Shown here: piece after piece, positions 1-64,000 of the stretch
How positions within the stretch are numbered: position 1 is the first letter of the stretch
How the letters are laid out: each line of letters opens with the position of its first letter
Source: Escherichia phage APCEc01
Sequence record: NC_029091.1
Reading direction: 5' to 3' (one strand)
Length of the DNA: 64,000 nt
Program-made: the position numbers and the translations under genes
Notes under the pieces: model-generated
The model's database searches: none
What the model was told of the DNA's origin: nothing
The model's input: only the letters and a program-made list of their open reading frames with translations

Positions 1-398
1 CACACTAAAGGCTCGTCAGGATATGAAACTAAATTGTAAAATTTCTCACGGTTCTCGTTAATATGATAAAGAATTTGGTCGCCGCCTGCATTAGCATATT
101 TCTGAATAGAAGCTTGATACGCTGCTTCCTGAGATGTAATCCAACCATAATACGGGTCGTAGTTGTCATTACACATCAAAAGGACCCAGTATAATTGAGG
201 GTTGCCATAAATGATATTCGCTAGTTCTTCAGGACGCGGAGAGCCTTTAATATAATAAGAACGTAATCTATAATTGGCAGCAACACGCTTAAAGTACTCT
301 TTATAGTTACGAAATATGTCTGTCATAGGAATAGTAGGTGCATTCTTATCAACTGTTTTAGCACTATATCCTATTGGGTCGAAGAATGTAAATAACAA
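1..398 (-). CDS. 53: baseplate wedge protein gp53-like, N-terminal part (gene runs off the window start)
   Basis: Open minus-strand frame from TTG at 398-396 with AAGGAG 6 nt upstream; translation MLFTFFDPIGYSAKTVDKNAPTIPMTDIFRNYKEYFKR... matches my recollection of T4 gp53; late promoter upstream. Missed by the track because it leaves the window. Confidence 0.6.
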   Translation of the reverse strand, partial: MLFTFFDPIGYSAKTVDKNAPTIPMTDIFRNYKEYFKRVAANYRLRSYYIKGSPRPEELANIIYGNPQLYWVLLMCNDNYDPYYGWITSQEAAYQASIQKYANAGGDQILYHINENREKFYNLVSYPDEPLV

Positions 399-425
399 GA
401 TAGTCTCCTTCCAATATGAAATTGG

Positions 426-433
426 TATAAATA
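426..433 (+). promoter_or_regulatory. late promoter TATAAATA for gene 4
   Basis: Exact T4 late consensus TATAAATA about 27 nt upstream of the gene 4 ATG. Confidence 0.6.
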
Positions 434-440
434 ATAATAC

Positions 441-448
441 TATTTATA
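441..448 (-). promoter_or_regulatory. late promoter TATAAATA (minus strand) for gene 53
   Basis: Reverse complement of TATTTATA is TATAAATA, about 43 nt upstream of the gp53 TTG; divergent with the gene 4 promoter. Confidence 0.55.
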
Positions 449-459
449 AGGAGGACAAC

Positions 460-909
460 ATGGCCTACTCTGGTAAATGGGTCCCAAAAAATTTAAAAAA
501 ATACCGTGGAGACCATACCAAAATAACGTATCGTTCAAACTGGGAAAAATTCTTTTTCGAATGGTTGGATAAAAATCCAGAAATTATTGCATGGGGTAGT
601 GAAACAGCAGTAATTCCATATTTTTGTAATGCTGAAGGTAAGAAACGTCGATACTATATGGACATATGGATGAAAGATGCATCAGGTCAAGAGTTCTTTG
701 TAGAAATAAAACCAAAGAAAGAAACTCAGCCACCTATTAAACCGGTGAATCTTACAACTGCGGCTAAGAAACGTTATATGAATGAAATCTACACGTGGTC
801 TGTGAACTGTGACAAATGGAAAGCTGCCTCAGCTGTTGCTGAAAAGAGAAATATAAAATTTCGAGTTCTAACCGAAGATGGTCTTAGAAAACTCGGATAC
901 AAGGGGTAA
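460..909 (+). CDS. 4: head completion protein gp4
   Basis: ATG at 460 after AAGGAGG; 149 aa starting [11 protein letters not shown]; size and position between 53 and 2 as in T4. Track start 316 is an upstream extension overlapping gp53 on the other strand. Confidence 0.6.
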
Positions 910-911
910 TT

Positions 912-1733
912 ATGAGCATATTCCAAATTATATCTGAAGGCGTACAAGCCCCTAAGATTGCTCAGTCTATGAATGAAAGAAAATGGATTGAGATAGGATT
1001 AGAATACAAGAAAGCTAAAGAGAAAGGAATCACTGCAAAAGCATTTGCAGAATCAAAAGGAATAAAATACTCGTCGTTTACATCTGCAATGTCTAGATAT
1101 GCATCATCTATTAAGACTGCACAGAAAATTGAAACGCTTGAATCTAAACCTAAAAATAAACTCAATAAGCAAGAACGTCAACTTCTGATGATAAACTCGT
1201 TTCGCAGTTCAATACGAGAAAAGATTAGAAATGAAGGCGCAGCAGTAAACAACAAATCATCTAAGTGGTTTGTTGAAACAATTAAAAAAAGTGTAAAAGG
1301 TCATAAAGTAGTCAAGCCTACGCCAGGCAAAATTTATACTTACGTGTATGATGCTAAACATAAAGATACTCTGCCATACTGGGACCGATATCCTTTGATT
1401 ATTTATTTAGGATTAGGTAAACATAATTTGATGTATGGGTTAAACTTGCACTATATCCCACCTAAAGCACGTCAACAGTTTCTTGAAGAATTGCTGAAGC
1501 AATATGCTAGCACAACTACTATTACTAATAACACAAAGTTGAAGATAGACTGGAGCAAGGTGAAAGGATTTCAAGGTGCTGACAAAATGATTAAAGCATA
1601 CCTGCCAGGCCACATTAGAGGAACAATAACAGAAATAGCTCCTAAAGACTGGGCTAACATAATCATGTTACCTACTCAGCAGTTTATGTCAAAAGGAAAA
1701 CGTTTCTCTGCGAATACTGTTTGGAAATCTTAA
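912..1733 (+). CDS. 2: DNA end protector protein gp2-like
   Basis: 273 aa, same size and position as T4 gp2; basic protein; ATG 2 nt after the gp4 stop. Confidence 0.55.
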
Positions 1734-1835
1734 TTCTATTCTCTTCCGTTCTTCTGATATTCTGTTGAACCGGATTAATGGAAGAGACCTAAAACCATTA
1801 TACTGCATTTTTATTAAAGCGTTTTTGAGGTGCTT

Positions 1836-2420
1836 ATGACTCGTCCAACGAGACAGATTTTTAACCAAACAAATATAACAAACTTTGTTGTGGATATCCC
1901 AGATAGTACACGAACTTCAGGTTTTGTGCTCAATGCCCAAACAGCTCCATTGCCAGGTGTGAGAATTCCTGTTGTTGAAACTGTGACAGGCACAATGGGG
2001 TTAGGACGTGCAATGCGTGCAGGCACCACATTTGAATACGACCCTTTTGTTGTACGATTTATAGTTGATGAAGACATGACGTCCTGGATGAACATGTATA
2101 AATGGATGCTCAGCACTAATAACTATATAACCGGACATAATACGGCCCACTCCGATGGTCCTGAGTTTGTTACTTTGCACATTTTAAACAACAATAAGAC
2201 TGAAGTAGTTTTGACGGCGAATTTCTATAAACCATGGATTTCTGATTTGAGTGAAATTGAATTTAGTTACACCGAAGACTCTGACCCTGCCGTTACGTGC
2301 GTAGCAACTATTCACTATGCGTACATGACGATAGAAAAGGATGGTGAAGTCATTGTATCTCAACAACCACGTCAAGCAGTCGAATCTAAATCCATTTCTA
2401 GACACCCTTCCTTGCGTTAA
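1836..2420 (+). CDS. 3: tail completion / sheath stabilizer gp3-like
   Basis: ATG 1836 after GAGG; 194 aa; between gene 2 and gene 1 as in T4. Confidence 0.5.
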   Translation: MTRPTRQIFNQTNITNFVVDIPDSTRTSGFVLNAQTAPLPGVRIPVVETVTGTMGLGRAMRAGTTFEYDPFVVRFIVDEDMTSWMNMYKWMLSTNNYITGHNTAHSDGPEFVTLHILNNNKTEVVLTANFYKPWISDLSEIEFSYTEDSDPAVTCVATIHYAYMTIEKDGEVIVSQQPRQAVESKSISRHPSLR

Positions 2421-2473
2421 TCGCTTCTAGCTCCGTATGTTATAATCACTCATAAATTATATGAGGAAAACCT

Positions 2474-3208
2474 ATGGAGCTAATCTTTTTAAGTGGCATC
2501 AAACGTAGTGGTAAAGACACCACTGCTGATTACATCAATTCAAACTTTAAATCCGTAAAATACCAATTAGCATATCCAATTAAAGACGCTCTAGCAATAG
2601 CCTGGGGACGTAGGCATGCTGAAAATCCTGATGTATTCACAGAGTTGAAATACGAATACTTTGAAGGCATTGGATACGACCGTGAAACACCATTAAATCT
2701 CAATAAGTTGGATGTTATTGAATTATTGGAAGAAGCGCTAATTTATTTGCAAAGTCAATATTTACCGATTAATAATGTTAAAGTATTATCATCGTTAGAA
2801 GGTGGATATTCGTATCTAGATATTAAACCATATGAAGCCCTGCGTGAAGCTATAAATAATATCAACGACACATGGTCAATCCGCCGTCTTATGCAAGCCC
2901 TCGGTACGGATGTTGTCGTTAATTTATTTGACCGTATGTATTGGGTTAAACTTTTTGCATTAAACTATATGGATTATATTGGAAGTGATTTCGATTACTA
3001 TGTTGTGACCGATACACGCCAAGTCCATGAAATGGAAACCGCTAGAGCGATGGGTGCTACAGTTATTCATGTGGTTCGCTCTGGTACGGAATCCACCGAT
3101 AAACATATTACAGAAGCTGGGTTGCCTATTGAAGAAGGCGATTTAGTTATTACAAACGACGGCTCTTTAGAAGAGCTTTATTCTAAAATTGAAACAATCT
3201 TAAGGTAA
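2474..3208 (+). CDS. 1: deoxynucleoside monophosphate kinase gp1
   Basis: 244 aa; N-terminus MELIFLSGIKRSGKDTTADYI with P-loop; close to remembered T4 gp1. Confidence 0.8.
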   Translation: MELIFLSGIKRSGKDTTADYINSNFKSVKYQLAYPIKDALAIAWGRRHAENPDVFTELKYEYFEGIGYDRETPLNLNKLDVIELLEEALIYLQSQYLPINNVKVLSSLEGGYSYLDIKPYEALREAINNINDTWSIRRLMQALGTDVVVNLFDRMYWVKLFALNYMDYIGSDFDYYVVTDTRQVHEMETARAMGATVIHVVRSGTESTDKHITEAGLPIEEGDLVITNDGSLEELYSKIETILR

Positions 3209-3212
3209 TAAA

Positions 3213-3898
<686 letters not shown>

Positions 3899-3911
3899 TT
3901 TTCACAAAACA

Positions 3912-3950
3912 GTTTACATAAAGATGATGGTGTGTTACTATCATCCTATC
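3912..3950 (+). promoter_or_regulatory. early promoter (PeSL-like)
   Basis: GTTTAC -35 at 3912, TACTAT -10 about 18 nt downstream; short inverted repeat ATGAT/ATCAT around the -10. Confidence 0.5.
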
Positions 3951-3975
3951 AAATAAACAGCCTCAAGGAAATAAA

Positions 3976-4263
3976 ATGAAATCCTATAAAGAATTTATAT
4001 CACCTTTTGCTAACGTTTCTACTCTGACCGAAGCAACCCTTACTTCCGAAGTTATTAAAGCAAATAAAGGACGTGAGGGTAAACCAATGATTAGCCTGGT
4101 TGACGGCGAAGAAGTAAAAGGTACTGTTTACTTAGGGGATGGATGGTCTGCTAAGAAAGACGGCGCTACTATTGTTATCTCTCCGGCCGAAGAGACTGCA
4201 CTGTTTAAAGCTAAGCATATTTCTGTAGCTCAGCTTAAAATTATTGCAAAAACTCTTCTGTAA
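3976..4263 (+). CDS. ipI: internal head protein (IPI-like) with capsid targeting sequence
   Basis: 95 aa; N-terminus MKSYKEFISPF resembles the MKTYQEFIAE targeting sequence of T4 internal proteins; next to 57B as T4 ipI. Confidence 0.55.
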   Translation: MKSYKEFISPFANVSTLTEATLTSEVIKANKGREGKPMISLVDGEEVKGTVYLGDGWSAKKDGATIVISPAEETALFKAKHISVAQLKIIAKTLL

Positions 4264-4266
4264 GTA

Positions 4267-4306
4267 GTTTACATGCTGATAGGACTATGTTATAGTAGTC
4301 CTATCA
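4267..4306 (+). promoter_or_regulatory. early promoter (PeSL type)
   Basis: GTTTAC at 4267, TATAGT at 4291; inverted repeat TAGGACTA / TAGTCCTA flanks the -10; followed by CTATCAAAACAA box. Confidence 0.6.
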
Positions 4307-4333
4307 AAACAAATGAGTAAATGGAGAAATAAA

Positions 4334-4519
4334 ATGAAACGCGCTGAACTGATTCGTAATGTTGCTGTAGTAATTGCTTCAATGGCTTTTAGTTTTTCGA
4401 TGTTTGTAGGATTCATTTGCGGACTACTGACAACAACTGAAAATTCTATCTCATTGGTAGTAGCATTTCTAATCGGTTTAATCGCTATCGTTATGGATAA
4501 AATTGCAAAAGGTGAGTAA
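4334..4519 (+). CDS. small membrane protein
   Basis: ATG 4334 after GGAG; 61 aa with hydrophobic core; track start 4313 is an upstream extension. Confidence 0.5.
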   Translation: MKRAELIRNVAVVIASMAFSFSMFVGFICGLLTTTENSISLVVAFLIGLIAIVMDKIAKGE

Positions 4520-4520
4520 A

Positions 4521-4883
4521 ATGAAATATCACGTATATGCGGATTTTGAAGCAAATCCTTCTAAAGACCCTGATTGTCGTTTGATACGCAAACCATTTGA
4601 TTCAGCAGCTCAAGCATGGACTTGGATTAAATCTAAATCGCCTGGTTATATGTTCTTTGAAGTAGTCGATGACAATGGTACACTGCATCCAGAACCTACA
4701 GAAACTATTAATTTCCTTCTGTTTGCTGGTTACGACTGTTATCCTCTTGGTGGTATTGATGATCTTGTTGCTACAGGAAAAACTGTTGAGGCTCTTCGCG
4801 AAATTTATAAAAACGCAGAAGAAAATTTTGACTGGTACCAGATTGTCAGTGCACATACTTTTGAAGTGGTGGAACACTCATGA
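4521..4883 (+). CDS. hypothetical protein
   Basis: ATG 4521 (MKYHVYADFEA) 1 nt after previous stop, GGTGAG upstream; 120 aa. Confidence 0.5.
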   Translation: MKYHVYADFEANPSKDPDCRLIRKPFDSAAQAWTWIKSKSPGYMFFEVVDDNGTLHPEPTETINFLLFAGYDCYPLGGIDDLVATGKTVEALREIYKNAEENFDWYQIVSAHTFEVVEHS

Positions 4884-5170
4884 TTCTTTACGCTAAAGTA
4901 AAATCTGTCGAGAACGGATATGAAAGCGATCAACGTGCAGCTAAAGCACTAGTCGATGACTATGGTATTTTGACTAATTTTGAAGTTGAAAAGGTTTATA
5001 TCGACCGTTCATCTTCGCAAGTTAAATTACTCTGTGAAGATGATAAATTTAACACAGTTAACTTTGATTTCTTTATTGAAACAGAAAAAGGCCCTCTTGA
5101 ATATGATATTTTCAAGAATCCTTTGAAATTACGTTGCATTGAATATAATTACATTAATATGGTACGGTGA
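4880..5170 (+). CDS. hypothetical protein
   Basis: 96 aa; ATGA overlap with upstream gene. Confidence 0.5.
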   Translation: MILYAKVKSVENGYESDQRAAKALVDDYGILTNFEVEKVYIDRSSSQVKLLCEDDKFNTVNFDFFIETEKGPLEYDIFKNPLKLRCIEYNYINMVR

Positions 5171-5174
5171 GTAA

Positions 5175-5690
5175 ATGAATATTTGTTTAGGCAGTACAAT
5201 TCCTAAGGGTTACGTAATTGATGTCACTACTTGGGAAAATGACGGCGACAACTATAAAACTAAAACGTTGTTTGGTGTAGAAGAGCATGAGCTCCAACAG
5301 TTTAAATATCTCTTGAAGAAATTTAAGAGTCGTCATTCCAGCACTAAAGCTGAACGTTACTGTGGTAATACACCATTCAGTGATTGCTCGCTTTTAATCT
5401 ATGAATACTTGGTTGAAGGACTGTTCTCAGACCAGCTTTATCCAGAATTCATTAAAAAGGTCTTTGGTATTGAAGTCGACCTTGGTAATAAATCTGAAGA
5501 AGACGAATCGCGTGTATTTGACCTGTTCCATGAGAATGGATATTTAGTATCAGAAGGTCTCATTGATATTCTTGGCCATGCTTCTGAATATTATGATTAT
5601 GATTTCTTGCGTGTAGTTGAATGTGTTGAATTTGCTTATATTGAAGAAGAAATCGTTTTGCCGACTGTTAAAATGATTGATTTGCTTTAA
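5175..5690 (+). CDS. hypothetical protein
   Basis: 171 aa acidic protein; GGTGAG RBS. Confidence 0.5.
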   Translation: MNICLGSTIPKGYVIDVTTWENDGDNYKTKTLFGVEEHELQQFKYLLKKFKSRHSSTKAERYCGNTPFSDCSLLIYEYLVEGLFSDQLYPEFIKKVFGIEVDLGNKSEEDESRVFDLFHENGYLVSEGLIDILGHASEYYDYDFLRVVECVEFAYIEEEIVLPTVKMIDLL

Positions 5691-5769
5691 GAATTATGTG
5701 TTATTATTAATTCATACCCTCTATTACCAAAGGTGCTCTAAAGTGCCTTTCATAATAGAAAGTTATTTA

Positions 5770-5843
5770 GGCCCTGTAGCTCAATGGTTAGCAGCAGTCC
5801 CCTCATAAGGGAAAGGTTACCAGTTCGAATCTGGTCTGGGTCA
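5770..5843 (+). tRNA. tRNA with anticodon CAU (Met or Ile2/AUA-reading type)
   Basis: Hand fold: acceptor GGCCCTG/CTGGGTC (one U-U mismatch), T arm ACCAG-TTCGAAT-CTGGT, anticodon loop CTCATAA; no encoded CCA. Confidence 0.6.
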
Positions 5844-5849
5844 TATATT

Positions 5850-5926
<77 letters not shown>

Positions 5927-5944
5927 ACTTTAAGTGAGGAAAAT

Positions 5945-6289
5945 ATGAAAGGTAATATTTATCTGGTAGTTCATGATTTAACGTTTTATTTTAATGAACA
6001 GGATACAGTTATTTCCGACCGGTTGATTAATTCGTTATATCAACACGCTGATTACGTTTATTTCCAAAATGAATTTGGCCATTGGAAGTTTCTTAAAAAC
6101 CGTTCCGGGTTAACTAGTTTTGAATACTTTGACCGTAAAGACCTTTTAAACGAAATTCCATTACAACATCGGTTCCAGAAACGCGAATCACTATACTATT
6201 GTCGTCATATACCAAATGCTGAATGTGTTTATGAAGCGATTAATCTATGGCGTCGGCGTCGAGAGCAAATTGATGATATGCCAAAATAA
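5945..6289 (+). CDS. hypothetical protein
   Basis: ATG 5945 after GAGG, just downstream of tRNA-Arg; 114 aa. Track start 5897 lies inside the tRNA. Confidence 0.45.
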   Translation: MKGNIYLVVHDLTFYFNEQDTVISDRLINSLYQHADYVYFQNEFGHWKFLKNRSGLTSFEYFDRKDLLNEIPLQHRFQKRESLYYCRHIPNAECVYEAINLWRRRREQIDDMPK

Positions 6290-6457
6290 GAAGCCGGGTC
6301 GCTACCGGCAAGTCGTCGGACTGATGTTCCCTGAGTAAGGACTGGTCTTAATAAATCTTTACGATTTGTTAATATCCCCTTACATCACAGCAGAAACGGC
6401 GCACAGAATTATCGATTCGAGGAAATATCTTTGTCGTAAGCCGAGTAGCGTTTTTGA

Positions 6458-6549
6458 CGGAACGTTCGGATATGGTCGAGATATGGCCTTTTAAAAATAT
6501 TGAGTAGCGTCAACTGCTTAATAACCGGGTTCGAATCCCGGCGTTTCGT
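6458..6549 (+). ncRNA. tRNA-like element (possible degenerate tRNA or small stable RNA)
   Basis: Perfect T arm CCGGG-TTCGAAT-CCCGG followed by CGTTTCG that can pair with CGGAACG at 6458; D and anticodon arms do not fold canonically; lies in a 370-bp ORF-free stretch ending in a terminator. Confidence 0.25.
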
Positions 6550-6600
6550 ACAAACACTTGCCTTAGCAGGTGGAACCCCGACAAGGTTGCCGCAAGGCTT

Positions 6601-6630
6601 AGCCCCTTCCGAAAGGTCGGGGCTTTTTGG
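6601..6630 (+). terminator. rho-independent terminator
   Basis: AGCCCC-TTCCGAAAGGTC-GGGGCT hairpin with GAAA tetraloop core, then TTTTTGG. Confidence 0.7.
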
Positions 6631-6673
6631 CATAATAATAAATAGATAAGTTAATTAACTTAGGAAAAGCAAC

Positions 6674-7138
6674 ATGAAATCATACGCTGAATTTTTGACT
6701 GAACAATCTAGTTCAGATGTAAAAGCCGCTGCGATTGCAGCAATTCAAGCAGGTAAATATTCTTACAAAGACGCCTCTGATGAAGAACGTTTCCGTTTTA
6801 TTAGAGATTTTAAAGCCGAAGGTTTTACTAATGCTAATACTGTTAGCCGAGTTTTTAAAAGCCTAGCTGCATCAGGTGAATTGTTCCAGAAAGCTACAGG
6901 TAAAGCACCTGCGCCAAAAACAGACCCTAAAGCAGCTCAAGAAAAAAATATCGCCAAAGGAATTATTTCTAAGTATGAAGCAATTCTTAAAGAGCTTTTA
7001 GTAATCAAAACAGAAGGCCAGAAACTGGCACGAGCACATAGCTTCAAAGATAATCCTCACGCTCATAGCCTTGAGTATGTTGAAGATATCCAAAAACTTA
7101 TTAAAGACCGTATCTGGTCTGCTAAACAAATTAAATAA
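6674..7138 (+). CDS. internal-protein-like protein with capsid targeting sequence
   Basis: 154 aa; N-terminus MKSYAEFLTEQ. Confidence 0.5.
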   Translation: MKSYAEFLTEQSSSDVKAAAIAAIQAGKYSYKDASDEERFRFIRDFKAEGFTNANTVSRVFKSLAASGELFQKATGKAPAPKTDPKAAQEKNIAKGIISKYEAILKELLVIKTEGQKLARAHSFKDNPHAHSLEYVEDIQKLIKDRIWSAKQIK

Positions 7139-7144
7139 TAGAAT

Positions 7145-7172
7145 GCCCCTTCCTTATGGTTGGGGCCTTTTG
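7145..7172 (+). terminator. rho-independent terminator
   Basis: GCCCC...GGGGC stem followed by CTTTTGG; same family as the 6601 and 22839 terminators. Confidence 0.6.
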
Positions 7173-7204
7173 GTATCTAGGGCATAAAAATATTTCATAA
7201 AGAT

Positions 7205-7245
7205 GTTTACTTCTTCTAAGGACATGATACTATAGACTTATCAAC
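7205..7245 (+). promoter_or_regulatory. early promoter (PeSL type)
   Basis: GTTTAC at 7205, TACTAT 17 nt downstream, then TAGACTTATCAAC box. Confidence 0.55.
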
Positions 7246-7261
7246 CATAGAGGAAAATGTT

Positions 7262-7765
7262 ATGAGTCTTTACACTGAACTGAATAAAAAATCTGAAGAA
7301 TCTGCTGAAACTATTTTTAAAAACGTGCAAAAGCGTATTTTGGAAAAGATGTACGATGCAGCATCTAAAGGTGAAAAATCTTGCCGGTTTCCGATGAGGT
7401 GTTCTTCTGATTTATGCGCAAATACTATTGAATGGCTGGAAAGTGAAGGTCTTACGGTAGAGAAAAACCCGGCGACTTCTATTGACGGCGAATCATATAT
7501 TAGTATTTCTTGGGATAAATCAAGGGTAGAAGAGAAAGATGGTGATTGGGTTGTAGATGTTAAAACTTCTGATGGTGGACGTTCTGTTGAAGTTTCAGCT
7601 GTAGTTAAAGGCACCCACGAACAAAGGACTTGGGGTTGGGGTGGTGAAGAAAAAGAAATTGTTCTTAGTGTGATTGCCAGGTCAACTAGTAATAAAATTG
7701 CACAAAGCATCATTGACGCTGCAATTGCTGAAGCAGAAAAAATTTGCAAAATTAAAAATAAATGA
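7262..7765 (+). CDS. hypothetical protein
   Basis: 167 aa; AGAGGA RBS; antisense ORF 7270..7779 judged spurious. Confidence 0.5.
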   Translation: MSLYTELNKKSEESAETIFKNVQKRILEKMYDAASKGEKSCRFPMRCSSDLCANTIEWLESEGLTVEKNPATSIDGESYISISWDKSRVEEKDGDWVVDVKTSDGGRSVEVSAVVKGTHEQRTWGWGGEEKEIVLSVIARSTSNKIAQSIIDAAIAEAEKICKIKNK

Positions 7766-7766
7766 T

Positions 7767-7810
7767 GTACAAACGCCAAGGATGGTGGTACTATAGACTT
7801 ATCAACTACA
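7767..7810 (+). promoter_or_regulatory. early promoter (PeSL type)
   Basis: GTACAA -35-like, TACTAT -10, TAGACTTATCAACTACAGAGG box. Confidence 0.5.
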
Positions 7811-7824
7811 GAGGAGTAAACAAA

Positions 7825-7989
7825 ATGACTACTTTAATTATTTGGTTCGATGAAAATGAAGAAACATACTGTGTGAATATTGGTGAAAGTCCAATGCCTG
7901 AATTTGAATCCTCGGATAAAAACTCTGTTGTATCTTGGGCTGAAGGTTATAAAGCAGCTAAAGGTGACGTTGAAATAATTTACATCTAA
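7825..7989 (+). CDS. hypothetical small protein
   Basis: ATG 7825 after GAGGAG; 54 aa (MTTLIIWFDENEE...). Confidence 0.4.
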   Translation: MTTLIIWFDENEETYCVNIGESPMPEFESSDKNSVVSWAEGYKAAKGDVEIIYI

Positions 7990-8020
7990 GTAAGTTTATG
8001 TTATAGTAATCACATCAAAT
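7979..8020 (+). promoter_or_regulatory. early promoter
   Basis: TTTACA at 7979, TATAGT at 8003 (18-nt spacer). Confidence 0.45.
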
Positions 8021-8035
8021 CAAGAGGAAAATAAA

Positions 8036-8263
8036 ATGGCTAAAGTTAGTATTGATGTCGTTGATTATGAATACACCGAAGAAGTTATTCGCAACCGACA
8101 CCCTGAAGTTCGTATCGATTCAGTCCAAGATTCCAAGTTCTGGACAACTGAGCTTAATCTGAGTGGTCCTTATGAAGCTGTTAAGAAGTTCATGGTTGAA
8201 GAATACTGCGAAGGCATGCACCCCGAAGACGCCAAGTTTTATGTCAATTTGATTAAAAAATAA
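8036..8263 (+). CDS. hypothetical protein
   Basis: 75 aa acidic protein; AAGAGGAAA RBS. Confidence 0.45.
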   Translation: MAKVSIDVVDYEYTEEVIRNRHPEVRIDSVQDSKFWTTELNLSGPYEAVKKFMVEEYCEGMHPEDAKFYVNLIKK

Positions 8264-8300
8264 TTTACAAACTCTTGAGAGCAGAGTATAATGCTCTCAT
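8263..8300 (+). promoter_or_regulatory. early promoter (PeSL type), near-duplicate of element at 38776
   Basis: TTTACA -35, TATAAT -10 at 8287, inverted repeat GAGAGC / GCTCTC flanking the -10. Confidence 0.6.
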
Positions 8301-8333
8301 CGGATAACAAACCACCAATTGAAAGGTAATAAT

Positions 8334-8927
8334 ATGAACACACTGAAGAAACTTGTTGAATTCATCCGCACTAAACTTGGTACTGCTATGGCTAAAAATC
8401 TGACTGTCGAAGAACAGTATAACGCAGCTGCAGATAAGTTGATTACCCAAATCAAAGAACTAAAAACGGCTTCTGTTAAATCTATTAATGAAGAAAAACG
8501 TATTCGCGAACTTGTTAATGAAAAGAACAAACAAGCCGCTTCTAAGGAACGTGAAATTCGTAAGCTCTTGGCTGAAGGACAAGATGTTACCATGCATGCT
8601 AAGCTTGGTCTTCTGTATCGTCGAACTGCCGAACAACTTAATACAAAGGCTGACGGGTATGCCGCTATGCGAATTGAAATTGCTCGTAAGGTGGTTGAAC
8701 TTGATGATGCTCGTCAGAATCTGGCAATCAAACTCGAATACATTCGTGAAACTCGAGCAGCCAATGCCCTTGGTATCTCTACGGCTGATGATGTAATTGA
8801 AATCGCTGCACTGACTAAGGTTGATATCGAAGACACTCTGACTCGTGTTGAAACGTTCAATGGCACTCCAGCCGGTGTCGAAACCACTTCTGCTGATGTA
8901 CAAGAATATATTAACTCTTTGAAATAA
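8334..8927 (+). CDS. coiled-coil protein, function unknown
   Basis: ATG 8334; 197 aa, heptad-rich. Confidence 0.5.
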
Positions 8928-8935
8928 AATAATAC

Positions 8936-8958
8936 GGAGGACTCCGGTCCTCCTTTTG
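8936..8958 (+). terminator. rho-independent terminator
   Basis: GGAGGAC-TCCG-GTCCTCC hairpin then TTTTGG. Confidence 0.7.
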
Positions 8959-8976
8959 GATAATAAAGGAGTTAAC

Positions 8977-9579
8977 ATGCGAAACCAAAATAATGATATT
9001 GACTCAATGTTCGAAGAGTTCCGAGATAAGGTAAATCCACCTACGTCTTTAGTTGATTCATTACGATATGTTGCAACCGGACGTAAATGGTACTGGTCGT
9101 CTTCTTATGAGACTACTGAGAAAACGGCTAGCCATAGCAGAAAATCTTTATTAGCCCCAGGTATTATGATTCATGATATCGGAGCTATTGCTAAACTAGT
9201 TGCAGACCATGATATTAGATTCACCGATTTCGTTGCTCCTACATGGTCTGTTTGTTGTTTAAACACTGAATGGGAATATATCAGCGAACGCTCTAAAGAT
9301 TATTATGGTTTTAGAGATAAGCTTCTGAGGTCTAACATGTTTTATATTGATACAGAAGTTCTGGTCAATAATAAAAAATACTACTTCACTTTAATCGTCG
9401 ATTCTGAAACTATGTATGAAGGCGGGCCTTTGCTTAAGAGAGTTGATGCTTTAAGTGCTATTGATGCGCTTTATGAAACTATGGTTGTTAGTCCTAATTT
9501 CACTAACAATTTAATCCTTGAGCAATTTATTATGGAATGTAGAGAATATGTCAAAGCCAACCCTGTACATGCCAATTAA
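8977..9579 (+). CDS. hypothetical protein
   Basis: ATG 8977 after AAGGAG; 200 aa; C-terminal region contains EQFIMECR junction motif. Confidence 0.5.
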   Translation: MRNQNNDIDSMFEEFRDKVNPPTSLVDSLRYVATGRKWYWSSSYETTEKTASHSRKSLLAPGIMIHDIGAIAKLVADHDIRFTDFVAPTWSVCCLNTEWEYISERSKDYYGFRDKLLRSNMFYIDTEVLVNNKKYYFTLIVDSETMYEGGPLLKRVDALSAIDALYETMVVSPNFTNNLILEQFIMECREYVKANPVHAN

Positions 9580-9943
9580 GCCCTGGGCATACGAATACAA
9601 GCGTAAATTAATCCCAAATGAAGTACTATTTGGCCCTATTTTAGCTTTAGCATTTTTAATCTTTATGATTATAGGAGCTGTTTTAGATTCCAATAAAGTT
9701 ATATCGTCTGATGCAGCATTTTCATTAATGTTCGTCGCACCACTTATTGTACCGTTTTTATTAATGCCTATTAATTGGGTAGGATATTGGCACCAAGGCC
9801 GTCATCACAGAGCTCGAGTAAGAGAATGGAAAGTTCAGTGCGCAAAAGCCCAAGCTCAGTATGATGAAGCTGTTAAAAAGTATGAATATGAAGAAGCTAT
9901 GGAATTCGTTAAGGAAATAAGATGCAAAAGCCTCAACTCTTAA
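9548..9943 (+). CDS. membrane protein
   Basis: Two hydrophobic segments; start uncertain (ATG 9548 or 9569), overlaps upstream gene end. Confidence 0.4.
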   Translation: MSKPTLYMPIKPWAYEYKRKLIPNEVLFGPILALAFLIFMIIGAVLDSNKVISSDAAFSLMFVAPLIVPFLLMPINWVGYWHQGRHHRARVREWKVQCAKAQAQYDEAVKKYEYEEAMEFVKEIRCKSLNS

Positions 9944-10281
9944 CCGTATGGCCTTCTCTTGGTGAGAACATTCTAATTTTTATTATGAGTATTGGCATGG
10001 GATTTGCCTTTGGATTAGTTGGATTTCTTATTGACGGCGTTGTGTTAGGATTTATAGGGAACACTGGTGGATTCACAGACCAATGGCAGGACTTACGGTA
10101 TACCCAAGCCTTTGCATCCATCGCATCATTTTGTACTGTAGTCTATTTTTACTACGATTTTATAAACCACAACAAGAAAAATAAAAAGGTTTACGCTTCT
10201 CAAATGATTAGTTATAATGAACTCCTAGCTAGACGTGAAAATGAAACAATCGAAAACTTTATTAAGGAATGTAGAAAATGA
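9922..10281 (+). CDS. membrane protein with C-terminal ENFIKECR motif
   Basis: 119 aa, two predicted TM helices; ends ...ETIENFIKECRK overlapping next start (ATGA). Confidence 0.5.
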   Translation: MQKPQLLTVWPSLGENILIFIMSIGMGFAFGLVGFLIDGVVLGFIGNTGGFTDQWQDLRYTQAFASIASFCTVVYFYYDFINHNKKNKKVYASQMISYNELLARRENETIENFIKECRK

Positions 10282-10583
10282 GTAAGATTATTGAAATTAA
10301 AGTACCAGAGTTTAATGATGCCAAATCCGCTTCAGATGCAATTTATAAACTTCTGAATCAAGCTGAACGTATCGAAGAAGAAGCAACAAAGATCGCAGAC
10401 CAATATGCCGTATCATTTTCTGTAGGTGATTATGGTAGCGGTCGTACTTATTATCCTAAGGGTGAAATCGTATCCCAGTGGATGAAAGATGAAATTGAAA
10501 ATAATGGCGGCGATGTTAAGCGTGAAGGTAATGGATACGTTATTACTGAAGGTGCTTGGGTTTCGTCTTCTGCGTTGTGCTAA
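10278..10583 (+). CDS. small protein, paralog family member 1 (C-terminal GAWVSSSALC)
   Basis: 101 aa; first of three tandem ORFs with related C-termini. Confidence 0.5.
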   Translation: MSKIIEIKVPEFNDAKSASDAIYKLLNQAERIEEEATKIADQYAVSFSVGDYGSGRTYYPKGEIVSQWMKDEIENNGGDVKREGNGYVITEGAWVSSSALC

Positions 10584-10592
10584 GGAATCATT

Positions 10593-10865
10593 ATGTCTAA
10601 AGAACAAACCGAACTGGCTGAAGCTGTAGCAAAAATCTATGCAGCTATTGAGGCTGCCAAAGAAATTGCTGATAAACAAAACACAACATTCAACTTGTAC
10701 CCAGCTTATGGTATGGGTGGAACCTATCATTCACCCGGACATCTTAAAGCCGATCTTGAACGTTGTACAAAAAACGGCTATGCTGAATGGGCTGACGTTT
10801 ACCAATACGACTACAACCTGAGCCTCGAAACTGGTGGTTGGGTCGCATCTTCTCACACTTGCTAA
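10593..10865 (+). CDS. small protein, paralog family member 2 (C-terminal GGWVASSHTC)
   Basis: 90 aa; each of the three is preceded by CTAAGGAA RBS. Confidence 0.5.
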   Translation: MSKEQTELAEAVAKIYAAIEAAKEIADKQNTTFNLYPAYGMGGTYHSPGHLKADLERCTKNGYAEWADVYQYDYNLSLETGGWVASSHTC

Positions 10866-10874
10866 GGAAACAAT

Positions 10875-11072
10875 ATGTCTCGTGAATTAGATTGTGCTGT
10901 ACGTACGGCAGTAGCTGCTCTGGAAAACCTGTTCCAAATTGCAACAGAAGAACGCGAAGAAGTTACATTATGGATTGAAGATAACGCAGGTCTGAATCTC
11001 CAGGACGCGATCTCATTATCCCACAATAGTATCACTGTTCAAGGCTGGGTATCATCTAGTTATTCTTGCTAA
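10875..11072 (+). CDS. small protein, paralog family member 3 (C-terminal GWVSSSYSC)
   Basis: 65 aa. Confidence 0.5.
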   Translation: MSRELDCAVRTAVAALENLFQIATEEREEVTLWIEDNAGLNLQDAISLSHNSITVQGWVSSSYSC

Positions 11073-11076
11073 AACA

Positions 11077-11115
11077 GTTTACAACAAGATAGGGCTATGT
11101 TATAGTAGTCCTATC
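11077..11115 (+). promoter_or_regulatory. early promoter (PeSL type)
   Basis: GTTTAC at 11077, TATAGT at 11101, inverted repeat AGGGCTAT / ATAGTCCT. Confidence 0.6.
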
Positions 11116-11134
11116 AAAACAAATGGAGTCCACA

Positions 11135-11374
11135 ATGATTTATTACGAAAGTATCGGAACCAAAGTGGTTAGTAAAACCATTACTCGTGAAAAGTTTGCA
11201 AAGATATTCGATATGCGTTATAAAAAATCTGAACACAAAGGCATCCGATTCGAAGATGCGCACTGTACAATTTGCCCTTATAATGAAGACATAAACGGTA
11301 CAATCGTTCCATTGGTAGAGGCTTCACATGATGACCTCTGGGATGAATATAATATCGCATGTCGTGAAATTTAA
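11135..11374 (+). CDS. hypothetical protein
   Basis: ATG 11135 after GGAG; 79 aa. Confidence 0.45.
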   Translation: MIYYESIGTKVVSKTITREKFAKIFDMRYKKSEHKGIRFEDAHCTICPYNEDINGTIVPLVEASHDDLWDEYNIACREI

Positions 11375-11402
11375 GTTAATGAATTAATCCGAGGAAAATA
11401 TT

Positions 11403-12359
11403 ATGATGTTAGTTATTGGTTCTCGTGCACTTCACTATCACGGTCTTATTGATTCTAGCGCTATTAAAAATAGTGATTGGGACTTTATTGCGGACCAAGG
11501 TTCTTGGAATGCATTCAAAAATCAAATGATGGGTGTATATGTTCACCAAGATAACCCTGATGTCCAAGTTTTCAAATGCTTCCATAATGGACGCGAAACT
11601 CATTTTGAAGCATATATTGTTCCGGCAATCACTAATGTCCGTGAATTAGTCGGTGAACTCACTCCTGAAGATTTCACGTCTTCTTATGACCTTTTAAAAT
11701 ACGCCAAGAAAAATTTGACTAAAGACCGTTTGAACGGGTTTTACTGGGCAACTCCTGAGATATGTCTTGCAATTAAGATGTCTCATCGTTTCAAGAAAAA
11801 TAATCCATTCTTTTTAAAGACTATGAACCATATTCAGTATCTTCGTGGTAAAGGTGTTACACTGAACGATGAACTTACTGAAATTATGCTGAAACGCCAG
11901 AAAGAAACCTTGAATTATGCTCACCCAGTTCTTGACACTTCTAAAAGTGCGTTCTTTAAAGATGACATCTATACATATGACCATGATACTATTCATGAAG
12001 CCATTGCACTAACAGACCGTCCAGCGTATACATTTTATATGAAAGATGGTTCTGAAGTCATGACCTCACGCGAGAAGTTCGAATCATTACCAGAAATGGT
12101 CAAATTGGCCGGCGTATACGAAGAATCATGTGTACTAGCGTTAGAACGTTCTCAGATTCCTAATAACTTTGAAATCCATCCACGTGATAGTTTTATGATG
12201 GCCCTTGAAAAGGTCTGTACATCAATCACATCAGGATGGTTCCGTGAGTTCGCTTGGGAAAATTATAGCAAAGTAGTAAGTATGTACCAAAGCTTAGGAC
12301 ACGACGATTACGTCAAGCGTTTCAAACAAAACTTTCATATGGTAAAACCTTTCAAATAA
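11403..12359 (+). CDS. hypothetical protein (318 aa)
   Basis: Long ORF with GAGGAAAATA RBS; no family recognised. Confidence 0.5.
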   Translation: MMLVIGSRALHYHGLIDSSAIKNSDWDFIADQGSWNAFKNQMMGVYVHQDNPDVQVFKCFHNGRETHFEAYIVPAITNVRELVGELTPEDFTSSYDLLKYAKKNLTKDRLNGFYWATPEICLAIKMSHRFKKNNPFFLKTMNHIQYLRGKGVTLNDELTEIMLKRQKETLNYAHPVLDTSKSAFFKDDIYTYDHDTIHEAIALTDRPAYTFYMKDGSEVMTSREKFESLPEMVKLAGVYEESCVLALERSQIPNNFEIHPRDSFMMALEKVCTSITSGWFREFAWENYSKVVSMYQSLGHDDYVKRFKQNFHMVKPFK

Positions 12360-12371
12360 TTTCACAAAACA

Positions 12372-12410
12372 GTTTACAAGGTCTGTAGTTGTTGATACTA
12401 TAGACCTATC
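12372..12410 (+). promoter_or_regulatory. early promoter (PeSL type)
   Basis: GTTTAC at 12372, TACTAT at 12396, TAGACCTATCAAAACAA box. Confidence 0.6.
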
Positions 12411-12439
12411 AAAACAAATGAGTGAATGGAGATATAAAA

Positions 12440-12640
12440 ATGACTACTTTGAATAAACGTTTCGGTAAAGCTAAACCTGGTTGTGCAGCAGAACGTCGTT
12501 ATGTTTTCGCTCAGTTAGAAGATGTAGAGTATCAGATTAATCAAGTTCACATTACTGGCATCGAGCCTATGTGTGGCCTTGAAGCTCTTCGTGAAGTTCG
12601 TGATGGGTATCGTCGTGACATCGAAGAAATGTCAAAATAA
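12440..12640 (+). CDS. hypothetical small protein
   Basis: ATG 12440 after GGAG; 66 aa. Confidence 0.45.
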   Translation: MTTLNKRFGKAKPGCAAERRYVFAQLEDVEYQINQVHITGIEPMCGLEALREVRDGYRRDIEEMSK

Positions 12641-12641
12641 G

Positions 12642-12680
12642 TGTACAAACTGATAGGACTATGTTATAGTAGTCCTATTA
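12642..12680 (+). promoter_or_regulatory. early promoter (PeSL type)
   Basis: TGTACA -35-like, TATAGT at 12665, inverted repeat TAGGACTA / TAGTCCTA. Confidence 0.55.
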
Positions 12681-12698
12681 AAACATGAGGAGAATATT

Positions 12699-13004
12699 AT
12701 GAAATTAGGCGAAACCAACCGAATTGGTCTTTTAACAATATTTGTATCACTTTTTTACGCAGCTCTTTCTGTTGCAGTATTACAAAAGGCTTACAGTATG
12801 GATGGTGTTCCTGGTTTTGTATTCTTATCGCCGTTTTTGCTATTCGTTGGAGCATTGTTATTATATGCCACGACTAGTTTCGACCATAACGTCTGGGTCA
12901 ATTATAAATGTAAATTGTCTGAAGAAGAACACGCAGAAGCTCGTAAAAAAGCTATTGAATCTACCAATCTAGAAAATTTCATTAAAGAATGTCGAGGAAA
13001 ATAA
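12699..13004 (+). CDS. membrane protein with C-terminal ENFIKECR motif
   Basis: 101 aa, two hydrophobic helices; ends ...NLENFIKECRGK. Confidence 0.5.
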   Translation: MKLGETNRIGLLTIFVSLFYAALSVAVLQKAYSMDGVPGFVFLSPFLLFVGALLLYATTSFDHNVWVNYKCKLSEEEHAEARKKAIESTNLENFIKECRGK

Positions 13005-13005
13005 T

Positions 13006-13692
13006 ATGAATAGTTCTAAAGTGTTTAATAGTCAAGCTCGTGCAGTAGGTGGTTTTGCTCATGCGATTAAAAATGACCAGATTAAAAACGAGCCTATGTT
13101 CTTTAATTGCGATTTGAATTTTGCTTTTGATAACGGCGGTCCAATTACTCGTAGCTTTATCCAAAATCTCCCTGACGATTGGAAAGACTCGGATGTAGTA
13201 TTTGATTCACGAGTCCATATGCTGATGCCTGGTTGGTATCCTGCTATTCCTGGTTATCACCATGATGACGTACCACGCCCGGATATTCCGGTTGGTCAAC
13301 ATTTTATTACTGCAGGACAACCTGACTATGACAATCCTCGCTATTTGTCTGAACATATTCTTGGTCTTGTTAACGCTGATGTGTGTCCTACTCATTTTGC
13401 AACAGGAACTGCAGAGTTCAGTCAGATTCCTGATGGCGAACTTATCTATCGCCAGTGGCACAAAGAAGTCCTCGAAAAAATCGAAAAAGGCGAACTAGAG
13501 AAATGGGAAGCTCCAGATCGTACTCTTCTTCAGTTTGATTGGCAAACATGGCACACTGGTTCTCGTGCAATTAGTAACGGATGGCGTTGGTTCGGACGTG
13601 TATCTCGTAATACAGACCGAGTTAAAAAGATTACCAATGAAATTCGTGTCAATGCCCAAGTTTATCTGGAATTCCCTATGGAAGGATGGTAA
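13006..13692 (+). CDS. hypothetical protein (weak hint of 2OG-Fe(II) oxygenase-like His/Asp motifs)
   Basis: 228 aa; contains HHDD and WHTGSR...GRVSR; assignment tentative. Confidence 0.45.
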   Translation: MNSSKVFNSQARAVGGFAHAIKNDQIKNEPMFFNCDLNFAFDNGGPITRSFIQNLPDDWKDSDVVFDSRVHMLMPGWYPAIPGYHHDDVPRPDIPVGQHFITAGQPDYDNPRYLSEHILGLVNADVCPTHFATGTAEFSQIPDGELIYRQWHKEVLEKIEKGELEKWEAPDRTLLQFDWQTWHTGSRAISNGWRWFGRVSRNTDRVKKITNEIRVNAQVYLEFPMEGW

Positions 13693-14183
13693 TGATTAAC
13701 AAAACATATTGGTCTAATATAGACGATGGCAACGAAGGTATTTCATACTATTCAGTAGATTGGACAGGATGTCCATCCTACTTAGTGAAACATATTTGCC
13801 AAGAATTTAAAATCGACCAGCCAGCAGGTATTATCGTGAACAGATACATTAATGGATATCAACCTATCGATGAAGTAATACGAACAACTCAAGCTGAGCT
13901 TGAAAAGTTTTTCAATAAGTGCCAATGGATAACAGGATGGATTATATTTGTACCGTCGGTATGGTTTTTTAGTACTAAGGTGAGTTCTTTCGGTTTTGTT
14001 GATATTATTGCTATCTTATTAGCATCTGCTATCGTAAGTATAATTGGCGGTATAATTGGTGGAGGTACTGTAGGCATCATTATTAATCTTGTTAAAAGTA
14101 GTTTACAAGAACGTAAAGACAAGATAAAGGCCAAGAATAATGAAGTTGAACGTTTTATTACCGAATGCAGGAATTTGAGATGA
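13686..14183 (+). CDS. membrane protein with C-terminal ERFITECR motif
   Basis: 165 aa; C-terminal TM segments and Gly-rich stretch; ends ...NNEVERFITECRNLR. Confidence 0.5.
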   Translation: MVMINKTYWSNIDDGNEGISYYSVDWTGCPSYLVKHICQEFKIDQPAGIIVNRYINGYQPIDEVIRTTQAELEKFFNKCQWITGWIIFVPSVWFFSTKVSSFGFVDIIAILLASAIVSIIGGIIGGGTVGIIINLVKSSLQERKDKIKAKNNEVERFITECRNLR

Positions 14184-14416
14184 GTATAGCAATTTACATT
14201 AAATCAGAATCATGTGATAGTTATCTGTACACATATGATAAAGATGTGTCAGAAGAAAAAATCAAAGACGACCTTAATATGGACCTTGATATGTTCTGTC
14301 CTATTGCAGATTACAAACTTGCGGTCTCTAATAGTGAAAGTCCATCTAAAGAAACGCGCATTGAAGAATTTATGTCCGAATTAATGGCCAAATCATGGGA
14401 CCGAGATGATGAGTAA
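14180..14416 (+). CDS. hypothetical acidic protein
   Basis: ATG 14180 overlapping upstream stop; 78 aa. Confidence 0.45.
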   Translation: MSIAIYIKSESCDSYLYTYDKDVSEEKIKDDLNMDLDMFCPIADYKLAVSNSESPSKETRIEEFMSELMAKSWDRDDE

Positions 14417-14864
14417 GAAAAATAAAGTGAAAGAACTATCAGCCGGTATTATTTTCCTTACCGAAGATAAAGAATTATTCATGGGGCGTGTAACTGGTTC
14501 TCGTCCTAAAGGTGCATTAGCTCATCGGTGGGATATTCCTAAAGGCCGTGTCGAACCTGGCGAATCTCCTATTGAAGCCGCTATTCGTGAATGCGAAGAA
14601 GAAACTGGGTTTACACAATATGACCCTGCCTTCCTGAAAGACCTAGGTGAACATCATTACTCAGACAATAAGAATATTCATCTGTTCCTATATACCATCC
14701 CTGTAGAGCACGAGCAATTCAGAAACAGTGTTTGTAATTCCTATCATACATTCCCAGACGGACGACAGATTCCTGAATTTGATGCATTCGCTTTAATTAA
14801 ACCTTCTCAATGGGAATATGTAATGGGTAAATCATTATATAAGGTGCTCACTACACTCCTATAA
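14406..14864 (+). CDS. nudE: Nudix hydrolase (NudE-like)
   Basis: Nudix box GRVEPGESPIEAAIRECEEETG; immediately upstream of e as T4 e.1/nudE. Confidence 0.7.
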   Translation: MMSKKNKVKELSAGIIFLTEDKELFMGRVTGSRPKGALAHRWDIPKGRVEPGESPIEAAIRECEEETGFTQYDPAFLKDLGEHHYSDNKNIHLFLYTIPVEHEQFRNSVCNSYHTFPDGRQIPEFDAFALIKPSQWEYVMGKSLYKVLTTLL

Positions 14865-14871
14865 GTAATAA

Positions 14872-14897
14872 ATACCTCCTATAAACGTGGGAGGTAT
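14872..14897 (+). promoter_or_regulatory. stem-loop sequestering the lysozyme Shine-Dalgarno; possible late promoter
   Basis: ATACCTCC (14872-14879) pairs with GGAGGTAT (14890-14897), which contains the GGAGG RBS of gene e; TAATAAATA at 14866-14874 resembles late TATAAATA. Confidence 0.5.
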
Positions 14898-14898
14898 T

Positions 14899-15387
14899 AT
14901 GAATATATTTGAAATGCTTCGTAATGACGAAGGTCTTAGACTGACTTTATACAAAGACACTGAAGGCTTTTGGACGATTGGCATAGGCCATTTAGTAACA
15001 AAGAACCCGTCTTTAGCCGTAGCTAAAGCTGAACTTGACAGAATGATCGGTCGTAAATGCAACGGTACAATTACCCTTGATGAGGCTGAAAAGCTATTTA
15101 ATGAAGACGTTGATAAAGCCGTCCGCGGAATCTTGGGTAATGCTAAACTTAAACCGGTATATGATTCTTTAGACGCAGTTCGTCGGTGTGCATTGGTCAA
15201 TATGGTCTTCCAAATGGGTGTAGCAGGAGTCGCCGGTTTTACTAATTCTCTTCGTATGCTTCAACAGAAACGTTGGGATGAAGCGGCAGTAAATCTAGCC
15301 CAATCTAAATGGTATCGTCAGACACCTAATCGCGCGAAACGCGTAATCTCAACATTTAAAACAGGAACTTGGAAAGCGTATATATGA
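14899..15387 (+). CDS. e: lysozyme (endolysin, T4 e-like)
   Basis: [32 protein letters not shown]... near-identical in pattern to T4 lysozyme; 162 aa. Confidence 0.92.
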
Positions 15388-15665
15388 AAACATATAGTGA
15401 ATTTTTATCAGAATCTATTCTTAACGAAGCTACTGACACATTTGCAACTAAGCTAGGTGCAGCTTTGGTTGAAGCTGAAAGTCTATTAGCACGTATTTCT
15501 GAACTTGCTAGTAAGATAGATACTCGCAAATTTGAACGTACCAGCGATATCGCTAAGCTTGAAGCCTTGTTGCGTATGTGCGATAAACCAGAAGAAATCG
15601 CTAAGAACGGCTCGCTGATGAAACAACGTCTTGAAAAATATATTTCAGGCGCTTCAGAAAAATAG
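15384..15665 (+). CDS. internal-protein-like protein with capsid targeting sequence
   Basis: ATG 15384 overlapping e stop; N-terminus [11 protein letters not shown]; 93 aa. Confidence 0.5.
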
Positions 15666-15666
15666 T

Positions 15667-15700
15667 GTTTACTTCCTCCAAGGGTTTTGATACTATACAT
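15667..15700 (+). promoter_or_regulatory. early promoter
   Basis: GTTTAC at 15667, TACTAT at 15691. Confidence 0.5.
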
Positions 15701-15723
15701 TCATCAACTACTTGGAGGAAATT

Positions 15724-16137
15724 ATGACTCGTATCAATTTAACACTTGTTTCTGAACTGTCCGACCAACATCTTATGGCTGAGTATCGTGAATTACCACG
15801 CGTATTTGGTGCAGTCCGTAAACATGTTCAAAACGGTAAACGTGTAAAGGATTTTAAAATCTCTCCAACATTTATCTTAGGCACAGGTCACGTAACATTC
15901 TTTTACGACAAACTCGAATTTTTACGTTTACGTCAAATCGAGCTAATCGCTGAATGCTTGAAACGTGGTTTCAAAATCAAGGACACGACTGTCCAGGATA
16001 TTTCCGACATTCCTGTAGAATTTCGTAATAATTACGTCCCGTCCGAAGCGTCCATTGCGATAAGTCAAGCACGCTTAGATGAAAAAATTGCTCAACGTCC
16101 GACTTGGTACAAATACTATGGTAAATCAATTTACTAA
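15724..16137 (+). CDS. denV: endonuclease V (pyrimidine dimer DNA glycosylase, DenV)
   Basis: ATG 15724 after GGAGG; [34 protein letters not shown]... matches T4 DenV; 137 aa. Confidence 0.9.
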
Positions 16138-16144
16138 GGAAAAA

Positions 16145-16405
16145 ATGAAAATGTATCAAGAATTTATCATTGAAGTAGATGCCAAAGACCCCAAATTTAA
16201 AGTTAAAGCTTTCATTGGTGATGCGGAAGACTTTGGCTCATTAAAACGTAATGGGTATTCTTTCTTGGGTGGCGATGGTAAAGAAATCAACACCTATGCA
16301 AAACGTAGTGAAATTGCTTATGTTGTAGTAAGTCCTAAAGTAGATGTTGACGATATTGGATACGATTTTAACAACTTCGGAATTATTTCTGGCGGTAAAG
16401 CTTAA
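16145..16405 (+). CDS. internal-protein-like protein with capsid targeting sequence
   Basis: ATG 16145; N-terminus MKMYQEFIIEV; 86 aa. Track start 16079 lies inside denV. Confidence 0.5.
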   Translation: MKMYQEFIIEVDAKDPKFKVKAFIGDAEDFGSLKRNGYSFLGGDGKEINTYAKRSEIAYVVVSPKVDVDDIGYDFNNFGIISGGKA

Positions 16406-16408
16406 ATT

Positions 16409-16445
16409 GTTTACGCTTAAGTATTAATATGGTATAATTACTCTA
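16409..16445 (+). promoter_or_regulatory. early promoter
   Basis: GTTTAC at 16409, TATAAT at 16434, CTCTATCAAAACAAACAAGG box. Confidence 0.5.
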
Positions 16446-16468
16446 TCAAAACAAACAAGGAAACAAAA

Positions 16469-16783
16469 ATGAAAACGTATAAAGAATTTATTGCAGAATC
16501 CGCCAACCAACGCGTTGAAGGTGGTTATATTTGGATTGAACAAGTTGAGCCACCGAGCCGCACTTCTACAGGTAAATGGAAAATTACTGTTGACGGTCCT
16601 GGCGGTAAACGTAGGACTCTTAAAGAAATTAACGGGTACTATGAAGAAGCTCTTTCGGATGCAGGAACTTACATGATGCAAATCATGATTAAAAACCCTG
16701 AAAACCGTTTTGCAGCTAAAGTCTTCCGTCGTATTGGTAATAAACTTTATGATGCATACTCTAAAAACTTCCCTAAAGAATAA
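16469..16783 (+). CDS. internal-protein-like protein with capsid targeting sequence
   Basis: N-terminus MKTYKEFIAES; 104 aa. Confidence 0.55.
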   Translation: MKTYKEFIAESANQRVEGGYIWIEQVEPPSRTSTGKWKITVDGPGGKRRTLKEINGYYEEALSDAGTYMMQIMIKNPENRFAAKVFRRIGNKLYDAYSKNFPKE

Positions 16784-16808
16784 CATAAATTAAAACAATA
16801 GGAACAAA

Positions 16809-17138
16809 ATGAAAACATATCAGGAGTTTATCACTGAAGTTACATTATCTGCGGAACAGAAAGCTGCTATCGAAGAAGGTAAAAATCCCAAAGTAACATA
16901 CAAAGTAAATAGTAAAGGCGTTTTTGATGGCTTGGTTCAAGACCCTGAATTGAAAAAAGCTCTTTCTAAAACTAATGCGTACTTTGCTCCTAAATTTAAC
17001 ACAGCCGGTGTACTTATTGGATTGGACGTATTCAACTCTAAAGGTGTTCTATCTAATGCCTTTGGTTATGCCGCTAACAAAATTACCAAAGCAGCATGGG
17101 AATCCAATACCAAACAAGCTCAAAAGCCTAGAGTATAA
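16809..17138 (+). CDS. internal-protein-like protein with capsid targeting sequence
   Basis: N-terminus MKTYQEFITEV; 109 aa. Confidence 0.55.
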   Translation: MKTYQEFITEVTLSAEQKAAIEEGKNPKVTYKVNSKGVFDGLVQDPELKKALSKTNAYFAPKFNTAGVLIGLDVFNSKGVLSNAFGYAANKITKAAWESNTKQAQKPRV

Positions 17139-17311
17139 TTCTTGCCTAATAAAGGGAAACGCAACCTCTCCTCATGAACGTCGAGTCCTCTGAGTGATGT
17201 ACCTTTTCCAACCTGTAATAAGGTCGAGCCCAAGTGCGGTAATGGGTTTACATAGCGAGTCGAAGGACCTAACATGTGCCACGGAATGGCCCAAACCTTA
17301 AGAGAAATAAT

Positions 17312-17851
17312 ATGAGAACATTTTTAACTGGACCTTATCTATCCCTGATGAATGCTTTTACACACCATTCTGATGCTAGAGTAGAAGAAATTTGTAAGAA
17401 CGGTTATGTCCCACCATTTGAAGACGTACTCAAGCAGTACTGTACACTTCGTTTAGACGGCGGCCGACAATCAGGTAAATCAATTGCTGTGACTAACTTT
17501 GCTGCTAATTGGCTGTATGATGGCGGAACAGTTATTGTTCTTTCTAATACTTCAGCTTATGCTAAAATTTCTGCTGGCAACATTGAAAAAGAATTTTCGC
17601 GTTATTCTAGCGACGATATTCGATTCCGTTTATTTACTGATTCTGTTCGTAGTTTTATTGGCAATGAAGGTTCTAAATTCCGTGGATTAACGCTTTCTCG
17701 TATTCTGTATATAATTGACGAGCCTATTAAAGCTCCTGATATGGATAAGATTTACAATGTACATATTAAAACAGTCCAACACTGTTGCAAAAGCAAATAT
17801 TGCATCGGCGGTAATGCTCGTCCTCAATTTTTTGTGATTGGAATGCAATGA
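17312..17851 (+). CDS. hypothetical protein with P-loop-like motif
   Basis: ATG 17312; 179 aa; GGRQSGKS Walker-A-like and YIIDE segments. Confidence 0.45.
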   Translation: MRTFLTGPYLSLMNAFTHHSDARVEEICKNGYVPPFEDVLKQYCTLRLDGGRQSGKSIAVTNFAANWLYDGGTVIVLSNTSAYAKISAGNIEKEFSRYSSDDIRFRLFTDSVRSFIGNEGSKFRGLTLSRILYIIDEPIKAPDMDKIYNVHIKTVQHCCKSKYCIGGNARPQFFVIGMQ

Positions 17852-18156
17852 TGACCACTATTGAAGTTTTTGAATATTGTTATAACAGCCCAGTATGCAA
17901 TAAAAGGGCCCTTGTAGAAAATTACGAGATTTACCATTTTAAACCTAAACGATACCGTTTGACTAAAGGTCCGTTCGCAGGGCAGCAGGTTCTTTGTACT
18001 GCTCCTAATGCACGGTTGATGACTAGTATTCCACATTTCAAAATGGAATTTATTGACGGGCCATTTAAGGGATTAATCACTCAAAGTTTAATGGCGTTTA
18101 ATTCCGACCCATTTTTGATTAAAGAAAAAACTTGGATAAATTTATTTTCTAATTGA
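17848..18156 (+). CDS. hypothetical protein
   Basis: 102 aa; ATGA overlap with upstream gene. Confidence 0.45.
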   Translation: MMTTIEVFEYCYNSPVCNKRALVENYEIYHFKPKRYRLTKGPFAGQQVLCTAPNARLMTSIPHFKMEFIDGPFKGLITQSLMAFNSDPFLIKEKTWINLFSN

Positions 18157-18162
18157 GGTTAT

Positions 18163-18525
18163 ATGAAAGCATATCAAATTCTTGAAGGCACACACAAAGG
18201 CACTATTTATTTTGAAGACGGTACTCAAGCCCGGATTATTGTCTCTAAGACTTTTAAAGAAGACGCTATTGTAGACCCGGAAATTTTCTACGGTTTGCAT
18301 GCCCGTGAAATTGAAATTGAACATCACCCTAAAGTTAAAATTGAAGGTGGTCAACATCTGAACGTTAACGTTCTGCGTCGTGAAACTCTAGAAGATGCAG
18401 TTAAGCATCCAGAAAAATATCCGCAGCTGACCATCCGTGTATCTGGTTATGCAGTTCGCTTTAACTCTCTGACTCCGGAACAGCAGCGCGACGTTATCGC
18501 TCGCACCTTTACTGAGAGTCTATAA
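18163..18525 (+). CDS. autonomous glycyl radical cofactor (GrcA/YfiD-like)
   Basis: C-terminus [32 protein letters not shown] carries the glycyl-radical RVSGYAV fingerprint; 120 aa. Confidence 0.75.
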
Positions 18526-18749
18526 TGGCTAAATTGATTATAGAAGGGTCTGAAGATGTTTTAAAATGTTTTGCCGCCTGGTTTAGTTGCTCAGGCGAGC
18601 AATCATTCACTGAAGCATTTAGAATGGGTGATATTACCGGAAACTATCCGGCAACTGATATCACTGTACGTGGATATGGTATTAATGAGCCTATCCAATT
18701 GGTCGAATATGACCTTGCCACTGATGAGGAAATTCCTTATGTCGATTGA
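18525..18749 (+). CDS. hypothetical protein
   Basis: 74 aa; start overlaps upstream stop. Confidence 0.4.
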   Translation: MAKLIIEGSEDVLKCFAAWFSCSGEQSFTEAFRMGDITGNYPATDITVRGYGINEPIQLVEYDLATDEEIPYVD

Positions 18750-19005
18750 AGACATCAAAGGCTACAAGCCGCATACCGATGATAAAATCGGTAAAGTGAA
18801 CGCTATTAAAGATGCAGAAGTCCGTCTTGGATTGTTGTTTGATGCTCTGATTGAAGAAGCATATATCTTGAAAGAAAATGAAACAGAGCAACAAACCAAA
18901 GAAGATATGGATGCAGTGCAGGCTCTTAAGTATGCTAAGCAACATCTAAAAGAAGCCAGCATGTGGGCGTGTCGTGCAGTATTTCGACCTGAGGAAAAAT
19001 ACTAA
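18739..19005 (+). CDS. hypothetical protein
   Basis: ATG 18739 (MSIEDIKGYKPH) overlapping upstream stop; 88 aa; track ORF 18571 is an upstream extension. Confidence 0.4.
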   Translation: MSIEDIKGYKPHTDDKIGKVNAIKDAEVRLGLLFDALIEEAYILKENETEQQTKEDMDAVQALKYAKQHLKEASMWACRAVFRPEEKY

Positions 19006-19220
19006 TGGCTTCTACTATTACTGGGTTATTGGACTTTCAAGAAAAGGTCAACAAAATTTGTAGTGAATACTTAAAGTATCTTGAAGAAGACCTTGAAGAT
19101 TGTAAGGAAGAAGGCGAAGAAGACTATGCTGACCAGCGTCGACGCCAAATCGAAGAGATGAGGCATTTCGCCAATATGGTATCTAAAGAATCTTGGGCTT
19201 TAACTCCATTTTATCAATAA
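19005..19220 (+). CDS. hypothetical acidic protein
   Basis: 71 aa. Confidence 0.4.
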   Translation: MASTITGLLDFQEKVNKICSEYLKYLEEDLEDCKEEGEEDYADQRRRQIEEMRHFANMVSKESWALTPFYQ

Positions 19221-19224
19221 AGTA

Positions 19225-19272
19225 GTTTACTTCTCCTCTAGTTGTGTTACTATAGACCTGTCAACTAGAGGA
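19225..19272 (+). promoter_or_regulatory. early promoter (PeSL type)
   Basis: GTTTAC at 19225, TACTAT at 19248, perfect 10-bp inverted repeat CCTCTAGTTG / CAACTAGAGG flanking the -10. Confidence 0.6.
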
Positions 19273-19281
19273 GAAATCAAA

Positions 19282-19740
19282 ATGACTATCAATTCAGACG
19301 TTTTTATCCGCCGTAATAAACTCCGTCGAATCTTTGAAACGGAGTTCCGCAAAATAAATGCCGGTATAAAAGATGCTGCAAAGTCTCTTGGACTACCAGG
19401 CTTTCATATCAAGTATTCTCAACATCTCTTAGATCGTGCCATCCAGAGAGAAATAGATGAGAATTACGTTTTTGAATTATTTCATAAAGTAAAAAATCAT
19501 GTTAAAGAAGTTGCAGAATTTTTATCAATGCCGGCACGTCCAGATGTTGATGAAGATTTTGTCGAAGGTGTCGAATATCGCCCAGGCCGTTTAGAAATAA
19601 CTGATGGAAATCTTTGGTTAGGACTTACAGTTTGTCGCGAAAATCCGGCATTCAAAATGAAGACTCTTCAATGCAGAATGGCTATTATTAACAATAAACG
19701 ACTACCAGGAAAAGCTTCTAAAGCAGTGATTAAAATCTAG
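19282..19740 (+). CDS. regB: RegB site-specific endoribonuclease
   Basis: MTINSDVFIRRNKLRRIFETEFRKIN...LPGKASKAVIKI closely matches remembered T4 RegB; 152 aa. Confidence 0.8.
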   Translation: MTINSDVFIRRNKLRRIFETEFRKINAGIKDAAKSLGLPGFHIKYSQHLLDRAIQREIDENYVFELFHKVKNHVKEVAEFLSMPARPDVDEDFVEGVEYRPGRLEITDGNLWLGLTVCRENPAFKMKTLQCRMAIINNKRLPGKASKAVIKI

Positions 19741-19748
19741 AGGTAAAC

Positions 19749-20291
19749 ATGAGAAAAGCACTACTCGCTGGTCTATTTGCTCTTTCATTATCAGCACATA
19801 GCTCCGAGCATACTTTTAGTAATGTCCAACTCGATAACTTGAATTATGCTTATCAGTTTGGGGAACAGTTTTCTAAGGATGGAAAATTTAAAACGCATGA
19901 AAATATGCATAAGAAAGGACTTGGATACATAATGGCCGCAATACTATGGCAGGAATCATCTGCCGGTATTAATCTTAAAGATAAGAAAGGTCACCATGCG
20001 TATGGAATGTTCCAAAATTATCTACCGACAATGAGGGCAAGAATTAACCAGCTTGGTTATAATATGACTGATGCCCAAATTAAGAAAATGCTATCTAAGC
20101 GGTCTAATTCAGCCAGATGGGCTTATATCGAATTTTCTTATTGGTTAAATATACATAACGGGGATATAAGAAAAGCTATATCCTCATATAATGCGGGATG
20201 GAAGACAAGTGCCGGAAGTAAATATGCTTCTGAAGTCCTAGAAAAGGCTAATTACCTTAAATCAAATAAACTACTGGAAATAAAAGAATGA
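19749..20291 (+). CDS. secreted lytic transglycosylase-like (SLT domain) protein
   Basis: N-terminal signal peptide; ILWQESSAG...GMFQ resembles the SLT catalytic Glu-Ser motif. Confidence 0.5.
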   Translation: MRKALLAGLFALSLSAHSSEHTFSNVQLDNLNYAYQFGEQFSKDGKFKTHENMHKKGLGYIMAAILWQESSAGINLKDKKGHHAYGMFQNYLPTMRARINQLGYNMTDAQIKKMLSKRSNSARWAYIEFSYWLNIHNGDIRKAISSYNAGWKTSAGSKYASEVLEKANYLKSNKLLEIKE

Positions 20292-20635
20292 CCAAAATGT
20301 TGGCTTTAATAGTTGGCTTGGTTTCATTTAACGCTCTTGCTAATACTACATATACTGATGTAACGGAGTATACAAACAGAACGGCGTCTGATTACTGTGG
20401 TAAAAGTCAAGAGTGTAAAGTAGATTTTTCACAAAAATTGTTATATGCGTATAAAGACGGAGAAAAAGACGGGGCGTCTAGTAGGTTCAAGGCGTCTACC
20501 TTAATTAAAAGATACTATAAAAAATGGCAAATATTAGAATGCTCGGTGGCGGAACCTAAAGATAAGGCAGCATGCAATTCTATGGTGGACCGTCTAGTTG
20601 ACTCTTATAATAGAGGACTTGCAGCAAGTGATTAA
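20288..20635 (+). CDS. secreted/periplasmic hypothetical protein
   Basis: 115 aa with N-terminal signal peptide MTKMLALIVGLVSFNALA. Confidence 0.45.
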   Translation: MTKMLALIVGLVSFNALANTTYTDVTEYTNRTASDYCGKSQECKVDFSQKLLYAYKDGEKDGASSRFKASTLIKRYYKKWQILECSVAEPKDKAACNSMVDRLVDSYNRGLAASD

Positions 20636-21095
20636 AAACTATATCAAGGGCGATATTGTCGCCCTGTTTTCTAAAGGTAATAATATTGCTCATGGGTGTA
20701 ATTGTTTTCATACAATGGGCGCGGGTGTGGCAGGACAATTAGCAAAGGCTTATCCAAAAATTCTGGAAGCCGATAAACTTCAAACCGAATTCGGAGACGA
20801 GTCTAAACTCGGGACTTATTCGGTTTATGAAAAATATTTTAAGACCCATAAAGCTTATTGCTTTAATCTTTATACACAGTTTGAGCCGGGACCTAATTTT
20901 GAGTACTCTGCTTTAATGAATTGTATAATAGAATTAAATGAATTCGGAAAGAATAAGATAATAAAGCCTGTAATTTATATGCCAAGAATTGGTGCAGGTA
21001 TTGGTGGTGGAAACTGGGATGTCATCGAAGAGATTTTAGATACGTATTCTACTAAACTAGAAATTGTGATTGTTGATTGGGAACCGTTATTATGA
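20598..21095 (+). CDS. macro domain (ADP-ribose binding/processing) protein; start uncertain
   Basis: HGCNCFHTMGAGVAGQL and PRIGAGIGGGNWDVI match macro-domain glycine-rich motifs; no ATG near 5' end (TTG 20598 or GTG 20628). Confidence 0.55.
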   Translation: MTLIIEDLQQVIKNYIKGDIVALFSKGNNIAHGCNCFHTMGAGVAGQLAKAYPKILEADKLQTEFGDESKLGTYSVYEKYFKTHKAYCFNLYTQFEPGPNFEYSALMNCIIELNEFGKNKIIKPVIYMPRIGAGIGGGNWDVIEEILDTYSTKLEIVIVDWEPLL

Positions 21096-21304
21096 ATATA
21101 CATTATCCACATCCATATGACCCAAAGAATAAGGCAGTAATTATTCGTCAATGGGAACGCATTTGTCGTACCAAATGTCCAATTAATAGTCCACATGATG
21201 TAGATAAAGACTACATCGGAACATTCGTTGAATATACCTTTATTGATAAGAAAGGCCGTAAACAACATGTAGAAGAATATTGCTTAAAGGTGACATGGCT
21301 ATGA
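21092..21304 (+). CDS. hypothetical protein
   Basis: ATG 21092 overlapping macro-domain gene stop; 70 aa. Confidence 0.4.
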   Translation: MNIHYPHPYDPKNKAVIIRQWERICRTKCPINSPHDVDKDYIGTFVEYTFIDKKGRKQHVEEYCLKVTWL

Positions 21305-21507
21305 GTCAAACAAAAATTCTTACAGGTGCTAAATGCGAAAAATGCGAATGGCCTGTAGTTTTTGCTTTATGCAATGACGAAATGGCTTGTGATTTTGATT
21401 ATTGGTGTTACTGTTCGAACAAAGGTTGTAGCAATCATAAAGGTGAAGGGTTTTACTCAGGATTTTACCCTTACCCAGATTTCGTTAAAGAAGGTGAACC
21501 TAAATGA
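21295..21507 (+). CDS. Cys-rich small protein (possible zinc-binding)
   Basis: 70 aa with CEKCEW...CDFDYWCYCSNKGC; ATG 21295 after AAGG. Confidence 0.4.
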   Translation: MAMSQTKILTGAKCEKCEWPVVFALCNDEMACDFDYWCYCSNKGCSNHKGEGFYSGFYPYPDFVKEGEPK

Positions 21508-21686
21508 AATTGACTAAAGAAGAGAAAACTAAACTGTTCGAACTTATCCATGACCTATTGGATGAGCAAGCAGCCACCAATGCGTACGATGAATATGCTC
21601 CTTTGACGGACGAAGAATATCAAGCATTGTTGGAATCATTTGACAGGAAAGAACAAGAACTCATTGACTATGTGAATTCACTATAA
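21504..21686 (+). CDS. hypothetical acidic protein
   Basis: 60 aa; ATGA overlap. Confidence 0.4.
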   Translation: MKLTKEEKTKLFELIHDLLDEQAATNAYDEYAPLTDEEYQALLESFDRKEQELIDYVNSL

Positions 21687-21695
21687 GGGACTCTT

Positions 21696-22277
21696 ATGGC
21701 TAGTTTAATTTTTACCTATGCCGCTATGAACGCTGGTAAGTCTGCTTCATTACTTACTGCTGCACATAACTATAAAGAACGTGGCATGGGTGTATTAGTT
21801 CTTAAACCGGCTATTGATACTCGCGATTCAAAAGGTGAAATAGTCTCTCGTATTGGTATTCGTCAGGATGCCAATATAATTACAAAAGACATGGATATCT
21901 TTGAATTTTATAAATGGGCTGCAGCACAAAAGGATATTCATTGTGTATTTGTTGACGAAGCTCAGTTCTTAACTACTGAAAAGGTGTATCAACTTAGTCG
22001 TATTGTTGACGTGTACAATGTGCCGGTAATGGCATATGGACTACGAACAGATTTTAAAGGTAATCTATTTGAAGGTTCTCAAGCATTAATGGCTATTGCC
22101 GATAAGCTTGTTGAACTTAAAGGTGTCTGTCATTGTGGTAAAAAGGCCACAATGGTAGCTAGAGTCACGGAAGACGGACTTCCAATTACAGATGGCAGTC
22201 AAATTGAAATTGGTGATACCGATAGATATGTGTCATTATGCCGGAAGCATTGGAATGATTTGACAGGGTTGTTATAA
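21696..22277 (+). CDS. tk: thymidine kinase
   Basis: 193 aa; MASLIFTYAAMNAGKSASLL...CHCGKKATM...; matches T4 Tk length and sequence pattern. Confidence 0.88.
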   Translation: MASLIFTYAAMNAGKSASLLTAAHNYKERGMGVLVLKPAIDTRDSKGEIVSRIGIRQDANIITKDMDIFEFYKWAAAQKDIHCVFVDEAQFLTTEKVYQLSRIVDVYNVPVMAYGLRTDFKGNLFEGSQALMAIADKLVELKGVCHCGKKATMVARVTEDGLPITDGSQIEIGDTDRYVSLCRKHWNDLTGLL

Positions 22278-22280
22278 ATA
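22273..22280 (+). promoter_or_regulatory. late promoter TATAAATA
   Basis: Exact TATAAATA upstream of the 22305 ORF and rI. Confidence 0.5.
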
Positions 22281-22304
22281 CTAATATCTAACCAAGAGGT
22301 ATAT

Positions 22305-22517
22305 ATGCAGCAATTAAACGAAAGACAACTTCGTAATCTTACTGTAACCCAATTAGATGAAATCCGAAGAGAATTAGGACATTCTATTTCTCATTTAAAC
22401 GAGGATATCCGTCAAACTGGTTCTAAAGCTGATTATACACGCAAGCGCAAGCTGGAAAAATACCTCACAGATGTTAAGGCCGTCCAAAGGCGAAAAATAA
22501 ATACTGGCCAAAATTAA
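22305..22517 (+). CDS. hypothetical protein
   Basis: 70 aa; AAGAGG RBS. Confidence 0.45.
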
Positions 22518-22529
22518 CAGGAGGCCTAT

Positions 22530-22832
22530 ATGGCCTTAAGAGCGATAGCTGTCATAGCGATGCTGGGGTTTTTTGCAGCAACAACTCCTATCGTTGGTAC
22601 TGCACATATCGACCCATATTTTGATAACTTTATGGAATCAGGGATTAAAAACGTATATACTTTGTTTGAAATTCAAAATGTCGAGAATTCTGAAAAATTC
22701 TATAAGTATATGGCAAAGCATTACAAAAATAGCCCCTGTGATGATGCATTTGAATGTCATGAACAAGGCATAAAAACTGCCAGACAATTTGCCGAGTTCA
22801 TGAAAATAAAATTAGAGCCTACATCTATCTAA
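22530..22832 (+). CDS. rI: lysis inhibition regulator rI (periplasmic antiholin-binding protein)
   Basis: Signal peptide then DPYFDNFMESGIKNVYTLFE...SPCDDAFEC, matching remembered T4 RI; 100 aa. Confidence 0.7.
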   Translation: MALRAIAVIAMLGFFAATTPIVGTAHIDPYFDNFMESGIKNVYTLFEIQNVENSEKFYKYMAKHYKNSPCDDAFECHEQGIKTARQFAEFMKIKLEPTSI

Positions 22833-22838
22833 TTTACT

Positions 22839-22868
22839 AGCCCCTTCCGAAAGGTTGGGGCTTTTTGG
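22839..22868 (+). terminator. rho-independent terminator
   Basis: AGCCCCTTCCGAAAGGTTGGGGCTTTTTGG, near-identical to the 6601 terminator. Confidence 0.7.
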
Positions 22869-22877
22869 CATCTATCA

Positions 22878-22930
22878 GTTTACTTCTCCTCAGGTTGTGT
22901 TATAGTAAACCTTACTTACTAGAGGAGAAC
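22878..22930 (+). promoter_or_regulatory. early promoter (PeSL type)
   Basis: GTTTAC at 22878, TATAGT at 22901, inverted repeat TCTCCTC / GAGGAGA. Confidence 0.55.
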
Positions 22931-22933
22931 GTT

Positions 22934-23113
22934 ATGTCACGTAAAGAAAAAATTTCTAAGTTAATGTTTTTGATTGAAGAGTACGCTAATGCGGTATCTG
23001 ATTGGGAAAATGCTCATGGTTGCGAAGATGGAGACATCGACATTAACAGAGCTATGAAAAAGATGGCTGAAGCCCACACCGAATTGCAAATGTATGTTAA
23101 CGAGATTATGTGA
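22934..23113 (+). CDS. hypothetical small protein
   Basis: ATG 22934 after AGAGGAGAA; 59 aa. Confidence 0.4.
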   Translation: MSRKEKISKLMFLIEEYANAVSDWENAHGCEDGDIDINRAMKKMAEAHTELQMYVNEIM

Positions 23114-23120
23114 GGATATT

Positions 23121-23327
23121 ATGCTTTACGATTATACTGGAAAATCTGAAGACGGTGTACTTGAACTTTTACCTGAAAGCGCTGAAGATGATGATACGGT
23201 GGTGATGTTTTGTAAAAATGGCCCTGGGGATAAGGGATGGATTTATCTTCGTCAAGAAAATGACTTAATTGTTTTGGGCCCAAAACAAGTTGAAGAACTT
23301 TATCAACATTTAAAACACAATCGGTAG
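23121..23327 (+). CDS. hypothetical protein
   Basis: ATG 23121; 68 aa. Confidence 0.4.
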   Translation: MLYDYTGKSEDGVLELLPESAEDDDTVVMFCKNGPGDKGWIYLRQENDLIVLGPKQVEELYQHLKHNR

Positions 23328-23370
23328 TTTACATCTTGGTAGGACTATGTTATAGTAGTCCTATCAAAAC
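23327..23370 (+). promoter_or_regulatory. early promoter (PeSL type)
   Basis: GTTTAC at 23327, TATAGT at 23351, inverted repeat TAGGACTA / TAGTCCTA, CTATCAAAACAAACGGAG box. Confidence 0.6.
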
Positions 23371-23491
23371 AAACGGAGAACAAAATGAAACTTTTGCTTA
23401 TCGCTTATGTTGTAGTACAATACAATTATCCGATGTTTACTTATAACATGGTAAACGGCATAGTGAATCTTATTGAAACGAGTATGGTAAA

Positions 23492-23671
23492 ATGACCCGT
23501 GAACAAGCTAATAAATTGATGGAACTTATCCGTAACTTACGTGAAGCCGATTCAGATTTGAATGATGTAGCTTATCATGCAGTAAATGATAACGAAGACT
23601 TTTATGAAAATCAGGTTGATGCTTGTCTGAATGATTTGGTGAATTTTGTTGAAACTTTAATTGGTGAATAA
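23492..23671 (+). CDS. hypothetical small acidic protein (59 aa, below track threshold)
   Basis: ATG 23492 to TAA 23669-23671; a 36-codon ORF (23385..23495) precedes it. Confidence 0.35.
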   Translation: MTREQANKLMELIRNLREADSDLNDVAYHAVNDNEDFYENQVDACLNDLVNFVETLIGE

Positions 23672-23672
23672 T

Positions 23673-24203
23673 ATGAAAACTGTAATTGAAACAACCGAGT
23701 TGTTTGGCGATTTATGTATCGAAAAACGTGGTTATGCTTACGTTCTGACACAAGAAGATGATGCTGTTACTATTCTTCCTATGGAACTGGACAAGATTTT
23801 GAAACTCAATCCGCCCGGCCATGCATCTGTAATTAACATTGATGAAGACCTTCAAGTTCGTTTTTATCACGGTCTTTATAGTGGGGTTAATATCGAAACA
23901 GAAGATGAATGCCTTTCTATCAATAATTGGAAAACATTCGTCACTAAGGTGAAAGAATTCATAGAATCTGAAACTGCCAAAAAGGCCAAACTTCAATGGG
24001 CTAAATGCCGTAATGCTTTTATTACAAATCAGGACCGCCCTGACTATACAACAGTCCTAGGCGTTAATCCTTCTTATGAAGACGGTGATGTCGTAGTTAT
24101 TCGCCAAATTGATGACCTTCGTCAACATATCATTACATTAGACAAAGATGAAGCAGTTGCTCTTAAAGCTTATCTTGATTCTATTATCCCAACCTTGAAA
24201 TAA
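23673..24203 (+). CDS. hypothetical protein
   Basis: ATG 23673; 176 aa. Confidence 0.5.
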   Translation: MKTVIETTELFGDLCIEKRGYAYVLTQEDDAVTILPMELDKILKLNPPGHASVINIDEDLQVRFYHGLYSGVNIETEDECLSINNWKTFVTKVKEFIESETAKKAKLQWAKCRNAFITNQDRPDYTTVLGVNPSYEDGDVVVIRQIDDLRQHIITLDKDEAVALKAYLDSIIPTLK

Positions 24204-24213
24204 GGAAATTATT

Positions 24214-24687
24214 ATGATTATCAATGAAAACTCTTGGCACTTTAAAATTTATGCCGCGTTCAATAGTACATGGAATCGTCCGAAAACGTTGTGTGCTTAT
24301 TTTTGGAAAACGCTAATCCCGGTATTGGCTGCTTCAATTATTGGATTTGCGATTTTAGCAGCAGTCACAATCATTGGCCAGGAAATTTTAACTAAATTCT
24401 TTGTTTTTAGCAGTCTATGGACATTAGTTCCAGCCTCAATTGGTGTAGGCATTTTGATTGTAGCAGTCATGGCTTTTATTGCTACCGGGTTGGTAATTGG
24501 TCCGTCTTGGTTGTTAGACAAATATAACGACAGAAAATATTATAAAGAAATTGAGCTCATTGCGCAAAACCAAGAACGAATTAAAAATGGACTTGAGCCT
24601 ATTGAACGTAAGAAATCATTAATAGGCGAATACCTTAAAGCTCGTAAAGAAAAAGTCTGTCCTACTCTTGAATATAAGGCTAAATGA
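24214..24687 (+). CDS. membrane protein
   Basis: 157 aa with three hydrophobic helices. Confidence 0.5.
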   Translation: MIINENSWHFKIYAAFNSTWNRPKTLCAYFWKTLIPVLAASIIGFAILAAVTIIGQEILTKFFVFSSLWTLVPASIGVGILIVAVMAFIATGLVIGPSWLLDKYNDRKYYKEIELIAQNQERIKNGLEPIERKKSLIGEYLKARKEKVCPTLEYKAK

Positions 24688-25673
24688 TGAAAACAATTAT
24701 GAAAGGCTACTTTGGTAGCCACCTTTATGGAACGTCTACTCCTGAATCTGACGTCGATTTTAAAGAAATTTATGTCCCTCATGCTCGTGATATCTTGACC
24801 GGTAACGTTAAAGAACACATGAGCAAGAACACGAATAACACATCTTCTAAGAACACAAAAGACGACGTGGACCATGAGTTATATAGTCTCAAATATTTCT
24901 TTAAACTAGCTGCGGATGGTGAAACCGTCGCATTAGATATGCTTCACACTCCACAAAGTCTAGTAGTTAAATCTGATTTGCCTGATGTATGGAAGTATAT
25001 TCAAGATAACAGGTCTCGTTTCTATACCACTAACATGAAATCTTATTTAGGGTATGTCCGTAAGCAAGCTTCTAAATACGGTGTCAAGGGTTCTCGACTG
25101 GCCGTTCTTCGTCAAGCCCTTAAACGTTCTAATGAATGGGGACAATACTTTGATAATGGTGCAGTAATTCGTTTATCACATATGAAGAATGTTCTGCCCG
25201 TAGGTGAATTTGCTTCGTGGGTTGAAACCGAAAACAAGAAAACAGGTAAGCAAACATTCTATAATCTGTTAGACCGTAAATTCCAAGATACGTTAACCAA
25301 TAAAGAGTTCAATGCCATCCTGGTTAAACTTGAAGAGAACTATGGCGAACGTGCTCGTAAGGCAGAAGCCAACGAAGGTATTGACTGGAAAGCATTGAGT
25401 CATGCATGTCGTGGTGGACTTCAATTATTGGAAATTTACAAAACCGGCGACCTGGTTTACCCACTTCAGGATGCTCCATTTATTCTCGATGTTAAGCTTG
25501 GTAAACATACGTTTAAAACTGTACAAGAATTCCTAGAAGATATCGTTGACCAAGTTGAACATGCGTCAGAACAAGCCGCTAAGAACGGTATGCAACAAAA
25601 AGTAGATATGAGTTTCTGGGATGATTTCCTTGAGCAAGTCTATCTCGAAAATCATAATTCTTACTATAAATAA
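24684..25673 (+). CDS. Pol-beta superfamily nucleotidyltransferase-like protein
   Basis: N-terminal GSHLYGTSTPESDVDF fits the NTase motif G[SG]x(9-13)Dh[DE]; 329 aa; function unknown. Confidence 0.5.
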   Translation: MMKTIMKGYFGSHLYGTSTPESDVDFKEIYVPHARDILTGNVKEHMSKNTNNTSSKNTKDDVDHELYSLKYFFKLAADGETVALDMLHTPQSLVVKSDLPDVWKYIQDNRSRFYTTNMKSYLGYVRKQASKYGVKGSRLAVLRQALKRSNEWGQYFDNGAVIRLSHMKNVLPVGEFASWVETENKKTGKQTFYNLLDRKFQDTLTNKEFNAILVKLEENYGERARKAEANEGIDWKALSHACRGGLQLLEIYKTGDLVYPLQDAPFILDVKLGKHTFKTVQEFLEDIVDQVEHASEQAAKNGMQQKVDMSFWDDFLEQVYLENHNSYYK

Positions 25674-25704
25674 ATAGATAAATAACCATTAACTTGAGGT
25701 AAAT

Positions 25705-25971
25705 ATGAAAAAATTAGTAATTGGTTTATTCGCGGTAATGATGGCATTCTCTGTTGGTGCTACCACGGGCGCAGGAGCTGATGGTAACCAGTCTTCTGCG
25801 CCTTCTAACGGTTCGGTAAATGCATCACATTCTCAGGGTATTGAGAACATTAAATCAAGCTATATTAATAGCACGGCCGGACAAGCAACTGAAGCATGGT
25901 CAAAGGGTCGAGTAGTTACTCGCTCTGTATTCTGTGATATGCCTAATTATGTTGCTAAGTGTGATAAGTAA
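25705..25971 (+). CDS. small secreted protein
   Basis: 88 aa with signal peptide MKKLVIGLFAVMMAFSVGA and two C-terminal Cys. Confidence 0.45.
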   Translation: MKKLVIGLFAVMMAFSVGATTGAGADGNQSSAPSNGSVNASHSQGIENIKSSYINSTAGQATEAWSKGRVVTRSVFCDMPNYVAKCDK

Positions 25972-25976
25972 ATGTG

Positions 25977-25995
25977 GGGACCTTCGGGTCCCTTT
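25977..25995 (+). terminator. candidate terminator hairpin
   Basis: GGGACC-TTCG-GGTCCC hairpin followed by TTT. Confidence 0.45.
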
Positions 25996-26013
25996 AGGGG
26001 GTTAAAATATTTT

Positions 26014-26050
26014 TAAAAAGTAGTGTACATGCTTTTAGGATATGATACTA
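26014..26050 (+). promoter_or_regulatory. early promoter (PeSL type)
   Basis: TGTACA -35-like, TACTAT at 26036, TAGACCTATCGAAACGAAATGAG box. Confidence 0.5.
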
Positions 26051-26089
26051 TAGACCTATCGAAACGAAATGAGTAAATTGGAGAATAAA

Positions 26090-27070
26090 ATGTTCAACGT
26101 TCAAATCAAAAAAGGTATCTATCGTAATAACGAAATCTCTGGTTCTTATGTTGCCACAAAGACCTGGTTCCCGGCAAAGCTTAATCCTGAATGTTCCCAC
26201 TTAGGTGATGGTAAAATTTTCGTTATTATTGATGGTTCTGAACGTGGAGTATGGGTCTTCAAATCAGACATCGTAATGGAAGGAGTTGAGACATCACCAG
26301 TTGCAGTTGTTGAAAGCACTGAAGATATGAAAACCCGTATCAACAAACGCTTTAAAGTAATGAACATGATGACGAATGGTATTATCGATGGCAAAATTCG
26401 TTCACTCATTATTTCAGGTGCAGCTGGTATTGGTAAGACGTATTCTCTGGATAAAGCACTTAATAATGCTAATGATAATGGTTTCATCAAATACAAAAGC
26501 ATTAATGGTAAAATCTCTGGTATTGGCCTTTACGAACAACTTTGGCTCAACCGTGATGCAGACAGCGTTCTCTTAATCGATGACGTTGACGTATTCTCAG
26601 ATATGGACATCCTGAACCTTCTTAAAGCAGCATTAGATACCGGAGATAAACGCAAAGTTTGTTGGAGCACTGCGTCATCTTATCTCGAGGATAAGGGTAT
26701 TGATAAAGAATTTGAGTTTGAAGGTACTATCGTTTTCATTACAAACGTTGATATCGATAAAGAGTTAGAACGGGGTTCGAAACTTGCTCCACATCTTCAA
26801 GCTTTAGTATCTCGTTCAGTGTATCTCGACCTTGGAGTACACTCTAATGAAGAGATTATGGTTCGAGTTGAAGATGTAATATTATCTACTGACATGATGC
26901 AGAAACGTGGTCTGACGGATGCAGAAACGTATAAAGCATTGTCCTGGATGAAGGCTAACGTATCTCGTCTTCGCAATGTATCATTACGTACGGCTCTTTA
27001 TGTAGCAGATTTTATTTCAACTGATAAAGATGGTTGGGAGGAAATCTCTGAAGTAACTTTACTGAAATAA
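26090..27070 (+). CDS. AAA+ family ATPase, function unknown
   Basis: ATG 26090 after GGAG; Walker A ISGAAGIGKT, Walker B VLLIDDVD; 326 aa. Confidence 0.55.
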   Translation: MFNVQIKKGIYRNNEISGSYVATKTWFPAKLNPECSHLGDGKIFVIIDGSERGVWVFKSDIVMEGVETSPVAVVESTEDMKTRINKRFKVMNMMTNGIIDGKIRSLIISGAAGIGKTYSLDKALNNANDNGFIKYKSINGKISGIGLYEQLWLNRDADSVLLIDDVDVFSDMDILNLLKAALDTGDKRKVCWSTASSYLEDKGIDKEFEFEGTIVFITNVDIDKELERGSKLAPHLQALVSRSVYLDLGVHSNEEIMVRVEDVILSTDMMQKRGLTDAETYKALSWMKANVSRLRNVSLRTALYVADFISTDKDGWEEISEVTLLK

Positions 27071-27208
27071 GCTTATAGGAAGTTCTGAGGTAACAAAAGC
27101 CATAAAGATGAATAATCATATGGCTTACCTCAAAGAAGGACACCAGGAACCTACTGAGGGCATAGAAATATTTAAAAATAATGATGTACAAATCAAAGAG
27201 GATATGTT

Positions 27209-27496
27209 ATGGATTTTATGCAAAAAATTAAAGCCGCAGTCGAACTCTATGCTCATCGTATGGTTAGTTCTACAATGCAATATAGCGAGGAGGTTCGCCA
27301 GGACTCTTCCTTGAAAGGAAAAACTAAAGCCTTAATTACCTTAGATCGTTTGCAAAAGAATGCCATAGAGATGCTCCAGTACGACAAGGGTGTATATAAG
27401 AAAGAACAGGAAGAGAAACTTAAATCTGAAAAATTACAAAAAATCCCGAAGTCTGTTTGGTTCAGTGGAAAAAATACCGAAAAAAGTTTCTTTTAG
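27209..27496 (+). CDS. hypothetical protein
   Basis: 95 aa; AGAGGA RBS; overlapping track ORF 27108..27314 judged less likely. Confidence 0.45.
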   Translation: MDFMQKIKAAVELYAHRMVSSTMQYSEEVRQDSSLKGKTKALITLDRLQKNAIEMLQYDKGVYKKEQEEKLKSEKLQKIPKSVWFSGKNTEKSFF

Positions 27497-27498
27497 TT

Positions 27499-27540
27499 GT
27501 TTACAAGGTCTATGGTTATGTTATTATAGACCTATCAACT
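27499..27540 (+). promoter_or_regulatory. early promoter (PeSL type)
   Basis: GTTTAC at 27499, TATTAT at 27522, inverted repeat AGGTCTAT / ATAGACCT. Confidence 0.55.
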
Positions 27541-27554
27541 ACTGGAGGTAAAAC

Positions 27555-28082
27555 ATGAACGCTAAAGATATTTTCAACCTGGTAAATTATAACGACGGTA
27601 AATTTAAATCTGAAGCACAAAGCAAGTTCTTTAATGACGTTGCTTATGGTAACGAGATTACCGTGGACGGAGGTCAGATTTTCAAATCTCGCTGGAATTG
27701 GATTGTTATCATCGATTCAGTTGGAATTGTGGAAGTCTACAAAAACACTAACAAAAAACGTACATTATTCTGGTCTCGTGAAACTAACGAGCAGTACAAA
27801 AAGGATAAAGCATCTCGTTTATCCAAAGTAACCCAGGAAGATATCGAGTTTATCAAGAAAGATATCGAGATGTACGAAAATTTAATCGCTGAAGACCAGG
27901 CAGTACTCGATAAGTTTGATGAAATTAAAGCTTCTCGTGAAATCCCTGACTTCATGAAAGAAACAGTAAACGAACGATACGCTCTCACTTCAGAACGTAT
28001 TGCAAACTATACAAAACAGAAAGCAGAACGTATTAGTACTCTTCGGAAATTTGAAGAACGTTTAAAGACGGTTCACGCATAA
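27555..28082 (+). CDS. hypothetical protein
   Basis: 175 aa; CTGGAGG RBS. Confidence 0.5.
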   Translation: MNAKDIFNLVNYNDGKFKSEAQSKFFNDVAYGNEITVDGGQIFKSRWNWIVIIDSVGIVEVYKNTNKKRTLFWSRETNEQYKKDKASRLSKVTQEDIEFIKKDIEMYENLIAEDQAVLDKFDEIKASREIPDFMKETVNERYALTSERIANYTKQKAERISTLRKFEERLKTVHA

Positions 28083-28109
28083 ACGCTTTACCCAAGGACG
28101 GGTTATAAT
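28082..28109 (+). promoter_or_regulatory. candidate MotA-dependent middle promoter
   Basis: ACGCTTTA (MotA-box-like, one mismatch to TGCTTtA) 13 nt upstream of TATAAT at 28104. Confidence 0.35.
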
Positions 28110-28144
28110 GGTTTTGAGTTCCAATTCAATCTGAGGAAATAGTT

Positions 28145-29140
28145 ATGAGCATTACATCTGATGCGGTAAAACATGAAATTAACGGTTTATGTGCTTCACA
28201 GATTAAAGTATGGTTTAAAGACCATAACGATCGCAGAGCACTTAATTATGAGCAAATTGCTATCCAAGTTCATCAATTACTGACTAGTAAATTTGATTTT
28301 CATATGCCGTCTGAAATCTATACTAATCTGCCGCGAGCACTTATTAAAGCGTGTAAAGGTTATGGAAAATCAATGGCTGATGGAATCTTCAGCGCGCTGA
28401 ATAAACTTAACGTTCTGTCGATGATTAACTCTAACAACATCCTGCGTAATCTAGGACGTACTGATTTGTTCGGCCGTGAACAGGGTAAAATGCCTTTGAA
28501 ATGGATTGTTGCTCATCTTAACGAGAACCAAACACGTTTTATGGCCGTAACAGCACGTTTACAAATGGGCCTAGATCGTCAGATGAACTTTAAAACTCAT
28601 CCATGTTATTCAGGTTCAACAAACTTTTATAAATGTGAGCTTCAAAAGGTCGGTGGCAAAACCGTCTTAGTAGTTCGTGTAACGTTTGAAGGACGACGTC
28701 AAGGATATTTTGACATAATCGGCTCTGGACTTAAACATTGTGGATTTATCGACGAAGTTGATATCAAGCGAGACGGCGTTGGATACCGTATTGGGTATGT
28801 TTGTACTCTTAAAGAAGAGATTTCAGGACCAGCTCCAGGACTAAAAGACGTTAGATATAAAGACGAGCTCGTTGAAGAAATAAAAGAAGTTGAATATGAT
28901 ATCAACCAAGAAGATGCTCTTAAAGACCTTATTGATGAACTGAACCAAGACGTTATTCCGGTTCAGAAATTTGAATCAAAACATGCTGAGCAAATCAAAT
29001 ACTTTGAAGCTTTGATTAACGAACTTAATGTAACTATTCAACAGACTGACGATGAAATCTCACGATTAGCAGGCTTAAACGGTAAAAATAAAACAGAACG
29101 AGCTAATCTTATTCAAGTAGTAAAACTTCTTAAGGAATGA
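28145..29140 (+). CDS. hypothetical protein with C-terminal coiled coil
   Basis: 331 aa. Confidence 0.5.
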   Translation: MSITSDAVKHEINGLCASQIKVWFKDHNDRRALNYEQIAIQVHQLLTSKFDFHMPSEIYTNLPRALIKACKGYGKSMADGIFSALNKLNVLSMINSNNILRNLGRTDLFGREQGKMPLKWIVAHLNENQTRFMAVTARLQMGLDRQMNFKTHPCYSGSTNFYKCELQKVGGKTVLVVRVTFEGRRQGYFDIIGSGLKHCGFIDEVDIKRDGVGYRIGYVCTLKEEISGPAPGLKDVRYKDELVEEIKEVEYDINQEDALKDLIDELNQDVIPVQKFESKHAEQIKYFEALINELNVTIQQTDDEISRLAGLNGKNKTERANLIQVVKLLKE

Positions 29141-29170
29141 TGTACAACCAAGGATGGTTGGAGTATAATA
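29141..29170 (+). promoter_or_regulatory. early promoter (PeSL type), duplicate of element at 30135
   Basis: TGTACA, then ACCAAGGATGGTTGGAG hairpin, then TATAAT at 29164. Confidence 0.55.
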
Positions 29171-29195
29171 AATTTTTCAACATGAGGAATATAAA

Positions 29196-30131
29196 ATGGC
29201 TTTTATTACACGTAGAGAACTTATCAAAGAATTTACCTCGAACGCATATACTCCAGGACCTAATCCTATCCGTATGCCTGTAAAGACTCCTGAAGAGATT
29301 GAGGAAATCTGTTCGTATTATGGGATTAATTCTCGTAAGTTTACTCAATTTGAATGCGTTACTAACACACCCGTTAAAGAGTTCATTAAAAATGGCGAGT
29401 TCAGCCGTTTATTGGCCAAACAGAAACTTCGTAATTTTTGTATTGGCGGTGAAGGACAATATTTCGCTAAGCAGTTCCGGAATAACCTTAACAATCTGAT
29501 GGCCATTGCTTCTCGTATTCGTCCTCAAGCAATTAACATGAAACATTTGAAATATACTTACGATAAGTTGGAAATCATGGTTATCAGTGAGAACGAGTTC
29601 ACTCTCACGTATAAACCTAAGAATGATAACGTTGCTCGTGTATTCCACCAAGCGTTGGAAGTGTTAGGTGATAATATTCACCAGATTAAAGCAATTTATT
29701 CTCGTGAGCTTAATATTATCAACCCTATCAAGAATAAGGGCCATATCGCTATCCAGGCTCGTGTATCTATTGGTAAAAAGGTTCCTGCGCCATGGTGGCA
29801 CAAAGACTCTGAATACTATCAAAATCTTAAAAAGGAAAATGCAACGTTCGAAGCGTCAATTACTGCAACCCCAATTGGCCATGCTGAAGTTCTAGGTGCA
29901 TATTCTACTGCTCCATCTATACACATTTCACCGTCGACTAAACTGGAAATCTCTAACGGTCTTCTTCCTGCCGAAGATTACCATTATAATCAAATCAAGG
30001 CCACTGTAGACCAACTATCCGTTGAACTTGACAAAGCACAAGCTAAGCTTCGTGATGCTCAACAAGTAGTTACCAAGCTCCAGTTGCAGTACTCTAAACT
30101 TTTTAACGCAATGAATGCGTTAAAATCATAA
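29196..30131 (+). CDS. hypothetical protein with C-terminal coiled coil
   Basis: 311 aa. Confidence 0.5.
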   Translation: MAFITRRELIKEFTSNAYTPGPNPIRMPVKTPEEIEEICSYYGINSRKFTQFECVTNTPVKEFIKNGEFSRLLAKQKLRNFCIGGEGQYFAKQFRNNLNNLMAIASRIRPQAINMKHLKYTYDKLEIMVISENEFTLTYKPKNDNVARVFHQALEVLGDNIHQIKAIYSRELNIINPIKNKGHIAIQARVSIGKKVPAPWWHKDSEYYQNLKKENATFEASITATPIGHAEVLGAYSTAPSIHISPSTKLEISNGLLPAEDYHYNQIKATVDQLSVELDKAQAKLRDAQQVVTKLQLQYSKLFNAMNALKS

Positions 30132-30134
30132 ATC

Positions 30135-30166
30135 AGTTTACAACCAAGGATGGTTGGAGTATAATA
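30135..30166 (+). promoter_or_regulatory. early promoter (PeSL type), duplicate of element at 29141
   Basis: GTTTACAACCAAGGATGGTTGGAGTATAAT; same 26-bp core as at 29141. Confidence 0.55.
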
Positions 30167-30193
30167 AATTTATCTTAACGAGAGGAAAATATT

Positions 30194-31144
30194 ATGACAC
30201 GTTCACATTACATTGAATACTTTGCAGGTCTTATCGCTAACGTTCATGCCCAACGTGCTTCTGGTGTACTAGGATTTGATGTTCCACACCGAGATGTAGT
30301 AAGTGGTATTCTTCGAGATTTTGGTACATACATAGGCCAAGAAAATCATATCTGTAAAGATACTCAAAATGCATATTCTCATTCATTAGGGACACTGCTT
30401 CAATGGTTCAAACGTTCTCGTTTATTATCTTCTACTGTAGCTCGCGATAACATTAAAAACTTTATGAAGCCGAGCTTCATTAAATCTGTGACATCTAAAA
30501 CCGATTTGGTTGAATTCACTATTGTTAATGATGTTAAAAAGACTCATTTGGCTGATTGGTTATCTACCATTCCTGAAACTAAATTTGCTGATAAATTTGC
30601 TTGTGAATTCAATAACCAAGTGAATATGCTTTTTAAACATTCTCGTAAATTATTCACAGGCGGCGATGATCGTACAAATACAGTTCATGCTAAAGATTGG
30701 GTTACTGCAGTGTTCAAACCAACCGGTAATGGTACCGCATCATTATCAATTGATATTCAGGTTCCTTATTATTACTCACGTAATCTCGGCACCATGAAAG
30801 CTGAAGAAATTAAGAAGCACAATAAAACCATTCGTTCGCTGTCTTATAAACTTCGCATGATGTTAAGAGTCATGGACGTGGTAGAAATGTATGATGAAAC
30901 CGAAGATAATGGTTCAATGTTATACAGTTCTCGCATTCAAATTAAGTTGAAGAACCCTAACGAGTATAAGCCTAAGCCTATTAAAGAGCCTAAAGCAGAA
31001 AAAGTTGATAACTTAAGAGAAGAACGCGAATATCTCAAATCTCGTCTGAAAGAAGTCGAAGCCCAGATTGCAGAACAAACTAAATCGTTAAAAGCTCTGA
31101 ATGCGAAAGCGGATGGTTTACGAAATGCCATTGAGGTGTTATAA
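30194..31144 (+). CDS. hypothetical protein with C-terminal coiled coil
   Basis: 316 aa. Confidence 0.5.
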   Translation: MTRSHYIEYFAGLIANVHAQRASGVLGFDVPHRDVVSGILRDFGTYIGQENHICKDTQNAYSHSLGTLLQWFKRSRLLSSTVARDNIKNFMKPSFIKSVTSKTDLVEFTIVNDVKKTHLADWLSTIPETKFADKFACEFNNQVNMLFKHSRKLFTGGDDRTNTVHAKDWVTAVFKPTGNGTASLSIDIQVPYYYSRNLGTMKAEEIKKHNKTIRSLSYKLRMMLRVMDVVEMYDETEDNGSMLYSSRIQIKLKNPNEYKPKPIKEPKAEKVDNLREEREYLKSRLKEVEAQIAEQTKSLKALNAKADGLRNAIEVL

Positions 31145-31449
31145 TGAAACTACGTCTTTTAGAGGATATTGATATGAGCACTAATCATGGCTTGGTTAAG
31201 TTTATTGACGATAGTTCAAAGATTGAATTTGTTCAGCGAGATAAAATCCACGGTGAAGAAGAGTTTGTTCCTCCGGCATGGAACGAAATAATGAAAATGG
31301 TTGAACGACGTGAAAATGCTGCCAAATCGGCAGCAAAACATCCATGCCCGGAATGTGGAACTATCCAAGTCCAACTGGTTAACTGGACAACTGATAACTT
31401 GAAATTGAAATGCCGTAAATGCTTCCACAAATTTGAGAGAACATTATAA
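31144..31449 (+). CDS. zinc-ribbon protein
   Basis: 101 aa with CPECG...CRKC. Confidence 0.45.
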   Translation: MKLRLLEDIDMSTNHGLVKFIDDSSKIEFVQRDKIHGEEEFVPPAWNEIMKMVERRENAAKSAAKHPCPECGTIQVQLVNWTTDNLKLKCRKCFHKFERTL

Positions 31450-31862
31450 TGAGATATAGCCTTCGTTGTTTTATCGCAGCTTTAGTTTTTGCTATTATTC
31501 CATTCATTTGGAACAGCCAGAATACTTACATGGAAACTAAAGTAATTCCTGTGGAGGTAGTGGAATTAATCTCAGGCCAATCTACAGGAAAATATTCTAA
31601 ATTAGAATTTATTGCAGTCTATAAAGATGAGCAAGGACGAGTTTTTGACAGGCATGTATCACCGTCGTTTTATACGCTTCTGAATAAAGGTGATACGATA
31701 GCTATAGAAATTCGTGAGATGGATATCAAACAAACTACTAAAGATAACTTGATTTGGTTCTTTGGTACGGTGTTGTTGGTTTCTATCTGTATCACAGGTT
31801 TTATTACATGTATTGTATTTGGCGTTGCATATTTAATCGATGAAAGGAAAAATAATGTTTAA
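31449..31862 (+). CDS. membrane protein
   Basis: 137 aa; N- and C-terminal hydrophobic helices. Confidence 0.45.
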   Translation: MRYSLRCFIAALVFAIIPFIWNSQNTYMETKVIPVEVVELISGQSTGKYSKLEFIAVYKDEQGRVFDRHVSPSFYTLLNKGDTIAIEIREMDIKQTTKDNLIWFFGTVLLVSICITGFITCIVFGVAYLIDERKNNV

Positions 31863-32118
31863 AGTGTACGGGTATGACTCTACTATTCATAAATGCGTTT
31901 ATTGTGATAATGCGAAACGATTGCTGACTGTTAAGAAACAGCCATTCGAATTCATTAATGTTATGCCAGAAAAAGGTGTGTTCGACGATGAGAAAATTAC
32001 TGAGCTTCTGACTAAGCTCGGGCGTGAAACAAAAGTCGGATTGACAATGCCACAGGTATTTGCTCCTGATGGAACTTTGATCGGCGGATTTGACCAACTG
32101 CGAGAATATTTTAAATGA
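31855..32118 (+). CDS. nrdC: thioredoxin/glutaredoxin NrdC
   Basis: ATG 31855; MFKVYGYDSTIHKCVYCDNAKRLL... with CVYC active site; 87 aa as T4 NrdC. Confidence 0.85.
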   Translation: MFKVYGYDSTIHKCVYCDNAKRLLTVKKQPFEFINVMPEKGVFDDEKITELLTKLGRETKVGLTMPQVFAPDGTLIGGFDQLREYFK

Positions 32119-32411
32119 GTATTGATTTAACTTTCCCGGGCCCTTATGACCTGGGTGAATTAGAAGCTTTATTATATCAAGAAATGTGCTCTCGTGCTAA
32201 GAACGATATTCAGTATGCTATCGATAATCCATGGGGTGAATTTCGTATATTAATGGGTAATCGAATCATCGGTGTCCAATGGCGATTCGTTGGCCTTGAG
32301 CCTGAGGACTATGAAGAAAACGAGCACGGTGACTGGATTCCTGTTGGTGAATACCACTGGGAATACGGTGGTCCTGATTTTGAAGTCTCTTGTTCATGGG
32401 TAGAACAATAA
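32115..32411 (+). CDS. hypothetical acidic protein
   Basis: 98 aa; ATGA overlap with nrdC. Confidence 0.45.
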   Translation: MSIDLTFPGPYDLGELEALLYQEMCSRAKNDIQYAIDNPWGEFRILMGNRIIGVQWRFVGLEPEDYEENEHGDWIPVGEYHWEYGGPDFEVSCSWVEQ

Positions 32412-32429
32412 CCTGCGAGAAAATTTTAA

Positions 32430-32786
32430 ATGACATATTCATTAAATCTTAAAGATTTCCAAGATGTATACGAAGTTTGTGCCAATGAACTTGGACCTGA
32501 TGCTCCAACTATTATTGAAGTTTTAAATGTGCTCCCTTCATCATTAGCTTACGAAGCCAAATCATGGGGTTGGAACGACACTGTCGTTCGTGATGACCTT
32601 TACGTCCTGATGAACGATATGATGGTTAAAAAGGCAGAACCGGTTGCGCCAATGGTTACCATTACCGTTGAAGAATATAATCGCCTGCAAGCCATTGAAG
32701 AGCTTCTGTGGAACATTGAATGTGACCTGCCGTCAGGGCTAGAATCCTGGATTGATTATGAAGAGCTCAATAAACTCCGGGGTTAA
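32430..32786 (+). CDS. hypothetical protein
   Basis: 118 aa. Confidence 0.45.
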   Translation: MTYSLNLKDFQDVYEVCANELGPDAPTIIEVLNVLPSSLAYEAKSWGWNDTVVRDDLYVLMNDMMVKKAEPVAPMVTITVEEYNRLQAIEELLWNIECDLPSGLESWIDYEELNKLRG

Positions 32787-32914
32787 ACCGTGGTATTCTG
32801 CTCGATGGGAGACTGTCGAGCCAGACGTCGAAACGGTTTACAACGACGAAGAACCATGTTATGATGAACCTTCAATAAATGAATTAATTGATATGGAAAT
32901 GGGAAGAGATTATT

Positions 32915-33085
32915 ATGCAAGTTAAATTATTGTACCGTTTATTAAAAAATGGCAAACACGATTGGTATTTGCTTATTAAAACCGATCCGAATTTTTTCTC
33001 TGGACAACCATTTACAGTTCGTCCTACTAAACGTCAGCTTCGCAAAGCTAAACGTTCTCATCGTAACTTTTATAGAGAATATTGA
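32915..33085 (+). CDS. small basic protein with C-terminal VRPTKRQLRK tail
   Basis: ATG 32915; 56 aa; C-terminus resembles that of ORF 61315..61527. Confidence 0.35.
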   Translation: MQVKLLYRLLKNGKHDWYLLIKTDPNFFSGQPFTVRPTKRQLRKAKRSHRNFYREY

Positions 33086-33086
33086 T

Positions 33087-33512
33087 ATGAATATTTCTGA
33101 AACTCGCGGTAAATGGTTCAAGATTGTTAAAGAAGATGAAGAACTACAAGTCAAGTTTCCTGAATTAAAGAAAGATACGATCATCAAGGTAATTGGTACT
33201 ACTACCGAAGATGGTTATGGCGACCATGGCATTATTGAAGTGATGTTGTCTACCGGTGAGAAACTTTGCATCTATGACCGTGATACTTCTCTTTGGTGCT
33301 TCTGGGAATCACATTCAATAGATGAACTCGAAGAAATTGATTCGGCTGATATTGCGGATGTGCTAGGTAGTAAACTTGGTGAATTCGAAGGTGAACGAAT
33401 TTCTTATGCATTAGCTAAATTAGCTGGACAAGAAAATAACGACGGCTATGAAGGTAACCTGATGCAAGCAGCCGCAGAATACATTGAATATTTAGAAAGA
33501 CGTTTAAGTTAA
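33087..33512 (+). CDS. hypothetical acidic protein
   Basis: ATG 33087 (MNISETRGKWF); 141 aa. Confidence 0.45.
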   Translation: MNISETRGKWFKIVKEDEELQVKFPELKKDTIIKVIGTTTEDGYGDHGIIEVMLSTGEKLCIYDRDTSLWCFWESHSIDELEEIDSADIADVLGSKLGEFEGERISYALAKLAGQENNDGYEGNLMQAAAEYIEYLERRLS

Positions 33513-33517
33513 TAAAT

Positions 33518-33545
33518 ACCCTTATCTATTTAAGGTAAGGGTTTA
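33518..33545 (+). terminator. candidate weak terminator hairpin
   Basis: ACCCTTA...TAAGGGT stem followed by TTTATC. Confidence 0.3.
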
Positions 33546-33547
33546 TC

Positions 33548-34021
33548 ATGTTATTATCAGGCGCAAAATATAAAGAAGAAAAACAAAAATTTTATGATGC
33601 ACAGAACGGTAAGTGTCCTATTTGCCACCGTGAATTAGACCCTGATGTTCAAGGTAACCATCTTGACCACGACCACGAATTAAACGGGCCAAAAGCCGGT
33701 AGAGTTCGTGGATTACTCTGTAATCTGTGCAACGCAGCAGAAGGCCAAATGAAGCATAAGTTCAATCGTTCCGGTCTTAAAGGACGTGATGTTGACTACC
33801 TCGAATGGCTTGAAGCTCTTCTTGCTTATTTGAAACAAGATTATTCTGATAATAATATCCATCCTAATTTTGTTCCAGACAAAACTAAAGAGTTCTCAAG
33901 ACTAGGTAAAGAGGAAATGATGGCTGAGATGCTTCAAAGAGGATTTGAATATAATGAATCTGACACCAAAACACAGTTAATAGCTTCATTTAAGAAGCAG
34001 CTTAGAAAGAGTTTAAAATGA
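33548..34021 (+). CDS. 49: endonuclease VII (Holliday junction resolvase gp49)
   Basis: MLLSGAKYKEEKQKFYDAQNGKCPICHRELDPDVQGNHLDHDHELNGPKAG... matches T4 EndoVII including Zn-binding Cys; 157 aa. Confidence 0.88.
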   Translation: MLLSGAKYKEEKQKFYDAQNGKCPICHRELDPDVQGNHLDHDHELNGPKAGRVRGLLCNLCNAAEGQMKHKFNRSGLKGRDVDYLEWLEALLAYLKQDYSDNNIHPNFVPDKTKEFSRLGKEEMMAEMLQRGFEYNESDTKTQLIASFKKQLRKSLK

Positions 34022-35835
34022 CAATTGAAAAAGAAATTGAAGGATTGATTCATAAAACTAATAAAGACCTTTTAAACGAGAATGCTAATAAAGATTCTCG
34101 TGTTTTTCCAACTCAACGGGACCTTATGGCTGGTATTGTGTCTAAACACATTGCCAAAAATATGGTCCCGTCTTTTATTATGAAAGCACATGAAAGCGGA
34201 ATTATCCATTTCCACGATATTGATTATTCCCCTGCTCTTCCGTTTACTAATTGCTGTTTAGTCGATTTAAAGGGGATGCTTGAGAACGGATTTAAATTAG
34301 GCAATGCTCAAATTGAAACGCCTAAATCTATTGGCGTTGCTACTGCAATTATGGCACAAATTACTGCACAAGTTGCTTCCCATCAATACGGCGGAACGAC
34401 TTTTGCTAATGTAGATAAAGTACTTTCTCCTTATGTTAAACGCACCTATGCAAAACATATTGAGGATGCAGAAAAATGGCAAATCGCTGATGCGTTAAAT
34501 TATGCTCAATCTAAAACAGAAAAAGACGTATACGATGCATTCCAAGCTTATGAATATGAAGTAAATACTCTCTTTAGTTCAAACGGACAAACGCCTTTTG
34601 TAACAATTACATTTGGTACGGGAACTGACTGGACTGAACGAATGATTCAGAAAGCAATTCTGAAAAATCGTATTAAAGGTCTTGGTCGTGATGGGATAAC
34701 TCCTATTTTTCCTAAACTTGTTATGTTCGTTGAAGAAGGTGTTAATCTTTATAAAGACGATCCGAACTATGATATTAAGCAGCTTGCGTTAGAATGTGCA
34801 AGCAAAAGAATGTATCCTGACATTATTTCGGTTAAGAATAATAAAGCTATCACCGGCTCATCTATTCCTGTTTCTCCAATGGGTTGTCGTAGTTTCTTGA
34901 GTGCATGGAAAGATTCAACTGGAAATGAAATTCTTGACGGTCGTAATAATCTTGGCGTTGTAACACTGAATCTTCCTCGTATAGCATTAGATTCTTATAT
35001 TGGAACACAGTTCAATGAACAGAAATTTGTTGAGCTATTTAACGAACGAATGGACCTGTGTTTTGAAGCCTTGATGTGTAGAATTAGTTCCTTAAAAGGA
35101 GTTAAAGCGACTGTTGCTCCTATTCTTTACCAAGAAGGTGCATTCGGGGTTCGTCTTAAACCTGATGACGACATAATTGAGTTATTTAAAAACGGTAGAA
35201 GTTCAGTGTCTTTAGGATACATTGGTATTCACGAATTGAATATTCTTGTCGGTCGTGATATTGGGCAAGAAATTTTAACTAAAATGAATGCTCATCTTAA
35301 ACAGTGGTCCGAAAGAACTGGATTTGCTTTTAGTTTGTATTCTACTCCTGCTGAAAACCTTTGTTACAGCTTCTGTAAACTTGATACAGAAAAATATGGA
35401 AGTGTAAAGGATGTTACTGATAAAGGTTGGTACACTAATAGTTTCCATGTTTCAGTAGAAGAAAATATTACTCCGTTTGAAAAGATTTCTCGTGAAGCGC
35501 CATATCATTTCATAGCGACAGGTGGTCACATTTCTTATGTTGAACTTCCAGATATGAAAAACAATTTAAAGGGACTTGAGGCCGTCTGGGATTATGCTGC
35601 ACAACATTTAGATTATTTTGGTGTTAATATGCCAGTGGATAAATGTTTTACATGTGGAAGTACCCATGAAATGACTCCTACTGAAAACGGATTTGTTTGT
35701 TCTATTTGTGGAGAAACTGATCCTAAAAAGATGAACACAATAAGAAGAACATGTGGTTATTTGGGAAATCCGAACGAACGCGGATTTAATCTCGGTAAAA
35801 ATAAAGAAATCATGCATAGGGTTAAACACCAATGA
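34018..35835 (+). CDS. nrdD: anaerobic ribonucleoside-triphosphate reductase NrdD
   Basis: 605 aa; C-terminal Cys cluster CFTCGSTHEM...CSICG and glycine-radical region; continuous ORF (no intron). Confidence 0.9.
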   Translation: MTIEKEIEGLIHKTNKDLLNENANKDSRVFPTQRDLMAGIVSKHIAKNMVPSFIMKAHESGIIHFHDIDYSPALPFTNCCLVDLKGMLENGFKLGNAQIETPKSIGVATAIMAQITAQVASHQYGGTTFANVDKVLSPYVKRTYAKHIEDAEKWQIADALNYAQSKTEKDVYDAFQAYEYEVNTLFSSNGQTPFVTITFGTGTDWTERMIQKAILKNRIKGLGRDGITPIFPKLVMFVEEGVNLYKDDPNYDIKQLALECASKRMYPDIISVKNNKAITGSSIPVSPMGCRSFLSAWKDSTGNEILDGRNNLGVVTLNLPRIALDSYIGTQFNEQKFVELFNERMDLCFEALMCRISSLKGVKATVAPILYQEGAFGVRLKPDDDIIELFKNGRSSVSLGYIGIHELNILVGRDIGQEILTKMNAHLKQWSERTGFAFSLYSTPAENLCYSFCKLDTEKYGSVKDVTDKGWYTNSFHVSVEENITPFEKISREAPYHFIATGGHISYVELPDMKNNLKGLEAVWDYAAQHLDYFGVNMPVDKCFTCGSTHEMTPTENGFVCSICGETDPKKMNTIRRTCGYLGNPNERGFNLGKNKEIMHRVKHQ

Positions 35836-36302
35836 ATTATGATAGATTTTATCCTTGCGATTTTGTGAATGGCCCTGGATGCAGGGTCGTTCTTTTCGTT
35901 ACGGGTTGTTTGCATAAATGCGAAGGGTGTTATAATAAATCAACATGGAATGCTAGAAATGGTGTTCCATTCACTGGTGAAACACTAGAACAATTAATTG
36001 AATGTTTGAATAATGATTATATAGAAGGATTAACTATAACCGGAGGTGACCCTCTCTATCCTGATAACCGAGATGTTATTCATTGCATTGCTCAAACAGT
36101 AAAAAATCTTTATCCCAATAAAAGCATTTGGTTGTGGACAGGATATAAGTTTGAAGATATTAAACAACTAGAAATGCTTAAATATGTTGATGTTATTATT
36201 GATGGGAAGTATGAGAAAAATCTTCCGACTAAAAAGCTGTGGCGAGGATCAGATAATCAGCGACTTTGGTCAAATACCGATGGGGTGTGGAAACATGATT
36301 AA
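35832..36302 (+). CDS. nrdG: anaerobic ribonucleotide reductase activating protein NrdG (radical SAM)
   Basis: 156 aa; N-terminal Cys-rich radical SAM-type motif GCLHKCEGCYN; ATGA overlap with nrdD. Confidence 0.85.
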   Translation: MNYDRFYPCDFVNGPGCRVVLFVTGCLHKCEGCYNKSTWNARNGVPFTGETLEQLIECLNNDYIEGLTITGGDPLYPDNRDVIHCIAQTVKNLYPNKSIWLWTGYKFEDIKQLEMLKYVDVIIDGKYEKNLPTKKLWRGSDNQRLWSNTDGVWKHD

Positions 36303-36412
36303 ATTGAATTACATTATGGATACTATAAATGATATGATTTTTCGTTTTGGTCCAGAATTTTATTCGCAATATAGTTTAATGATTATCAATGTTTAGTTAA
36401 TTAAGGGTAAAT

Positions 36413-36628
36413 ATGTACAAATTTCGTAAAGGTTTAGCTGATTTTCTTACATCTGTAACGTTCTTTTTGTTTATGGCAGTTGGAGCTATTTTTCTTATTC
36501 CTTTTACTGGTGTATTTTTCGTGATTAGTTTAATTTCTCCAGAAAAGGGTTTATCCTCCAGCGAATTCAATGAACGTTTGGACAAAATTACTAATAAACT
36601 GAATTCTGTTCTTGATAAAAAGGCTTAA
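36413..36628 (+). CDS. small membrane protein
   Basis: 71 aa, two TM segments. Confidence 0.45.
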   Translation: MYKFRKGLADFLTSVTFFLFMAVGAIFLIPFTGVFFVISLISPEKGLSSSEFNERLDKITNKLNSVLDKKA

Positions 36629-36630
36629 TT

Positions 36631-36948
36631 ATGATTAGTTTTGAGCGGTATGTAGTAGAGAGTTGGAATGGTTTTGATATGTTCGGTAATGACTATTATT
36701 TCTATGAATGTAGTCTGAACCCAAGCTTCTGGGCTGGACGTGAACAAGACCTCGAAGAAATCAACGCTCGTGCCGATTTGTTAGGTGAACTGCCTACGGT
36801 TTATTTTACCTTTGATGAATCCGGCTTCGTTATCCAGGTTTATTTTCCTGAAGAAAACTCTGGTGAGGATTCTGTTAATCCTCCTTATTGGGCTTACCAA
36901 GGAATTATTTCTCGTGGAACAAAACTCGAACTTAAAGAACAAGATTGA
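36631..36948 (+). CDS. hypothetical acidic protein
   Basis: 105 aa. Confidence 0.45.
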   Translation: MISFERYVVESWNGFDMFGNDYYFYECSLNPSFWAGREQDLEEINARADLLGELPTVYFTFDESGFVIQVYFPEENSGEDSVNPPYWAYQGIISRGTKLELKEQD

Positions 36949-37237
36949 AATTTATGGCATCCCTGAAGAAGTAGGACGTTGTCCAGGATGTTATGCTGTT
37001 ACAAAACTTTTAAAGGATCTCAATGCTCCTTATACATTTTATAAAGTCCTCACTAATAATGGTAAGATTGAATATGACCGTCCTTTAATCGTATCTCTTG
37101 CTAAACGTGCAGGATTCACTTCACTTAATATTCGTTATCCTGTCATATTTTTAAATGATAAGAAACAAAAGAATATTGCAGAGTTTAAAAAGTCCTTGAT
37201 TTCATTAGGATATGACTCTGATATCATAGAAGATTGA
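36914..37237 (+). CDS. nrdH: glutaredoxin-like protein (NrdH-like); start uncertain
   Basis: C-terminal 95 aa contain KIEIYGIPEEVGRCPGCYAVTK redoxin motif; no in-frame ATG near the domain, candidate GTG 36914; 5' part of track ORF 36785 overlaps the previous gene in another frame. Confidence 0.5.
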   Translation: MEQNSNLKNKIEIYGIPEEVGRCPGCYAVTKLLKDLNAPYTFYKVLTNNGKIEYDRPLIVSLAKRAGFTSLNIRYPVIFLNDKKQKNIAEFKKSLISLGYDSDIIED

Positions 37238-37260
37238 CCAGGTGCCGCCTGGTCTTCTTT
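37236..37260 (+). terminator. rho-independent terminator
   Basis: GACCAGG-TGCCG-CCTGGTC hairpin followed by TTCTTT; overlaps the nrdH-like stop. Confidence 0.55.
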
Positions 37261-37347
37261 ATCTCATTTCTAATATAATCCATTGGAATCTTCACTTCAC
37301 TATCTCCTTGTGCCCCTCTCAAATCAAAAAATATTTTCATAAAACCA

Positions 37348-37380
37348 GTTTACATCCTCGATAGATATGTTAAGATTAAC
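37348..37380 (+). promoter_or_regulatory. early promoter
   Basis: GTTTAC at 37348, TAAGAT about 17 nt downstream. Confidence 0.4.
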
Positions 37381-37405
37381 ACCATCTACCGCAGAGGAAA
37401 ACAAA

Positions 37406-37588
37406 ATGACAATTGAAGATAAAGAAATTAAGGTTGACCAGTACTATTCTGTCAATGGTAATGCCATACAGATAACCAGAGTTTCAAGCCTGGATGTTTG
37501 GTACCGTTCAATCAAATATCCAGAAATTGGTGAAATGCTTTGTGACCGTGGTATATTCTGTTCAATTGCGAAGGAAATTAAGTCATGA
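37406..37588 (+). CDS. hypothetical small protein
   Basis: ATG 37406 after AGAGGAAAA; 60 aa. Confidence 0.4.
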   Translation: MTIEDKEIKVDQYYSVNGNAIQITRVSSLDVWYRSIKYPEIGEMLCDRGIFCSIAKEIKS

Positions 37589-37833
37589 TTAGTTTAGATT
37601 CAAAGAAAGTTGTTCTATCTCTTAATGTAAATAACGAACGTCCGATATTCATTACCATTTCCGATTTGAACGTTGAAATTGCTAATGGAGTCCGTACTTA
37701 TCAAACGTCTAAAACACATTGGGATTATATCCCGATGTTGACGCTTACTCAGCGTTTAGAATCAATCGGTCTTAAAGACCTTTCAGTAAGTGAAGTGAAT
37801 TTTATCAAACGCGTTGTATCAATCAACCTCTGA
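37585..37833 (+). CDS. hypothetical protein
   Basis: 82 aa; ATGA overlap. Confidence 0.4.
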   Translation: MISLDSKKVVLSLNVNNERPIFITISDLNVEIANGVRTYQTSKTHWDYIPMLTLTQRLESIGLKDLSVSEVNFIKRVVSINL

Positions 37834-37840
37834 GGTACTT

Positions 37841-38134
37841 ATGGGTAAAACATATCGTCGTAAAGATTTGAAAGTTCGCGATTACGACTATTTTGGTAAG
37901 CGTAAAGCTCCTGATGGTGTTAGCCACAAAGACATGGTTGAAAACATTTTCCGCTCAGATAAATGGAAACGTATGAAAGGCGTTGATTCTGAAGTCAAGA
38001 ATGAAATGAATCGACAACTCCGCAAAGAAGTTCGTAAGTTGAAAAAAGATGTTTACAGTAAAGAAGAGTATGATTATAATACTTCTCATACTGAAGCCAA
38101 ACGTAAAGCTAACGAATGTTATCGTTACAGTTGA
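37841..38134 (+). CDS. basic small protein
   Basis: ATG 37841; 97 aa, Lys/Arg-rich. Confidence 0.45.
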   Translation: MGKTYRRKDLKVRDYDYFGKRKAPDGVSHKDMVENIFRSDKWKRMKGVDSEVKNEMNRQLRKEVRKLKKDVYSKEEYDYNTSHTEAKRKANECYRYS

Positions 38135-38141
38135 GGAAATT

Positions 38142-38276
38142 ATGAATATCAAACGAATGCTTTTTAAGCAGGGATTATATACTTTAAATGTTAATCCAAA
38201 GGGTGATACAACTAAATGGTCTGTAAATGACTGGATTAAGTTCATCGATGAAAATGGGGCCTGGAACACAAAATGA
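38142..38276 (+). CDS. hypothetical small protein (44 aa)
   Basis: ATG 38142 after GAGGAAA. Confidence 0.35.
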   Translation: MNIKRMLFKQGLYTLNVNPKGDTTKWSVNDWIKFIDENGAWNTK

Positions 38277-38473
38277 ATCCTGAATCTATGTTATCGCAAA
38301 AGCTTCGTGAAGAACGTGCCGAATTCTTTGCCAATATGAAACTCAACGGCGTTGAGGATGAAGACTTCTTACGCTGGTTCTGGATTTACAAATACAAAGA
38401 ATGCCAGCACGCTGTACTACTGACTTGTGCAGTTATGTACGAAGGCTGGAAAGGCGCTAAAAAGTTCGGTTAA
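38273..38473 (+). CDS. hypothetical protein
   Basis: 66 aa. Confidence 0.4.
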   Translation: MNPESMLSQKLREERAEFFANMKLNGVEDEDFLRWFWIYKYKECQHAVLLTCAVMYEGWKGAKKFG

Positions 38474-38476
38474 TAA

Positions 38477-38516
38477 TGTACAACGATAGGAAGATATGTT
38501 ATTATCTTCCTATCGT
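38477..38516 (+). promoter_or_regulatory. early promoter (PeSL type)
   Basis: TGTACA at 38477, TATTAT at 38500, perfect 12-bp inverted repeat GATAGGAAGATA / TATCTTCCTATC. Confidence 0.6.
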
Positions 38517-38536
38517 CTTAAAATGAGGAAAATATC

Positions 38537-38776
38537 ATGGCCCAAGAATTAGATTTTATCAAATTCAAAAAACACCTCGACGTTAAAATTGGGGATTCAA
38601 TTGTTAGGATTGAGTATGACATTTTAACAGATGCTATTACTGTTGGTTGTGATGGAAATAGTTTCAGCTTCGATACAACCGAAAACAAATACCCAATCTA
38701 TAAAGGCATCTTTGATATGGGTGTTGATATTACTCCACGCGATACAAATTACTTGCTTTTCATGCTTAAAAAATAG
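38537..38776 (+). CDS. hypothetical protein
   Basis: 79 aa. Confidence 0.45.
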   Translation: MAQELDFIKFKKHLDVKIGDSIVRIEYDILTDAITVGCDGNSFSFDTTENKYPIYKGIFDMGVDITPRDTNYLLFMLKK

Positions 38777-38815
38777 TATACAAACTCTTGAGAGCAGAGT
38801 ATAATTCTCTCGTTG
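38776..38815 (+). promoter_or_regulatory. early promoter (PeSL type), near-duplicate of element at 8263
   Basis: TATACAAACTCTTGAGAGCAGAGTATAATTCTCTC; about 40 bp nearly identical to 8263-8300. Confidence 0.6.
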
Positions 38816-38842
38816 GATAATAAAATAACCGAGGAAAATAAT

Positions 38843-39175
38843 ATGTCTACTAAAATCAAAAACGTAGTTAATTCTTTCGCTTTCGATAAAGTTGTTGCTC
38901 TTCTGGAATCTGGCAATATTGTTACTCCTCAAGTTCTTGACGCATGGGAATTCCGTCTTTATGAAATCATGCAAAAACACAACCAGAAAATTGGACGTAA
39001 TTCTATTCGTGAAATTCTAGTGCAATATATTCTTTCTGAATTTGACGTTGCTGCGTTTGGTGTTGAATCTAAAGCTTATCAGAAACATGAAATCTCTGAA
39101 AAGACTATCCGTCGTATGAAAAATCAACGTAAGAAAAAATTCGTTGACCTGAAAATTGTTAAGGCGGCAAAATGA
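38843..39175 (+). CDS. hypothetical protein
   Basis: ATG 38843 after GAGGAAAATA; 110 aa. Confidence 0.45.
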   Translation: MSTKIKNVVNSFAFDKVVALLESGNIVTPQVLDAWEFRLYEIMQKHNQKIGRNSIREILVQYILSEFDVAAFGVESKAYQKHEISEKTIRRMKNQRKKKFVDLKIVKAAK

Positions 39176-39399
39176 GCGTATTAACAGAAACTTTGATTAA
39201 TGACCTGCGTCTAGCTGGTTACGAAGTTGGTACAAATAGTCTAGGTCTTCCTCAGATTGAAGGTCCTGGATTTATTCTAGAATACGAATTCAAACAATGG
39301 TGGTTATATGCTACGGTTGACGATGCGTTGAATATTGATTTCGTTGACCAATTTGATTCGCTGGATGCTGCTCTTGAAGCAGCAAAGGAACTAGAATGA
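39172..39399 (+). CDS. hypothetical acidic protein
   Basis: 75 aa. Confidence 0.4.
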   Translation: MSVLTETLINDLRLAGYEVGTNSLGLPQIEGPGFILEYEFKQWWLYATVDDALNIDFVDQFDSLDAALEAAKELE

Positions 39400-39665
39400 A
39401 ATTAACTCGAATCAGTATAACTGAAGAAAAGCTGGGCGAATTTTATGTTGACGAATACATGAAAGTCACGTATTTTCCATTCGTTAAAGGTGTTGGTTTT
39501 TGGGAAACTCATGTATCTCAATTAAACGAAGGCGACTATAACGAAACACATGAGAACTTTTTAGATTTTCTTTATAATGCCGGTCTTACTGAGCTTTATA
39601 TCGATATCCATGAGTTCAAACGTTTAATGGAAAAAGTGTTTCAGGCTTATTGTTTGCTCCGATAG
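39396..39665 (+). CDS. hypothetical protein
   Basis: 89 aa. Confidence 0.4.
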   Translation: MKLTRISITEEKLGEFYVDEYMKVTYFPFVKGVGFWETHVSQLNEGDYNETHENFLDFLYNAGLTELYIDIHEFKRLMEKVFQAYCLLR

Positions 39666-39737
39666 TATCTCGTGCTTTAAGATAGGTCTCTAAATATTAT
39701 GATATAATAGACCTATGAATTGAGCCAAGAGGTACTT

Positions 39738-40295
39738 ATGACTGAACAAAAACCTAAAAATAACTATGTGAATAATAAAGAGCTTCTCGCCGCTATAATC
39801 GAGTGGAAAAAGGAGCTCTTAAATAATAAAGACCCAAACAAAATTATTCGTCAGAATGATACCATCGGTTTAGCAATTATGCTTATCGCCGAAGGCCTGT
39901 CCAAACGTTTCAACTTTTCAGGATATACCCAGTCTTGGAAGCAGGAGATGATTGCAGATGGGATTGAAGCCTCTATTAAGGGACTTCATAATTTCGACGA
40001 AACTAAGTACAATAACCCACATGCATACATAACTCGAGCTTGTTTTAATGCTTTTGTCCAACGTATCAAAAAAGAACGTAAGGAAGTTGCAAAGAAATAT
40101 AGTTACTTCGTTCATAATGTCTACGACAGTCATGACGATGATATGGTAGCGTTGGTAGATGAAACGTTTATTCAAGACATCTACGATAAAATGACGCATT
40201 ATGAAGAATCCGCTTATAAAGCTCCTGGGGCTGAAAAGAAGGAAGTTGTTAGCGATTCGCCTAGTTTGGATTTTTTATATGAGGATGACAATTGA
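39738..40295 (+). CDS. 55: late transcription sigma factor gp55
   Basis: ATG 39738; [78 protein letters not shown]... matches T4 gp55; 185 aa. Confidence 0.88.
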
Positions 40296-40494
40296 CATCT
40301 CTAACTACTTAGAAGAACCTTTTGACGAAGCAATCCCTTATTTGGTAAAACTGTTGGGTCGTGAATTTAAAATTAATTTTGACATCGACCCTTTGAACCC
40401 ACATGACGTGTCATTTTCGATAAATGGGACTCCGGTTGAGTATGAGTTCTGTATTGAAGAGGATGGACGTTTTTATTTTAATTTAATGAGATAA
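40285..40494 (+). CDS. hypothetical protein
   Basis: ATG 40285 overlapping gp55 stop; 69 aa. Confidence 0.4.
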
Positions 40495-40495
40495 T

Positions 40496-40819
40496 ATGAC
40501 TACCGAGATTATTGAAAATAAAGAAGCAGAAGATGCAGTAGCTAAAATGCTACAAGAAATCCAAAAGAAAAATGAAGCTGAAGCACGTAAAAAATCCGAA
40601 AAGATTCTTAAAAAGAATCGTTTTGAACTAAACCGTCTTTATGCTCATGCTCAAGAAGCAGCAATTCAAAACAACTTCGAAGCTTACGAATATGCTATTA
40701 AGAAATCTCGGGATATTCTACGACAACCATATAATGACAAGTTAATTAAAATCCAGTGGGTTACTACTCGTCAGGCTATTGAGGACATCATTAATGGCGC
40801 TAGTTCAAACAAAGTTTAA
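40496..40819 (+). CDS. hypothetical coiled-coil protein
   Basis: 107 aa. Confidence 0.45.
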   Translation: MTTEIIENKEAEDAVAKMLQEIQKKNEAEARKKSEKILKKNRFELNRLYAHAQEAAIQNNFEAYEYAIKKSRDILRQPYNDKLIKIQWVTTRQAIEDIINGASSNKV

Positions 40820-41000
40820 ACGTCTAAAGCTGAACGCAGGGTTCACCCTTAAATTGGGAGGTCCTCTTTGTGTTAAAATCTCTGAAAAGGAATATCACGA
40901 CGGTTCTATTACAGAAATTTGTCCGCCTATTGTAAAGGCAGACCCAAAACAACTCGTGTGGGTTGATTCATTTCAAGTTAAGAAATGGTGGAAACGATGA
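40794..41000 (+). CDS. hypothetical protein
   Basis: ATG 40794; 68 aa. Confidence 0.4.
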   Translation: MALVQTKFKRLKLNAGFTLKLGGPLCVKISEKEYHDGSITEICPPIVKADPKQLVWVDSFQVKKWWKR

Positions 41001-41039
41001 GAGAAATCGGTTTAGGTATTTTCTGAGAGGTGCTTATGC

Positions 41040-41213
41040 ATGACGAACATCCCGACTTCTGAAAATTTCGATAAAATCCGTAAAGGCAAAGCAGAAAGAA
41101 TGAGACGTTTTAAAGAGTCTTATGATAAAGCTAAAGCCGAAGGAACTATTACATACAAGCCCATTCGATTTAAAAGTTCAAATGAGCCTCTGTACGGTGT
41201 ACTATGTGGATAG
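41040..41213 (+). CDS. hypothetical small basic protein (57 aa, below track threshold)
   Basis: ATG 41040 after GAGAGG; stop TAG at 41211, directly before a strong terminator. Confidence 0.35.
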   Translation: MTNIPTSENFDKIRKGKAERMRRFKESYDKAKAEGTITYKPIRFKSSNEPLYGVLCG

Positions 41214-41240
41214 GAACTCTTCGGAGTTCCTTTTTTTTTT
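41213..41240 (+). terminator. rho-independent terminator
   Basis: GGAACTC-TTCG-GAGTTCC hairpin followed by ten T. Confidence 0.85.
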
Positions 41241-41286
41241 GCTTTATAAACGGATGATAAAATGAATTAACTAATGAGGAAATAAT

Positions 41287-42306
41287 ATGAAAATTTTGCA
41301 CTTAGGCGACTTCCATATCGGAGTCAAACAAGACGACCCATGGGTTCAAGATATTCAACGTGATGGTATTCGTCAAGCAATTGAATACTCTAAGAAACAC
41401 GGGATTAAAACTTGGATTCAGTACGGTGATTGGTTTGACGTCCGTAAAGCAATAACACATCGTACAATGGAATTCAATCGTGAAATCGTTGATATGATTT
41501 CTAAAGCAGGCATTCACGTTCATGTCACGATAGGAAACCATGACATGGCGTTTAAGAATACAATAACACCTAACACTGTTTCTGAATTGTTAACTCAATT
41601 TGAAAACTTTACTATTTATGAACATCCAACTACTGTAGATTTTGACGGATGTCTGATTGATATCGTTCCATGGATGTGTGAAGAAAATACAGGTGAAATC
41701 TTAGAGCACATCAAGACTTCTTCCGCAGCGTATTGTGTTGGGCACTGGGAACTGAATGGCTTTTATTTCTATAAAGGAATGAAGTCTCATGGGCTTGAAC
41801 CTGATTTCTTAAAGACCTATAAACAAGTCTGGTCTGGCCACTTCCACACAATCTCTGAAGCTGCTAACGTCAAATATATTGGGACACCATGGACCCTTAC
41901 TGCAGGTGATGAGAACGACCCGCGCGGATTCTGGGTATTTGACACTGATGTTGAACGTATGGAATTTATTCCTAATGAAACAACATGGCATCGACGAATC
42001 ACTTATCCGTTTAAAGGCAAAATCAATTATTCTGATTATACTAATCTAGCCTTACGTGTTATAGTATCAGAAATTGATTCAGAGTTGACTAAGTTTGAAT
42101 CTGAACTTGAAAAAGTAGTTCACTCTCTTCGTATGGTTTCTAAAGTTGATAACAGTGTTGAATCTGATGACGACCAGGAAATCGAGATTAAATCACTTCA
42201 AGATATCATTAAAGAATATATTGACGCGATTCCAGATATCTCAGACGAAGACAGAGAAGCGCTGGTCAAATATTCCAACGAACTTTATATTGAGGCAACA
42301 CAATGA
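41287..42306 (+). CDS. 47: recombination endonuclease subunit gp47 (Mre11-like)
   Basis: 339 aa; N-terminal MKILHLGDFHIG phosphoesterase motif, GNHD motif; T4 gp47 size. Confidence 0.88.
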   Translation: MKILHLGDFHIGVKQDDPWVQDIQRDGIRQAIEYSKKHGIKTWIQYGDWFDVRKAITHRTMEFNREIVDMISKAGIHVHVTIGNHDMAFKNTITPNTVSELLTQFENFTIYEHPTTVDFDGCLIDIVPWMCEENTGEILEHIKTSSAAYCVGHWELNGFYFYKGMKSHGLEPDFLKTYKQVWSGHFHTISEAANVKYIGTPWTLTAGDENDPRGFWVFDTDVERMEFIPNETTWHRRITYPFKGKINYSDYTNLALRVIVSEIDSELTKFESELEKVVHSLRMVSKVDNSVESDDDQEIEIKSLQDIIKEYIDAIPDISDEDREALVKYSNELYIEATQ

Positions 42307-42560
42307 CTTTAGATGAATTTAATAATGCTGGGCTTGGACTTGAAGTTGAAATGGACGTTAAAGACGATGATGGATTCGAGAACACTATCAAGTATTGGAT
42401 TGAGCCATTACGCGTTGAAGGCAATGAAGTTAAAGCAGTTCATGTCTGCACCGACTGGGCTATTGAATTTAGCTTTAATATAATGGACAACGATACTCCC
42501 GGCTCTATTCTTAAAATGGCTGAAGCGTGTATTGAGGATGCGTATAATGACGAAGACTGA
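42303..42560 (+). CDS. hypothetical acidic protein
   Basis: 85 aa between 47 and 46. Confidence 0.45.
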   Translation: MTLDEFNNAGLGLEVEMDVKDDDGFENTIKYWIEPLRVEGNEVKAVHVCTDWAIEFSFNIMDNDTPGSILKMAEACIEDAYNDED

Positions 42561-42786
42561 TTATGAAATCCATCGTCATGAATTTAGTATTGGTGACGGT
42601 TATATTGGTATCGTTGAATGGACTGAGAATTACGAGGAATCAACTCCTCGTTTCTTTGGAACAATGTATGTTACCTGTGAGTATGCACCAGGTGTTGTTA
42701 TGTATGCAGAACTAGATGAATATTTTGCTGATAGAGATGACATGTTAAAATATGTAGAGGACTTCATTCGAAGAGAATACATATGA
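42547..42786 (+). CDS. hypothetical protein
   Basis: ATG 42547 after GAGGA; 79 aa. Confidence 0.4.
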   Translation: MTKTDYEIHRHEFSIGDGYIGIVEWTENYEESTPRFFGTMYVTCEYAPGVVMYAELDEYFADRDDMLKYVEDFIRREYI

Positions 42787-44471
42787 AATCATTTAAATTA
42801 AATCGTGTTCGTTATCAAAACATCATGTCGGTAGGTGGGAATCCTATCGATATCCAATTAGATAAAGTCCAAAAGACCTTAATCACCGGTAAAAATGGCG
42901 GTGGTAAATCTACGATGTTAGAAGCCATTACTTTCGGACTTTTCGGTAAACCATTTCGTGATGTTAAGAAAGGACAAATCATTAATAGCACGAACAAGAA
43001 AGAGCTCTTAGTTGAGCTTTGGATGGAATTCGATGATAAAAAATACTTCATTAGACGCGGCCAAAAGCCCAATATTTTCGAAATCTCCGTTGACGGTGTT
43101 CGTCTCGATGAATCTGCCAGCAGTCGTGACTTCCAAGAAGAATTTGAACGTAGCATCGGAATGTCATACGCGTCTTTTAAACAGATCGTTGTGCTTGGGA
43201 CGGCAGGGTATACCCCTTTCATGGCTCTTAGCACCCCTGCTCGTAGAAAACTTGTCGAAGACCTTTTAGAAGTCGGCACACTCGCTGAAATGGATAAAAT
43301 CAATAAGTCTCAAGTTCGAGAACTTAATTCCCAGGGACAAGTTCTCGATGCTAAGAAAGATGGTGTTATCCAACAAATTAAGATTTATAACGAGAATATC
43401 GAACGTCAAAAGAAATTATCTGGTGATAATGTAGCGCGTCTACAGAATATGTATGACGACCTAGCCAAAGAAGCTCGTTCATTAAAAGCAGAAATCGAAG
43501 AAGCTAATGAGCGACTACTTAATATCGTTCTTGATGAAGACCCTACTGAGGCATTCAACAAGATAGGACAAGAAGCATTCTTGATTAAATCTAAAATCGA
43601 CTCATACAACAAAGTTATTAAGATGTATCACGATGGCGGTACATGTCCTACTTGCGCATCACAGTTGCACCAGGGTGACCCTATTGTCTCTAAGATTACC
43701 GATAAGCTTCACGAATGTAATCACTCATTCGAGCAACTTACATGTCACAGAGATAACCTGAGTGTCCTAGTGGACGAATATAGAGCTAATGTTAAGACTA
43801 AACAGGACCTTGCATCTGATATTCGTACCAAGAAACAAGCAATGATTGCCACTATTGATAAAGCTAAGAAAGTTAAAGCTGCAATAGAACAAGCCTCGGC
43901 GGAATTTATCGACCATGCCGATGAGATAGCTTTGCTTCAAAAAGAACTTGATAAAATCATTAAAACAAAATCAGATATCGTTCTTGAAAAATACCATCGT
44001 GGTATTATTACAGATATGTTAAAAGATTCTGGTATTAAAGGTGCTATCATTAAAAAATATGTGCCTCTGTTCAACAAGCAGATTAACCATTATCTTAAAA
44101 TCATGGAAGCCGATTACGTGTTTTCTATTGATGAAGAATTCAATGAATCTATAAAATCACGTGGCCGTGAAGATTTTAGTTATGCTTCATTTAGTCAAGG
44201 TGAAAAGGCACGTATCGATATCGCATTGTTGTTTACATGGCGAGATATTGCTGAAAAGGTCTCTGGTGTTAAAATCAACACTCTGATTCTTGATGAGGTT
44301 TTTGATGGGGCAGTTGATTCTGAAGCTGTTAAGGCTATAGATACCATTCTTGGAAGTTTACAAAATACTAACGTGTTCATTATTTCTCATAGGGACCATG
44401 ACCCTCAACGTTATGGACAACATTTGCAAATGAGCAAAGTTGGACGATTTACTGTAATGACTGTTTCATAA
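42783..44471 (+). CDS. 46: recombination endonuclease subunit gp46 (Rad50/SbcC-like ATPase)
   Basis: 562 aa; Walker A GKNGGGKST, central coiled coil with CPTC zinc hook, C-terminal signature and Walker B LILDEVFDG. Confidence 0.88.
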   Translation: MKSFKLNRVRYQNIMSVGGNPIDIQLDKVQKTLITGKNGGGKSTMLEAITFGLFGKPFRDVKKGQIINSTNKKELLVELWMEFDDKKYFIRRGQKPNIFEISVDGVRLDESASSRDFQEEFERSIGMSYASFKQIVVLGTAGYTPFMALSTPARRKLVEDLLEVGTLAEMDKINKSQVRELNSQGQVLDAKKDGVIQQIKIYNENIERQKKLSGDNVARLQNMYDDLAKEARSLKAEIEEANERLLNIVLDEDPTEAFNKIGQEAFLIKSKIDSYNKVIKMYHDGGTCPTCASQLHQGDPIVSKITDKLHECNHSFEQLTCHRDNLSVLVDEYRANVKTKQDLASDIRTKKQAMIATIDKAKKVKAAIEQASAEFIDHADEIALLQKELDKIIKTKSDIVLEKYHRGIITDMLKDSGIKGAIIKKYVPLFNKQINHYLKIMEADYVFSIDEEFNESIKSRGREDFSYASFSQGEKARIDIALLFTWRDIAEKVSGVKINTLILDEVFDGAVDSEAVKAIDTILGSLQNTNVFIISHRDHDPQRYGQHLQMSKVGRFTVMTVS

Positions 44472-44505
44472 ACGCTTTAACACGATGTGGTTATAATGAC
44501 CACAT
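44471..44505 (+). promoter_or_regulatory. candidate middle promoter with stem-loop
   Basis: ACGCTTTA (MotA-box-like) 12 nt upstream of TATAAT at 44492; inverted repeat ATGTGGT / ACCACAT flanks the -10. Confidence 0.4.
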
Positions 44506-44525
44506 CAAATTAAATGGAGAACAAC

Positions 44526-44714
44526 ATGGAGTATTCAACTGGACAACATCTTCTCGTTGTCCCTGAAATTAAAAAATATGTTTTGACCAATACGTTTTCA
44601 GGTGAAGAACATATTGTTACTGAACAAATGCTCAAATCTGCTTTTAAAGATGAGTATAATAAAATAATGTCTAATCGCAATTCCGCATGGACAGTTACCG
44701 ACTTCTACGAATAA
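44526..44714 (+). CDS. hypothetical small protein
   Basis: ATG 44526 after GGAG; 62 aa. Confidence 0.4.
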   Translation: MEYSTGQHLLVVPEIKKYVLTNTFSGEEHIVTEQMLKSAFKDEYNKIMSNRNSAWTVTDFYE

Positions 44715-44726
44715 GAGAGAAATAAT

Positions 44727-45143
44727 ATGTTTACTACTGCTAAAGGTTTTACCGCTGCTGATCTGAAAGTTACTTCTATCCGTACTGACGCTAACCCGCA
44801 TAACCATAATCGTGTTCGTAAAGCATGGGTCCTGCATTGTGATGACGCAAGTGCTAAAAAACTCCAATCTTTGCCACAAGAAACTCGTTTTATGATTTAT
44901 GGTTTTATTGATAACGATGTGTCTGATATGTGGATTCATTTGATGCGTAAGCACTATAAAGATTCTATCGAAGCAGGTGCTAAAATCGTTCTTGATAAAG
45001 ACGGTTCTGAACGCCTTGAAGATTTTTACTGTGTTGATGCCGACGAACAACTAATTGCAGCTGGCGAAATTGTTGCTTCTAAAATTCCAGAATATATTGA
45101 ATCACTGCCTGAAGCTATTAAAAAGCAGATTGTTGCTGCATAA
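44727..45143 (+). CDS. rpbA: RNA polymerase binding protein RpbA-like
   Basis: 138 aa immediately upstream of gene 45, as T4 rpbA; assigned by synteny only. Confidence 0.45.
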   Translation: MFTTAKGFTAADLKVTSIRTDANPHNHNRVRKAWVLHCDDASAKKLQSLPQETRFMIYGFIDNDVSDMWIHLMRKHYKDSIEAGAKIVLDKDGSERLEDFYCVDADEQLIAAGEIVASKIPEYIESLPEAIKKQIVAA

Positions 45144-45185
45144 TAAATTTGTTATAAACTTTGAATTGTCTTGAAAGGAAATAAA

Positions 45186-45872
45186 ATGAAACTGTCTAAA
45201 GATACTATCGCTATTCTGAAAAACTTTGCCTCTATTAACTCTGGCATTCTGCTGAGTCAAGGTAAATTTATTATGACTCGTGCAGTTAATGGCACCACTT
45301 ATGCGGAAGCAAATATCTCTGATGAAATTGATTTTGACGTAGCACTTTATGATTTGAATAGCTTCTTAAGCATTTTGAGTCTAGTGTCTGATGATGCCGA
45401 AATTTCAATGCATACTGATGGCAATATTAAAATTGCAGATACACGTTCCACAGTTTATTGGCCTGCTGCCGACAAGAGCACCATTGTTTTTCCTAATAAG
45501 CCAATTCAATTCCCAGTGGCTTCTGTGATTACTGAAATTAAAGCTGAAGACCTTCAACAATTGCTTCGAGTTTCACGTGGACTTCAGATTGATACAATTG
45601 CTATTACAAATAAAGATGGTAAAATTGTTATCAATGGCTATAATAAAGTTGAAGATTCCGGACTAACTCGTCCTAAGTATTCTTTGACTCTTACTGATTA
45701 TGACGGTTCTAATAACTTTAACTTCGTAATCAATATGGCTAATATGAAAATCCAGCCAGGTAACTATAAAGTAATGTTGTGGGGAGCTGGTGATAAAGTT
45801 GCAGCTAAGTTTGAAAGCTCTCAAGTAAGTTATGTTATTGCGATGGAAGCCGATTCTACTCACGACTTCTAA
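45186..45872 (+). CDS. 45: sliding clamp gp45
   Basis: ATG 45186; MKLSKDTIAILKNFASINSGILLSQGKFIMTRAVNGTTYAEANISDEIDFDVALYDLNSF... matches T4/RB69 gp45; 228 aa. Confidence 0.92.
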   Translation: MKLSKDTIAILKNFASINSGILLSQGKFIMTRAVNGTTYAEANISDEIDFDVALYDLNSFLSILSLVSDDAEISMHTDGNIKIADTRSTVYWPAADKSTIVFPNKPIQFPVASVITEIKAEDLQQLLRVSRGLQIDTIAITNKDGKIVINGYNKVEDSGLTRPKYSLTLTDYDGSNNFNFVINMANMKIQPGNYKVMLWGAGDKVAAKFESSQVSYVIAMEADSTHDF

Positions 45873-45947
45873 GTCAAAGCTTTACGTTTATTGTGATACG
45901 ATTATGGAGGAGAAATCCTCCAGTTTAATGATAATGAGGAAAATTAC

Positions 45948-46910
45948 ATGATTACTATCAATTCCAAAGAACACATTCTAGAACAGAAATATCGTCCTTC
46001 TTCCATTGACGAATGTATTCTGCCTGCGTATGACCATGAAACATTCAAGTCTTTAGTATCTAAAGGAAAACTTCCTCATATTATTTTACACTCTCCATCT
46101 CCTGGTACCGGTAAAACAACCGTAGCAAAAGCATTATGTAATGATATCAATGCCGAAATGATGTTCGTCAACGGTTCTGATTGTAAGATTGATTTTGTGC
46201 GTGGTCCATTAACTGCATTTGCTCGTTCAGTCTCAATGGAAGGCAAGCCTAAAGTTATCGTTATCGATGAATTTGACCGTAGTGGCCTTGCTGAATCACA
46301 ACGGCACCTTCGTACGTTTATGGAAGAATTCTCTAGTAACTGTTCTATTATTATTACTGCCAACAACATCGATGGAATTATCGAACCATTACGTAGTCGT
46401 TGTCGAGTTATCGAATTCGGACGTCCGACTGAAGAAGATAAAATCTCGATGATGAAGAAAATGATTCATCGTATGGTTGAAATCTGTAAGAACGAAAATA
46501 TCGAAATCGCTGATATGAAAGTTGTTGCAGCTTTGGTTAAAAAGAACTTCCCGGACTTTCGTCGTACAATTGGCCAATTAGACCAGTACTCGTCTAAAGG
46601 TGTTCTTGATGCAGGTATTTTGTCAATTGTAACCAATGATCGTGGCACGGTAGATGATGTCATAGAAGCAATGAAGAACAAAGATATCAAACAACTTCGT
46701 GCATTAGCTCCAAAATATGCTGCAGATTATTCATGGTTCATCGATAAATTAGTTTCTGAGTGTTATGACAAAGTTGCACCAGGTAAAAGTATTATTTCGC
46801 TTTATGAAATTGCAGGCGAAAATAATAAGTTTCATGGATTAGCAAGTAATATTGAATTACATGTTATGTATATGCTTCTTCAACTGACCTGCGAACTAAC
46901 TTGGAAATAA
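45948..46910 (+). CDS. 44: clamp loader large subunit gp44 (AAA+)
   Basis: 320 aa; Walker [14 protein letters not shown] Walker B, SRC motif. Confidence 0.92.
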
Positions 46911-46911
46911 T

Positions 46912-47475
46912 ATGAACTTATTCGATGATGACGTCCAGCTTAACGAGCACCAAATTGCATGGAAGTCTAATGACGCTGATGCGATTCAAAAATGTGCTGA
47001 TATGTTTAAAGAAAAACCTGAGAATGAATTCTTTAAAATCATTAATGCTATTAATGAAAAGAAATCTATGTCAATTGCTCAGGTCGACTACTCAAAATTT
47101 ATGGTTGAGAACTCATTATCCCAGTTCCCGGAATGTATGCCAGCTGTTTACATGATGAACTTAGTCGGTTCTGAATTAAGTGATGAAGCGCACTTCAACT
47201 ATATGATGGCTGCAATTCCGCGTGGTCGTCGATTCTCTAAATGGGCTAAACTAGTTGAAGACACTTCAGAGTTACTAGTTATCAAACTGTTGATGAAACA
47301 TTACACAATCAACATGAATGATGCTACCGAGTATAAGCGGCTCCTTGAAAAAAATAACAAGTTGCCAATAGTCCTTAAAGAACTGAAGGCCATGGTCACT
47401 GATGAGTTTCTCAAAGAAGTTACAAAAAATGTGAAAGAACAAAAACAATTTAAAAAATTAGCATTGGAATGGTAA
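46912..47475 (+). CDS. 62: clamp loader small subunit gp62
   Basis: 187 aa; directly after gene 44, overlaps regA start as in T4. Confidence 0.8.
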
Positions 47476-47477
47476 AA

Positions 47478-47846
47478 ATGATCGAAATTAAATTGAAGAA
47501 CCCCGAAGATTTTCTGAAAGTCAAAGAGACTCTGACCCGTATGGGCATCGCTAATAACAAGGATAAAGTTCTTTATCAGTCCTGTCATATCCTCCAAAAG
47601 CAAGGTAAATATTACATCGTCCACTTTAAAGAAATGCTGCGTATGGACGGACGTCAGGTTGATATTGATGGTGAAGACTATCAGCGACGTGATTCGATTG
47701 CTCAGTTGCTTGAAGACTGGGGCTTGATTGTTATTGAAGACTCTGCTCGTGAAGATCTGTTTGGCCTTACTAATAACTTCCGTGTTATCTCTTTTAAACA
47801 GAAAGATGACTGGACTTTGAAAGCAAAATATACAATTGGTAATTAA
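47478..47846 (+). CDS. regA: translational repressor RegA
   Basis: ATG 47478; MIEIKLKNPEDFLKVKETLTRMGIANNKDKVLYQSCHILQKQGKYYIVHFKEMLRMDGRQV... matches T4 RegA; 122 aa. Confidence 0.88.
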   Translation: MIEIKLKNPEDFLKVKETLTRMGIANNKDKVLYQSCHILQKQGKYYIVHFKEMLRMDGRQVDIDGEDYQRRDSIAQLLEDWGLIVIEDSAREDLFGLTNNFRVISFKQKDDWTLKAKYTIGN

Positions 47847-47850
47847 AGCA

Positions 47851-47868
47851 ATGGGACTTCGGTCCCAT
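47851..47868 (+). terminator. terminator/attenuator hairpin upstream of gene 43
   Basis: ATGGGAC-TTCG-GTCCCAT hairpin then TTTGG; followed by GAGTATAAT. Confidence 0.5.
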
Positions 47869-47927
47869 TTGGAGTATAATAAGTTCATCAACAAACAAAA
47901 GACAATAACTCGTCTAAAGGAAATTAA

Positions 47928-50639
47928 ATGAAAGAATTTTACTTAACGGTTGAACAGATTGGTGATTCAATTTTTGAACGTTACATCGATTCTAATGGCC
48001 GTGAACGTACTCGTGAAGTAGAATATAAACCATCACTGTTTGCTCATTGTCCAGAAAGTCAGGCTACGAAATATTTCGATATCTACGGTAAGCCGTGTAC
48101 TCGTAAGTTGTTCGCTAATATGCGTGATGCCTCCCAATGGATTAAACGCATGGAAGATATCGGACTTGAAGCACTTGGCATGGACGATTTCAAATTGGCG
48201 TATTTGTCTGACACTTATAACTATGAAATCAAATACGACCATACAAAAATTCGTGTGGCTAACTTCGACATCGAAGTAACATCTCCGGACGGGTTCCCTG
48301 AGCCGTCACAAGCAAAACATCCGATTGATGCTATCACCCATTATGACTCAATTGACGACAGGTTCTACGTATTTGATCTATTGAATTCTCCATATGGTAA
48401 TGTAGAAGAATGGTCTATTGAAATCGCTGCTAAGCTTCAAGAACAAGGCGGTGATGAAGTTCCATCTGAAATTATCGATAAAATCATTTATATGCCGTTC
48501 GATAACGAAAAAGAATTGTTGATGGAATATCTCAACTTCTGGCAACAGAAAACTCCTGTCATTTTGACTGGATGGAACGTTGAGTCATTTGATATTCCAT
48601 ATGTGTATAACCGAATCAAGAATATTTTTGGCGAATCTACTGCGAAACGTTTATCGCCACATCGTAAAACTCGTGTTAAAGTTATCGAAAACATGTATGG
48701 TTCTCGTGAAATCATTACATTGTTCGGTATCTCTGTTCTTGATTACATTGGCCTTTACAAAAAATTCTCTTTTACCAATCAACCGTCGTATTCTCTGGAT
48801 TACATTTCAGAATTTGAATTGAACGTTGGTAAACTGAAATATGACGGCCCTATTTCTAAGCTTCGTGAAAGCAATCACCAACGATATATTTCTTATAACA
48901 TTATCGACGTGTATCGTGTATTGCAAATTGATGCTAAGCGTCAGTTCATCAACTTGAGCTTGGACATGGGTTATTATGCTAAGATACAGATTCAATCTGT
49001 GTTTAGCCCAATTAAAACATGGGATGCTATTATTTTTAATAGCCTTAAAGAGCAGAACAAGGTGATTCCACAAGGTCGTTCTCACCCGGTTCAACCTTAT
49101 CCCGGCGCTTTTGTTAAGGAACCTATTCCAAATCGATACAAATATGTAATGAGTTTCGACCTTACATCTCTGTATCCAAGTATTATTCGCCAAGTGAATA
49201 TTAGCCCGGAAACAATAGCAGGAACGTTTAAAGTAGCTCCATTGCATGATTATATTAACGCAATCGCTGAACGTCCTTCAGATGTGTACAGTTGCTCTCC
49301 TAACGGCATGATGTATTATAAAGACCGTGATGGTGTAGTTCCAACTGAAATCACTAAGGTCTTTAATCAACGTAAAGAACATAAAGGTTACATGCTTGCA
49401 GCTCAACGTAATGGTGAAATAATTAAAGAGGCATTGCATAATCCTAATCTTTCTGTTGACGAACCATTAGATGTTGATTATCGTTTCGACTTCAGTGATG
49501 AGATTAAAGAAAAGATTAAAAAGTTGTCTGCTAAATCTCTTAATGAAATGTTGTTTAGAGCTCAACGTACTGAAGTTGCAGGTATGACCGCACAAATTAA
49601 CCGTAAATTGCTTATCAACTCACTTTATGGTGCACTTGGCAACGTTTGGTTCCGTTATTATGATTTGCGTAATGCTACTGCAATCACAACATTCGGGCAA
49701 ATGGCTTTACAGTGGATTGAACGTAAAGTTAATGAATATCTGAATGAAGTTTGTGGTACAGAAGGTGAAGCTTTCGTTCTATATGGTGATACAGACTCTA
49801 TTTACGTATCTGCTGATAAAATTATCGATAAGGTTGGTGAATCTAAATTCCGTGATACCAACCATTGGGTAGACTTCTTAGATAAGTTTGCACGTGAACG
49901 TATGGAACCTGCTATTGATAGAGGTTTCCGTGAAATGTGTGAATACATGAACAATAAACAACACTTAATGTTCATGGACCGAGAAGCTATCGCTGGTCCT
50001 CCGCTCGGTTCTAAAGGTATTGGTGGATTCTGGACTGGTAAGAAACGTTATGCATTAAACGTGTGGGATATGGAAGGAACCAGATACGCTGAGCCTAAAC
50101 TCAAAATCATGGGTCTAGAGACTCAGAAATCTTCGACCCCTAAAGCAGTACAGAAAGCTCTTAAAGAATGTATTCGTCGTATGCTTCAAGAAGGTGAAGA
50201 ATCATTACAAGAATATTTTAAAGAGTTTGAAAAAGAATTCCGTCAATTGAATTATATTAGCATCGCGTCGGTATCTTCTGCGAATAACATTGCTAAATAC
50301 GACGTAGGTGGATTCCCGGGTCCTAAATGCCCGTTCCATATTCGTGGAATTCTGACATATAACCGAGCTATCAAAGGTAATATTGATGCACCACAAGTTG
50401 TAGAAGGTGAAAAAGTATATGTTCTGCCTTTACGTGAAGGAAACCCATTCGGTGATAAATGTATCGCATGGCCTTCTGGTACTGAAATCACAGATTTAAT
50501 TAAAGACGATGTACTTCATTGGATGGACTACACTGTTCTCCTTGAGAAGACATTTATTAAACCACTTGAAGGATTCACATCAGCAGCTAAACTCGATTAC
50601 GAGAAGAAAGCATCTCTGTTCGATATGTTTGATTTTTGA
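47928..50639 (+). CDS. 43: DNA polymerase gp43 (family B, with 3'-5' exonuclease)
   Basis: 903 aa; MKEFYLTVEQIGDSIFERYIDSNGRERTREVEYKPSLFAHCPES...; exo motifs FDIEV and NVESFDIPYVY, pol motifs SLYPSII and YGDTDS; matches my memory of the RB69 polymerase. Confidence 0.97.
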   Translation: MKEFYLTVEQIGDSIFERYIDSNGRERTREVEYKPSLFAHCPESQATKYFDIYGKPCTRKLFANMRDASQWIKRMEDIGLEALGMDDFKLAYLSDTYNYEIKYDHTKIRVANFDIEVTSPDGFPEPSQAKHPIDAITHYDSIDDRFYVFDLLNSPYGNVEEWSIEIAAKLQEQGGDEVPSEIIDKIIYMPFDNEKELLMEYLNFWQQKTPVILTGWNVESFDIPYVYNRIKNIFGESTAKRLSPHRKTRVKVIENMYGSREIITLFGISVLDYIGLYKKFSFTNQPSYSLDYISEFELNVGKLKYDGPISKLRESNHQRYISYNIIDVYRVLQIDAKRQFINLSLDMGYYAKIQIQSVFSPIKTWDAIIFNSLKEQNKVIPQGRSHPVQPYPGAFVKEPIPNRYKYVMSFDLTSLYPSIIRQVNISPETIAGTFKVAPLHDYINAIAERPSDVYSCSPNGMMYYKDRDGVVPTEITKVFNQRKEHKGYMLAAQRNGEIIKEALHNPNLSVDEPLDVDYRFDFSDEIKEKIKKLSAKSLNEMLFRAQRTEVAGMTAQINRKLLINSLYGALGNVWFRYYDLRNATAITTFGQMALQWIERKVNEYLNEVCGTEGEAFVLYGDTDSIYVSADKIIDKVGESKFRDTNHWVDFLDKFARERMEPAIDRGFREMCEYMNNKQHLMFMDREAIAGPPLGSKGIGGFWTGKKRYALNVWDMEGTRYAEPKLKIMGLETQKSSTPKAVQKALKECIRRMLQEGEESLQEYFKEFEKEFRQLNYISIASVSSANNIAKYDVGGFPGPKCPFHIRGILTYNRAIKGNIDAPQVVEGEKVYVLPLREGNPFGDKCIAWPSGTEITDLIKDDVLHWMDYTVLLEKTFIKPLEGFTSAAKLDYEKKASLFDMFDF

Positions 50640-50679
50640 TATAATGCCAAGGACGGCCAACTAATTAAATGAGAGAAAT

Positions 50680-51315
50680 ATGAAAACTACTCCTATTACT
50701 ATCGCTATTGACGCAATCGTAAAACAAGCTTCATCTCTTGCCACTATGGCTAAAGTAATTAGTCAAAACCCTGCTCGTTATAATGCTATTCTAGAAACTC
50801 TTCGACGCCCTGGACTTAGTAATTATGAAAGCCGGGTAATTATTACAGGTGTTGGTAAGAATGCTAATATCGCAACTAAAGCTTCCGAGACTTTTGCTTC
50901 ACTAGGTATTCCTAGCATGTATTTGAACACCGGGCATTATTCTCATGGTGACGCAGGATTTATTGCGCCTAATGACGTGTTGATTCATATTAGTCGTTCT
51001 GGTAAAACTGAAGAAATGATAGGTGTTGCTAAACATCTTCGTATGATTCGTCCTCAGGTTAAACAGATTCTGTTACATTGTAACCCAGACATTCCACAAG
51101 AATACGAAGCTCTTTTTGATTATACGTTCTGTACCGGTATCGCGGTAGAAGTTGACGAGAACTCTTTAGCTCCGACTATGTCCACTACATTGTTGTTAGC
51201 GCTTATCGATACGTTTGCTATCAACCTTTCGTCTGAACGTGGATTTACCTCTAATGATTTCCTTAAGTTCCATCCAGGCGGTGCACTAGGTGCCATGTTA
51301 CGAGGCGAACAATGA
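50680..51315 (+). CDS. SIS-domain sugar-phosphate isomerase (KdsD/GutQ-like arabinose-5-phosphate isomerase candidate)
   Basis: 211 aa; SIS motifs ITGVGKNANIATKASETFASLGIP and IHISRSGKTEE; C-terminal FHPGGALGAML as in API enzymes; no CBS domains. Confidence 0.65.
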   Translation: MKTTPITIAIDAIVKQASSLATMAKVISQNPARYNAILETLRRPGLSNYESRVIITGVGKNANIATKASETFASLGIPSMYLNTGHYSHGDAGFIAPNDVLIHISRSGKTEEMIGVAKHLRMIRPQVKQILLHCNPDIPQEYEALFDYTFCTGIAVEVDENSLAPTMSTTLLLALIDTFAINLSSERGFTSNDFLKFHPGGALGAMLRGEQ

Positions 51316-51452
51316 AAGCAATAACAATAGGACTTTTACTATTGATGCTTGTCATGACTATCTACTGGAGCTTAACGGCTCCGGTAATGATTCCAACACT
51401 TGTAATTGGATGGATTATGATTGGACTACAAGCAAAGTATGAATGCTTTAAC
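51312..51452 (+). CDS. small hydrophobic membrane peptide (46 aa; possible Imm-like remnant)
   Basis: ATG 51312 overlaps upstream stop; MKAITIGLLLLMLVMTIYWSLTAPVMIPTLVIGWIMIGLQAKYECFN; below track size threshold. Confidence 0.4.
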
Positions 51453-51496
51453 TAGAATAGTGTACAATACTCCTACTTACCAATGAGGACTTCAAC

Positions 51497-53182
51497 ATGA
51501 AAAAAGCTGTTATTCTTGGTGCTGGACTGGCAACTCGTTTGTATCCAATAACGCATCATATTCCTAAGGTGCTTGTTAATTATAAACAAGACACTATTCT
51601 GAGCAATTTGTATACAATTTATTCTGACCTTGGCGCAGATGAAATTATTGTAGTAGTTCATTCAAAATTTGCTGAAACTGTTCGAGCTTATTGTGAGCAA
51701 GAAGGGTTCAATGTGACTATTCGTACAGTTGATGAAGCGTATGGTTCTGCTTATGCTCTTGCTAAATTACACAAAGATTTAGACGGCCATAATGTAATTG
51801 TTAACTGGTGTGATATTATTCCTGATTTTGGTTCATGGTCTTGGAATGTTAACGCAATCTATGTTAAGGGTGACGAATGTCGATATAATTTCGACGGTGA
51901 AAATATCACTAACGTAGGTTCAACAGGTGGTAATGTTGTAGGAATTTATCAGTTCAAAGACTGGGAATTCTATATGGGTTCTACCGATGAGGAAATTCAT
52001 GAATACTGCAAAGGACGTGATTTCGTAGAATTCCTTTACGGCAGCGCATTCAATAAATCAGAGCTTATGAATATAATTGATTTAGGTGATATGCCTAAAC
52101 TTGAAAAGGCTCATGAAGTTCGTGAACTTAATCGTAGTTTTAATGCAGTTGAAATTGGTGAAGAAACTGTAACTAAATTCGCATTAACCGAACAGGGTCG
52201 AGCTCTTCAGAAAGATGAGATTTCGTGGTATTTGAAAGTGAAATCAGATTCAGTTCCTCAGTTAGTTTCTGTTAATGAAAATAACTTTGAAATGGAACGC
52301 ATTAAAGGTAAGCCAGCATTTGAATATATTAAATCCAAATCAAGTCTTGCTCGTCCACAAATTGTTGATGCAATTTTAGATGCACTGAAATTCAGCACAG
52401 ACACTTATTTTGTAAGTCCTGAAACTGTTCGTCGTGATTTCACTAAAGAATTCTATACGAAAGTTATTGATCGTTGTGAAAGCATTCAACCGTTGATTGA
52501 TTCATTTGGTAAAATCACACATGTGAACTACACTAAGATTGGACGTCTGAAGCCAATGCTGAAACAAGCTTTAGAACACCTTATTCGGTATCATAACCGT
52601 TCTCAGGGACAGTACTCTGTTATTCACGGTGACCCGAACTTCAGTAATACTATGATTACTGATAACGGCGAAGTCAAGTTTATCGACCCTCGTGGATATT
52701 TTGGCGAAACCAAGATTTACGGGCCAAAATTGTATGATGAAGCTAAAGTGCTTTATGCTGTTTCAGGTTATGATGAATTCAATGCTAATCCGACCTGGGG
52801 GCAGTTTACTATTGATGAAACAACTTGTAATGTGACTATTAACATCAATCCATTAGTTTACAAATATGGAAAGATGAGTTCGTTTAACGAGTATCATCAT
52901 TTGGCAGTGGCAATTATCTGGATTGCATTAGGTGGTTATTTCAAGAATAATCCACTTAAAGCGGTAGCCGCATATTATAAAGGTATGGAACTTCTGACTA
53001 AGCAATTACGTAACATGGGCCGTGTACTTCAGGACGGCTCTATTAGTTATGACGTAGCAGAACCTGTAACGGCTACTCTGATTACAAAAAATCCTGGTAA
53101 ATGGGTACTAACTGATAAAGAAACTGGTGTTTCCTATCGTCCAATCGGTGGCGATATCACTCATCAATGGGAACGAATCTAA
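51497..53182 (+). CDS. bifunctional sugar-1-phosphate nucleotidyltransferase / anomeric sugar kinase (APH-ChoK fold)
   Basis: 561 aa; N-terminal AVILGAGLATRLYPITHHIPKVLV pyrophosphorylase signature; C-terminal IHGDPNFSNTMITDNGEVKFIDPRGYFG matches the HxDxxxxN catalytic loop and Dxx metal motif of APH/choline-kinase-like kinases. Confidence 0.7.
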   Translation: MKKAVILGAGLATRLYPITHHIPKVLVNYKQDTILSNLYTIYSDLGADEIIVVVHSKFAETVRAYCEQEGFNVTIRTVDEAYGSAYALAKLHKDLDGHNVIVNWCDIIPDFGSWSWNVNAIYVKGDECRYNFDGENITNVGSTGGNVVGIYQFKDWEFYMGSTDEEIHEYCKGRDFVEFLYGSAFNKSELMNIIDLGDMPKLEKAHEVRELNRSFNAVEIGEETVTKFALTEQGRALQKDEISWYLKVKSDSVPQLVSVNENNFEMERIKGKPAFEYIKSKSSLARPQIVDAILDALKFSTDTYFVSPETVRRDFTKEFYTKVIDRCESIQPLIDSFGKITHVNYTKIGRLKPMLKQALEHLIRYHNRSQGQYSVIHGDPNFSNTMITDNGEVKFIDPRGYFGETKIYGPKLYDEAKVLYAVSGYDEFNANPTWGQFTIDETTCNVTININPLVYKYGKMSSFNEYHHLAVAIIWIALGGYFKNNPLKAVAAYYKGMELLTKQLRNMGRVLQDGSISYDVAEPVTATLITKNPGKWVLTDKETGVSYRPIGGDITHQWERI

Positions 53183-53568
53183 TGCACCGTGTAGAAAACA
53201 TGCTTAATCTTTGTTTTGATGTCGATGATTGTATAACAGAGTGGAATAACAATCGTGATTACGTGAACTTCAAACCTGACGTCGAAATGGTGTCTGCCAT
53301 TAATGCCCTGTATGATGCAGGGCATACCATAACGCTTTACACTGCTCGCGGTATGAAGTCAGTAGGTCCTGGTCGTATAGCAATTGACATTCTCCCAAGT
53401 CTTATTCAGAACTTGGCAAACATTGGCTTGAAGTACCATAATTTGCTAACACATAAACCAGTATATGATTGGATTATCGACGACAAAGCTATGCGTCCTG
53501 ACGAATTCAAAGCTCTTATGAATAAAGGCGAATTCGAAACATTTAAATCATATAAACCGAATCTATAA
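53182..53568 (+). CDS. HAD-superfamily phosphatase
   Basis: ATG 53182 overlapping upstream stop (TAATG); 128 aa; motif I DVDDCIT near N-terminus, TARG and DDK motifs downstream. Confidence 0.6.
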   Translation: MHRVENMLNLCFDVDDCITEWNNNRDYVNFKPDVEMVSAINALYDAGHTITLYTARGMKSVGPGRIAIDILPSLIQNLANIGLKYHNLLTHKPVYDWIIDDKAMRPDEFKALMNKGEFETFKSYKPNL

Positions 53569-53628
53569 TAATTTAAGTAAGACCTGCAAAAAAAAACCAT
53601 CGCATCAATTAACGCGAGATGCAAAAAA

Positions 53629-54789
53629 ATGAATACTTTTAAAATCGGAACGAATTTTGATTTAGCTCTTCTTGATAAAATCGTAGAGCTCAATAAAACT
53701 TATCCTAATAGCTTGATAAATGAAGTATACGGCTCTACAAGAGAAATGGCTTTTGTAGCAGCCAGACCTGATTTTAGGCTTCCTGACGTTGACAAAAAGA
53801 TGTTAGAAGATTACGTTAAACGTTGTAACGAATTAGGTATTTGCTTTAACTATACACTCAACACGATAAATCCTGGTTCAAAAAGAGAACTAGTTGAGTG
53901 GAAGAAGAAAGCTATTCAGGATTATGTTCAGTATCTTTGGTCAATAGGCGTATGGCGTATTACTATCGCTAACCCTGTTGTTATGGAAATTGTTCGTGAA
54001 GTCAATAAAGACATTGAGATTGAAGTTTCAACAATTCTACATGTCGATGCTGTAACTCAAATCAAATACTTGCATGACCAATATAATATCAAAAAGGTCT
54101 GCTGTGGAATTCATAAGAACCGTTCAGTTTCTTTCCTGAAGCGTGCAGCAGAGTTTTGCAATAAGAACAATATAATATTTGAAGTTCTTGTAAATGAGTT
54201 CTGTTCTAATGCTGGTAAAGGGTATACAACACATTGTAGCTATCGTGACTCTTGCTATATTTTCCATAGTACTGATGTTACAGCTGATGATGCTAAATCC
54301 TTAAACGGATATCCTATGCAGCACTGTATTAAAGCTCGTGATACAGACCCATTTAACTGGTTGAGAACTCGTTTTGTTCGTCCTCAAGATTTGAAACTTT
54401 ATAATGATATTGGTATCACTCAATTCAAAGTTTCAGGACGTACAGGTAGCACAGACTACATTTTGAAAGTTCTTGAAGCATACGCTTCTGAAAAGTTTGA
54501 AGGTAATTTGTTAGAACTGTGGAAGCCTTTAGAGACTATTTTCACTCTTGAAAACGAAACTGAGTTTTCACATACAGTAAATATTGAAACCTCTTTGTTA
54601 GATGGCTTTTTAGAAAAAAGGTGGTTCAGACATCCAGATTTCGATTGTGCTAATGAAATCTGCGGGACGACGTGTACATATTGTGAAAGATATTATAAAC
54701 GTCAATTATCTAAAAACGGGTTAGCAGAAAACTCTATATCTATTATTGATATAACTAACTCTGATGACGCTTTGAGGTACCCGGAATGA
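53629..54789 (+). CDS. Cys-cluster enzyme of unknown function (possible U32-like/TIM-barrel or transferase)
   Basis: 386 aa; internal EFCSNAGKGYTTHCSYRDSCY and C-terminal CANEICGTTCTYCERYY Cys clusters; family not confidently recognised. Confidence 0.5.
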   Translation: MNTFKIGTNFDLALLDKIVELNKTYPNSLINEVYGSTREMAFVAARPDFRLPDVDKKMLEDYVKRCNELGICFNYTLNTINPGSKRELVEWKKKAIQDYVQYLWSIGVWRITIANPVVMEIVREVNKDIEIEVSTILHVDAVTQIKYLHDQYNIKKVCCGIHKNRSVSFLKRAAEFCNKNNIIFEVLVNEFCSNAGKGYTTHCSYRDSCYIFHSTDVTADDAKSLNGYPMQHCIKARDTDPFNWLRTRFVRPQDLKLYNDIGITQFKVSGRTGSTDYILKVLEAYASEKFEGNLLELWKPLETIFTLENETEFSHTVNIETSLLDGFLEKRWFRHPDFDCANEICGTTCTYCERYYKRQLSKNGLAENSISIIDITNSDDALRYPE

Positions 54790-55025
54790 TTTCTAGAAAA
54801 ACTTTTAACCACCAACTTAATGAAGAGATTTTGACTATGAAACTGAACACTAATGAACAAATTCTTAAAAAGGCCCATCAGGGCCTTTTTGAAACTAAAG
54901 CGGCTAAAGTGATTAAAGAACCTGTTCAATTAGAATACTACGCTGATGCATTTCTTCATAGTGTTCTTGGAAGTATCGATGCCGAAGCTTTACGTTATAT
55001 CAATATTGCCAAGAAATTCAAATAA
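54786..55025 (+). CDS. hypothetical protein
   Basis: 79 aa; ATGA overlap with upstream gene. Confidence 0.45.
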   Translation: MISRKTFNHQLNEEILTMKLNTNEQILKKAHQGLFETKAAKVIKEPVQLEYYADAFLHSVLGSIDAEALRYINIAKKFK

Positions 55026-55047
55026 GCTTTACGAATTGAGTATATAA
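55023..55047 (+). promoter_or_regulatory. candidate MotA-dependent middle promoter for gene 42
   Basis: AAGCTTTA MotA-box-like sequence 11 nt upstream of TATAAT at 55042. Confidence 0.4.
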
Positions 55048-55066
55048 TAATTGTATTGAGGTAAAC

Positions 55067-55783
55067 ATGGGAAAACATAACACAATGAAATATATCAAAG
55101 CCGCAGATTTTCAAACCGCATTTAAAGCAGTCAATCGTGAAATTTTAGAAAACCCGGAATTCGTAACTGATTCTCGTATTGGACGTTGTAATGAAATTGG
55201 GTCTATGACAGTAGTTGTTGACACTCCATCATCATTCAAAATGACCGACCCACGTATTAACCGCATCTCTTATGAATATGCCGAAGACTTCTGGAAGTTT
55301 ATGATTTCTGGTGGTACCAACGCAGAAGAAGCGTTTAAGGCATATCCTAATGTCGCTAAATTTATTTCTAAACCAAAATCAGATGTTTTGCCGGCGAACT
55401 TCAACACTTTCTATGGTCCTCGCATTGCGGCTCAATTACCAGCTCTTCTAAAAGAACTTAAAGAGAAGCCTAACTCCCGAAGAGTTGTGTTCCAAATTCT
55501 AGAAAGTTCTGATCAGGCTTTGCTTGATTCGGACGAAACGCTTGAATATCCATGTACTGACTCAGTGACTTATTATATTCGTGATGGTAAGCTTTATACC
55601 CACTGTCATATGCGTTCTCAGAACTGTGCTGTTGTTATGCAGTTGGATTTTTATCTCCAAGGAAAATTACTTCATTATATCGCTAACGAATGTGGTGTAG
55701 AAGTTGGTGATTATACTCATACCATGGTAAGTGCCCATGTGTTTGAACGTGATTTTGATTATGTTAAAGGATTCCTTGACTAA
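55067..55783 (+). CDS. 42: dCMP hydroxymethylase gp42 (thymidylate-synthase fold)
   Basis: 238 aa; TS-family landmarks SRRVVFQ, nucleophile PCTD, MRSQNCAVVMQLDF, SAHVF; only TS-like gene here; position between 43 and uvsX as in T4. Confidence 0.7.
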   Translation: MGKHNTMKYIKAADFQTAFKAVNREILENPEFVTDSRIGRCNEIGSMTVVVDTPSSFKMTDPRINRISYEYAEDFWKFMISGGTNAEEAFKAYPNVAKFISKPKSDVLPANFNTFYGPRIAAQLPALLKELKEKPNSRRVVFQILESSDQALLDSDETLEYPCTDSVTYYIRDGKLYTHCHMRSQNCAVVMQLDFYLQGKLLHYIANECGVEVGDYTHTMVSAHVFERDFDYVKGFLD

Positions 55784-56682
55784 TGGCTATTTTCCGCGTA
55801 CCTATCTTGAGTATGCGGTCTTATGAAACTGGACAGTATGCTATCCTTAAGGATGGCAACTTCCAACTTCATTTGCACCGTGCTAATCCGGGTGATGTGA
55901 TTACATATCCACGTAATGCATCTGATATTAAAGAATGCGAACGTCTTTTTCCAGAATTTAAGTTTGTTCCATTATGGTATAAAGATAACGCGTATAACAC
56001 TCGTAAATATTTCTGGTCTGAAAATGAATTTGTGGTTGATTCATTAATTGCTTATTATGACTGTGATTTTCTAATCACAGATATCACTGGATATGACGGC
56101 GCTTTTGATGTGGAATTCAATTTCAATATCACTGCAGACCCTAATAAACCACGTTTTTATATTGACGAATTCTTAAAAACCGATATGTTGTCGGTTAATC
56201 GTTCACTTCAAACTACTGTGTTGAATGAACGTCAAAAAGAAGTGCTGGTTAACGCTGGTGCAGATGGTAATAAGATTATCGTAACGCAGAAAGTTATACG
56301 TCCTTCCATCATGCAGCGTCTTGTAGGTGATTTGGCTCCTATTCATCTAGATGGTATTTTTCATCCATTTCGAATTAGTGACCCATGCTATCGTTTTGAA
56401 CAAGTTGTTGAATGCGCAATTCAATTAGGTCAACCGCTTTATATAACCGATCCAAATAATAGCTTCGACAGAAATAAGTATCCTGAAGAAGCGTTGATTC
56501 GAATTTTTAAACCAACTAAAACTGAGTACTATCAAATTCTTAAAGGACGTCCGAAAATTCAATATTTCGAAAATCCTGAAGAAGTATTCCATCCAGGTCT
56601 TGGTGAGTTCATCTACTTTAATGCTTTAATTTCTTCGCCGTATAATATACCTAAATATGAAGATGTCGTAATCGAGGAATAA
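55783..56682 (+). CDS. hypothetical protein occupying the beta-glucosyltransferase position (candidate modification enzyme)
   Basis: 299 aa; no resemblance to remembered T4 beta-gt; ATGG overlap with gene 42 stop. Confidence 0.5.
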   Translation: MAIFRVPILSMRSYETGQYAILKDGNFQLHLHRANPGDVITYPRNASDIKECERLFPEFKFVPLWYKDNAYNTRKYFWSENEFVVDSLIAYYDCDFLITDITGYDGAFDVEFNFNITADPNKPRFYIDEFLKTDMLSVNRSLQTTVLNERQKEVLVNAGADGNKIIVTQKVIRPSIMQRLVGDLAPIHLDGIFHPFRISDPCYRFEQVVECAIQLGQPLYITDPNNSFDRNKYPEEALIRIFKPTKTEYYQILKGRPKIQYFENPEEVFHPGLGEFIYFNALISSPYNIPKYEDVVIEE

Positions 56683-56683
56683 A

Positions 56684-57232
56684 ATGGCTAAAATTATTTT
56701 AGTAGATGGCCCAGATAATGCTGGTAAAACAACTTTCATTAATGTCATAATGGAAATTAGTGAAAGATATGTAAAGATTGATTTCCCTAAACGAACAGTT
56801 GATGGGCGTTTCGATGTTAAGTCTCGAAATGAAGTTGGCTGTTTCGAAACGATGTTGAATTATTTAGACCCTACTAAGATTTATCTGTTAGACCGTGGAT
56901 ATATTAGTAACTGGGTTTATGGACGTATTCGACAAGATGCGGACTCGATTCTTGACGTTTATGAACAGGACTATGTTCGTCTTTGCCAAAACCATGATGT
57001 GTTCACAATTATTTTAACACGTAACGAAATGACTGAAAGTTTTGAAGACGACCTTATTACTTTGTCTTCATTCGGTTTTAATACAGTCATTTCACATTTT
57101 GAAGAGTTTGCAATTCATAACAAAATCCAAACGTATCAATTACTTAATCATGATGGTGCTAACAAAGTTATAGGATTTAATGCAAGCGAACGTAATTATT
57201 TGATTACAGAAATTATCAAATGGGCTCGTTAA
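56684..57232 (+). CDS. P-loop nucleotide/nucleoside kinase-like protein
   Basis: 182 aa; Walker A ILVDGPDNAGKTT, DRGY segment; resembles dNMP/thymidylate-kinase-like P-loop kinases. Confidence 0.5.
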   Translation: MAKIILVDGPDNAGKTTFINVIMEISERYVKIDFPKRTVDGRFDVKSRNEVGCFETMLNYLDPTKIYLLDRGYISNWVYGRIRQDADSILDVYEQDYVRLCQNHDVFTIILTRNEMTESFEDDLITLSSFGFNTVISHFEEFAIHNKIQTYQLLNHDGANKVIGFNASERNYLITEIIKWAR

Positions 57233-57251
57233 GAGCCATTTAAAGTTTTAA

Positions 57252-57277
57252 ATGCTGTATAACCCTTAGTATATAAT
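57252..57277 (+). promoter_or_regulatory. candidate middle promoter for uvsX
   Basis: AAATGCTGTA (MotA-box-like) 11 nt upstream of TATAAT at 57272. Confidence 0.35.
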
Positions 57278-57330
57278 CATCTTATCTTTTAAACATGAGT
57301 AAAATATAATGATGCCTATGGAAAAATACA

Positions 57331-58503
57331 ATGTCTGATTTAAAATCTCGTCTGATTAAAGCTTCTACTTCTAAAATGACTGCAGACTTGACTAAGTCTA
57401 AGCTGTTTAATAATCGTGATGAAGTCCCTACTCGTATTCCGATGTTGAATATTGCACTAGGTGGTGCACTGAATGCTGGGTTGCAATCAGGCTTAACTAT
57501 TTTTGCTGCTCCTTCTAAACACTTTAAAACATTGTTTGGGCTGACCATGGTTGCAGCATATATGAAGAAATATAAAGATGCAATCTGTTTGTTTTATGAC
57601 TCAGAATTCGGTGCTTCAGAATCTTATTTTCGTTCAATGGGTGTTGATTTAGACCGTGTAGTTCATACTCCGATTCAATCTGTCGAACAACTTAAAGTTG
57701 ATATGACTAATCAGCTTGACGCGATTGAACGCGGTGATAAAGTTATTATCTTTATCGATTCAATCGGTAATACTGCATCTAAGAAAGAAACCGAAGATGC
57801 GTTGAACGAGAAAGTTGTAGGTGATATGTCTCGTGCTAAGGCACTTAAATCTCTGTTCCGCATTGTGACCCCGTATCTGACTATTAAAGATATTCCGTGT
57901 GTTGCAATTAACCATACCGCAATGGAAATCGGCGGACTATATCCTAAAGAGATTATGGGTGGTGGTACAGGTATTCTTTACTCTGCTAACACTGTATTCT
58001 TTATCTCTAAACGTCAGGTTAAAGAAGGTACAGAATTGACCGGTTATGACTTCACGTTGAAAGCAGAAAAATCTCGTACAGTTAAAGAGAAATCTACTTT
58101 CCCGATCACGGTTAATTTTGATGGCGGTATTGATCCATTCAGTGGCTTGTTAGAAATGGCAACTGAAATTGGATTTGTTGTTAAGCCTAAAGCTGGTTGG
58201 TATGCTCGTGAATTCCTTGACGAAGAAACAGGTGAAATGATTCGTGAAGAGAAATCGTGGCGTGCTAAAGCTACTGATTGTGTAGAATTCTGGGGTCCGT
58301 TGTTTAAACACAAACCTTTCCGTGACGCAATTGAAACTAAATATAAACTAGGTGCTATCTCTTCTATTAAAGAAGTTGATGACGCTGTTAATGACCTTAT
58401 TAATTGCAAAGCAACAACTAAAGTTCCGGTTAAAACTTCTGATGCTCCGTCTGCAGCAGATATAGAAAACGACCTTGACGAAATGGAAGATTTCGATGAA
58501 TAA
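57331..58503 (+). CDS. uvsX: recombinase UvsX (RecA-like)
   Basis: 390 aa; MSDLKSRLIKASTSKMTADLTKSKLFNNRDEVPTRIPMLNIALGG...; Walker A GPSKHFKT; matches T4 UvsX. Confidence 0.93.
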   Translation: MSDLKSRLIKASTSKMTADLTKSKLFNNRDEVPTRIPMLNIALGGALNAGLQSGLTIFAAPSKHFKTLFGLTMVAAYMKKYKDAICLFYDSEFGASESYFRSMGVDLDRVVHTPIQSVEQLKVDMTNQLDAIERGDKVIIFIDSIGNTASKKETEDALNEKVVGDMSRAKALKSLFRIVTPYLTIKDIPCVAINHTAMEIGGLYPKEIMGGGTGILYSANTVFFISKRQVKEGTELTGYDFTLKAEKSRTVKEKSTFPITVNFDGGIDPFSGLLEMATEIGFVVKPKAGWYAREFLDEETGEMIREEKSWRAKATDCVEFWGPLFKHKPFRDAIETKYKLGAISSIKEVDDAVNDLINCKATTKVPVKTSDAPSAADIENDLDEMEDFDE

Positions 58504-58837
58504 TCTCGATGATTTAAATCTAGAAATCGTTGATGAATCCCCTTCTTCGGAAGGGGAAGACATTCGCAAAGAACGAGTGTTTAATGAATCTCTTAAAATT
58601 ATCCGTTCAGCAATGGAAAATGTCATTCAAGAGATTCTGATTACACTTGAAGACGGTTCCCATCATATAGTCTATATTACAAAACTAGACTGGGTTGATG
58701 GTAAAATCGTAATGGACTTTGCAGTTCTTGACCAGGACAGAAAAGCAGAACTTGCACCGCATGTTGAAAAATGTGTTACAATGCAAGTACAACAAGCTTT
58801 TAATGAACGAACCAAGAAAAAATTTAAATTCTTTTAA
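58496..58837 (+). CDS. 40: head vertex assembly chaperone gp40-like
   Basis: ATG 58496 overlapping uvsX stop; 113 aa; position between uvsX and 41 as in T4. Confidence 0.55.
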   Translation: MNNLDDLNLEIVDESPSSEGEDIRKERVFNESLKIIRSAMENVIQEILITLEDGSHHIVYITKLDWVDGKIVMDFAVLDQDRKAELAPHVEKCVTMQVQQAFNERTKKKFKFF

Positions 58838-58846
58838 GGAGTTATC

Positions 58847-60289
58847 GTGGTAGAAATTATTTTGTCTCATCTCGTATATGACCAGGCTTATTTTTCTAAG
58901 GTCTGGCCTTATATGGATTCTGAGTATTTTGAGCGTGGACCGGCAAAAAATGTCTTTAAAATTATAAAGAGCCACGTTAACGAATATAATGCAATGCCAT
59001 CTATCAATGCGTTAAAGGTGGCTTTAGATAACAGTTCTTTAACTGAAGCCGAATATAAAGGAACTTCAGACCTAATTGAAAAATTGGCTGATACTCCTGA
59101 AGACCACGAATGGTTGGTTAAAGAAACTGAGAAATATGTCCAGCAAAAAGCGATGTATAATGCTACATCCAAAATCATTGAGATTCAGTCTAATGCTGAA
59201 CTACCTCCGGAACAACGTAACAAGAAAATGCCTGACGTAGGAGCTATTCCTGATATTATGCGTCAAGCACTTTCAATTTCGTTCGATAGTTATGTTGGGC
59301 ATGACTGGATGGAAGACTATGAAGCACGTTGGCTTTCTTATCTAAATAAAGCACGTAAGGTCCCGTTCAAATTAAACATTTTGAATAAAATCACTAAAGG
59401 TGGTGCTGAAACCGGTACACTAAACGTTTTAATGGCTGGTGTTAACGTCGGTAAATCTTTAGGCCTTTGTTCACTTGCTGCAGATTATCTTCAAACAGGG
59501 CATAATGTTCTTTATATTTCCATGGAAATGGCTGAAGAAGTTTGTGCTAAGCGTATAGATGCAAACATGCTTGACGTATCACTTGATGATATTGATGATG
59601 GTAACGTATCTTATGCTGAATATAAAGCCAAGATGGAAAAATGGCGTTCAAAAACAACATTAGGACGTTTAGTAGTTAAACAGTATCCTACTGGTGGAGC
59701 TAATGCTAATACATTTCGTGCATTGCTTAATGAGTTAAAACTTAAGAAGAACTTTGTGCCATCTGTAATCATGGTTGATTACTTAGGTATTTGTGGGTCT
59801 TGTCGTATCAGAGTTTACACTGAAAATAGCTACACATTAGTTAAAGCTATCGCAGAAGAACTTCGTGCATTAGCAGTAGAATCTGAAACAGTTCTATGGA
59901 CTGCAGCTCAAGTAGGACGTGCAGCATGGGATGCTTCAGACATGAACATGAGTGATATCGCAGAATCAGCAGGTTTACCAGCAACGGCAGATTTCATGTT
60001 GGCTGTAATTGAAACCGAAGAACTTGCACAAGCTGAACAACAACTTATCAAACAAATCAAATCACGATACGGCGATAAGAATAAGTGGAATAAATTCCTG
60101 ATGGGTGTACGTAAAGGCAATCAGAAATGGGTTGAGATTGAGCAAGAAGGCATGAACACACCTAACACAGTAAATGAAAACGCAGGTGCTCAGATGCGTC
60201 AGGCAGAGGTGAATCGTACGGAACGCGTAGGTAAAGCCAAAGCAACACGTGCGGACCTAGATAGCTTAGCCAATGAGTTAAAATTTTAA
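58847..60289 (+). CDS. 41: replicative DNA helicase gp41 (DnaB-like)
   Basis: GTG start after AAGGAG; MVEIILSHLVYDQAYFSKVWPYMDSEYFE...; Walker A GVNVGKS; 480 aa; matches T4 gp41. Confidence 0.93.
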   Translation: MVEIILSHLVYDQAYFSKVWPYMDSEYFERGPAKNVFKIIKSHVNEYNAMPSINALKVALDNSSLTEAEYKGTSDLIEKLADTPEDHEWLVKETEKYVQQKAMYNATSKIIEIQSNAELPPEQRNKKMPDVGAIPDIMRQALSISFDSYVGHDWMEDYEARWLSYLNKARKVPFKLNILNKITKGGAETGTLNVLMAGVNVGKSLGLCSLAADYLQTGHNVLYISMEMAEEVCAKRIDANMLDVSLDDIDDGNVSYAEYKAKMEKWRSKTTLGRLVVKQYPTGGANANTFRALLNELKLKKNFVPSVIMVDYLGICGSCRIRVYTENSYTLVKAIAEELRALAVESETVLWTAAQVGRAAWDASDMNMSDIAESAGLPATADFMLAVIETEELAQAEQQLIKQIKSRYGDKNKWNKFLMGVRKGNQKWVEIEQEGMNTPNTVNENAGAQMRQAEVNRTERVGKAKATRADLDSLANELKF

Positions 60290-60295
60290 TAAAAA

Positions 60296-60316
60296 GGAGA
60301 CTTCGGTCTCCTTTCG
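60296..60316 (+). terminator. rho-independent terminator
   Basis: GGAGAC-TTCG-GTCTCC hairpin followed by TTTCGGGGTTT. Confidence 0.6.
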
Positions 60317-60318
60317 GG

Positions 60319-60350
60319 GTTTACATCTTCCTCTAGGCATGATATGATGT
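60319..60350 (+). promoter_or_regulatory. early promoter
   Basis: GTTTAC at 60319, TATGAT about 18 nt downstream. Confidence 0.45.
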
Positions 60351-60377
60351 ACTTACACAAACCAAGAGGAAAACATT

Positions 60378-60752
60378 ATGAATATGTCTCAAGCAATTTT
60401 TACTGCAATCACCGAAAACACAACTGTTGAAGTAGTTTCTCCGCTGGCAACCTACGTTATTCTTGCTCCTAAAACTATTGTATCTCGTATGGAAAACACA
60501 GGCAAACGTATCGTACAAATAGTTGGAGCTGGAAATCAAAAACTTGATTATCTACGAACCATAAAAGCTTATGAACATTTCCAACTCGAAAAAGGTTCTC
60601 CTATCCAGGTAGAACTCGTAAATGGTGATATCGTTCGAGCAATGTTCCATCATTTCTATGCATTGAATGACCCATCTAAAGCAGTTCGTTTAATTGCATA
60701 CGACGCAAACCAAAACGAAATCAACGCAGATGTATCTAAATTACGTTTTTAA
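60378..60752 (+). CDS. hypothetical protein
   Basis: 124 aa; AAGAGGAAAA RBS. Confidence 0.5.
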   Translation: MNMSQAIFTAITENTTVEVVSPLATYVILAPKTIVSRMENTGKRIVQIVGAGNQKLDYLRTIKAYEHFQLEKGSPIQVELVNGDIVRAMFHHFYALNDPSKAVRLIAYDANQNEINADVSKLRF

Positions 60753-60800
60753 GTTTACTTCTCCAGTAGTTGTGTTATTATAGACCTATCAACTACTGGA
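60753..60800 (+). promoter_or_regulatory. early promoter (PeSL type)
   Basis: GTTTAC at 60753, TATTAT at 60776, inverted repeat TCCAGTAGTTG / CAACTACTGGA. Confidence 0.6.
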
Positions 60801-60807
60801 GAACAAA

Positions 60808-61125
60808 ATGAAAACCATCGATTGTAAAGCAGAATTTAAGATTTTTTATCACGGTTCAAGTAGTTCAGCTAACATCGAAAACATGCTTTGTCCTCCTGAA
60901 GAAACAGGAGTTCTGTCTGAAACTGGACGTAAGAAAAACTTGGATCGTGTATTCTTTACTGAAGATATCGGTTTAGCAAAGATTTATGCAGGACGAGCAG
61001 CACGCTCTTATGGAGGTGAACCACGTCTCTATCGAGTAATTTCTCCGGTAGATGTAGTTCAAATGAATGATACTAAAGGCGCTACAGTTTATCACGCTGA
61101 ATGGGCATTTTGCGAGGAAATATGA
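60808..61125 (+). CDS. hypothetical protein (speculative ADP-ribosyltransferase-like His/Glu pattern)
   Basis: 105 aa; FYHGSS ... KIYAG ... YHAEW segments; assignment speculative. Confidence 0.45.
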   Translation: MKTIDCKAEFKIFYHGSSSSANIENMLCPPEETGVLSETGRKKNLDRVFFTEDIGLAKIYAGRAARSYGGEPRLYRVISPVDVVQMNDTKGATVYHAEWAFCEEI

Positions 61126-61313
61126 GCAAATTAACTAAAGTTACTTTTATCGGTTGGTTTAAAAGCGGTGAGATGTTCACTAAAGATATCATGTTATCAG
61201 GTGATCGCGAAGAAATCGAGTGGGTTACGGTACAACTTGCTGAAGTGAACAATGCATTAGTTAAAGCATTTATTAATGACGAGAAAGTTTTTGAAGCTGA
61301 TTTCAGAGGATAA
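61122..61313 (+). CDS. dmd: Dmd (discriminator of mRNA degradation; antitoxin against RnlA/LsoA-type RNases)
   Basis: ATG 61122; MSKLTKVTFIGWFKSGEMFTKDIML...VNNALVKAFINDEKVFEADFRG resembles T4 Dmd; 63 aa. Confidence 0.7.
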   Translation: MSKLTKVTFIGWFKSGEMFTKDIMLSGDREEIEWVTVQLAEVNNALVKAFINDEKVFEADFRG

Positions 61314-61314
61314 T

Positions 61315-61527
61315 ATGTATTCAACTGTGTTTAAACCATCAACATACGAATTTGCATCAACTACACAATGGAAAGCTCTTATTCTGGAAGGATGGGAACT
61401 AATGATGGACTGCGAAGCATCTGAAAAGTTTCCACACGGCAAAGTGGACTTCGTTAAATTTGCTGTACGTCCGACTAAACGACAGATTCGTCAAGAAAAA
61501 CGCAAATTTCGCAAAAGTTTAAAATAG
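61315..61527 (+). CDS. small basic protein with C-terminal VRPTKRQIRQ tail
   Basis: ATG 61315; 70 aa; C-terminus parallels ORF 32915..33085. Confidence 0.4.
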   Translation: MYSTVFKPSTYEFASTTQWKALILEGWELMMDCEASEKFPHGKVDFVKFAVRPTKRQIRQEKRKFRKSLK

Positions 61528-61529
61528 CT

Positions 61530-61560
61530 GTTTACAAGCACCACATACTGTGTTACTATC
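61530..61560 (+). promoter_or_regulatory. early promoter
   Basis: GTTTAC at 61530, TACTAT at 61554. Confidence 0.5.
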
Positions 61561-61587
61561 TTTCTATCAACTACAGAGGAAATTGAA

Positions 61588-61956
61588 ATGAAAAAATTAA
61601 TCGCTTTAGCAATGGTGTTTGGATTAACCGGATGTGGTGCCCATGGCTTTATCCCTAATAACGTCGGCCAATTGATTTACAATCCGAATGTTAAACAGTA
61701 CGACCAACCTAAAGTTGAAGTGGAAGACCCGGTTACTGTAGGTAATCGAATGATTCAAGCTGATGCCCATGCTCAACGTTATCGTGACTCTGATACCGTA
61801 GCATTGTCAAAAGAACAACGCGTTAAAGAACATTGTCTACAGGCTACTGAAATCGCATTCATTCGCTATGTTGAAACAACTGGTAAAGAGCCTACCCAGA
61901 AACAAATCGCGAATAACTACGTCCAGTGTATTGAACGTTTAAACAAATTTAATTAA
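61588..61956 (+). CDS. lipoprotein
   Basis: 122 aa; signal peptide with lipobox LTGC (MKKLIALAMVFGLTGCG). Confidence 0.55.
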   Translation: MKKLIALAMVFGLTGCGAHGFIPNNVGQLIYNPNVKQYDQPKVEVEDPVTVGNRMIQADAHAQRYRDSDTVALSKEQRVKEHCLQATEIAFIRYVETTGKEPTQKQIANNYVQCIERLNKFN

Positions 61957-61959
61957 TTG

Positions 61960-61990
61960 GTTTACGCAAAAGTTAAAACAAGATACTATA
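61960..61990 (+). promoter_or_regulatory. early promoter
   Basis: GTTTAC at 61960, TACTAT at 61984. Confidence 0.5.
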
Positions 61991-62017
61991 AACATAACAA
62001 ATCAAGAGGAAATTAAC

Positions 62018-62266
62018 ATGGAATTATTCGTAGCTAGTTCAGTGGCAGTTTTAATCGCAGGTATTGGTTCAATCATCATTTACATGTTGCCTTGGGTAAT
62101 CGCACTTATTCGTGGCACAAAAAGCACAACAGCAATCTTCTTTGTATCTTTACTCTTTAACTGGACGATGGTTGGTTGGATTGGAACTTTAATTTGGTCT
62201 ATCGTTGCCGAAAAGAAATCGGCTCAGCAGCCTCAACAAGTAATTATTATTCGTGAAAAAGAATAA
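62018..62266 (+). CDS. small inner-membrane protein
   Basis: 82 aa; two TM helices. Confidence 0.5.
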   Translation: MELFVASSVAVLIAGIGSIIIYMLPWVIALIRGTKSTTAIFFVSLLFNWTMVGWIGTLIWSIVAEKKSAQQPQQVIIIREKE

Positions 62267-62270
62267 ACTT

Positions 62271-62310
62271 GTTTACATTATGGATGGACTATAGTATAAT
62301 AGTCCTATCA
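62271..62310 (+). promoter_or_regulatory. early promoter (PeSL type)
   Basis: GTTTAC at 62271, TATAAT at 62295, inverted repeat GGACTAT / ATAGTCC. Confidence 0.6.
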
Positions 62311-62329
62311 AATCAACTAAGGAGTTAAA

Positions 62330-62623
62330 ATGAAAAAGTTATCATTGGCAGCAATCTTACTTGCAGTATCATGTGCACCGGCTCCAGTTACGGCAGGTTA
62401 TGATAAAGACCTCTGTGAGTGGTCAATGACTGCAAATCAAGAAGATGTTGAACAACAAATCTTCTCTGATATCATGAACATCACTAAACGAGACCGTCCT
62501 AATATGGTTAATAAAGTTGTTGAACAACTTAAGTCTGGTGGTATCATGCAGTACAACTATGTTTTGTATTGTGACCCTAATTTCGATAACAAAGATATCG
62601 TAACCGAAATCACAGGTGAATAA
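62330..62623 (+). CDS. sp: Spackle (Sp) periplasmic superinfection-exclusion / lysozyme-inhibitor protein
   Basis: 97 aa; signal peptide then GYDKDLCEWSMTANQEDVEQQI...SGGIMQYNYVLYCDPNFDNKDIVTEITGE matches remembered T4 Sp. Confidence 0.7.
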   Translation: MKKLSLAAILLAVSCAPAPVTAGYDKDLCEWSMTANQEDVEQQIFSDIMNITKRDRPNMVNKVVEQLKSGGIMQYNYVLYCDPNFDNKDIVTEITGE

Positions 62624-62624
62624 T

Positions 62625-63275
62625 ATGATTTATTATATGCACAAAAATCCACCGTTTAAATACGGTAAATTTCCTGATGCACAATGTTATAATATAACGC
62701 CTGATGAAAACAATCGTGGATATCATATTGGTGTAATTTTTGTAATTGTTAAAGATAACGAAATCGTTGCCTGGGCAGATTTTAAAGGTACAACATATGA
62801 TGTTAATCCTGTGCCTTTCACATATTACAATATAATGGATTTGGCATATGATTATAATTGGTTTAATCATGACACGTTGGCTCATATTGAAGGTGTAGGA
62901 TTTGACATCTCTTATTCTAGCTATTCATTATGTCCTATGAGCCGAGCTCACGGTAAAGATGCCTCATATTTTTCATTTCGGAAACGTGTAAACTTCAAAC
63001 GTAGTACAGAGTATGTTGGTGGACTCTTTGTTAAAGATAATAAAATAACCCGTATTAGTTATCCTCTAAGTGTAGGCCAAAAAGATGTTGATGTTGATTT
63101 AGACTTAACTGAAAATAACATTAATCGTATTGCTTCTGTATATTTTGATATCGATGAAAAAATTGTAGTGTGTGGATATGAATTACCACCTGAAGAAAAG
63201 GCTGAAGCAATTGAAGTCGAATTAGAAATTTCTGTCGATGACCAAATATTTAATGCATTTATGAATCGAGGTTAA
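62625..63275 (+). CDS. hypothetical protein
   Basis: ATG 62625 just after sp stop; 216 aa. Confidence 0.5.
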   Translation: MIYYMHKNPPFKYGKFPDAQCYNITPDENNRGYHIGVIFVIVKDNEIVAWADFKGTTYDVNPVPFTYYNIMDLAYDYNWFNHDTLAHIEGVGFDISYSSYSLCPMSRAHGKDASYFSFRKRVNFKRSTEYVGGLFVKDNKITRISYPLSVGQKDVDVDLDLTENNINRIASVYFDIDEKIVVCGYELPPEEKAEAIEVELEISVDDQIFNAFMNRG

Positions 63276-63276
63276 A

Positions 63277-63474
63277 ATGACTACTGCAATTTGCACTGGT
63301 TCTAAAATTAGTGTTTTTACAAGTTTTGAAGATTATGAAGTTGTTTCAAAACACCAATGCCATATTAGCGTAAAAGCTAATGACGGTGTAATTTGGAATA
63401 TTCCACAGTATGAAGGCACTACATATGAAGTCACAGATATAAATGGTGACAAAGCAATCTTTGTAATTGATTAA
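63277..63474 (+). CDS. hypothetical small protein
   Basis: 65 aa. Confidence 0.4.
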   Translation: MTTAICTGSKISVFTSFEDYEVVSKHQCHISVKANDGVIWNIPQYEGTTYEVTDINGDKAIFVID

Positions 63475-63493
63475 ATATACTCAGGAGGTACCT

Positions 63494-63961
63494 ATGGGTA
63501 TTATTAACACTGCAATAGATTCTGTTTACGCATATAAGTTTATTCGACTAATGCAAAAACCTTTTACCGAATGGAAAGCATATGAAGCCAAAATCATCGA
63601 TGAACGTGGAAGTGTTCTTAAACGCCCTTCTACTCCTGAAGAGAAAGCGGCTTATACACCTTTTCATGCTTCAGTTCGTTCAATGAAGCGAATGATGAGC
63701 ACTGTTCCAGGTCTTAATGGAATGGCCTCAATGATGTCTGCTTGGAGTGCTGTAGCTTCACGCTATAACATTACGGAAGAACAACAGAAAGAAATATTTA
63801 AAGAACTCCCTTTATTTGAGGATATGGTTGCTGGCGATTCAGGTGGCAGCCCTCAAGCTATTGCATCAGGAACAACTACAGGTGCAATTGTAAATAAAGG
63901 TCCCGAACAAATTCCTTCCAAGAAAAGAAAGCGAATTAAAGTAAATATTAATAAGTTGTGA
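63494..63961 (+). CDS. hypothetical protein
   Basis: ATG 63494 after AGGAGG; 155 aa; C-terminal KKRKRIK basic tail. Confidence 0.5.
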   Translation: MGIINTAIDSVYAYKFIRLMQKPFTEWKAYEAKIIDERGSVLKRPSTPEEKAAYTPFHASVRSMKRMMSTVPGLNGMASMMSAWSAVASRYNITEEQQKEIFKELPLFEDMVAGDSGGSPQAIASGTTTGAIVNKGPEQIPSKKRKRIKVNINKL

Positions 63962-64000
63962 TAAGATGGCCTTATTAATTTAAGGCCTCTGGAGAATACT

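Follow-up and report, generated by a model that had tools for sequence, protein, structure and literature searches.

The gene cluster between gene 43 and uvsX

Our analysis covered a window of 64,000 nucleotides from Escherichia phage APCEc01 (NC_029091.1), the whole stretch of DNA referred to below; the source phage is an RB69-like Mosigvirus. Between gene 43 and uvsX lie 8 tightly packed ORFs at 50680-57232, all running in one direction on the plus strand (Table 1), and the GC content of this cassette is that of its flanks. Over the full 6.5 kb, 150 Mosigvirus genomes, RB69 and HY126 among them, match at 98-99.3% nucleotide identity and share the gene order; JK42 is also among the 98-99%-identical relatives of this stretch. 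Per protein, identity to RB69 and HY126 is 97-100%. The first-pass annotation had described a sugar-nucleotide cassette here, and the Pfam, NCBIfam and PHROG profiles confirm the 8 ORFs, with families as named. Its comparison with T4 also held: the T4 43-uvsX interval is without these genes, except for gp42, a thymidylate-synthase-family protein. The claim that imm had been replaced did not survive, as tblastn located homologs of both imm and imm.1 in the window; these genes are relocated, not lost. The window also encodes NrdD and NrdG, which equip the phage for replication without O2.

Table 1. Features of the cassette and of its surroundings in the window.
Feature	RB69 (HY126) counterpart	Positions	Strand	Matches and remarks
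Gene 43		47928-50639		
SIS-only D-arabinose-5-phosphate isomerase (predicted)	gp55	50680-51315	+	Pfam SIS 4e-10; phrog_5670
Bifunctional sugar kinase and UDP-sugar pyrophosphorylase (predicted), 561 aa	gp52:53 (AfhE)	51497-53182	+	
HAD-type phosphatase	gp51 (AfhF)	53182-53568	+	TIGR01689 4e-13; FDVDDC motif
Peptidase-U32-family protein, 386 aa	gp50	53629-54789	+	Pfam Peptidase_U32 7e-11
79-aa ORF	gp49	54786-55025	+	phrog_8601 only; start overlaps U32 stop (ATGA)
Thymidylate-synthase-family 5-hydroxy-dCMP synthase (predicted)	gp48	55067-55783	+	Pfam Thymidylat_synt 2e-15
GT-B-fold glycosyltransferase, 299 aa; proposed first (alpha) arabinosyltransferase	gp46:47	55783-56682	+	
Thymidylate-kinase-like P-loop nucleotide kinase, substrate not established	gp45	56684-57232	+	phrog_761 thymidylate kinase 3e-44
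uvsX		57331-58503		
NrdD, anaerobic ribonucleotide reductase		34018-35835	+	Pfam NRDD 2e-170; Gly_radical
NrdG, activase		35832-36302	+	Fer4_12; Radical_SAM
imm.1 homolog		61588-61956	+	T4 Imm.1, tblastn, 32%, E 3e-15, match 61594-61941
imm homolog		62018-62266	+	T4 Imm, tblastn, 64% identity, E 3e-31, match 62018-62263

Both the AfhE-type gene and the 299-aa glycosyltransferase gene are intact here, whereas the RB69 reference record splits each of them (52/53 and 46/47) through sequencing error; RB69 gp52:53 has been experimentally confirmed as a single ORF (PMC6024577). The 79-aa ORF, of no assigned function, is probably dispensable. It is full length here and truncated in HY126, and in several Mosigvirus records it is matched in two pieces, which suggests frameshifts. 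It has no match in Pfam or NCBIfam and is unrelated to the chorismate mutase found in the same slot in other genera.

Base, sugar and transfer steps

From its sequence, we are confident that this is the cluster with which RB69-type phages hypermodify their DNA to arabinosyl-5-hydroxycytosine (RB69 gp45-gp55; the HY126 AfhE/AfhF cluster). We found no evidence that counts against this identity as a whole, which is read from the sequence of this phage. The system is already known: it was first put forward in 2018, and its details were established in 2025-2026; Mahler 2025 and He 2026 reportedly deal with its RB69 and HY126 type. RB69-type phages arabinosylate their DNA cytosines (Thomas 2018, PMC6024577; Lee et al. 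NAR 2026, PMC13326640), and RB69 DNA contains mono- and di-arabinosyl-5-hydroxy-dC (PMC13326640, PMC13390438, PMC6024577). The first-pass idea of a DNA hypermodification system making NDP-arabinose from ribulose-5-P was thus right in kind (PMC6024577, PMC13326640).

In the sugar branch, the isomerase would convert ribulose-5-P to arabinose-5-P, a role assigned to it in PMC13326640; it carries the KFHPGGALG motif, matches the NCBIfam families KpsF/GutQ (5e-32) and KdsD (2e-30), and has 97-98% amino acid identity to RB69 and HY126. The next protein had been read as a fused pyrophosphorylase and anomeric kinase. Its pyrophosphorylase half stands on an NTP_transferase domain at residues 3-99 (8e-10), while the kinase half corresponds to weak kinase-fold matches at C-terminal residues 308-409; the activities of the 97.2%-identical HY126 AfhE agree with both. 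The phosphatase family TIGR01689 comprises capsule-biosynthesis phosphatases. The longest phosphatase ORF begins at 53167, and the ATG at 53182, which overlaps the upstream TAA stop (TAATG), is its likely start; the protein is 100% identical to that of HY126. Since HY126 AfhE and AfhF are 97-100% identical to the proteins here, we read the sugar steps as reported for them, in which a kinase takes arabinose-5-P to Ara-1,5-bisphosphate, a phosphatase yields Ara-1-P, and UDP-Araf follows (PMC13326640). The bifunctional enzyme would add a phosphate at C1 of arabinose-5-P, the HAD phosphatase would then take off the 5-phosphate, and UDP-arabinofuranose would then come from the N-terminal, pyrophosphorylase domain of the AfhE-type protein. 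This order reverses the one first suggested, with dephosphorylation before anomeric phosphorylation, and the remark that the donor pathway is not worked out is outdated.

In the base branch, alignment of the thymidylate-synthase homolog reveals D169N (E. coli ThyA numbering), the diagnostic change, at a position where T4 gp42 keeps D; L143E, N177D and the catalytic Cys are also present. From these residues we identify the protein as a flavin/O2-dependent 5-hydroxy-dCMP synthase, not a gp42-type hydroxymethylase. It is 99.2% identical to RB69 gp48, which binds flavin and makes 5hodCMP with 18O from O2, as found in vivo with 18O2 (PMC13326640), and 25% identical to gp42. The enzyme would hydroxylate dCMP at C5 using flavin and O2, and kinases would bring 5hodCMP to the triphosphate, which would substitute for dCTP in replication. 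The P-loop kinase has a weak TIGR00041 match, and RB69 gp45 is labelled “nucleotide kinase” (PMC13326640).

For the transfer step, T4 alpha-gt and beta-gt homologs are not detectable in the 64-kb window (tblastn; best E 0.014 and 1.6), as the first reading had it. The 299-aa protein, listed there as an unknown, has no match in a Pfam search; its AF2 model (pLDDT 94.8) matches in Foldseek MshA (3c4q, 7qsg, 5ze7) and UDP-GlcNAc 2-epimerases, and its equivalent RB69 gp46:47 is assigned as a transferase (PMC13326640). By its modelled fold, this ORF is the missing GT-B glycosyltransferase, so that the transferase sits inside the cassette. We propose that it attaches the first arabinose to the 5-hydroxyl; a second transferase (RB69 gp3), with its gene outside the window, would add the second arabinose.

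The first-pass annotation had instead taken the thymidylate-synthase homolog for an ortholog of gene 42 and hydroxymethylcytosine for the acceptor. In that scheme, hydroxymethyl-dCMP comes from gp42, just as it does in T4, and NDP-arabinose from the cassette goes onto hmC via a transferase outside the window. The homolog does hold the position of T4 gene 42 and resembles gp42 in having N177D and in being acidic at L143, and a 2018 paper reported ara-hmC. However, the D169N signature of 5hodCMP synthases, the low identity to gp42 and the 18O incorporation by RB69 gp48 contradict it, as do NMR and MS, which put arabinose in direct ether linkage at the C5 oxygen, the hmC assignment being later termed erroneous (PMC13326640, PMC13390438). 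Together with the GT-B transferase in the cassette, these results make arabinosyl-hmC a highly improbable product; the acceptor would be 5-hydroxycytosine from the 5hodCMP synthase. An auxiliary metabolic function in the synthesis of envelope sugars of the host (Kdo/LPS or capsule) rather than in DNA modification, which the best family matches (KdsD/GutQ/KpsF and “EcbF-BcbF capsule biosynthesis phosphatase”) and the label “capsular polysaccharide biosynthesis protein” in some GenBank records might bring to mind, is almost certainly wrong: it is contradicted by the published DNA chemistry (UDP-Araf used on DNA; arabinose in RB69 DNA), the genes lie between the DNA polymerase gene and uvsX, co-oriented and overlapping with those for a dCMP-modifying enzyme, a glycosyltransferase and a nucleotide kinase, and Kdo-8-P synthase is absent.

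Related cassettes in other phages

The RB69 gp45-gp55 and HY126 clusters have the same 8 genes in the same order, and differences are essentially nil. The T4 glucosyl-hmC system (gp42, alpha-gt, beta-gt) occupies the same locus and is built alike, in that a thymidylate-synthase-family enzyme modifies dCMP before replication and GT-B enzymes add sugar from a UDP-sugar. It differs in that the group here is a hydroxyl, not a hydroxymethyl, made with flavin and O2 rather than folate; the base-forming step is O2-dependent here and not in T4. Because Enterobacteria are without NDP-arabinose, the phage must make the donor sugar itself. Acinetobacter phage DLP3 (gp76-gp83) and Dhakavirus WG01 have the thymidylate synthase homolog, AfhE, HAD phosphatase, kinase and glycosyltransferase in the same region, without the U32 protein, gp49 or chorismate mutase. 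In DLP3, extra glycosyltransferases attach a third arabinose (PMC13326640). In cassettes of uncultured viruses (IMG/VR loci L033-L066), a U32 homolog of 40-55% identity lies beside homologs of the 299-aa glycosyltransferase, AfhE, SIS and a Tmk-like kinase, with a 200-aa protein of no assigned family in place of the HAD phosphatase; in some there is also a protein resembling T4 beta-gt or a fusion of DAHP synthase with chorismate mutase. Their replication modules are other ones, including a DnaE-type polymerase.

The U32-family protein and its possible role

The first reading of the 386-aa protein, a Cys-cluster enzyme, was correct as to the cysteines and left the family unnamed, which is Peptidase_U32. 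Nine Cys are invariant among 57 homologs, including a C-terminal CX4CX3CX2C cluster of the protein's own. The AF2 model (pLDDT 92) has the U32 protein 5d88 as its top PDB match. It is the most conserved cassette protein, with 79-87% identity across genera where the DNA polymerase has 65-79%; dN/dS is 0.01-0.085, with synonymous sites saturated. In the cassette literature, with He et al. 2026 and Mahler et al. 2025 outside the scope, its function is not discussed beyond labels: “sugar or heterocycle reductase” for RB69 gp50 (PMC13326640 Table 1) and “putative enzyme involved in UDP-arabinose biosynthesis” in the BASEL annotation.

U32 proteins are known factors of O2-independent hydroxylation that depend on prephenate and Fe-S, although in vitro hydroxylation has to date been shown for none of them. 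RlhA (ho5C2501 of 23S rRNA), TrhP (ho5U34 of tRNA) and UbiU/UbiV (ubiquinone) have the U32 domain and fold in common with the phage protein, at an identity of ~18-19%. The best E. coli paralog by profile is RlhA, whose product is 5-hydroxycytidine, where the phage needs 5-hydroxycytosine; C203/C209 align to the essential RlhA C169/C176, in a register on which hhalign and MAFFT disagree. The phage protein is without the RlhA DUF3656 or TrhP C-terminal domain, and its substrate is presumably a deoxynucleotide or DNA, as against RNA or quinone.

Its genomic company is informative. At least 56 phage genomes have the U32 gene followed by that for an AroQ chorismate mutase with its catalytic residues, and in Thanatos-2 the mutase gene has moved along with it; chorismate mutase is absent from the window. 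This enzyme makes prephenate, the supply of which is genetically linked to RlhA as well. Near the U32 homologs of 33 uncultured viral loci, we found a homolog of the 299-aa glycosyltransferase in 23, AfhE in 16, SIS in 9 and the DAHP-synthase/chorismate-mutase fusion in 5. A D169N thymidylate synthase homolog was present in 0/33 of these loci, within 8 kb on either side only, versus 15/15 in Straboviridae. U32 pairs with a glycosyltransferase and a Tmk-like kinase in uncultured phages even without AfhE and SIS, and elsewhere is accompanied by dCMP deaminase, dNK and NT5C; these partners tie it to the nucleotide branch. None of 57 Acinetobacter phage records with an AfhE homolog is among the U32 matches, which we count in favour of a hydroxylase role; the correlation of U32 with host range is confounded by phylogeny.

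Based on these findings and on the NrdD and NrdG genes of the window, we propose, with about even confidence, that U32 is a prephenate-dependent, O2-independent pyrimidine C5 (cytosine) hydroxylase by which the hydroxylated base can be formed in a second way. Prephenate would be its source of oxygen, in the manner of RlhA, TrhP and UbiU/V. That U32 is instead no base hydroxylase, being a sugar or heterocycle reductase, a peptidase, or an auxiliary gene sustaining host U32-dependent hydroxylation of ubiquinone, tRNA or rRNA, is a somewhat less likely reading. The published labels speak for it, as do the family name with reports of collagenase activity, the fold, a generic TIM barrel with a likeness to sugar-phosphate enzymes as well, and the occurrence of the rest of the cassette in phages without U32. 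Yet the path from ribulose-5-P to UDP-Araf needs no reduction step, the partners of U32 place it outside the sugar branch, the linked chorismate mutase or its fusion points to prephenate, the co-substrate of U32 hydroxylation, and the closest E. coli paralog is a 5-hydroxycytidine synthase.

U32 is not required in air, because Dhakavirus WG01 (on E. coli) and Acinetobacter phages have the remainder of the cassette without it and DLP3, one such phage, still makes arabinosyl-5hoC (PMC13326640). Should the proposed hydroxylase role be true, a phage with NrdD and NrdG could modify its DNA in anoxic hosts.

Cassette between gene 43 and uvsX

The interval between the DNA polymerase gene and uvsX holds eight co-directional ORFs whose ends overlap or almost abut, and their family matches are those that the first-pass annotation had described for a sugar-nucleotide cassette. 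The HAD phosphatase likely starts at the ATG at 53182, which overlaps the TAA of the upstream gene. In a Megablast comparison of 50680-57232 with 50,697 phage records, 150 genomes pass a coverage cut-off of 80% and align at 98-99.3% identity over 100% of the query, and 152 records are at least 95% identical to it. The Mosigvirus-type matches include Shigella phage JK42 (99.3%), RB69 and HY126, and the window is therefore that of an RB69-like phage. The cassette gene maps of RB69 and HY126 agree with the window, and the cassette proteins are 97-100% identical to their counterparts in both. Within the cassette, GC content and skew do not differ from those of its surroundings, with no break of the kind expected of a compositional island, and a promoter and terminator scan gave counts at or under shuffle expectation.

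Features of the cassette and its surroundings (AfhE, bifunctional kinase/pyrophosphorylase of HY126)
Feature	Coordinates	Strand	Size and matches
T4-type DNA polymerase (gene 43), upstream neighbour	47928-50639
SIS-only arabinose-5-phosphate isomerase, KFHPGGALG	50680-51315	+	211 aa; Pfam SIS 4e-10; NCBIfam KpsF/GutQ 5e-32
GTG ORF of the SIS-AfhE gap	51290-51442		50 aa
SIS-AfhE gap	51316-51496		181 nt
AfhE-type enzyme	51497-53182	+	561 aa; N-terminal NTP_transferase domain (Pfam), weak kinase-fold matches at residues 308-409
HAD phosphatase, DVDDC	53167/53182-53568	+	133/128 aa; TIGR01689 4e-13
Peptidase_U32 protein	53629-54789	+	386 aa; Pfam 7e-11
gp49-type ORF	54786-55025	+	79 aa; phrog_8601 only, a PHROG of unknown function
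Thymidylate-synthase (TS) family protein	55067-55783	+	238 aa; Pfam 2e-15
Predicted glycosyltransferase (GT)	55783-56682	+	299 aa; no sequence-family match
Thymidylate-kinase-like protein	56684-57232	+	182 aa; phrog_761, 3e-44
UvsX, downstream neighbour	57331-58503
Gene 41	58847-60289		85% identical to T4 gp41
imm.1 homolog	61588-61956	+	tblastn match 61594-61941, 32% identity, E 3e-15
imm homolog	62018-62266	+	tblastn match 62018-62263, 64% identity, E 3e-31
AdfA (anti-DarT factor A) family protein	62616-63275	+	219 aa; Pfam 2e-123

The small ORF in the gap between the SIS and AfhE-type genes, the only one there, is variably annotated: it has 36 aa in RB69 and 47 aa in HY126, and the RB69 record points out a similarity to the T4 42-imm intercistronic region. 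Two cassette genes are split in the RB69 reference record NC_004928 (L002 in our locus set; ORF053c/052c, 2873-4559, and ORF047c/046c, 7156-8056) because of single-base sequencing errors; both are intact in the window, with 561 and 299 aa. In the Marfavirus Klebsiella phage vB_Kpn_F48 (L013, 6233-9004), the cassette comprises AfhE, HAD phosphatase, kinase, U32, chorismate mutase (CM), TS and GT genes without a SIS isomerase, and presumably draws arabinose-5-phosphate (A5P) from the host enzymes KdsD/GutQ.

Arabinose was reported in RB69 DNA by Thomas et al. (2018, PMC6024577), and the structure determined in a later study is mono- or di-arabinosyl-5-hydroxy-2'-deoxycytidine, in which an ether bond joins the sugar to C5 (NAR 2026, Lee et al., PMC13326640). 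This base replaces cytosine in the virion DNA of RB69 and Mosigvirus NP (PMC13326640, PMC13390438), and an independent 2026 paper called the earlier hydroxymethylcytosine (hmC) assignment erroneous (PMC13390438). The RB69 TS homolog gp48 binds an FMN-like flavin and, together with the dNMP kinase gp159, produced 5hodC in E. coli DNA with 18O from 18O2; the roles of gp55, gp52:53, gp51, gp46:47 and gp45 were assigned from structure prediction (PMC13326640). For HY126, two activities are described for AfhE, that of an arabinose-5-phosphate kinase yielding Ara-1,5-P2 and that of a UDP-arabinose pyrophosphorylase; AfhF is described as an Mg-dependent phosphatase yielding Ara-1-P (He et al. 2026, Nat Chem Biol, as summarized in PMC13326640).

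In an alignment that includes E. coli ThyA and T4 gp42, the TS homolog of the window reads LEYPC, which is L143E with the catalytic Cys, and MRSQN...QLD, which is D169N with N177D. It has L143E and N177D as in gp42, but at ThyA position 169 an Asn takes the place of the Asp common to ThyA and gp42; D169N is diagnostic of 5-hydroxy-dCMP synthases (PMC13326640). Judged by this alignment, the protein is not an ortholog of gp42, to which it is 25% identical, and its initial naming as gene 42 has to be given up. The adjoining 299-aa protein, first left as an unknown, gave an AlphaFold2 model (53 homologs, pLDDT 94.8) whose best PDB matches by Foldseek are the GT-B enzymes MshA (3c4q), a mannosyltransferase (7qsg) and the BH4 glucosyltransferase (5ze7), along with UDP-GlcNAc 2-epimerases; it is accordingly modeled as a predicted GT-B glycosyltransferase. 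The genes of the UDP-arabinofuranose route (SIS, AfhE-type and AfhF-type HAD) are all present, as predicted from domains and identity to HY126. The cassette thus combines four features of the arabinosyl-5-hydroxycytosine clusters: a D169N TS enzyme, a UDP-arabinofuranose route, a GT-B enzyme, and synteny with near-identity.

A T4-type glucosyl-hmC system does not fit, given the Asn at position 169 and the lack of an alpha- or beta-glucosyltransferase homolog: with the T4 alpha-gt and beta-gt proteins, tblastn returned only noise in the whole 64-kb window (E 0.014 and 1.6), as the first reading of the sequence had anticipated. On the strength of the 97-100% protein identity to RB69 and HY126, the cassette is the already known arabinosyl-5-hydroxycytosine DNA modification cluster, and the finding is a rediscovery. 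Sequence alone sufficed to recognise the published arabinosylation system; the finding as submitted added nothing else.

In the resulting scheme, the SIS protein would convert ribulose-5-phosphate to A5P, as predicted from its family and fold. A5P would then pass through Ara-1,5-P2 and Ara-1-P to UDP-Araf by kinase, phosphatase and uridylyltransferase steps, and the TS homolog would form 5hodCMP from dCMP with O2 and flavin; both conversions have been demonstrated in near-identical orthologs. Family and fold likewise predict that the 299-aa GT-B enzyme performs the first arabinosyl transfer and that the last ORF is a nucleotide kinase. A second transferase (RB69 gp3), the dNMP kinase gp159 and a dCTPase would act from beyond the window; judging from RB69 and JK42 match coordinates, the locus of gp3, the second arabinosyltransferase near rIIA, lies about 14 kb or more past the right end. 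Two elements of the pathway first put forward are not supported. Dephosphorylation had been placed before anomeric phosphorylation, and the order reported for HY126 is kinase, then phosphatase, via Ara-1,5-P2; hmC had been taken as the acceptor, and the protein here carries D169N, with the RB69 sugar attached to 5-hydroxy-dC (PMC13326640).

The 43-uvsX interval of T4 contains imm.1, imm, 42, beta-gt and segA, and the TS-family protein alone among the cassette proteins matches anything there, which bears out the expectation that T4 would lack these genes. The further statement that the cassette had replaced imm is contradicted by tblastn: homologs of both imm and imm.1 lie downstream of gene 41, in T4 between 43 and 42, and by sequence the two genes have been moved, not lost. 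Near them, the AdfA-type ORF belongs to a counter-defence that T4-like phages have been described to use against DarTG1, a toxin-antitoxin system. The product of gene 41 is 66-73% identical to its homologs in Enterobacter, Klebsiella, Yersinia and Shewanella phages; set beside its identity to T4 gp41, this is the opposite of the pattern of gp43 and UvsX and therefore suggests a replication module of mosaic ancestry.

The U32 protein and the chorismate mutase beside it in other phages

Proteins of the U32 family are known factors of O2-independent hydroxylation. RlhA is needed for 5-hydroxycytidine 2501 of 23S rRNA and requires Fe-S biogenesis, prephenate, and Cys169 and Cys176 together with two C-terminal Cys; TrhP has the same kind of role for ho5U in tRNA, and the oxygen donor for UbiU/UbiV in anaerobic ubiquinone synthesis is prephenate. 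The U32-motif Cys (C169/C176 in RlhA; C169/C176/C193/C232 in UbiU) either bind a 4Fe-4S cluster or depend on one. The RB69 counterpart of the cassette protein, gp50, occurs in the NAR paper in Table 1 only, as a "sugar or heterocycle reductase"; gp49 and the words U32, prephenate, RlhA and TrhP are absent, and among routes of pyrimidine hydroxylation regarded as unrelated the Discussion cites the work on RlhA and a paper on 5-hydroxyuridine in tRNA (PMC13326640). Our literature searches, with He 2026 and Mahler 2025 outside their scope, found no publication that connects U32 or prephenate to RB69, to 5hoC or to arabinosylated DNA.

The U32 domain match exceeds the Pfam gathering score, and the AlphaFold2 model (pLDDT 92) adopts the U32 fold, with the U32 protein 5d88 as the top Foldseek match and otherwise only generic TIM barrels; no solved RlhA, TrhP or UbiU structure is among its top 50 matches, and a sequence search of the PDB gave no match at E up to 1. 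Among the E. coli paralogs, the family profile aligns best with RlhA (hhalign 83.5%, E 8e-6, 203 columns), compared with 13.8% for TrhP and 4.6% for UbiU. Nine Cys are invariant in 57 homologs: C158, C192, C203, C209, C233 and, near the C terminus, C340-x4-C-x3-C-x2-C352. Because hhalign places C203/C209 on RlhA C169/C176, in a common CYIxH(A/S) motif, and MAFFT sets the register off by one Cys, the equivalence of these two pairs is likely but not settled.

Of all the cassette proteins U32 is conserved most strongly, with at least 81.6% identity in all 220 phage records having one. It is 79-87% identical to its homologs in Enterobacter, Klebsiella, Yersinia and Shewanella phages, for which the values are 65-79% for DNA polymerase and 44-71% for AfhE. 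Recent horizontal spread does not explain this conservation: dN/dS is 0.01-0.085 within Mosigvirus, and between genera synonymous sites are saturated with dN of 0.12-0.13, which therefore points to purifying selection.

In most other genera, the gene overlapping the U32 stop codon encodes a 79-aa AroQ chorismate mutase, an enzyme whose product is prephenate. The protein in this slot of Entb_45 matches Pfam CM_2 (2.4e-10) and several NCBIfam CM models and has the conserved R/R/K/E/S/Q positions, of the R11/R28/K39/E52/S84/Q88 type. By tblastn, the AroQ CM occurs in 56 records, and it adjoins U32 in at least 56 related phage genomes; all but one of the records belong to phage groups also among the U32 matches, the exception being a phage contig of 12 kb from human faeces. 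In Thanatos-2, a Shewanella phage, U32 and CM lie together elsewhere in the cluster, behind the kinase, and the pair therefore moves as a unit. The window contains no chorismate mutase anywhere by tblastn, and from these comparisons the Mosigviruses, this one included, have evidently lost it; its slot is taken in them by gp49, which is unrelated. That gp49, which equals the Entb_45 CM in length and position, is a diverged CM is contradicted by the lack of any Pfam or NCBIfam match at E up to 10, by a BLASTP E of 6.8 and an hhalign probability of 0.2%, and by the presence of both genes side by side in Yersinia and Serratia phages, where phiR1-RT and 92A1 have the order U32-gp49-CM-TS. gp49 evolves faster than its neighbors (90-95% identity where U32 exceeds 99%). 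It is down to 40 aa in HY126 (L003, 6158-6280) and is matched in two pieces in several Mosigvirus records (H229, H230, H235, H241, H242), which suggests frameshifts; for these two reasons gp49 looks dispensable.

U32 loci in uncultured viruses

A scan of IMG/VR with the U32 family alignment gave 52 loci. Of these, 15 are close Straboviridae and 33 are distant, with 40-55% identity, on viral contigs 8-294 kb long; the counts below exclude the other 4, which match weakly at 24-30% identity. ORFs were called and clustered, and the clusters labeled, over 8 kb on each side of U32.

Loci with the given neighbor within 8 kb of U32
Neighbor	Distant loci	Straboviridae
Homolog of the 299-aa GT	23/33	15/15
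AfhE homolog	16/33	15/15
SIS isomerase	9/33	7/15
Tmk-like kinase, cluster c26	6/33	0/15
T4 beta-gt-like protein	6/33	0/15
CM domain	5/33 (DAHP-synthase/CM fusions)	12/15 (stand-alone AroQ CM)
D169N-type TS homolog	0/33	15/15

The 15 Straboviridae loci have their own gp45-type kinase, in a cluster apart from c26. From these neighbor counts, the linkage of U32 to DNA-type GTs and nucleotide kinases spans a far broader set of viruses than that of the TS-type hydroxylase. Typical distant gene orders are GT-SIS-AfhE-x-U32, Tmk-GT-U32-DnaE and U32-GT-AfhE-x-bgt-like-GT. Metagenomic U32 homologs of 50-58% identity lie beside dCMP deaminase, thymidylate kinase and UDG-DnaE polymerase, and others in the same range beside NT5C, dNK and nucleoside deoxyribosyltransferase. 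The sole TS gene near a distant U32, in L035, is not of the hydroxylase type; its product has D169, N177 and L143, as a canonical ThyA does.

The DAHP-synthase/CM fusion genes (320-372 aa; Pfam DAHP_synth_1 2.5e-36, CM_2 7.9e-18) lie one or two genes from U32 in five uncultured loci (L044, L045, L047, L048, L058). On the shikimate route to prephenate, DAHP synthase catalyses the first step and CM acts at the branch point, and we know of no description of a viral fusion of the two. Between AfhE and U32, 16 uncultured loci (L042-L064) have a conserved protein of about 200 aa without a Pfam match (cluster c8), in the slot that RB69-type phages fill with the HAD phosphatase; it may be a phosphatase of non-homologous origin. 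The 409-aa proteins of cluster c28, BLASTP-similar to T4 beta-glucosyltransferase, occur in U32/GT/AfhE clusters (L050, L052, L055, L056, L060, L062) and hint at mixed or multi-sugar decoration.

A possible O2-independent route to 5-hydroxycytosine

We suggest that the U32 protein may hydroxylate cytosine at C5 without O2, as a backup or historical forerunner of the TS-type synthase, and we consider the chances of this evenly balanced. Because of the kinase linkage, it would most likely act at the deoxynucleotide level. Five sets of results tie the protein to U32 hydroxylation chemistry, namely its fold and cysteines, the closeness to RlhA, the conservation, the CM linkage and the host range; for dependence on prephenate, the adjacent AroQ CM and the DAHP-synthase/CM fusions are indirect evidence. 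That the proposal is both correct and unreported is a little less probable. We put forward tentatively, at slightly under even chances, a more specific form: a viral, prephenate-dependent, O2-independent C5 hydroxylase that would supply 5-hydroxycytosine under anoxia and would also have been the pathway's original hydroxylase. The setting would be anoxic gut or sediment, where the flavin- and O2-dependent TS-type synthase would fail. The original role is suggested because uncultured phages have U32 with GT, AfhE and SIS genes, some also with DAHP-synthase/CM, and no TS-type gene nearby. Among 57 records of Acinetobacter phages with an AfhE homolog, none is among the U32 matches, and the bacteria of this genus are strictly aerobic; phages that have U32 infect facultative anaerobes, namely Enterobacterales and Shewanella. 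The window carries NrdD and NrdG genes, and anoxic replication is therefore within the repertoire of the phage.

Several points weigh against a hydroxylase role of U32. The protein is missing from Dhakavirus phages of E. coli as well as from the Acinetobacter phages, and DLP3, which lacks U32, makes the modification (PMC13326640); U32 is therefore dispensable in air. The Mosigviruses have gp49 instead of CM, and in vitro activity has so far been reconstituted for no member of the U32 family. In addition, the contrast between phages of aerobes and anaerobes comprises few independent lineages, and the absence of the TS-type gene holds for 8 kb on each side of U32 only.

The known route to 5-hydroxycytosine requires O2, yet such phages infect gut Enterobacteria and have an anaerobic ribonucleotide reductase of their own. 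If the U32 protein does provide the anoxic route, a U32 enzyme would for the first time be assigned to the chemistry of DNA or deoxynucleotides, and prephenate would be an oxygen donor in a new case. The protein would also offer a soluble, tractable model of a family in which no activity has ever been reconstituted, and would allow a prediction of which therapeutic phages retain restriction-proof DNA at anaerobic infection sites.

Follow-up and report, generated by a model that had tools for sequence, protein, structure and literature searches.

Directly downstream of its DNA polymerase gene, Escherichia phage APCEc01 carries a gene for a small protein of the SIS family, which raises the question of which sugar phosphate such an enzyme would handle in the infected cell, and to what end. 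The gene was analyzed in a window of 64,000 nucleotides of the phage genome (NC_029091.1), to which all coordinates refer; the features described below lie on its plus strand unless stated otherwise. The original prediction, made from the letters of the window and its translated open reading frames, had regarded the product as a minimal arabinose-5-phosphate isomerase (API) and had suggested that a branch of pentose phosphate metabolism is tapped for DNA modification.

The Isomerase Gene and Its Position

The open reading frame (ORF) runs from an ATG to a TGA codon at 50680..51315 and encodes 211 residues. It is the orthologue of ORF055c of phage RB69, whose product gp55 (NP_861745.1) is 97% identical to the protein studied here (204/210 residues). 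Since 180 database proteins match that protein at E ≤ 1e-5, with identities down to 34-38% among the best 120, a chance origin of the ORF can be dismissed, and the gene is real. The homologues among these best 120 are mostly 195-262 residues long, with two shorter ones that come from short contigs; contigs of about 165-175 kb, a size usual for T4-like phages, carry the others. By tblastn the gene is present in 274 phage records, many of which annotate it as 'arabinose 5-phosphate isomerase'; PHROG 5670, which bears the same name, is matched from end to end (1.5e-116).

The window belongs to an RB69-like T-even phage (Mosigvirus). Between positions 50600 and 55100 its DNA shares 99.1% identity with that of Shigella phage JK42, and 95-99% with that of about 150 further phages of Escherichia and Shigella, RB69 relatives of the genus Mosigvirus included. 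Upstream of the isomerase gene lies gene 43 (47928..50639), whose 903-residue product was identified as DNA polymerase (gp43) from its ORF and from the annotation of the syntenic gene in JK45 and RB69; regA and gene 62 precede it, as in the replication gene block of T-even phages. The gene thus does sit beside the polymerase gene, as had been noted from the sequence, 40 nt separating the stop codon of gene 43 from the isomerase start on the same strand. A Shine-Dalgarno-like GAGAG, read from the sequence at 50671..50675, precedes the isomerase ATG by 4 nt and would serve as its ribosome-binding signal. No terminator-like site was found by a consensus scan in the gap between the two genes, and the promoter signal was not above chance in such a scan, with 33 promoter-like sites against 40.5 expected. 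Inspected by eye, the TATAAT at 50640-50645 is preceded neither by an acceptable -35 hexamer nor by a MotA box. From its position, the isomerase gene may be part of an 'early operon' in which it would be co-transcribed with gene 43. Immediately downstream, an ORF for a hydrophobic, two-segment peptide of 47 residues (51312..51455), as judged from its hydropathy, starts with an ATG that overlaps the isomerase stop codon (ATGA). This peptide matches PHROG 3610 over its full length (7e-27), and a counterpart with 60% identity occupies the same position in Winklervirus.

Domain Composition and Family Membership

The protein harbors a single SIS domain (Pfam PF01380) at residues 51-181 (50830..51222), which covers positions 6-130 of the 131 of the profile at E=4e-10 and, with 40 bits, exceeds the gathering score of 25. 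No CBS domain was detected in it with Pfam. The box FHPGGALG, at residues 197-204 (51268..51291) by sequence and alignment, holds His198, which aligns with His193 of KdsD; only seven more residues follow, ending in AMLRGEQ and the stop codon, and the protein ends 13 residues past H198. When the protein is aligned with KdsD of E. coli, this C-terminus falls where the CBS pair of the latter starts; the KdsD sequence used agrees with the alignment to the structure 2xhz. The description of the product as a stand-alone SIS protein devoid of CBS domains, which stops right after the FHPGGALG box, is therefore accurate.

The three best NCBIfam models are TIGR00393 (KpsF/GutQ; 5e-32), KdsD (2e-30), and GutQ (2e-22). 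Their full-length cut-offs were not reached (111.5 against 203.7, 106.2 against 505, and 79.7 against 481 bits, respectively), because the models include the CBS pair and the SIS half alone was matched, for instance at positions 2-153 of 268. These scores below the cut-offs and the lack of a CBS pair indicate that the phage protein is not an equivalog of KdsD or GutQ. The AgaS family was matched at E=0.0017, and no model for GmhA, the enzyme that the original prediction had named as a competing assignment, was among the NCBIfam matches at E ≤ 0.01. When the sequences of the PDB were searched with phmmer, the only entries matched were 3etn (7e-25), 5uqi (2e-22), 2xhz (the SIS domain of KdsD; 1e-18), and 3fxa.

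Modeled Fold and Active Site

An AF2 model of the isomerase, built on 41 homologues, has a pLDDT of 95.4 and a pTM of 0.91. The modeled fold is of the alpha/beta type, a five-stranded sheet whose strands (residues 53-57, 79-83, 100-104, 128-133, and 148-151) alternate with helices. With this model, Foldseek retrieved 207 PDB chains at E ≤ 0.001, the best 50 of which are all SIS-domain proteins; the nine best chains stem from 2xhz, 3etn, 5uqi, and 3fxa only, and 2xhz superimposes with a TM-score of 0.91 on the target and an rmsd of 1.7 A. The E-values of the API entries are separated from those of the SIS domains of RpiR and MurR by more than three orders of magnitude. GmhA (5lu7) comes at rank 42, with 14% identity and an rmsd of 5.6.

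Five residues of KdsD, K59, H88, E111, E152, and H193, are taken here to form the API active site, and the alignment to these catalytic residues that had been proposed as a check places K60, H89, E112, E157, and H198 of the phage protein opposite them. The codons of the first four lie at 50857..50859 (Lys60, in a GxGK motif), 50944..50946 (His89, in an HGD motif), 51013..51015 (Glu112), and 51148..51150 (Glu157). All five residues are invariant in 41 phage homologues with identities of 34-100%, as well as in an alignment of 19 sequences that contains KdsD. Within the FHPGGALG box, H198, P199, G201, L203, and G204 are invariant, and 5uqi and 3fxa align with the phage protein in this box as well. 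The 2xhz chain has an Ala at KdsD position 59, consistent with this entry being, as we assume, the K59A mutant of KdsD.

Sequence and modeled fold thus support the view that the phage protein would be a SIS enzyme of the KpsF/GutQ/KdsD type, as originally proposed, its NCBIfam, PDB sequence, and Foldseek neighbors all being of the API type, and that it would be nearest to APIs rather than to other SIS enzymes. The interconversion of D-ribulose 5-phosphate (Ru5P) and D-arabinose 5-phosphate (A5P) is, in consequence, its predicted reaction. The main alternative is that the protein isomerizes another sugar phosphate, be it a heptose, a hexose, or a different pentose, and that its product is not A5P. 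Several aldose-ketose isomerizations are found among SIS domains, so that the Pfam match alone leaves the substrate open, and the characterized APIs are just 28-33% identical to the phage protein. However, the closest relatives in both sequence and fold are all APIs, the models for GmhA, GlmS, MurQ, and AgaS are not close, the five API active-site residues are all invariant, and the sugar on RB69 DNA is D-arabinofuranose (Lee et al., 2026; PMC13326640). A GmhA or other SIS enzyme assignment was rejected on the NCBIfam and Foldseek results, and a substrate other than a precursor of A5P appears quite improbable.

Comparison with Known Isomerases

The closest known counterparts of the isomerase are gp55 of RB69, from which it differs by six substitutions only, its Mosigvirus orthologues, and gp83 of phage DLP3. 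As in APCEc01, the gene for RB69 gp55 is located directly 3' of gene 43 and ahead of the same module.

Among cellular enzymes, c3406 of E. coli CFT073 (5uqi; 198 residues, A5P-bound) and the Bacteroides fragilis enzyme (3etn; 220 residues) likewise consist of a single SIS domain without CBS domains, and they have the HGD and HPGG/HHGG histidine motifs in common with the phage isomerase, to which they are nevertheless just 28-31% identical. Judged by sequence and modeled fold, the phage protein would fall among these single-domain, CBS-less APIs. The two bacterial enzymes reportedly act in capsule or Kdo-type pathways; the phage gene, unlike theirs, lies within a DNA-modification module. E. coli KdsD and GutQ (TIGR00393) share the homologous catalytic SIS domain, with all five active-site positions of KdsD kept in the phage protein, but both KdsD (328 residues) and GutQ (321 residues) carry a C-terminal tandem CBS pair that the latter lacks. 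The sedoheptulose-7-phosphate isomerase GmhA has the SIS fold in common with the phage isomerase and is otherwise distant.

The Downstream Module and Its Distribution

The isomerase gene heads a co-directional module whose gene order is that of RB69 gp45-gp56. After the gene for the small hydrophobic peptide comes that of a bifunctional sugar kinase/nucleotidyltransferase of 561 residues (51497..53182), which resembles AfhE and corresponds to RB69 gp52:53; it was assigned with Pfam and NCBIfam, having an N-terminal NTP_transferase domain (Pfam), weak matches to kinase folds at residues 308-409, and matches to sugar-1-phosphate nucleotidyltransferases of NCBIfam. The next gene (53167..53568) codes for a HAD-type phosphatase of 133 residues that is AfhF-like and corresponds to RB69 gp51, as indicated by NCBIfam TIGR01689 (4e-13) and by a DVDD motif in the translation; the name 'phosphoheptose isomerase' that this protein bears in databases is wrong. 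It is followed by a gene for a protein of the Peptidase_U32 family (53629..54789; 386 residues; Pfam U32, 7e-11), the counterpart of RB69 gp50, and by a 79-residue ORF (54786..55025) restricted to Mosigvirus. Further downstream are the genes for a ThyA-like 5-hydroxy-dCMP synthase, the RB69 gp48 orthologue (55067..55783; Pfam Thymidylat_synt, 2e-15; synteny with RB69p048), for a putative DNA arabinosyltransferase of 299 residues corresponding to RB69 gp46:47 (55783..56682), and for a nucleotide kinase of 182 residues that is thymidylate-kinase-like and corresponds to RB69 gp45 (56684..57232). The putative arabinosyltransferase has no Pfam match. It was placed by synteny and by Table 1 of Lee et al. 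(2026; PMC13326640), and the nucleotide kinase by the same two sources and the RB69 annotation. The gene after the module is uvsX (57331..58503). In the RB69 record, the kinase/nucleotidyltransferase (ORF052c/053c) and the glycosyltransferase (ORF046c/047c) are each split, which has been ascribed to sequencing errors (Lee et al., 2026; PMC13326640), whereas here each is one intact ORF.

The linkage of the genes for the isomerase, the kinase/nucleotidyltransferase, the HAD phosphatase, and the ThyA-like protein is kept in Mosigvirus, Winklervirus, Gualtarvirus, Lazarusvirus (Acinetobacter phages), and Jiangsuvirus (Pseudomonas phages). This conserved neighborhood also bears on the possibility that the protein is a true API that acts as an auxiliary metabolic enzyme, feeding or perturbing the synthesis of Kdo and lipopolysaccharide (LPS) or of capsule in the host rather than DNA modification. 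The cellular homologues KdsD, GutQ, KpsF, and c3406 do work in Kdo and capsule pathways, and the RB69 annotation reads 'similar to bacterial polysialic acid capsular expression protein GutQ'. Nonetheless, neither a Kdo-8-phosphate synthase nor a CMP-Kdo synthetase adjoins the phage gene, which in five genera lies beside genes for arabinose activation and 5-hydroxycytosine formation, and there is no obvious gain for a lytic phage in the LPS synthesis of its host; such a function is very improbable. It is hardly credible that the protein is a non-catalytic sensor of sugar phosphates, akin to the SIS domains of the RpiR, MurR, and HexR regulators, because RpiR-family regulators, although present among the weaker NCBIfam and Foldseek matches, come three to four orders of magnitude behind the APIs, and the phage protein is a bare SIS domain without a DNA-binding domain in which the API catalytic residues are all invariant.

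The Klebsiella phage PhiKpNIH-6 (Marfavirus) retains the other module genes without an isomerase gene at the locus, and its kinase/nucleotidyltransferase is only 44% identical. E. coli makes A5P itself by means of KdsD and GutQ. Given this host supply and the existence of a module without an isomerase gene at this locus, the phage API may be dispensable, or may merely raise the flux toward A5P.

The gene for the U32 protein has a distribution of its own. It was found by tblastn in 220 phage records, with at least 80% identity in every one of them, and no other protein of the module is as conserved as its product, which has 83-86% identity across genera as against 74% for the isomerase. In the tblastn summary, the named hosts of the U32 records are genera of the Enterobacterales, together with Shewanella phage Thanatos, while Acinetobacter accounts for 57 of the 274 isomerase records and is absent from the named U32 hosts. 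Two phages of aerobic hosts were inspected at this position, Acinetobacter phage Apostate and Pseudomonas phage PspYZU05, and in both the HAD phosphatase gene is directly followed by the ThyA-like gene, the U32 and chorismate mutase genes being missing from an otherwise conserved module. In Winklervirus, Gualtarvirus, and Marfavirus, a gene for a type II chorismate mutase is located between the U32 and ThyA-like genes. The product of Virsaitis27 ORF37 matches Pfam CM_2 at 1.7e-11, and the chorismate mutase was detected by tblastn in 54 phage records. The 79-residue ORF of the APCEc01 module sits in the chorismate mutase slot of these sister genera. Its homologues, frequently truncated, occur in Mosigvirus only, and neither BLASTP nor Pfam at E ≤ 10 nor a small HMM indicated that it is a diverged chorismate mutase. 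Elsewhere in the window, a tblastn match to chorismate mutase at 20897-21064 on the minus strand (E=0.005) was dismissed as a chance one, antisense to a Macro-domain gene.

Proposed Role of the Isomerase in DNA Arabinosylation

Arabinose was found on the DNA of RB69, and a role of the isomerase in DNA arabinosylation was first proposed, in a study that also described a Butyrivibrio protein in which a kinase/nucleotidyltransferase is fused to a SIS domain (Thomas et al., 2018; PMC6024577). The DNA of RB69 and DLP3 has since been found to contain mono-, di-, and tri-D-arabinofuranosyl-5-hydroxycytosine (Lee et al., 2026; PMC13326640), and the same modifications occur in the Mosigvirus NP, whose cluster includes a 'predicted isomerase' (2026; PMC13390438). 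Arabinosyl-5-hydroxycytosine was demonstrated by LC-MS and NMR in both RB69 and NP (PMC13326640, PMC13390438). It was shown experimentally that the ThyA-like gp48 of RB69 is a 5-hydroxy-dCMP synthase linked to O2 and flavin (Lee et al., 2026; PMC13326640). As cited in the same paper, AfhE of HY126 combines the activities of an A5P kinase and a UDP-arabinose pyrophosphorylase, and AfhF is a phosphatase (He et al., 2026, via PMC13326640); for related phages, the paper refers to Mahler et al. (2025). The step from Ru5P to D-arabinofuranose 5-phosphate has been given to gp55 from structure comparisons, with the same PDB matches as those obtained here, and gp55 is not marked 'confirmed experimentally' in Table 1 of that work (Lee et al., 2026; PMC13326640). 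The published route leads from Ru5P through D-arabinose 5-phosphate and UDP-D-arabinofuranose to arabinosyl-5-hydroxycytosine in DNA (PMC13326640).

Applied to the APCEc01 module, this scheme takes its DNA chemistry, its ThyA-like hydroxylase, and its AfhE and AfhF activities from the literature, and the isomerase reaction is the predicted one. The isomerase would most likely draw Ru5P from the pentose phosphate pathway of the host and convert it to A5P, onto whose C1 the bifunctional kinase/uridylyltransferase would transfer a phosphate. The HAD phosphatase would then take off the 5-phosphate, and the transferase domain of the bifunctional protein would make UDP-D-arabinofuranose. The ThyA-like 5-hydroxy-dCMP synthase of the same module would be the source of 5-hydroxycytosine, to which the phage glycosyltransferases would attach arabinose in the phage DNA, and the arabinosylated DNA would be resistant to host nucleases. 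The ORF therefore very probably codes for a CBS-less, single-domain D-arabinose-5-phosphate isomerase (EC 5.3.1.13 type) that is orthologous to RB69 gp55 and would feed DNA arabinosylation. The suggestion that pentose phosphate is tapped for DNA modification agrees with the published model for RB69 gp55 (PMC13326640).

A Possible Role of the U32 Protein in 5-Hydroxycytosine Formation

The U32 gene of the module has been labeled merely as a 'sugar or heterocycle reductase' (Lee et al., 2026; PMC13326640). The U32 family comprises RlhA, which forms 5-hydroxycytidine 2501 of 23S rRNA, together with TrhP and UbiU/V. All of them belong to the Fe-S proteins, and prephenate, which chorismate mutase produces, is needed for the hydroxylations that rely on them (PMC5727448, PMC10990095). 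A search of PDB sequences with the phage U32 protein gave no match even at E ≤ 1. The protein has cysteines at positions 192, 203, 209, and 233, and a C-terminal CX4CX3CX2C motif at residues 340-352. C192 aligns with C169 of RlhA, and C209 is the sole cysteine that is invariant across the alignment; a Gly stands at the position of RlhA C176, with C203 nearby. From the sequence, C233 and the cysteines of the CX4CX3CX2C motif are further candidate ligands.

Family membership, gene neighborhood, and host distribution together suggest that the U32 protein might be a hydroxylase that depends on prephenate and not on oxygen, and that makes 5-hydroxycytosine, or helps to make it, where the O2- and flavin-dependent ThyA-like synthase fails, for instance in the anaerobic gut. 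Its strong conservation and its cysteines fit this reading. We advance this tentatively, with more doubt than confidence. As the published ThyA-like hydroxylase uses O2, a prephenate route would explain how phages of facultative anaerobes could obtain 5-hydroxycytosine without oxygen. In APCEc01, where the chorismate mutase slot is taken by the unrelated 79-residue ORF, the phage would draw its prephenate from PheA and TyrA of the host. Our literature search returned no paper that joins U32 proteins, chorismate mutase, phages, and DNA modification, and the idea may already have been published.

Implications

Both the isomerase gene and the pathway it would serve are already known, having been proposed in 2018, worked out in 2025-2026, and in part tested biochemically. 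The agreement of the original prediction with that work indicates that a reading of the letters alone can arrive at a correct biological conclusion. The window adds intact frames for two genes of the module that are broken in the RB69 reference record. If the proposal for the U32 protein is true, it would be the first hydroxylase of the U32 family to act on a DNA precursor, and it would account for the presence of 5-hydroxycytosine in the DNA of gut phages without oxygen.

Organization of the isomerase region

A perfect TATAAT lies directly 3' of the stop codon of gene 43 (window 50640..50645; this and all window features below are on the plus strand), 35 nt from the ATG of the isomerase gene; 5' of it, neither a -35 hexamer nor a MotA box could be made out convincingly by eye. 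The isomerase stop codon overlaps, as ATGA, the start codon of an ORF (51312..51455) whose 47-aa product has two hydrophobic segments. This product belongs to PHROG 3610 and is conserved at the same position in Winklervirus with 60% identity; the RB69 record has a shorter frame, ORF054c, at this site. It is a putative small membrane peptide within the sugar-nucleotide operon.

The kinase/NTP-transferase (561 aa; 51497..53182) and the glycosyltransferase (299 aa; 55783..56682) are each encoded by one intact ORF in the window, whereas their counterparts in the RB69 reference record (L002 8095-9781 and 4598-5498) are each in two pieces, ORF052c/053c and ORF046c/047c, respectively. The RB69 splits have been published as sequencing errors (PMC13326640), an account with which the intact frames are consistent. 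Between these two genes, an AfhF-like HAD-type phosphatase (53167..53568) harbors a DVDD motif and matches the NCBIfam capsule biosynthesis phosphatase model (4e-13). Both PHROG 1238 and the RefSeq records of RB69, JK45, and Apostate name this protein 'phosphoheptose isomerase', which looks like a propagated misannotation.

Elsewhere in the window, a 165-aa ORF (20598..21095) has a Macro domain (Pfam 2e-06, above the cut-off); a tblastn match antisense to it was dismissed as due to chance.

Variation of the module among phages

The Providencia phage PSTRCR_127 has an extra 355-aa ORF (L006 1759-2826) between the isomerase and kinase/NTP-transferase genes, without counterpart in the window. The Klebsiella phage PhiKpNIH-6, a Marfavirus (L007 2575-8322), retains a kinase/NTP-transferase gene (44% identity) together with genes for HAD, kinase, U32, chorismate mutase, ThyA-like, and glycosyltransferase proteins, but the SIS isomerase gene is not present 3' of its polymerase gene. 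Either arabinose-5-phosphate is supplied by the host isomerases KdsD/GutQ in this phage, or another sugar is used.

In the position of chorismate mutase in sister genera, the window has a 79-aa ORF (54786..55025) with no detectable similarity to that enzyme. Its homologues are found in Mosigvirus only (82-99% identity), and many database copies are shortened to 47-58 aa.

A candidate cytosine hydroxylase

The U32 'peptidase' family protein (53629..54789) is the most conserved of the proteins of the arabinosylation module, with 83-86% identity across genera (slots in compared loci: L003 4992-6502, L006 5115-6848, L007 5329-6731). A type II chorismate mutase gene follows the U32 gene in Winklervirus, Gualtarvirus, and Marfavirus, and neither gene is found at the corresponding slot in the inspected Acinetobacter and Pseudomonas phages (L008 11353-12440, L009 11276-12657). 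This conservation, the adjacency to chorismate mutase, and the joint absence of both genes suggest by analogy with RlhA, TrhP, and UbiU/V that the U32 protein may be a prephenate-dependent, O2-independent cytosine hydroxylase.

Follow-up and report, generated by a model that had tools for sequence, protein, structure and literature searches.

The ADP-heptose route uses a GmhA isomerase, an HldE kinase/nucleotidyltransferase and a GmhB phosphatase, and it passes through a bisphosphate. The logic of the GmhB pathway, in which an SIS isomerase, an anomeric kinase, an HAD phosphatase acting on the distal phosphate and a nucleotidyltransferase work together, is the same as in the phage pathway considered here. 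The phage phosphatase, AfhF of Escherichia phage HY126, is reportedly the subject of a primary study by He et al. (2026) in Nat Chem Biol. As that work is summarised in PMC13326640, AfhE phosphorylates Araf5P to Araf1,5P and is also a UDP-arabinose pyrophosphorylase, and AfhF, a phosphatase dependent on Mg2+, turns arabinofuranose-1,5-bisphosphate into arabinofuranose-1-phosphate. The summarising paper (Lee et al., NAR 2026, PMC13326640) describes the DNA modification as mono- to tri-arabinosylated 5-hydroxycytosine, not arabinosyl-hmC. It has 5-hydroxy-dCMP made by a ThyA homologue, reports this synthase activity as demonstrated for RB69 gp48, a thymidylate-synthase homologue, and gives as the counterparts of AfhE and AfhF the products gp52:53 and gp51 in RB69 and gp82 and gp81 in DLP3.

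We compared with these systems a locus in Escherichia phage APCEc01 (NC_029091.1), of which a stretch of 64,000 nucleotides, here called the window, was analysed. The window is RB69-like T4-type phage DNA. In its ORF list the module of interest is flanked by T4-type replication genes (clamp loader, RegA, gp43 polymerase, UvsX and gp41), and the 6.7 kb from 50600 to 57300 had its best match in the phage collection, at 99.3% identity, in Shigella phage JK42 and showed 98–99% identity to about 150 RB69-like (Mosigvirus) phages. Between the polymerase and UvsX genes, the first half of the module consists, in order, of an SIS isomerase, a 561-aa nucleotidyltransferase (NTase)/kinase fusion, the afhF ORF and a U32-family protein, and the second half of a 79-aa ORF, a thymidylate-synthase homologue, a 299-aa protein (PHROG 3891) and a thymidylate-kinase-like protein (Table 1). 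An earlier, sequence-only reading of this DNA had spoken of a phosphatase between an isomerase and a kinase; if this was meant physically, it does not describe the locus, where the order is isomerase, NTase/kinase, phosphatase.

Table 1. Genes of the arabinosylation module and features of afhF in the window, with the evidence for each
Feature	Coordinates	Strand	Evidence
SIS-domain D-arabinose-5-phosphate isomerase, KdsD/GutQ-like, without CBS domains	50680..51315	+	Pfam SIS E=4e-10; NCBIfam KpsF/GutQ E=5e-32, KdsD E=2e-30; PDB 3etn E=7e-25
AfhE-like bifunctional enzyme, 561 aa	51497..53182	+	PHROG 4098 E=6e-295
TAATG stop/start overlap, AfhE-like gene/afhF	53180..53184	+	Read from sequence: TAA 53180-53182, ATG 53182-53184, one shared base
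AfhF, capless (C0) HAD-type phosphatase, 128 aa	53182..53568	+	128/128 identity to PDB 9iqw; PHROG 1238 E=1e-42; TIGR01689 E=3.8e-13
HAD motif I, DVDDC (Asp13 nucleophile, Asp15 general acid/base)	53218..53232	+	D13/D15 invariant in 18 homologues; aligned with DLDGT of 1xpj
HAD motif II, Thr54 in LYTARG	53341..53343	+	T54, R56, G57 invariant (18 homologues)
HAD motif III, Lys92 in THKP	53455..53457	+	K92, P93 invariant (18 homologues)
HAD motif IV, Asp100-Asp101 in IIDDKA (Mg2+ ligands)	53479..53484	+	D100/D101 invariant (18 homologues)
U32-family protein, RB69 gp50 homologue	53629..54789	+	Pfam Peptidase_U32 E=7e-11; PHROG 5757
Thymidylate-synthase homologue, 5-hydroxy-dCMP synthase	55067..55783	+	Pfam Thymidylat_synt; near-identical to PDB 9iqc/9ir2/9iqu, E=8e-161
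RB69 gp46:47 homologue, putative first DNA arabinosyltransferase, 299 aa	55783..56682	+	PHROG 3891 E=3e-156; role from PMC13326640 Table 1
Thymidylate-kinase-like nucleotide kinase, RB69 gp45 homologue	56684..57232	+	PHROG 761 E=3e-44; PMC13326640 Table 1

A search of the PDB with the afhF product returned 9iqw, released on 2025-07-16 under the title 'phage HY126 encoded D-arabinose 1,5-diphosphate phosphatase AfhF'. The two sequences are identical at 128/128 positions (9iqw residues 7–134), the start codon is shared and there is no difference at the protein level. The afhF product of the window is an already known, structurally solved enzyme, and it has both the sequence of the HY126 protein and its expected position in an arabinosylation cluster, beside a bifunctional AfhE-like gene. 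The orthologues RB69 gp51 (ORF051c) and Acinetobacter phage DLP3 gp81 lie in the same cluster between DNA polymerase and UvsX. The afhE/afhF junction of RB69, as given by a reverse primer (PMC6024577), is identical to that of the window, whereas DLP3 gp81 differs in having about 59% identity, a shorter N-terminus and an ATGA-type overlap.

The sequence-only reading had proposed an HAD-family phosphatase from a DVDD motif I lying 13 residues from the N-terminus. The motif is as described, with Asp13 at nt 53218, and the family call is borne out by PHROG 1238, TIGR01689, 1xpj, the 128/128 match to 9iqw and the invariance of the motifs. We aligned 18 homologues, down to 35% identity, and found the key residues of all four motifs unchanged; the fifth position of motif I, Cys in the AfhF studied here, is Thr in most of them. 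The alignment and an AF2 model together display the hallmarks of the HAD superfamily considered here, namely motif I, the residues of motifs II–IV and a Rossmannoid core fold. Given invariant motifs I–IV and the family and PDB matches, the HAD assignment is secure and does not reflect a chance motif.

Pfam-A gave no match for the afhF ORF, even at E=0.1, and the family placement was therefore taken from PHROGs, NCBIfam and the PDB. The matched PHROG 1238 carries the label 'phosphoheptose isomerase' (GmhA), which is a misannotation: Pfam detects no SIS domain and the fold is that of an HAD protein. TIGR01689 (capsule biosynthesis phosphatase, HAD class IIIC) was matched over nearly the whole model, with a score of 49.5 bits against a cut-off of 162 that makes AfhF a relative of this family, not a member. 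Membership in GmhB/HAD-IIIA was likewise rejected, as the TIGR01662 score of 14.7 bits lies below the cut-off (44.6) and GmhB models gave no match. The AF2 model of AfhF (18 homologues, pLDDT 80.6) superimposed on 9iqw with a TM of 0.87 and on 1xpj, a structural-genomics protein of Vibrio cholerae and the next relative in the PDB sequence search (E=4.9e-10), with a TM of 0.71; lower-ranked, weak matches were to GmhB, KdsC, HisB-N and the T4 PNKP phosphatase domain.

Outside phages, the closest relatives in sequence and structure are proteins of HAD class IIIC (EcbF/BcbF of TIGR01689 and V. cholerae 1xpj, the latter at 30% identity and TM 0.71–0.74), which are of the same size as AfhF and likewise without a cap. 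GmhB (D-glycero-D-manno-heptose 1,7-bisphosphate 7-phosphatase) shares the HAD fold, with 3l8h and 4pnh at ranks 6–7, but is a larger protein of subfamily HAD-IIIA with 14–17% identity and TM 0.46–0.48. The partner enzymes differ as well, the kinase and NTase being APH-like and GlmU/RmlA-like in the phage and PfkB-like and cytidylyltransferase-like in the GmhB pathway. KdsC (YrbI), the Kdo-8-phosphate phosphatase, is also a capless HAD enzyme and takes the terminal phosphate off a sugar that is made from arabinose-5-P; it differs from AfhF in that the structural match is weak (TM about 0.4) and no NCBIfam KdsC model was matched.

The N-terminus of the afhF protein reads MHRVENMLNLCFDVDDCIT, and its 128 codons run to a TAA at 53566–53568 that is followed by a second TAA. 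Two in-frame ATG codons are alternatives to the one at 53182, 15 nt earlier at 53167 and downstream at 53200 (Met7). The crystallised protein (9iqw) starts at the codon corresponding to 53182, and this ATG is the only start common to relatives with long (MHRVEN...) and short N-termini; its Shine-Dalgarno match (GGGA, dG -4.2) is modest and ranks in the top 9% of the background positions. The ORF list opens the frame at 53167, and the annotation of phage Bas46 uses the same codon. Judged from the aligned sequences, a start at 53167 appears less likely because the GTG or ATG found there in relatives stems from conserved Gln-Trp codons of the upstream gene. The start at Met7 was rejected, as it has no Shine-Dalgarno sequence (dG +0.2) and PM2-like and Dhakavirus homologues lack Met7 while retaining the MHRVEN extension.

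The overlap of this start with the upstream stop, noted in the sequence-only reading, is present as TAATG at 53180–53184 with one shared base, and the arrangement for co-expression with the kinase/NTase gene that was read from it agrees with the related loci, 12/15 of which keep a stop/start overlap (TAATG, ATGA or GTGA, or longer). The TAATG junction occurs in Mosigvirus, Dhakavirus, Yersinia phage TG1-like and other loci, an ATGA or GTGA overlap in two and a 17-nt overlap in one. The genes do not overlap in Pectobacterium phage PM2 (52-nt gap) or in one metagenomic contig (118-nt gap), nor in Escherichia phage NRG-P0074, where the junction is the exact insertion site of a gene for a GIY-YIG-like homing endonuclease and the N-terminus of the phosphatase is replaced. 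Stop/start overlaps were found at 4–5 of about 14 same-strand junctions between 46 and 59 kb, one of them an identical TAATG with a 1-base overlap at the start of the gene at 55783. Because such overlaps are common in this genome, we only infer translational coupling of afhE and afhF, from an overlap that is conserved but not unusual. A scan of 50.5–57.4 kb for promoters and terminators found no excess over shuffled sequence (promoters 22 versus 25.7 expected; terminators 4 versus 3.4), and we therefore drew no operon boundaries from it.

The neighbouring genes provide the remaining parts of the module. In the AfhE-like protein, the N-terminus is a sugar-1-P nucleotidyltransferase (Pfam NTP_transferase at residues 3–99) and the C-terminus an APH/choline-kinase-like kinase (weak matches to Pfam kinase families at residues 308–409); its function is assigned from the account in PMC13326640, and the reverse primer for RB69 ORF53_52c (PMC6024577) exactly matches the 3' end of its gene. 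The PDB codes matched by the ThyA homologue (9iqc/9ir2/9iqu) are adjacent to the code 9iqw, and in the PDB sequence search neither the AfhE-like protein nor the 299-aa glycosyltransferase had an identical or close entry, and the U32 protein had no sequence relative. The U32 gene adjoining afhF is a side lead, as are the bacterial relatives described below.

We conclude that AfhF is, with high probability, a capless Mg2+-dependent HAD phosphatase in a UDP-D-arabinofuranose pathway for 5-hydroxycytosine arabinosylation, with the following proposed steps. The SIS isomerase would convert ribulose-5-P of the host to arabinose-5-P, and the C-terminal kinase domain of AfhE would phosphorylate C1 to give arabinose-1,5-bisphosphate. 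AfhF would then strip the 5-phosphate via an aspartyl-phosphate intermediate on Asp13, a chemistry that we infer for this particular protein, and release arabinose-1-P. Onto this the N-terminal nucleotidyltransferase domain of AfhE would transfer UMP from UTP, and phage glycosyltransferases would move the arabinose of the resulting UDP-arabinose onto 5-hydroxycytosine in DNA, so that no free sugar would appear anywhere in the pathway. AfhE and AfhF would exchange an intermediate, and termination-reinitiation on a single mRNA probably yields both enzymes, since the afhF ATG overlaps the afhE stop. By analogy, the arabinose pathway appears to mirror the ADP-heptose route as its pentose counterpart, built with different kinase and NTase folds. 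The substrate of AfhF, the order of the steps and the Mg dependence are taken from the secondary summary (PMC13326640) and the title of the PDB entry; our own analysis contributes the ORF, the motifs, the fold, the identity to 9iqw and the conserved synteny and overlap.

The sequence-only reading had also given the enzyme a place in the pathway, and its pentose-phosphate substrate in arabinose activation stands. The conversion it proposed, of a sugar 5-phosphate to the free sugar before phosphorylation at C1, does not agree with the title of 9iqw or with PMC13326640, in whose account C1 is phosphorylated first. The corresponding alternative, in which the HAD enzyme would turn arabinose-5-P into free D-arabinose for the kinase domain to phosphorylate at C1, is in our view improbable. 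Two general considerations count against it: the host could catabolise free D-arabinose, and the precedent of GmhA, HldE and GmhB, the same three types of enzyme, uses a bisphosphate. The published account contains statements on either side. Table 1 of PMC13326640 putatively lists RB69 gp51/DLP3 gp81 in this role ('dephosphorylates Araf5p to Ara'), a sign that this older route had been entertained, whereas its text has AfhE as an arabinose-5-phosphate kinase and AfhF acting on Araf1,5P. The fold of the kinase domain is APH/choline-kinase-like, and the similarity to glucosamine kinase given in PMC13326640 is to a free-sugar enzyme, which would suit the alternative; the PDB title of the identical protein nevertheless names the 1,5-diphosphate as the substrate.

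Using tblastn, we found afhF in 382 phage records (Escherichia 175, Acinetobacter 57, Klebsiella 25, Synechococcus 20, and others). Loci were also drawn from public collections of phages and viral contigs; in each of the 14 whose homologue was at least 50% identical, afhF lay directly 3' of an NTase/kinase homologue and near a ThyA homologue, and the isomerase was present in 11 of these and the U32 gene in 9. This strict synteny with a sugar kinase/NTase gene across the 14/14 close loci counts against a second alternative, a nucleotidase or polynucleotide 3'-phosphatase acting on nucleotide pools or DNA ends and unrelated to sugar activation. Hints in its favour are a weak match to PHROG 415 'polynucleotide kinase' (E=0.005), weak Pfam HAD_PNKP matches in the bacterial fused relatives, the label 'putative polynucleotide kinase' borne by the homologue in Acinetobacter phage records and a Foldseek AFDB match to a putative 5'(3')-deoxyribonucleotidase reported in PMC13326640. 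Yet AfhF has no kinase domain, its likeness to PNKP is that of the general HAD fold only (TM 0.47–0.51) and it is identical to a characterised AfhF, and we regard the activation of arabinose as its role and a nucleotidase function as very improbable indeed.

Distant relatives of afhF, with 30–45% identity, were found in other sugar-activation contexts. In cyanophage S-SSM7 the relative lies beside a PfkB kinase, a cytidylyltransferase-like NTase and an NAD-dependent epimerase, a set resembling HldE/GmhB/HldD, and this module follows the same kinase/phosphatase/NTase logic. In Chitinophagaceae a KdsD-like SIS gene and a KdsA-like DAHP_synth_1 gene follow immediately downstream of the relative, and in genomes of Planctomycetota, Methylococcales and others a CTP_transf_3 (KdsB/NeuA-like) protein carries the relative as its C-terminal domain. 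The bacterial relatives are thus either in a KdsC-like position by KdsD-like and KdsA-like genes or in a KdsB-like fusion. Because the distant relatives occupy such varied contexts of sugar activation, the distribution suggests that the AfhF family generally takes the distal phosphate off in nucleotide-sugar pathways. A tentative extension, which we consider possible but would not favour, is that the bacterial HAD-IIIC proteins of the AfhF type are an unrecognised KdsC-type phosphatase of Kdo-like pathways, and that the phage isomerase and phosphatase were taken over from a Kdo operon, with a change of target from Kdo-8-P to arabinose-1,5-bisphosphate; Kdo-8-P is built from arabinose-5-P, and the two compounds are therefore chemically the same at the end that bears the phosphate. 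There is hardly any chance that AfhF itself is an auxiliary enzyme for the host surface, with substrates such as Kdo-8-P or heptose phosphates, as its capsule and heptose labels could imply: the nearest curated family is the capsule biosynthesis phosphatase TIGR01689, Kdo-type operons house the bacterial relatives and the cyanophage relative sits within a heptose-like module, but the TIGR01689 score is far under its cut-off, 'phosphoheptose isomerase' is a misnomer for a protein with no SIS domain, and the context of the phage cluster and the activity as published (PMC13326640) indicate arabinose.

As the AfhF step has already been solved structurally and biochemically, the locus adds no new biology, and the practical value of the comparison is the correction of annotation. 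Most public records label afhF 'phosphoheptose isomerase', 'capsule biosynthesis protein' or 'hypothetical protein', and its AfhE-like partner is labelled 'GlmU' or even 'dCMP deaminase'. For annotation, the point to be carried over is that the pathway would run via the bisphosphate, not via free arabinose. For the phages, AfhF would be one step in the supply of UDP-arabinose for cytosine hypermodification, in RB69-like and in many other T4-type phages, and the arabinose modification guards phage DNA against restriction enzymes and certain other defence systems.

The insertion of a homing endonuclease gene in Escherichia phage NRG-P0074 shows that the direct overlap of the nucleotidyltransferase/kinase gene afhE with the phosphatase gene afhF is dispensable. 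The inserted gene lies precisely at the afhE/afhF junction, its start being the ATG equivalent to window position 53167, and it takes the place of the first AfhF residues (MKPLHLCVDVDD). Its coordinates are listed with those of the other features in the table.

Features of the window and of the fetched loci carrying AfhF homologues
Feature	Source	Coordinates	Strand	Remarks
Sigma-70-like hexamer pair	window	53542-53569	+	TTTAAA, 16 nt, TATAAT; overlapping the final afhF codons
U32-family gene	window	53629-54789	+	Pfam Peptidase_U32, E=7e-11; directly 3' of afhF
Homing endonuclease gene	L002, Escherichia phage NRG-P0074	2265-3026		253 aa; N-terminus GIY-YIG-like
AfhF homologue module	L004, cyanophage (Synechococcus phage S-SSM7)	2941-7099		38% identity
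AfhF homologue with C-terminal extension	P0046, Shewanella phage Thanatos-1			196 aa
AfhF homologue with C-terminal extension	L015	3492-4100
HAD/SIS/DAHP_synth_1 apparent operon	L090, Chitinophaga MAG	4980-6704

Among viral relatives, the Dhakavirus-like loci L005, L010 and L011 retain AfhE, AfhF, the ThyA homologue and the kinase. We found no isomerase homologue within their fetched flanks; the gene may be located elsewhere, or arabinose-5-P may be supplied by the host KdsD/GutQ. In some AfhF homologues the C-terminus is extended by about 70–75 residues that have no counterpart in the window protein, and one of these homologues belongs to Thanatos-1; cytosine in Thanatos DNA bears a pentose (PMC12838424). 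The S-SSM7 homologue has as neighbours a PfkB sugar kinase and a cytidylyltransferase-like NTase, along with an NAD-dependent epimerase, a 2OG-Fe(II) oxygenase and a cupin; together they make up a module resembling the HldE/GmhB/HldD set. SSSM7_131, recorded as a "putative nucleotidyltransferase" in the same phage, scored as a cupin only. AfhF-like genes of about 40% identity were also present on two IMG/VR contigs named GVMAG and labelled as giant-virus metagenome-assembled genomes (L045 and L057).

Relatives in bacteria, at 30–42% identity, occur in an apparent operon in which the HAD gene accompanies SIS (KdsD-like) and DAHP_synth_1 (KdsA-like) genes, an arrangement seen in the Chitinophaga MAG and in further loci (L093–L102, L111, L113 and L114). 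This context suggests a KdsC-like role for them, as predicted Kdo-8-P phosphatases. Bacterial MAGs from several phyla encode a CTP_transf_3 (KdsB/NeuA-like) cytidylyltransferase with an AfhF-like HAD domain fused at its C-terminus (L087, L092, L096, L103, L109 and L116), and at locus L091 the HAD domain is fused with an NAD-dependent epimerase/dehydratase.

Wrong labels are widespread for the cluster genes in the matched public records. AfhF appears as "phosphoheptose isomerase", "capsule biosynthesis protein" or "putative polynucleotide kinase", AfhE as "bifunctional protein GlmU" or "dCMP deaminase", and the 5-hydroxy-dCMP synthase as "dCMP hydroxymethylase"; only the record of phage Bas46 labels afhF a "putative phosphatase".

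A sigma-70-like hexamer pair overlaps the 3' end of afhF, 60 nt 5' of the U32-family gene. This pair may be a chance occurrence, since our promoter scan found such sites in the region to be no more numerous than in shuffled sequence.

The U32 gene itself was found in 9 of the 14 loci with an AfhF homologue of at least 50% identity. Its product has a cysteine cluster at the C-terminus (CANEICGTTCTYC) and matched UbiU weakly in an NCBIfam profile search; a PDB sequence search gave no relative. The RB69 homologue, gp50, has been described just as a "sugar or heterocycle reductase" (PMC13326640). The U32 proteins RlhA, which makes ho5C2501 in rRNA (PMC5727448), TrhP, which makes ho5U in tRNA (PMC6599085), and UbiU/V (PMC10990095) are all O2-independent hydroxylases and, by analogy with these, the window protein could provide an anaerobic route to 5-hydroxycytosine.
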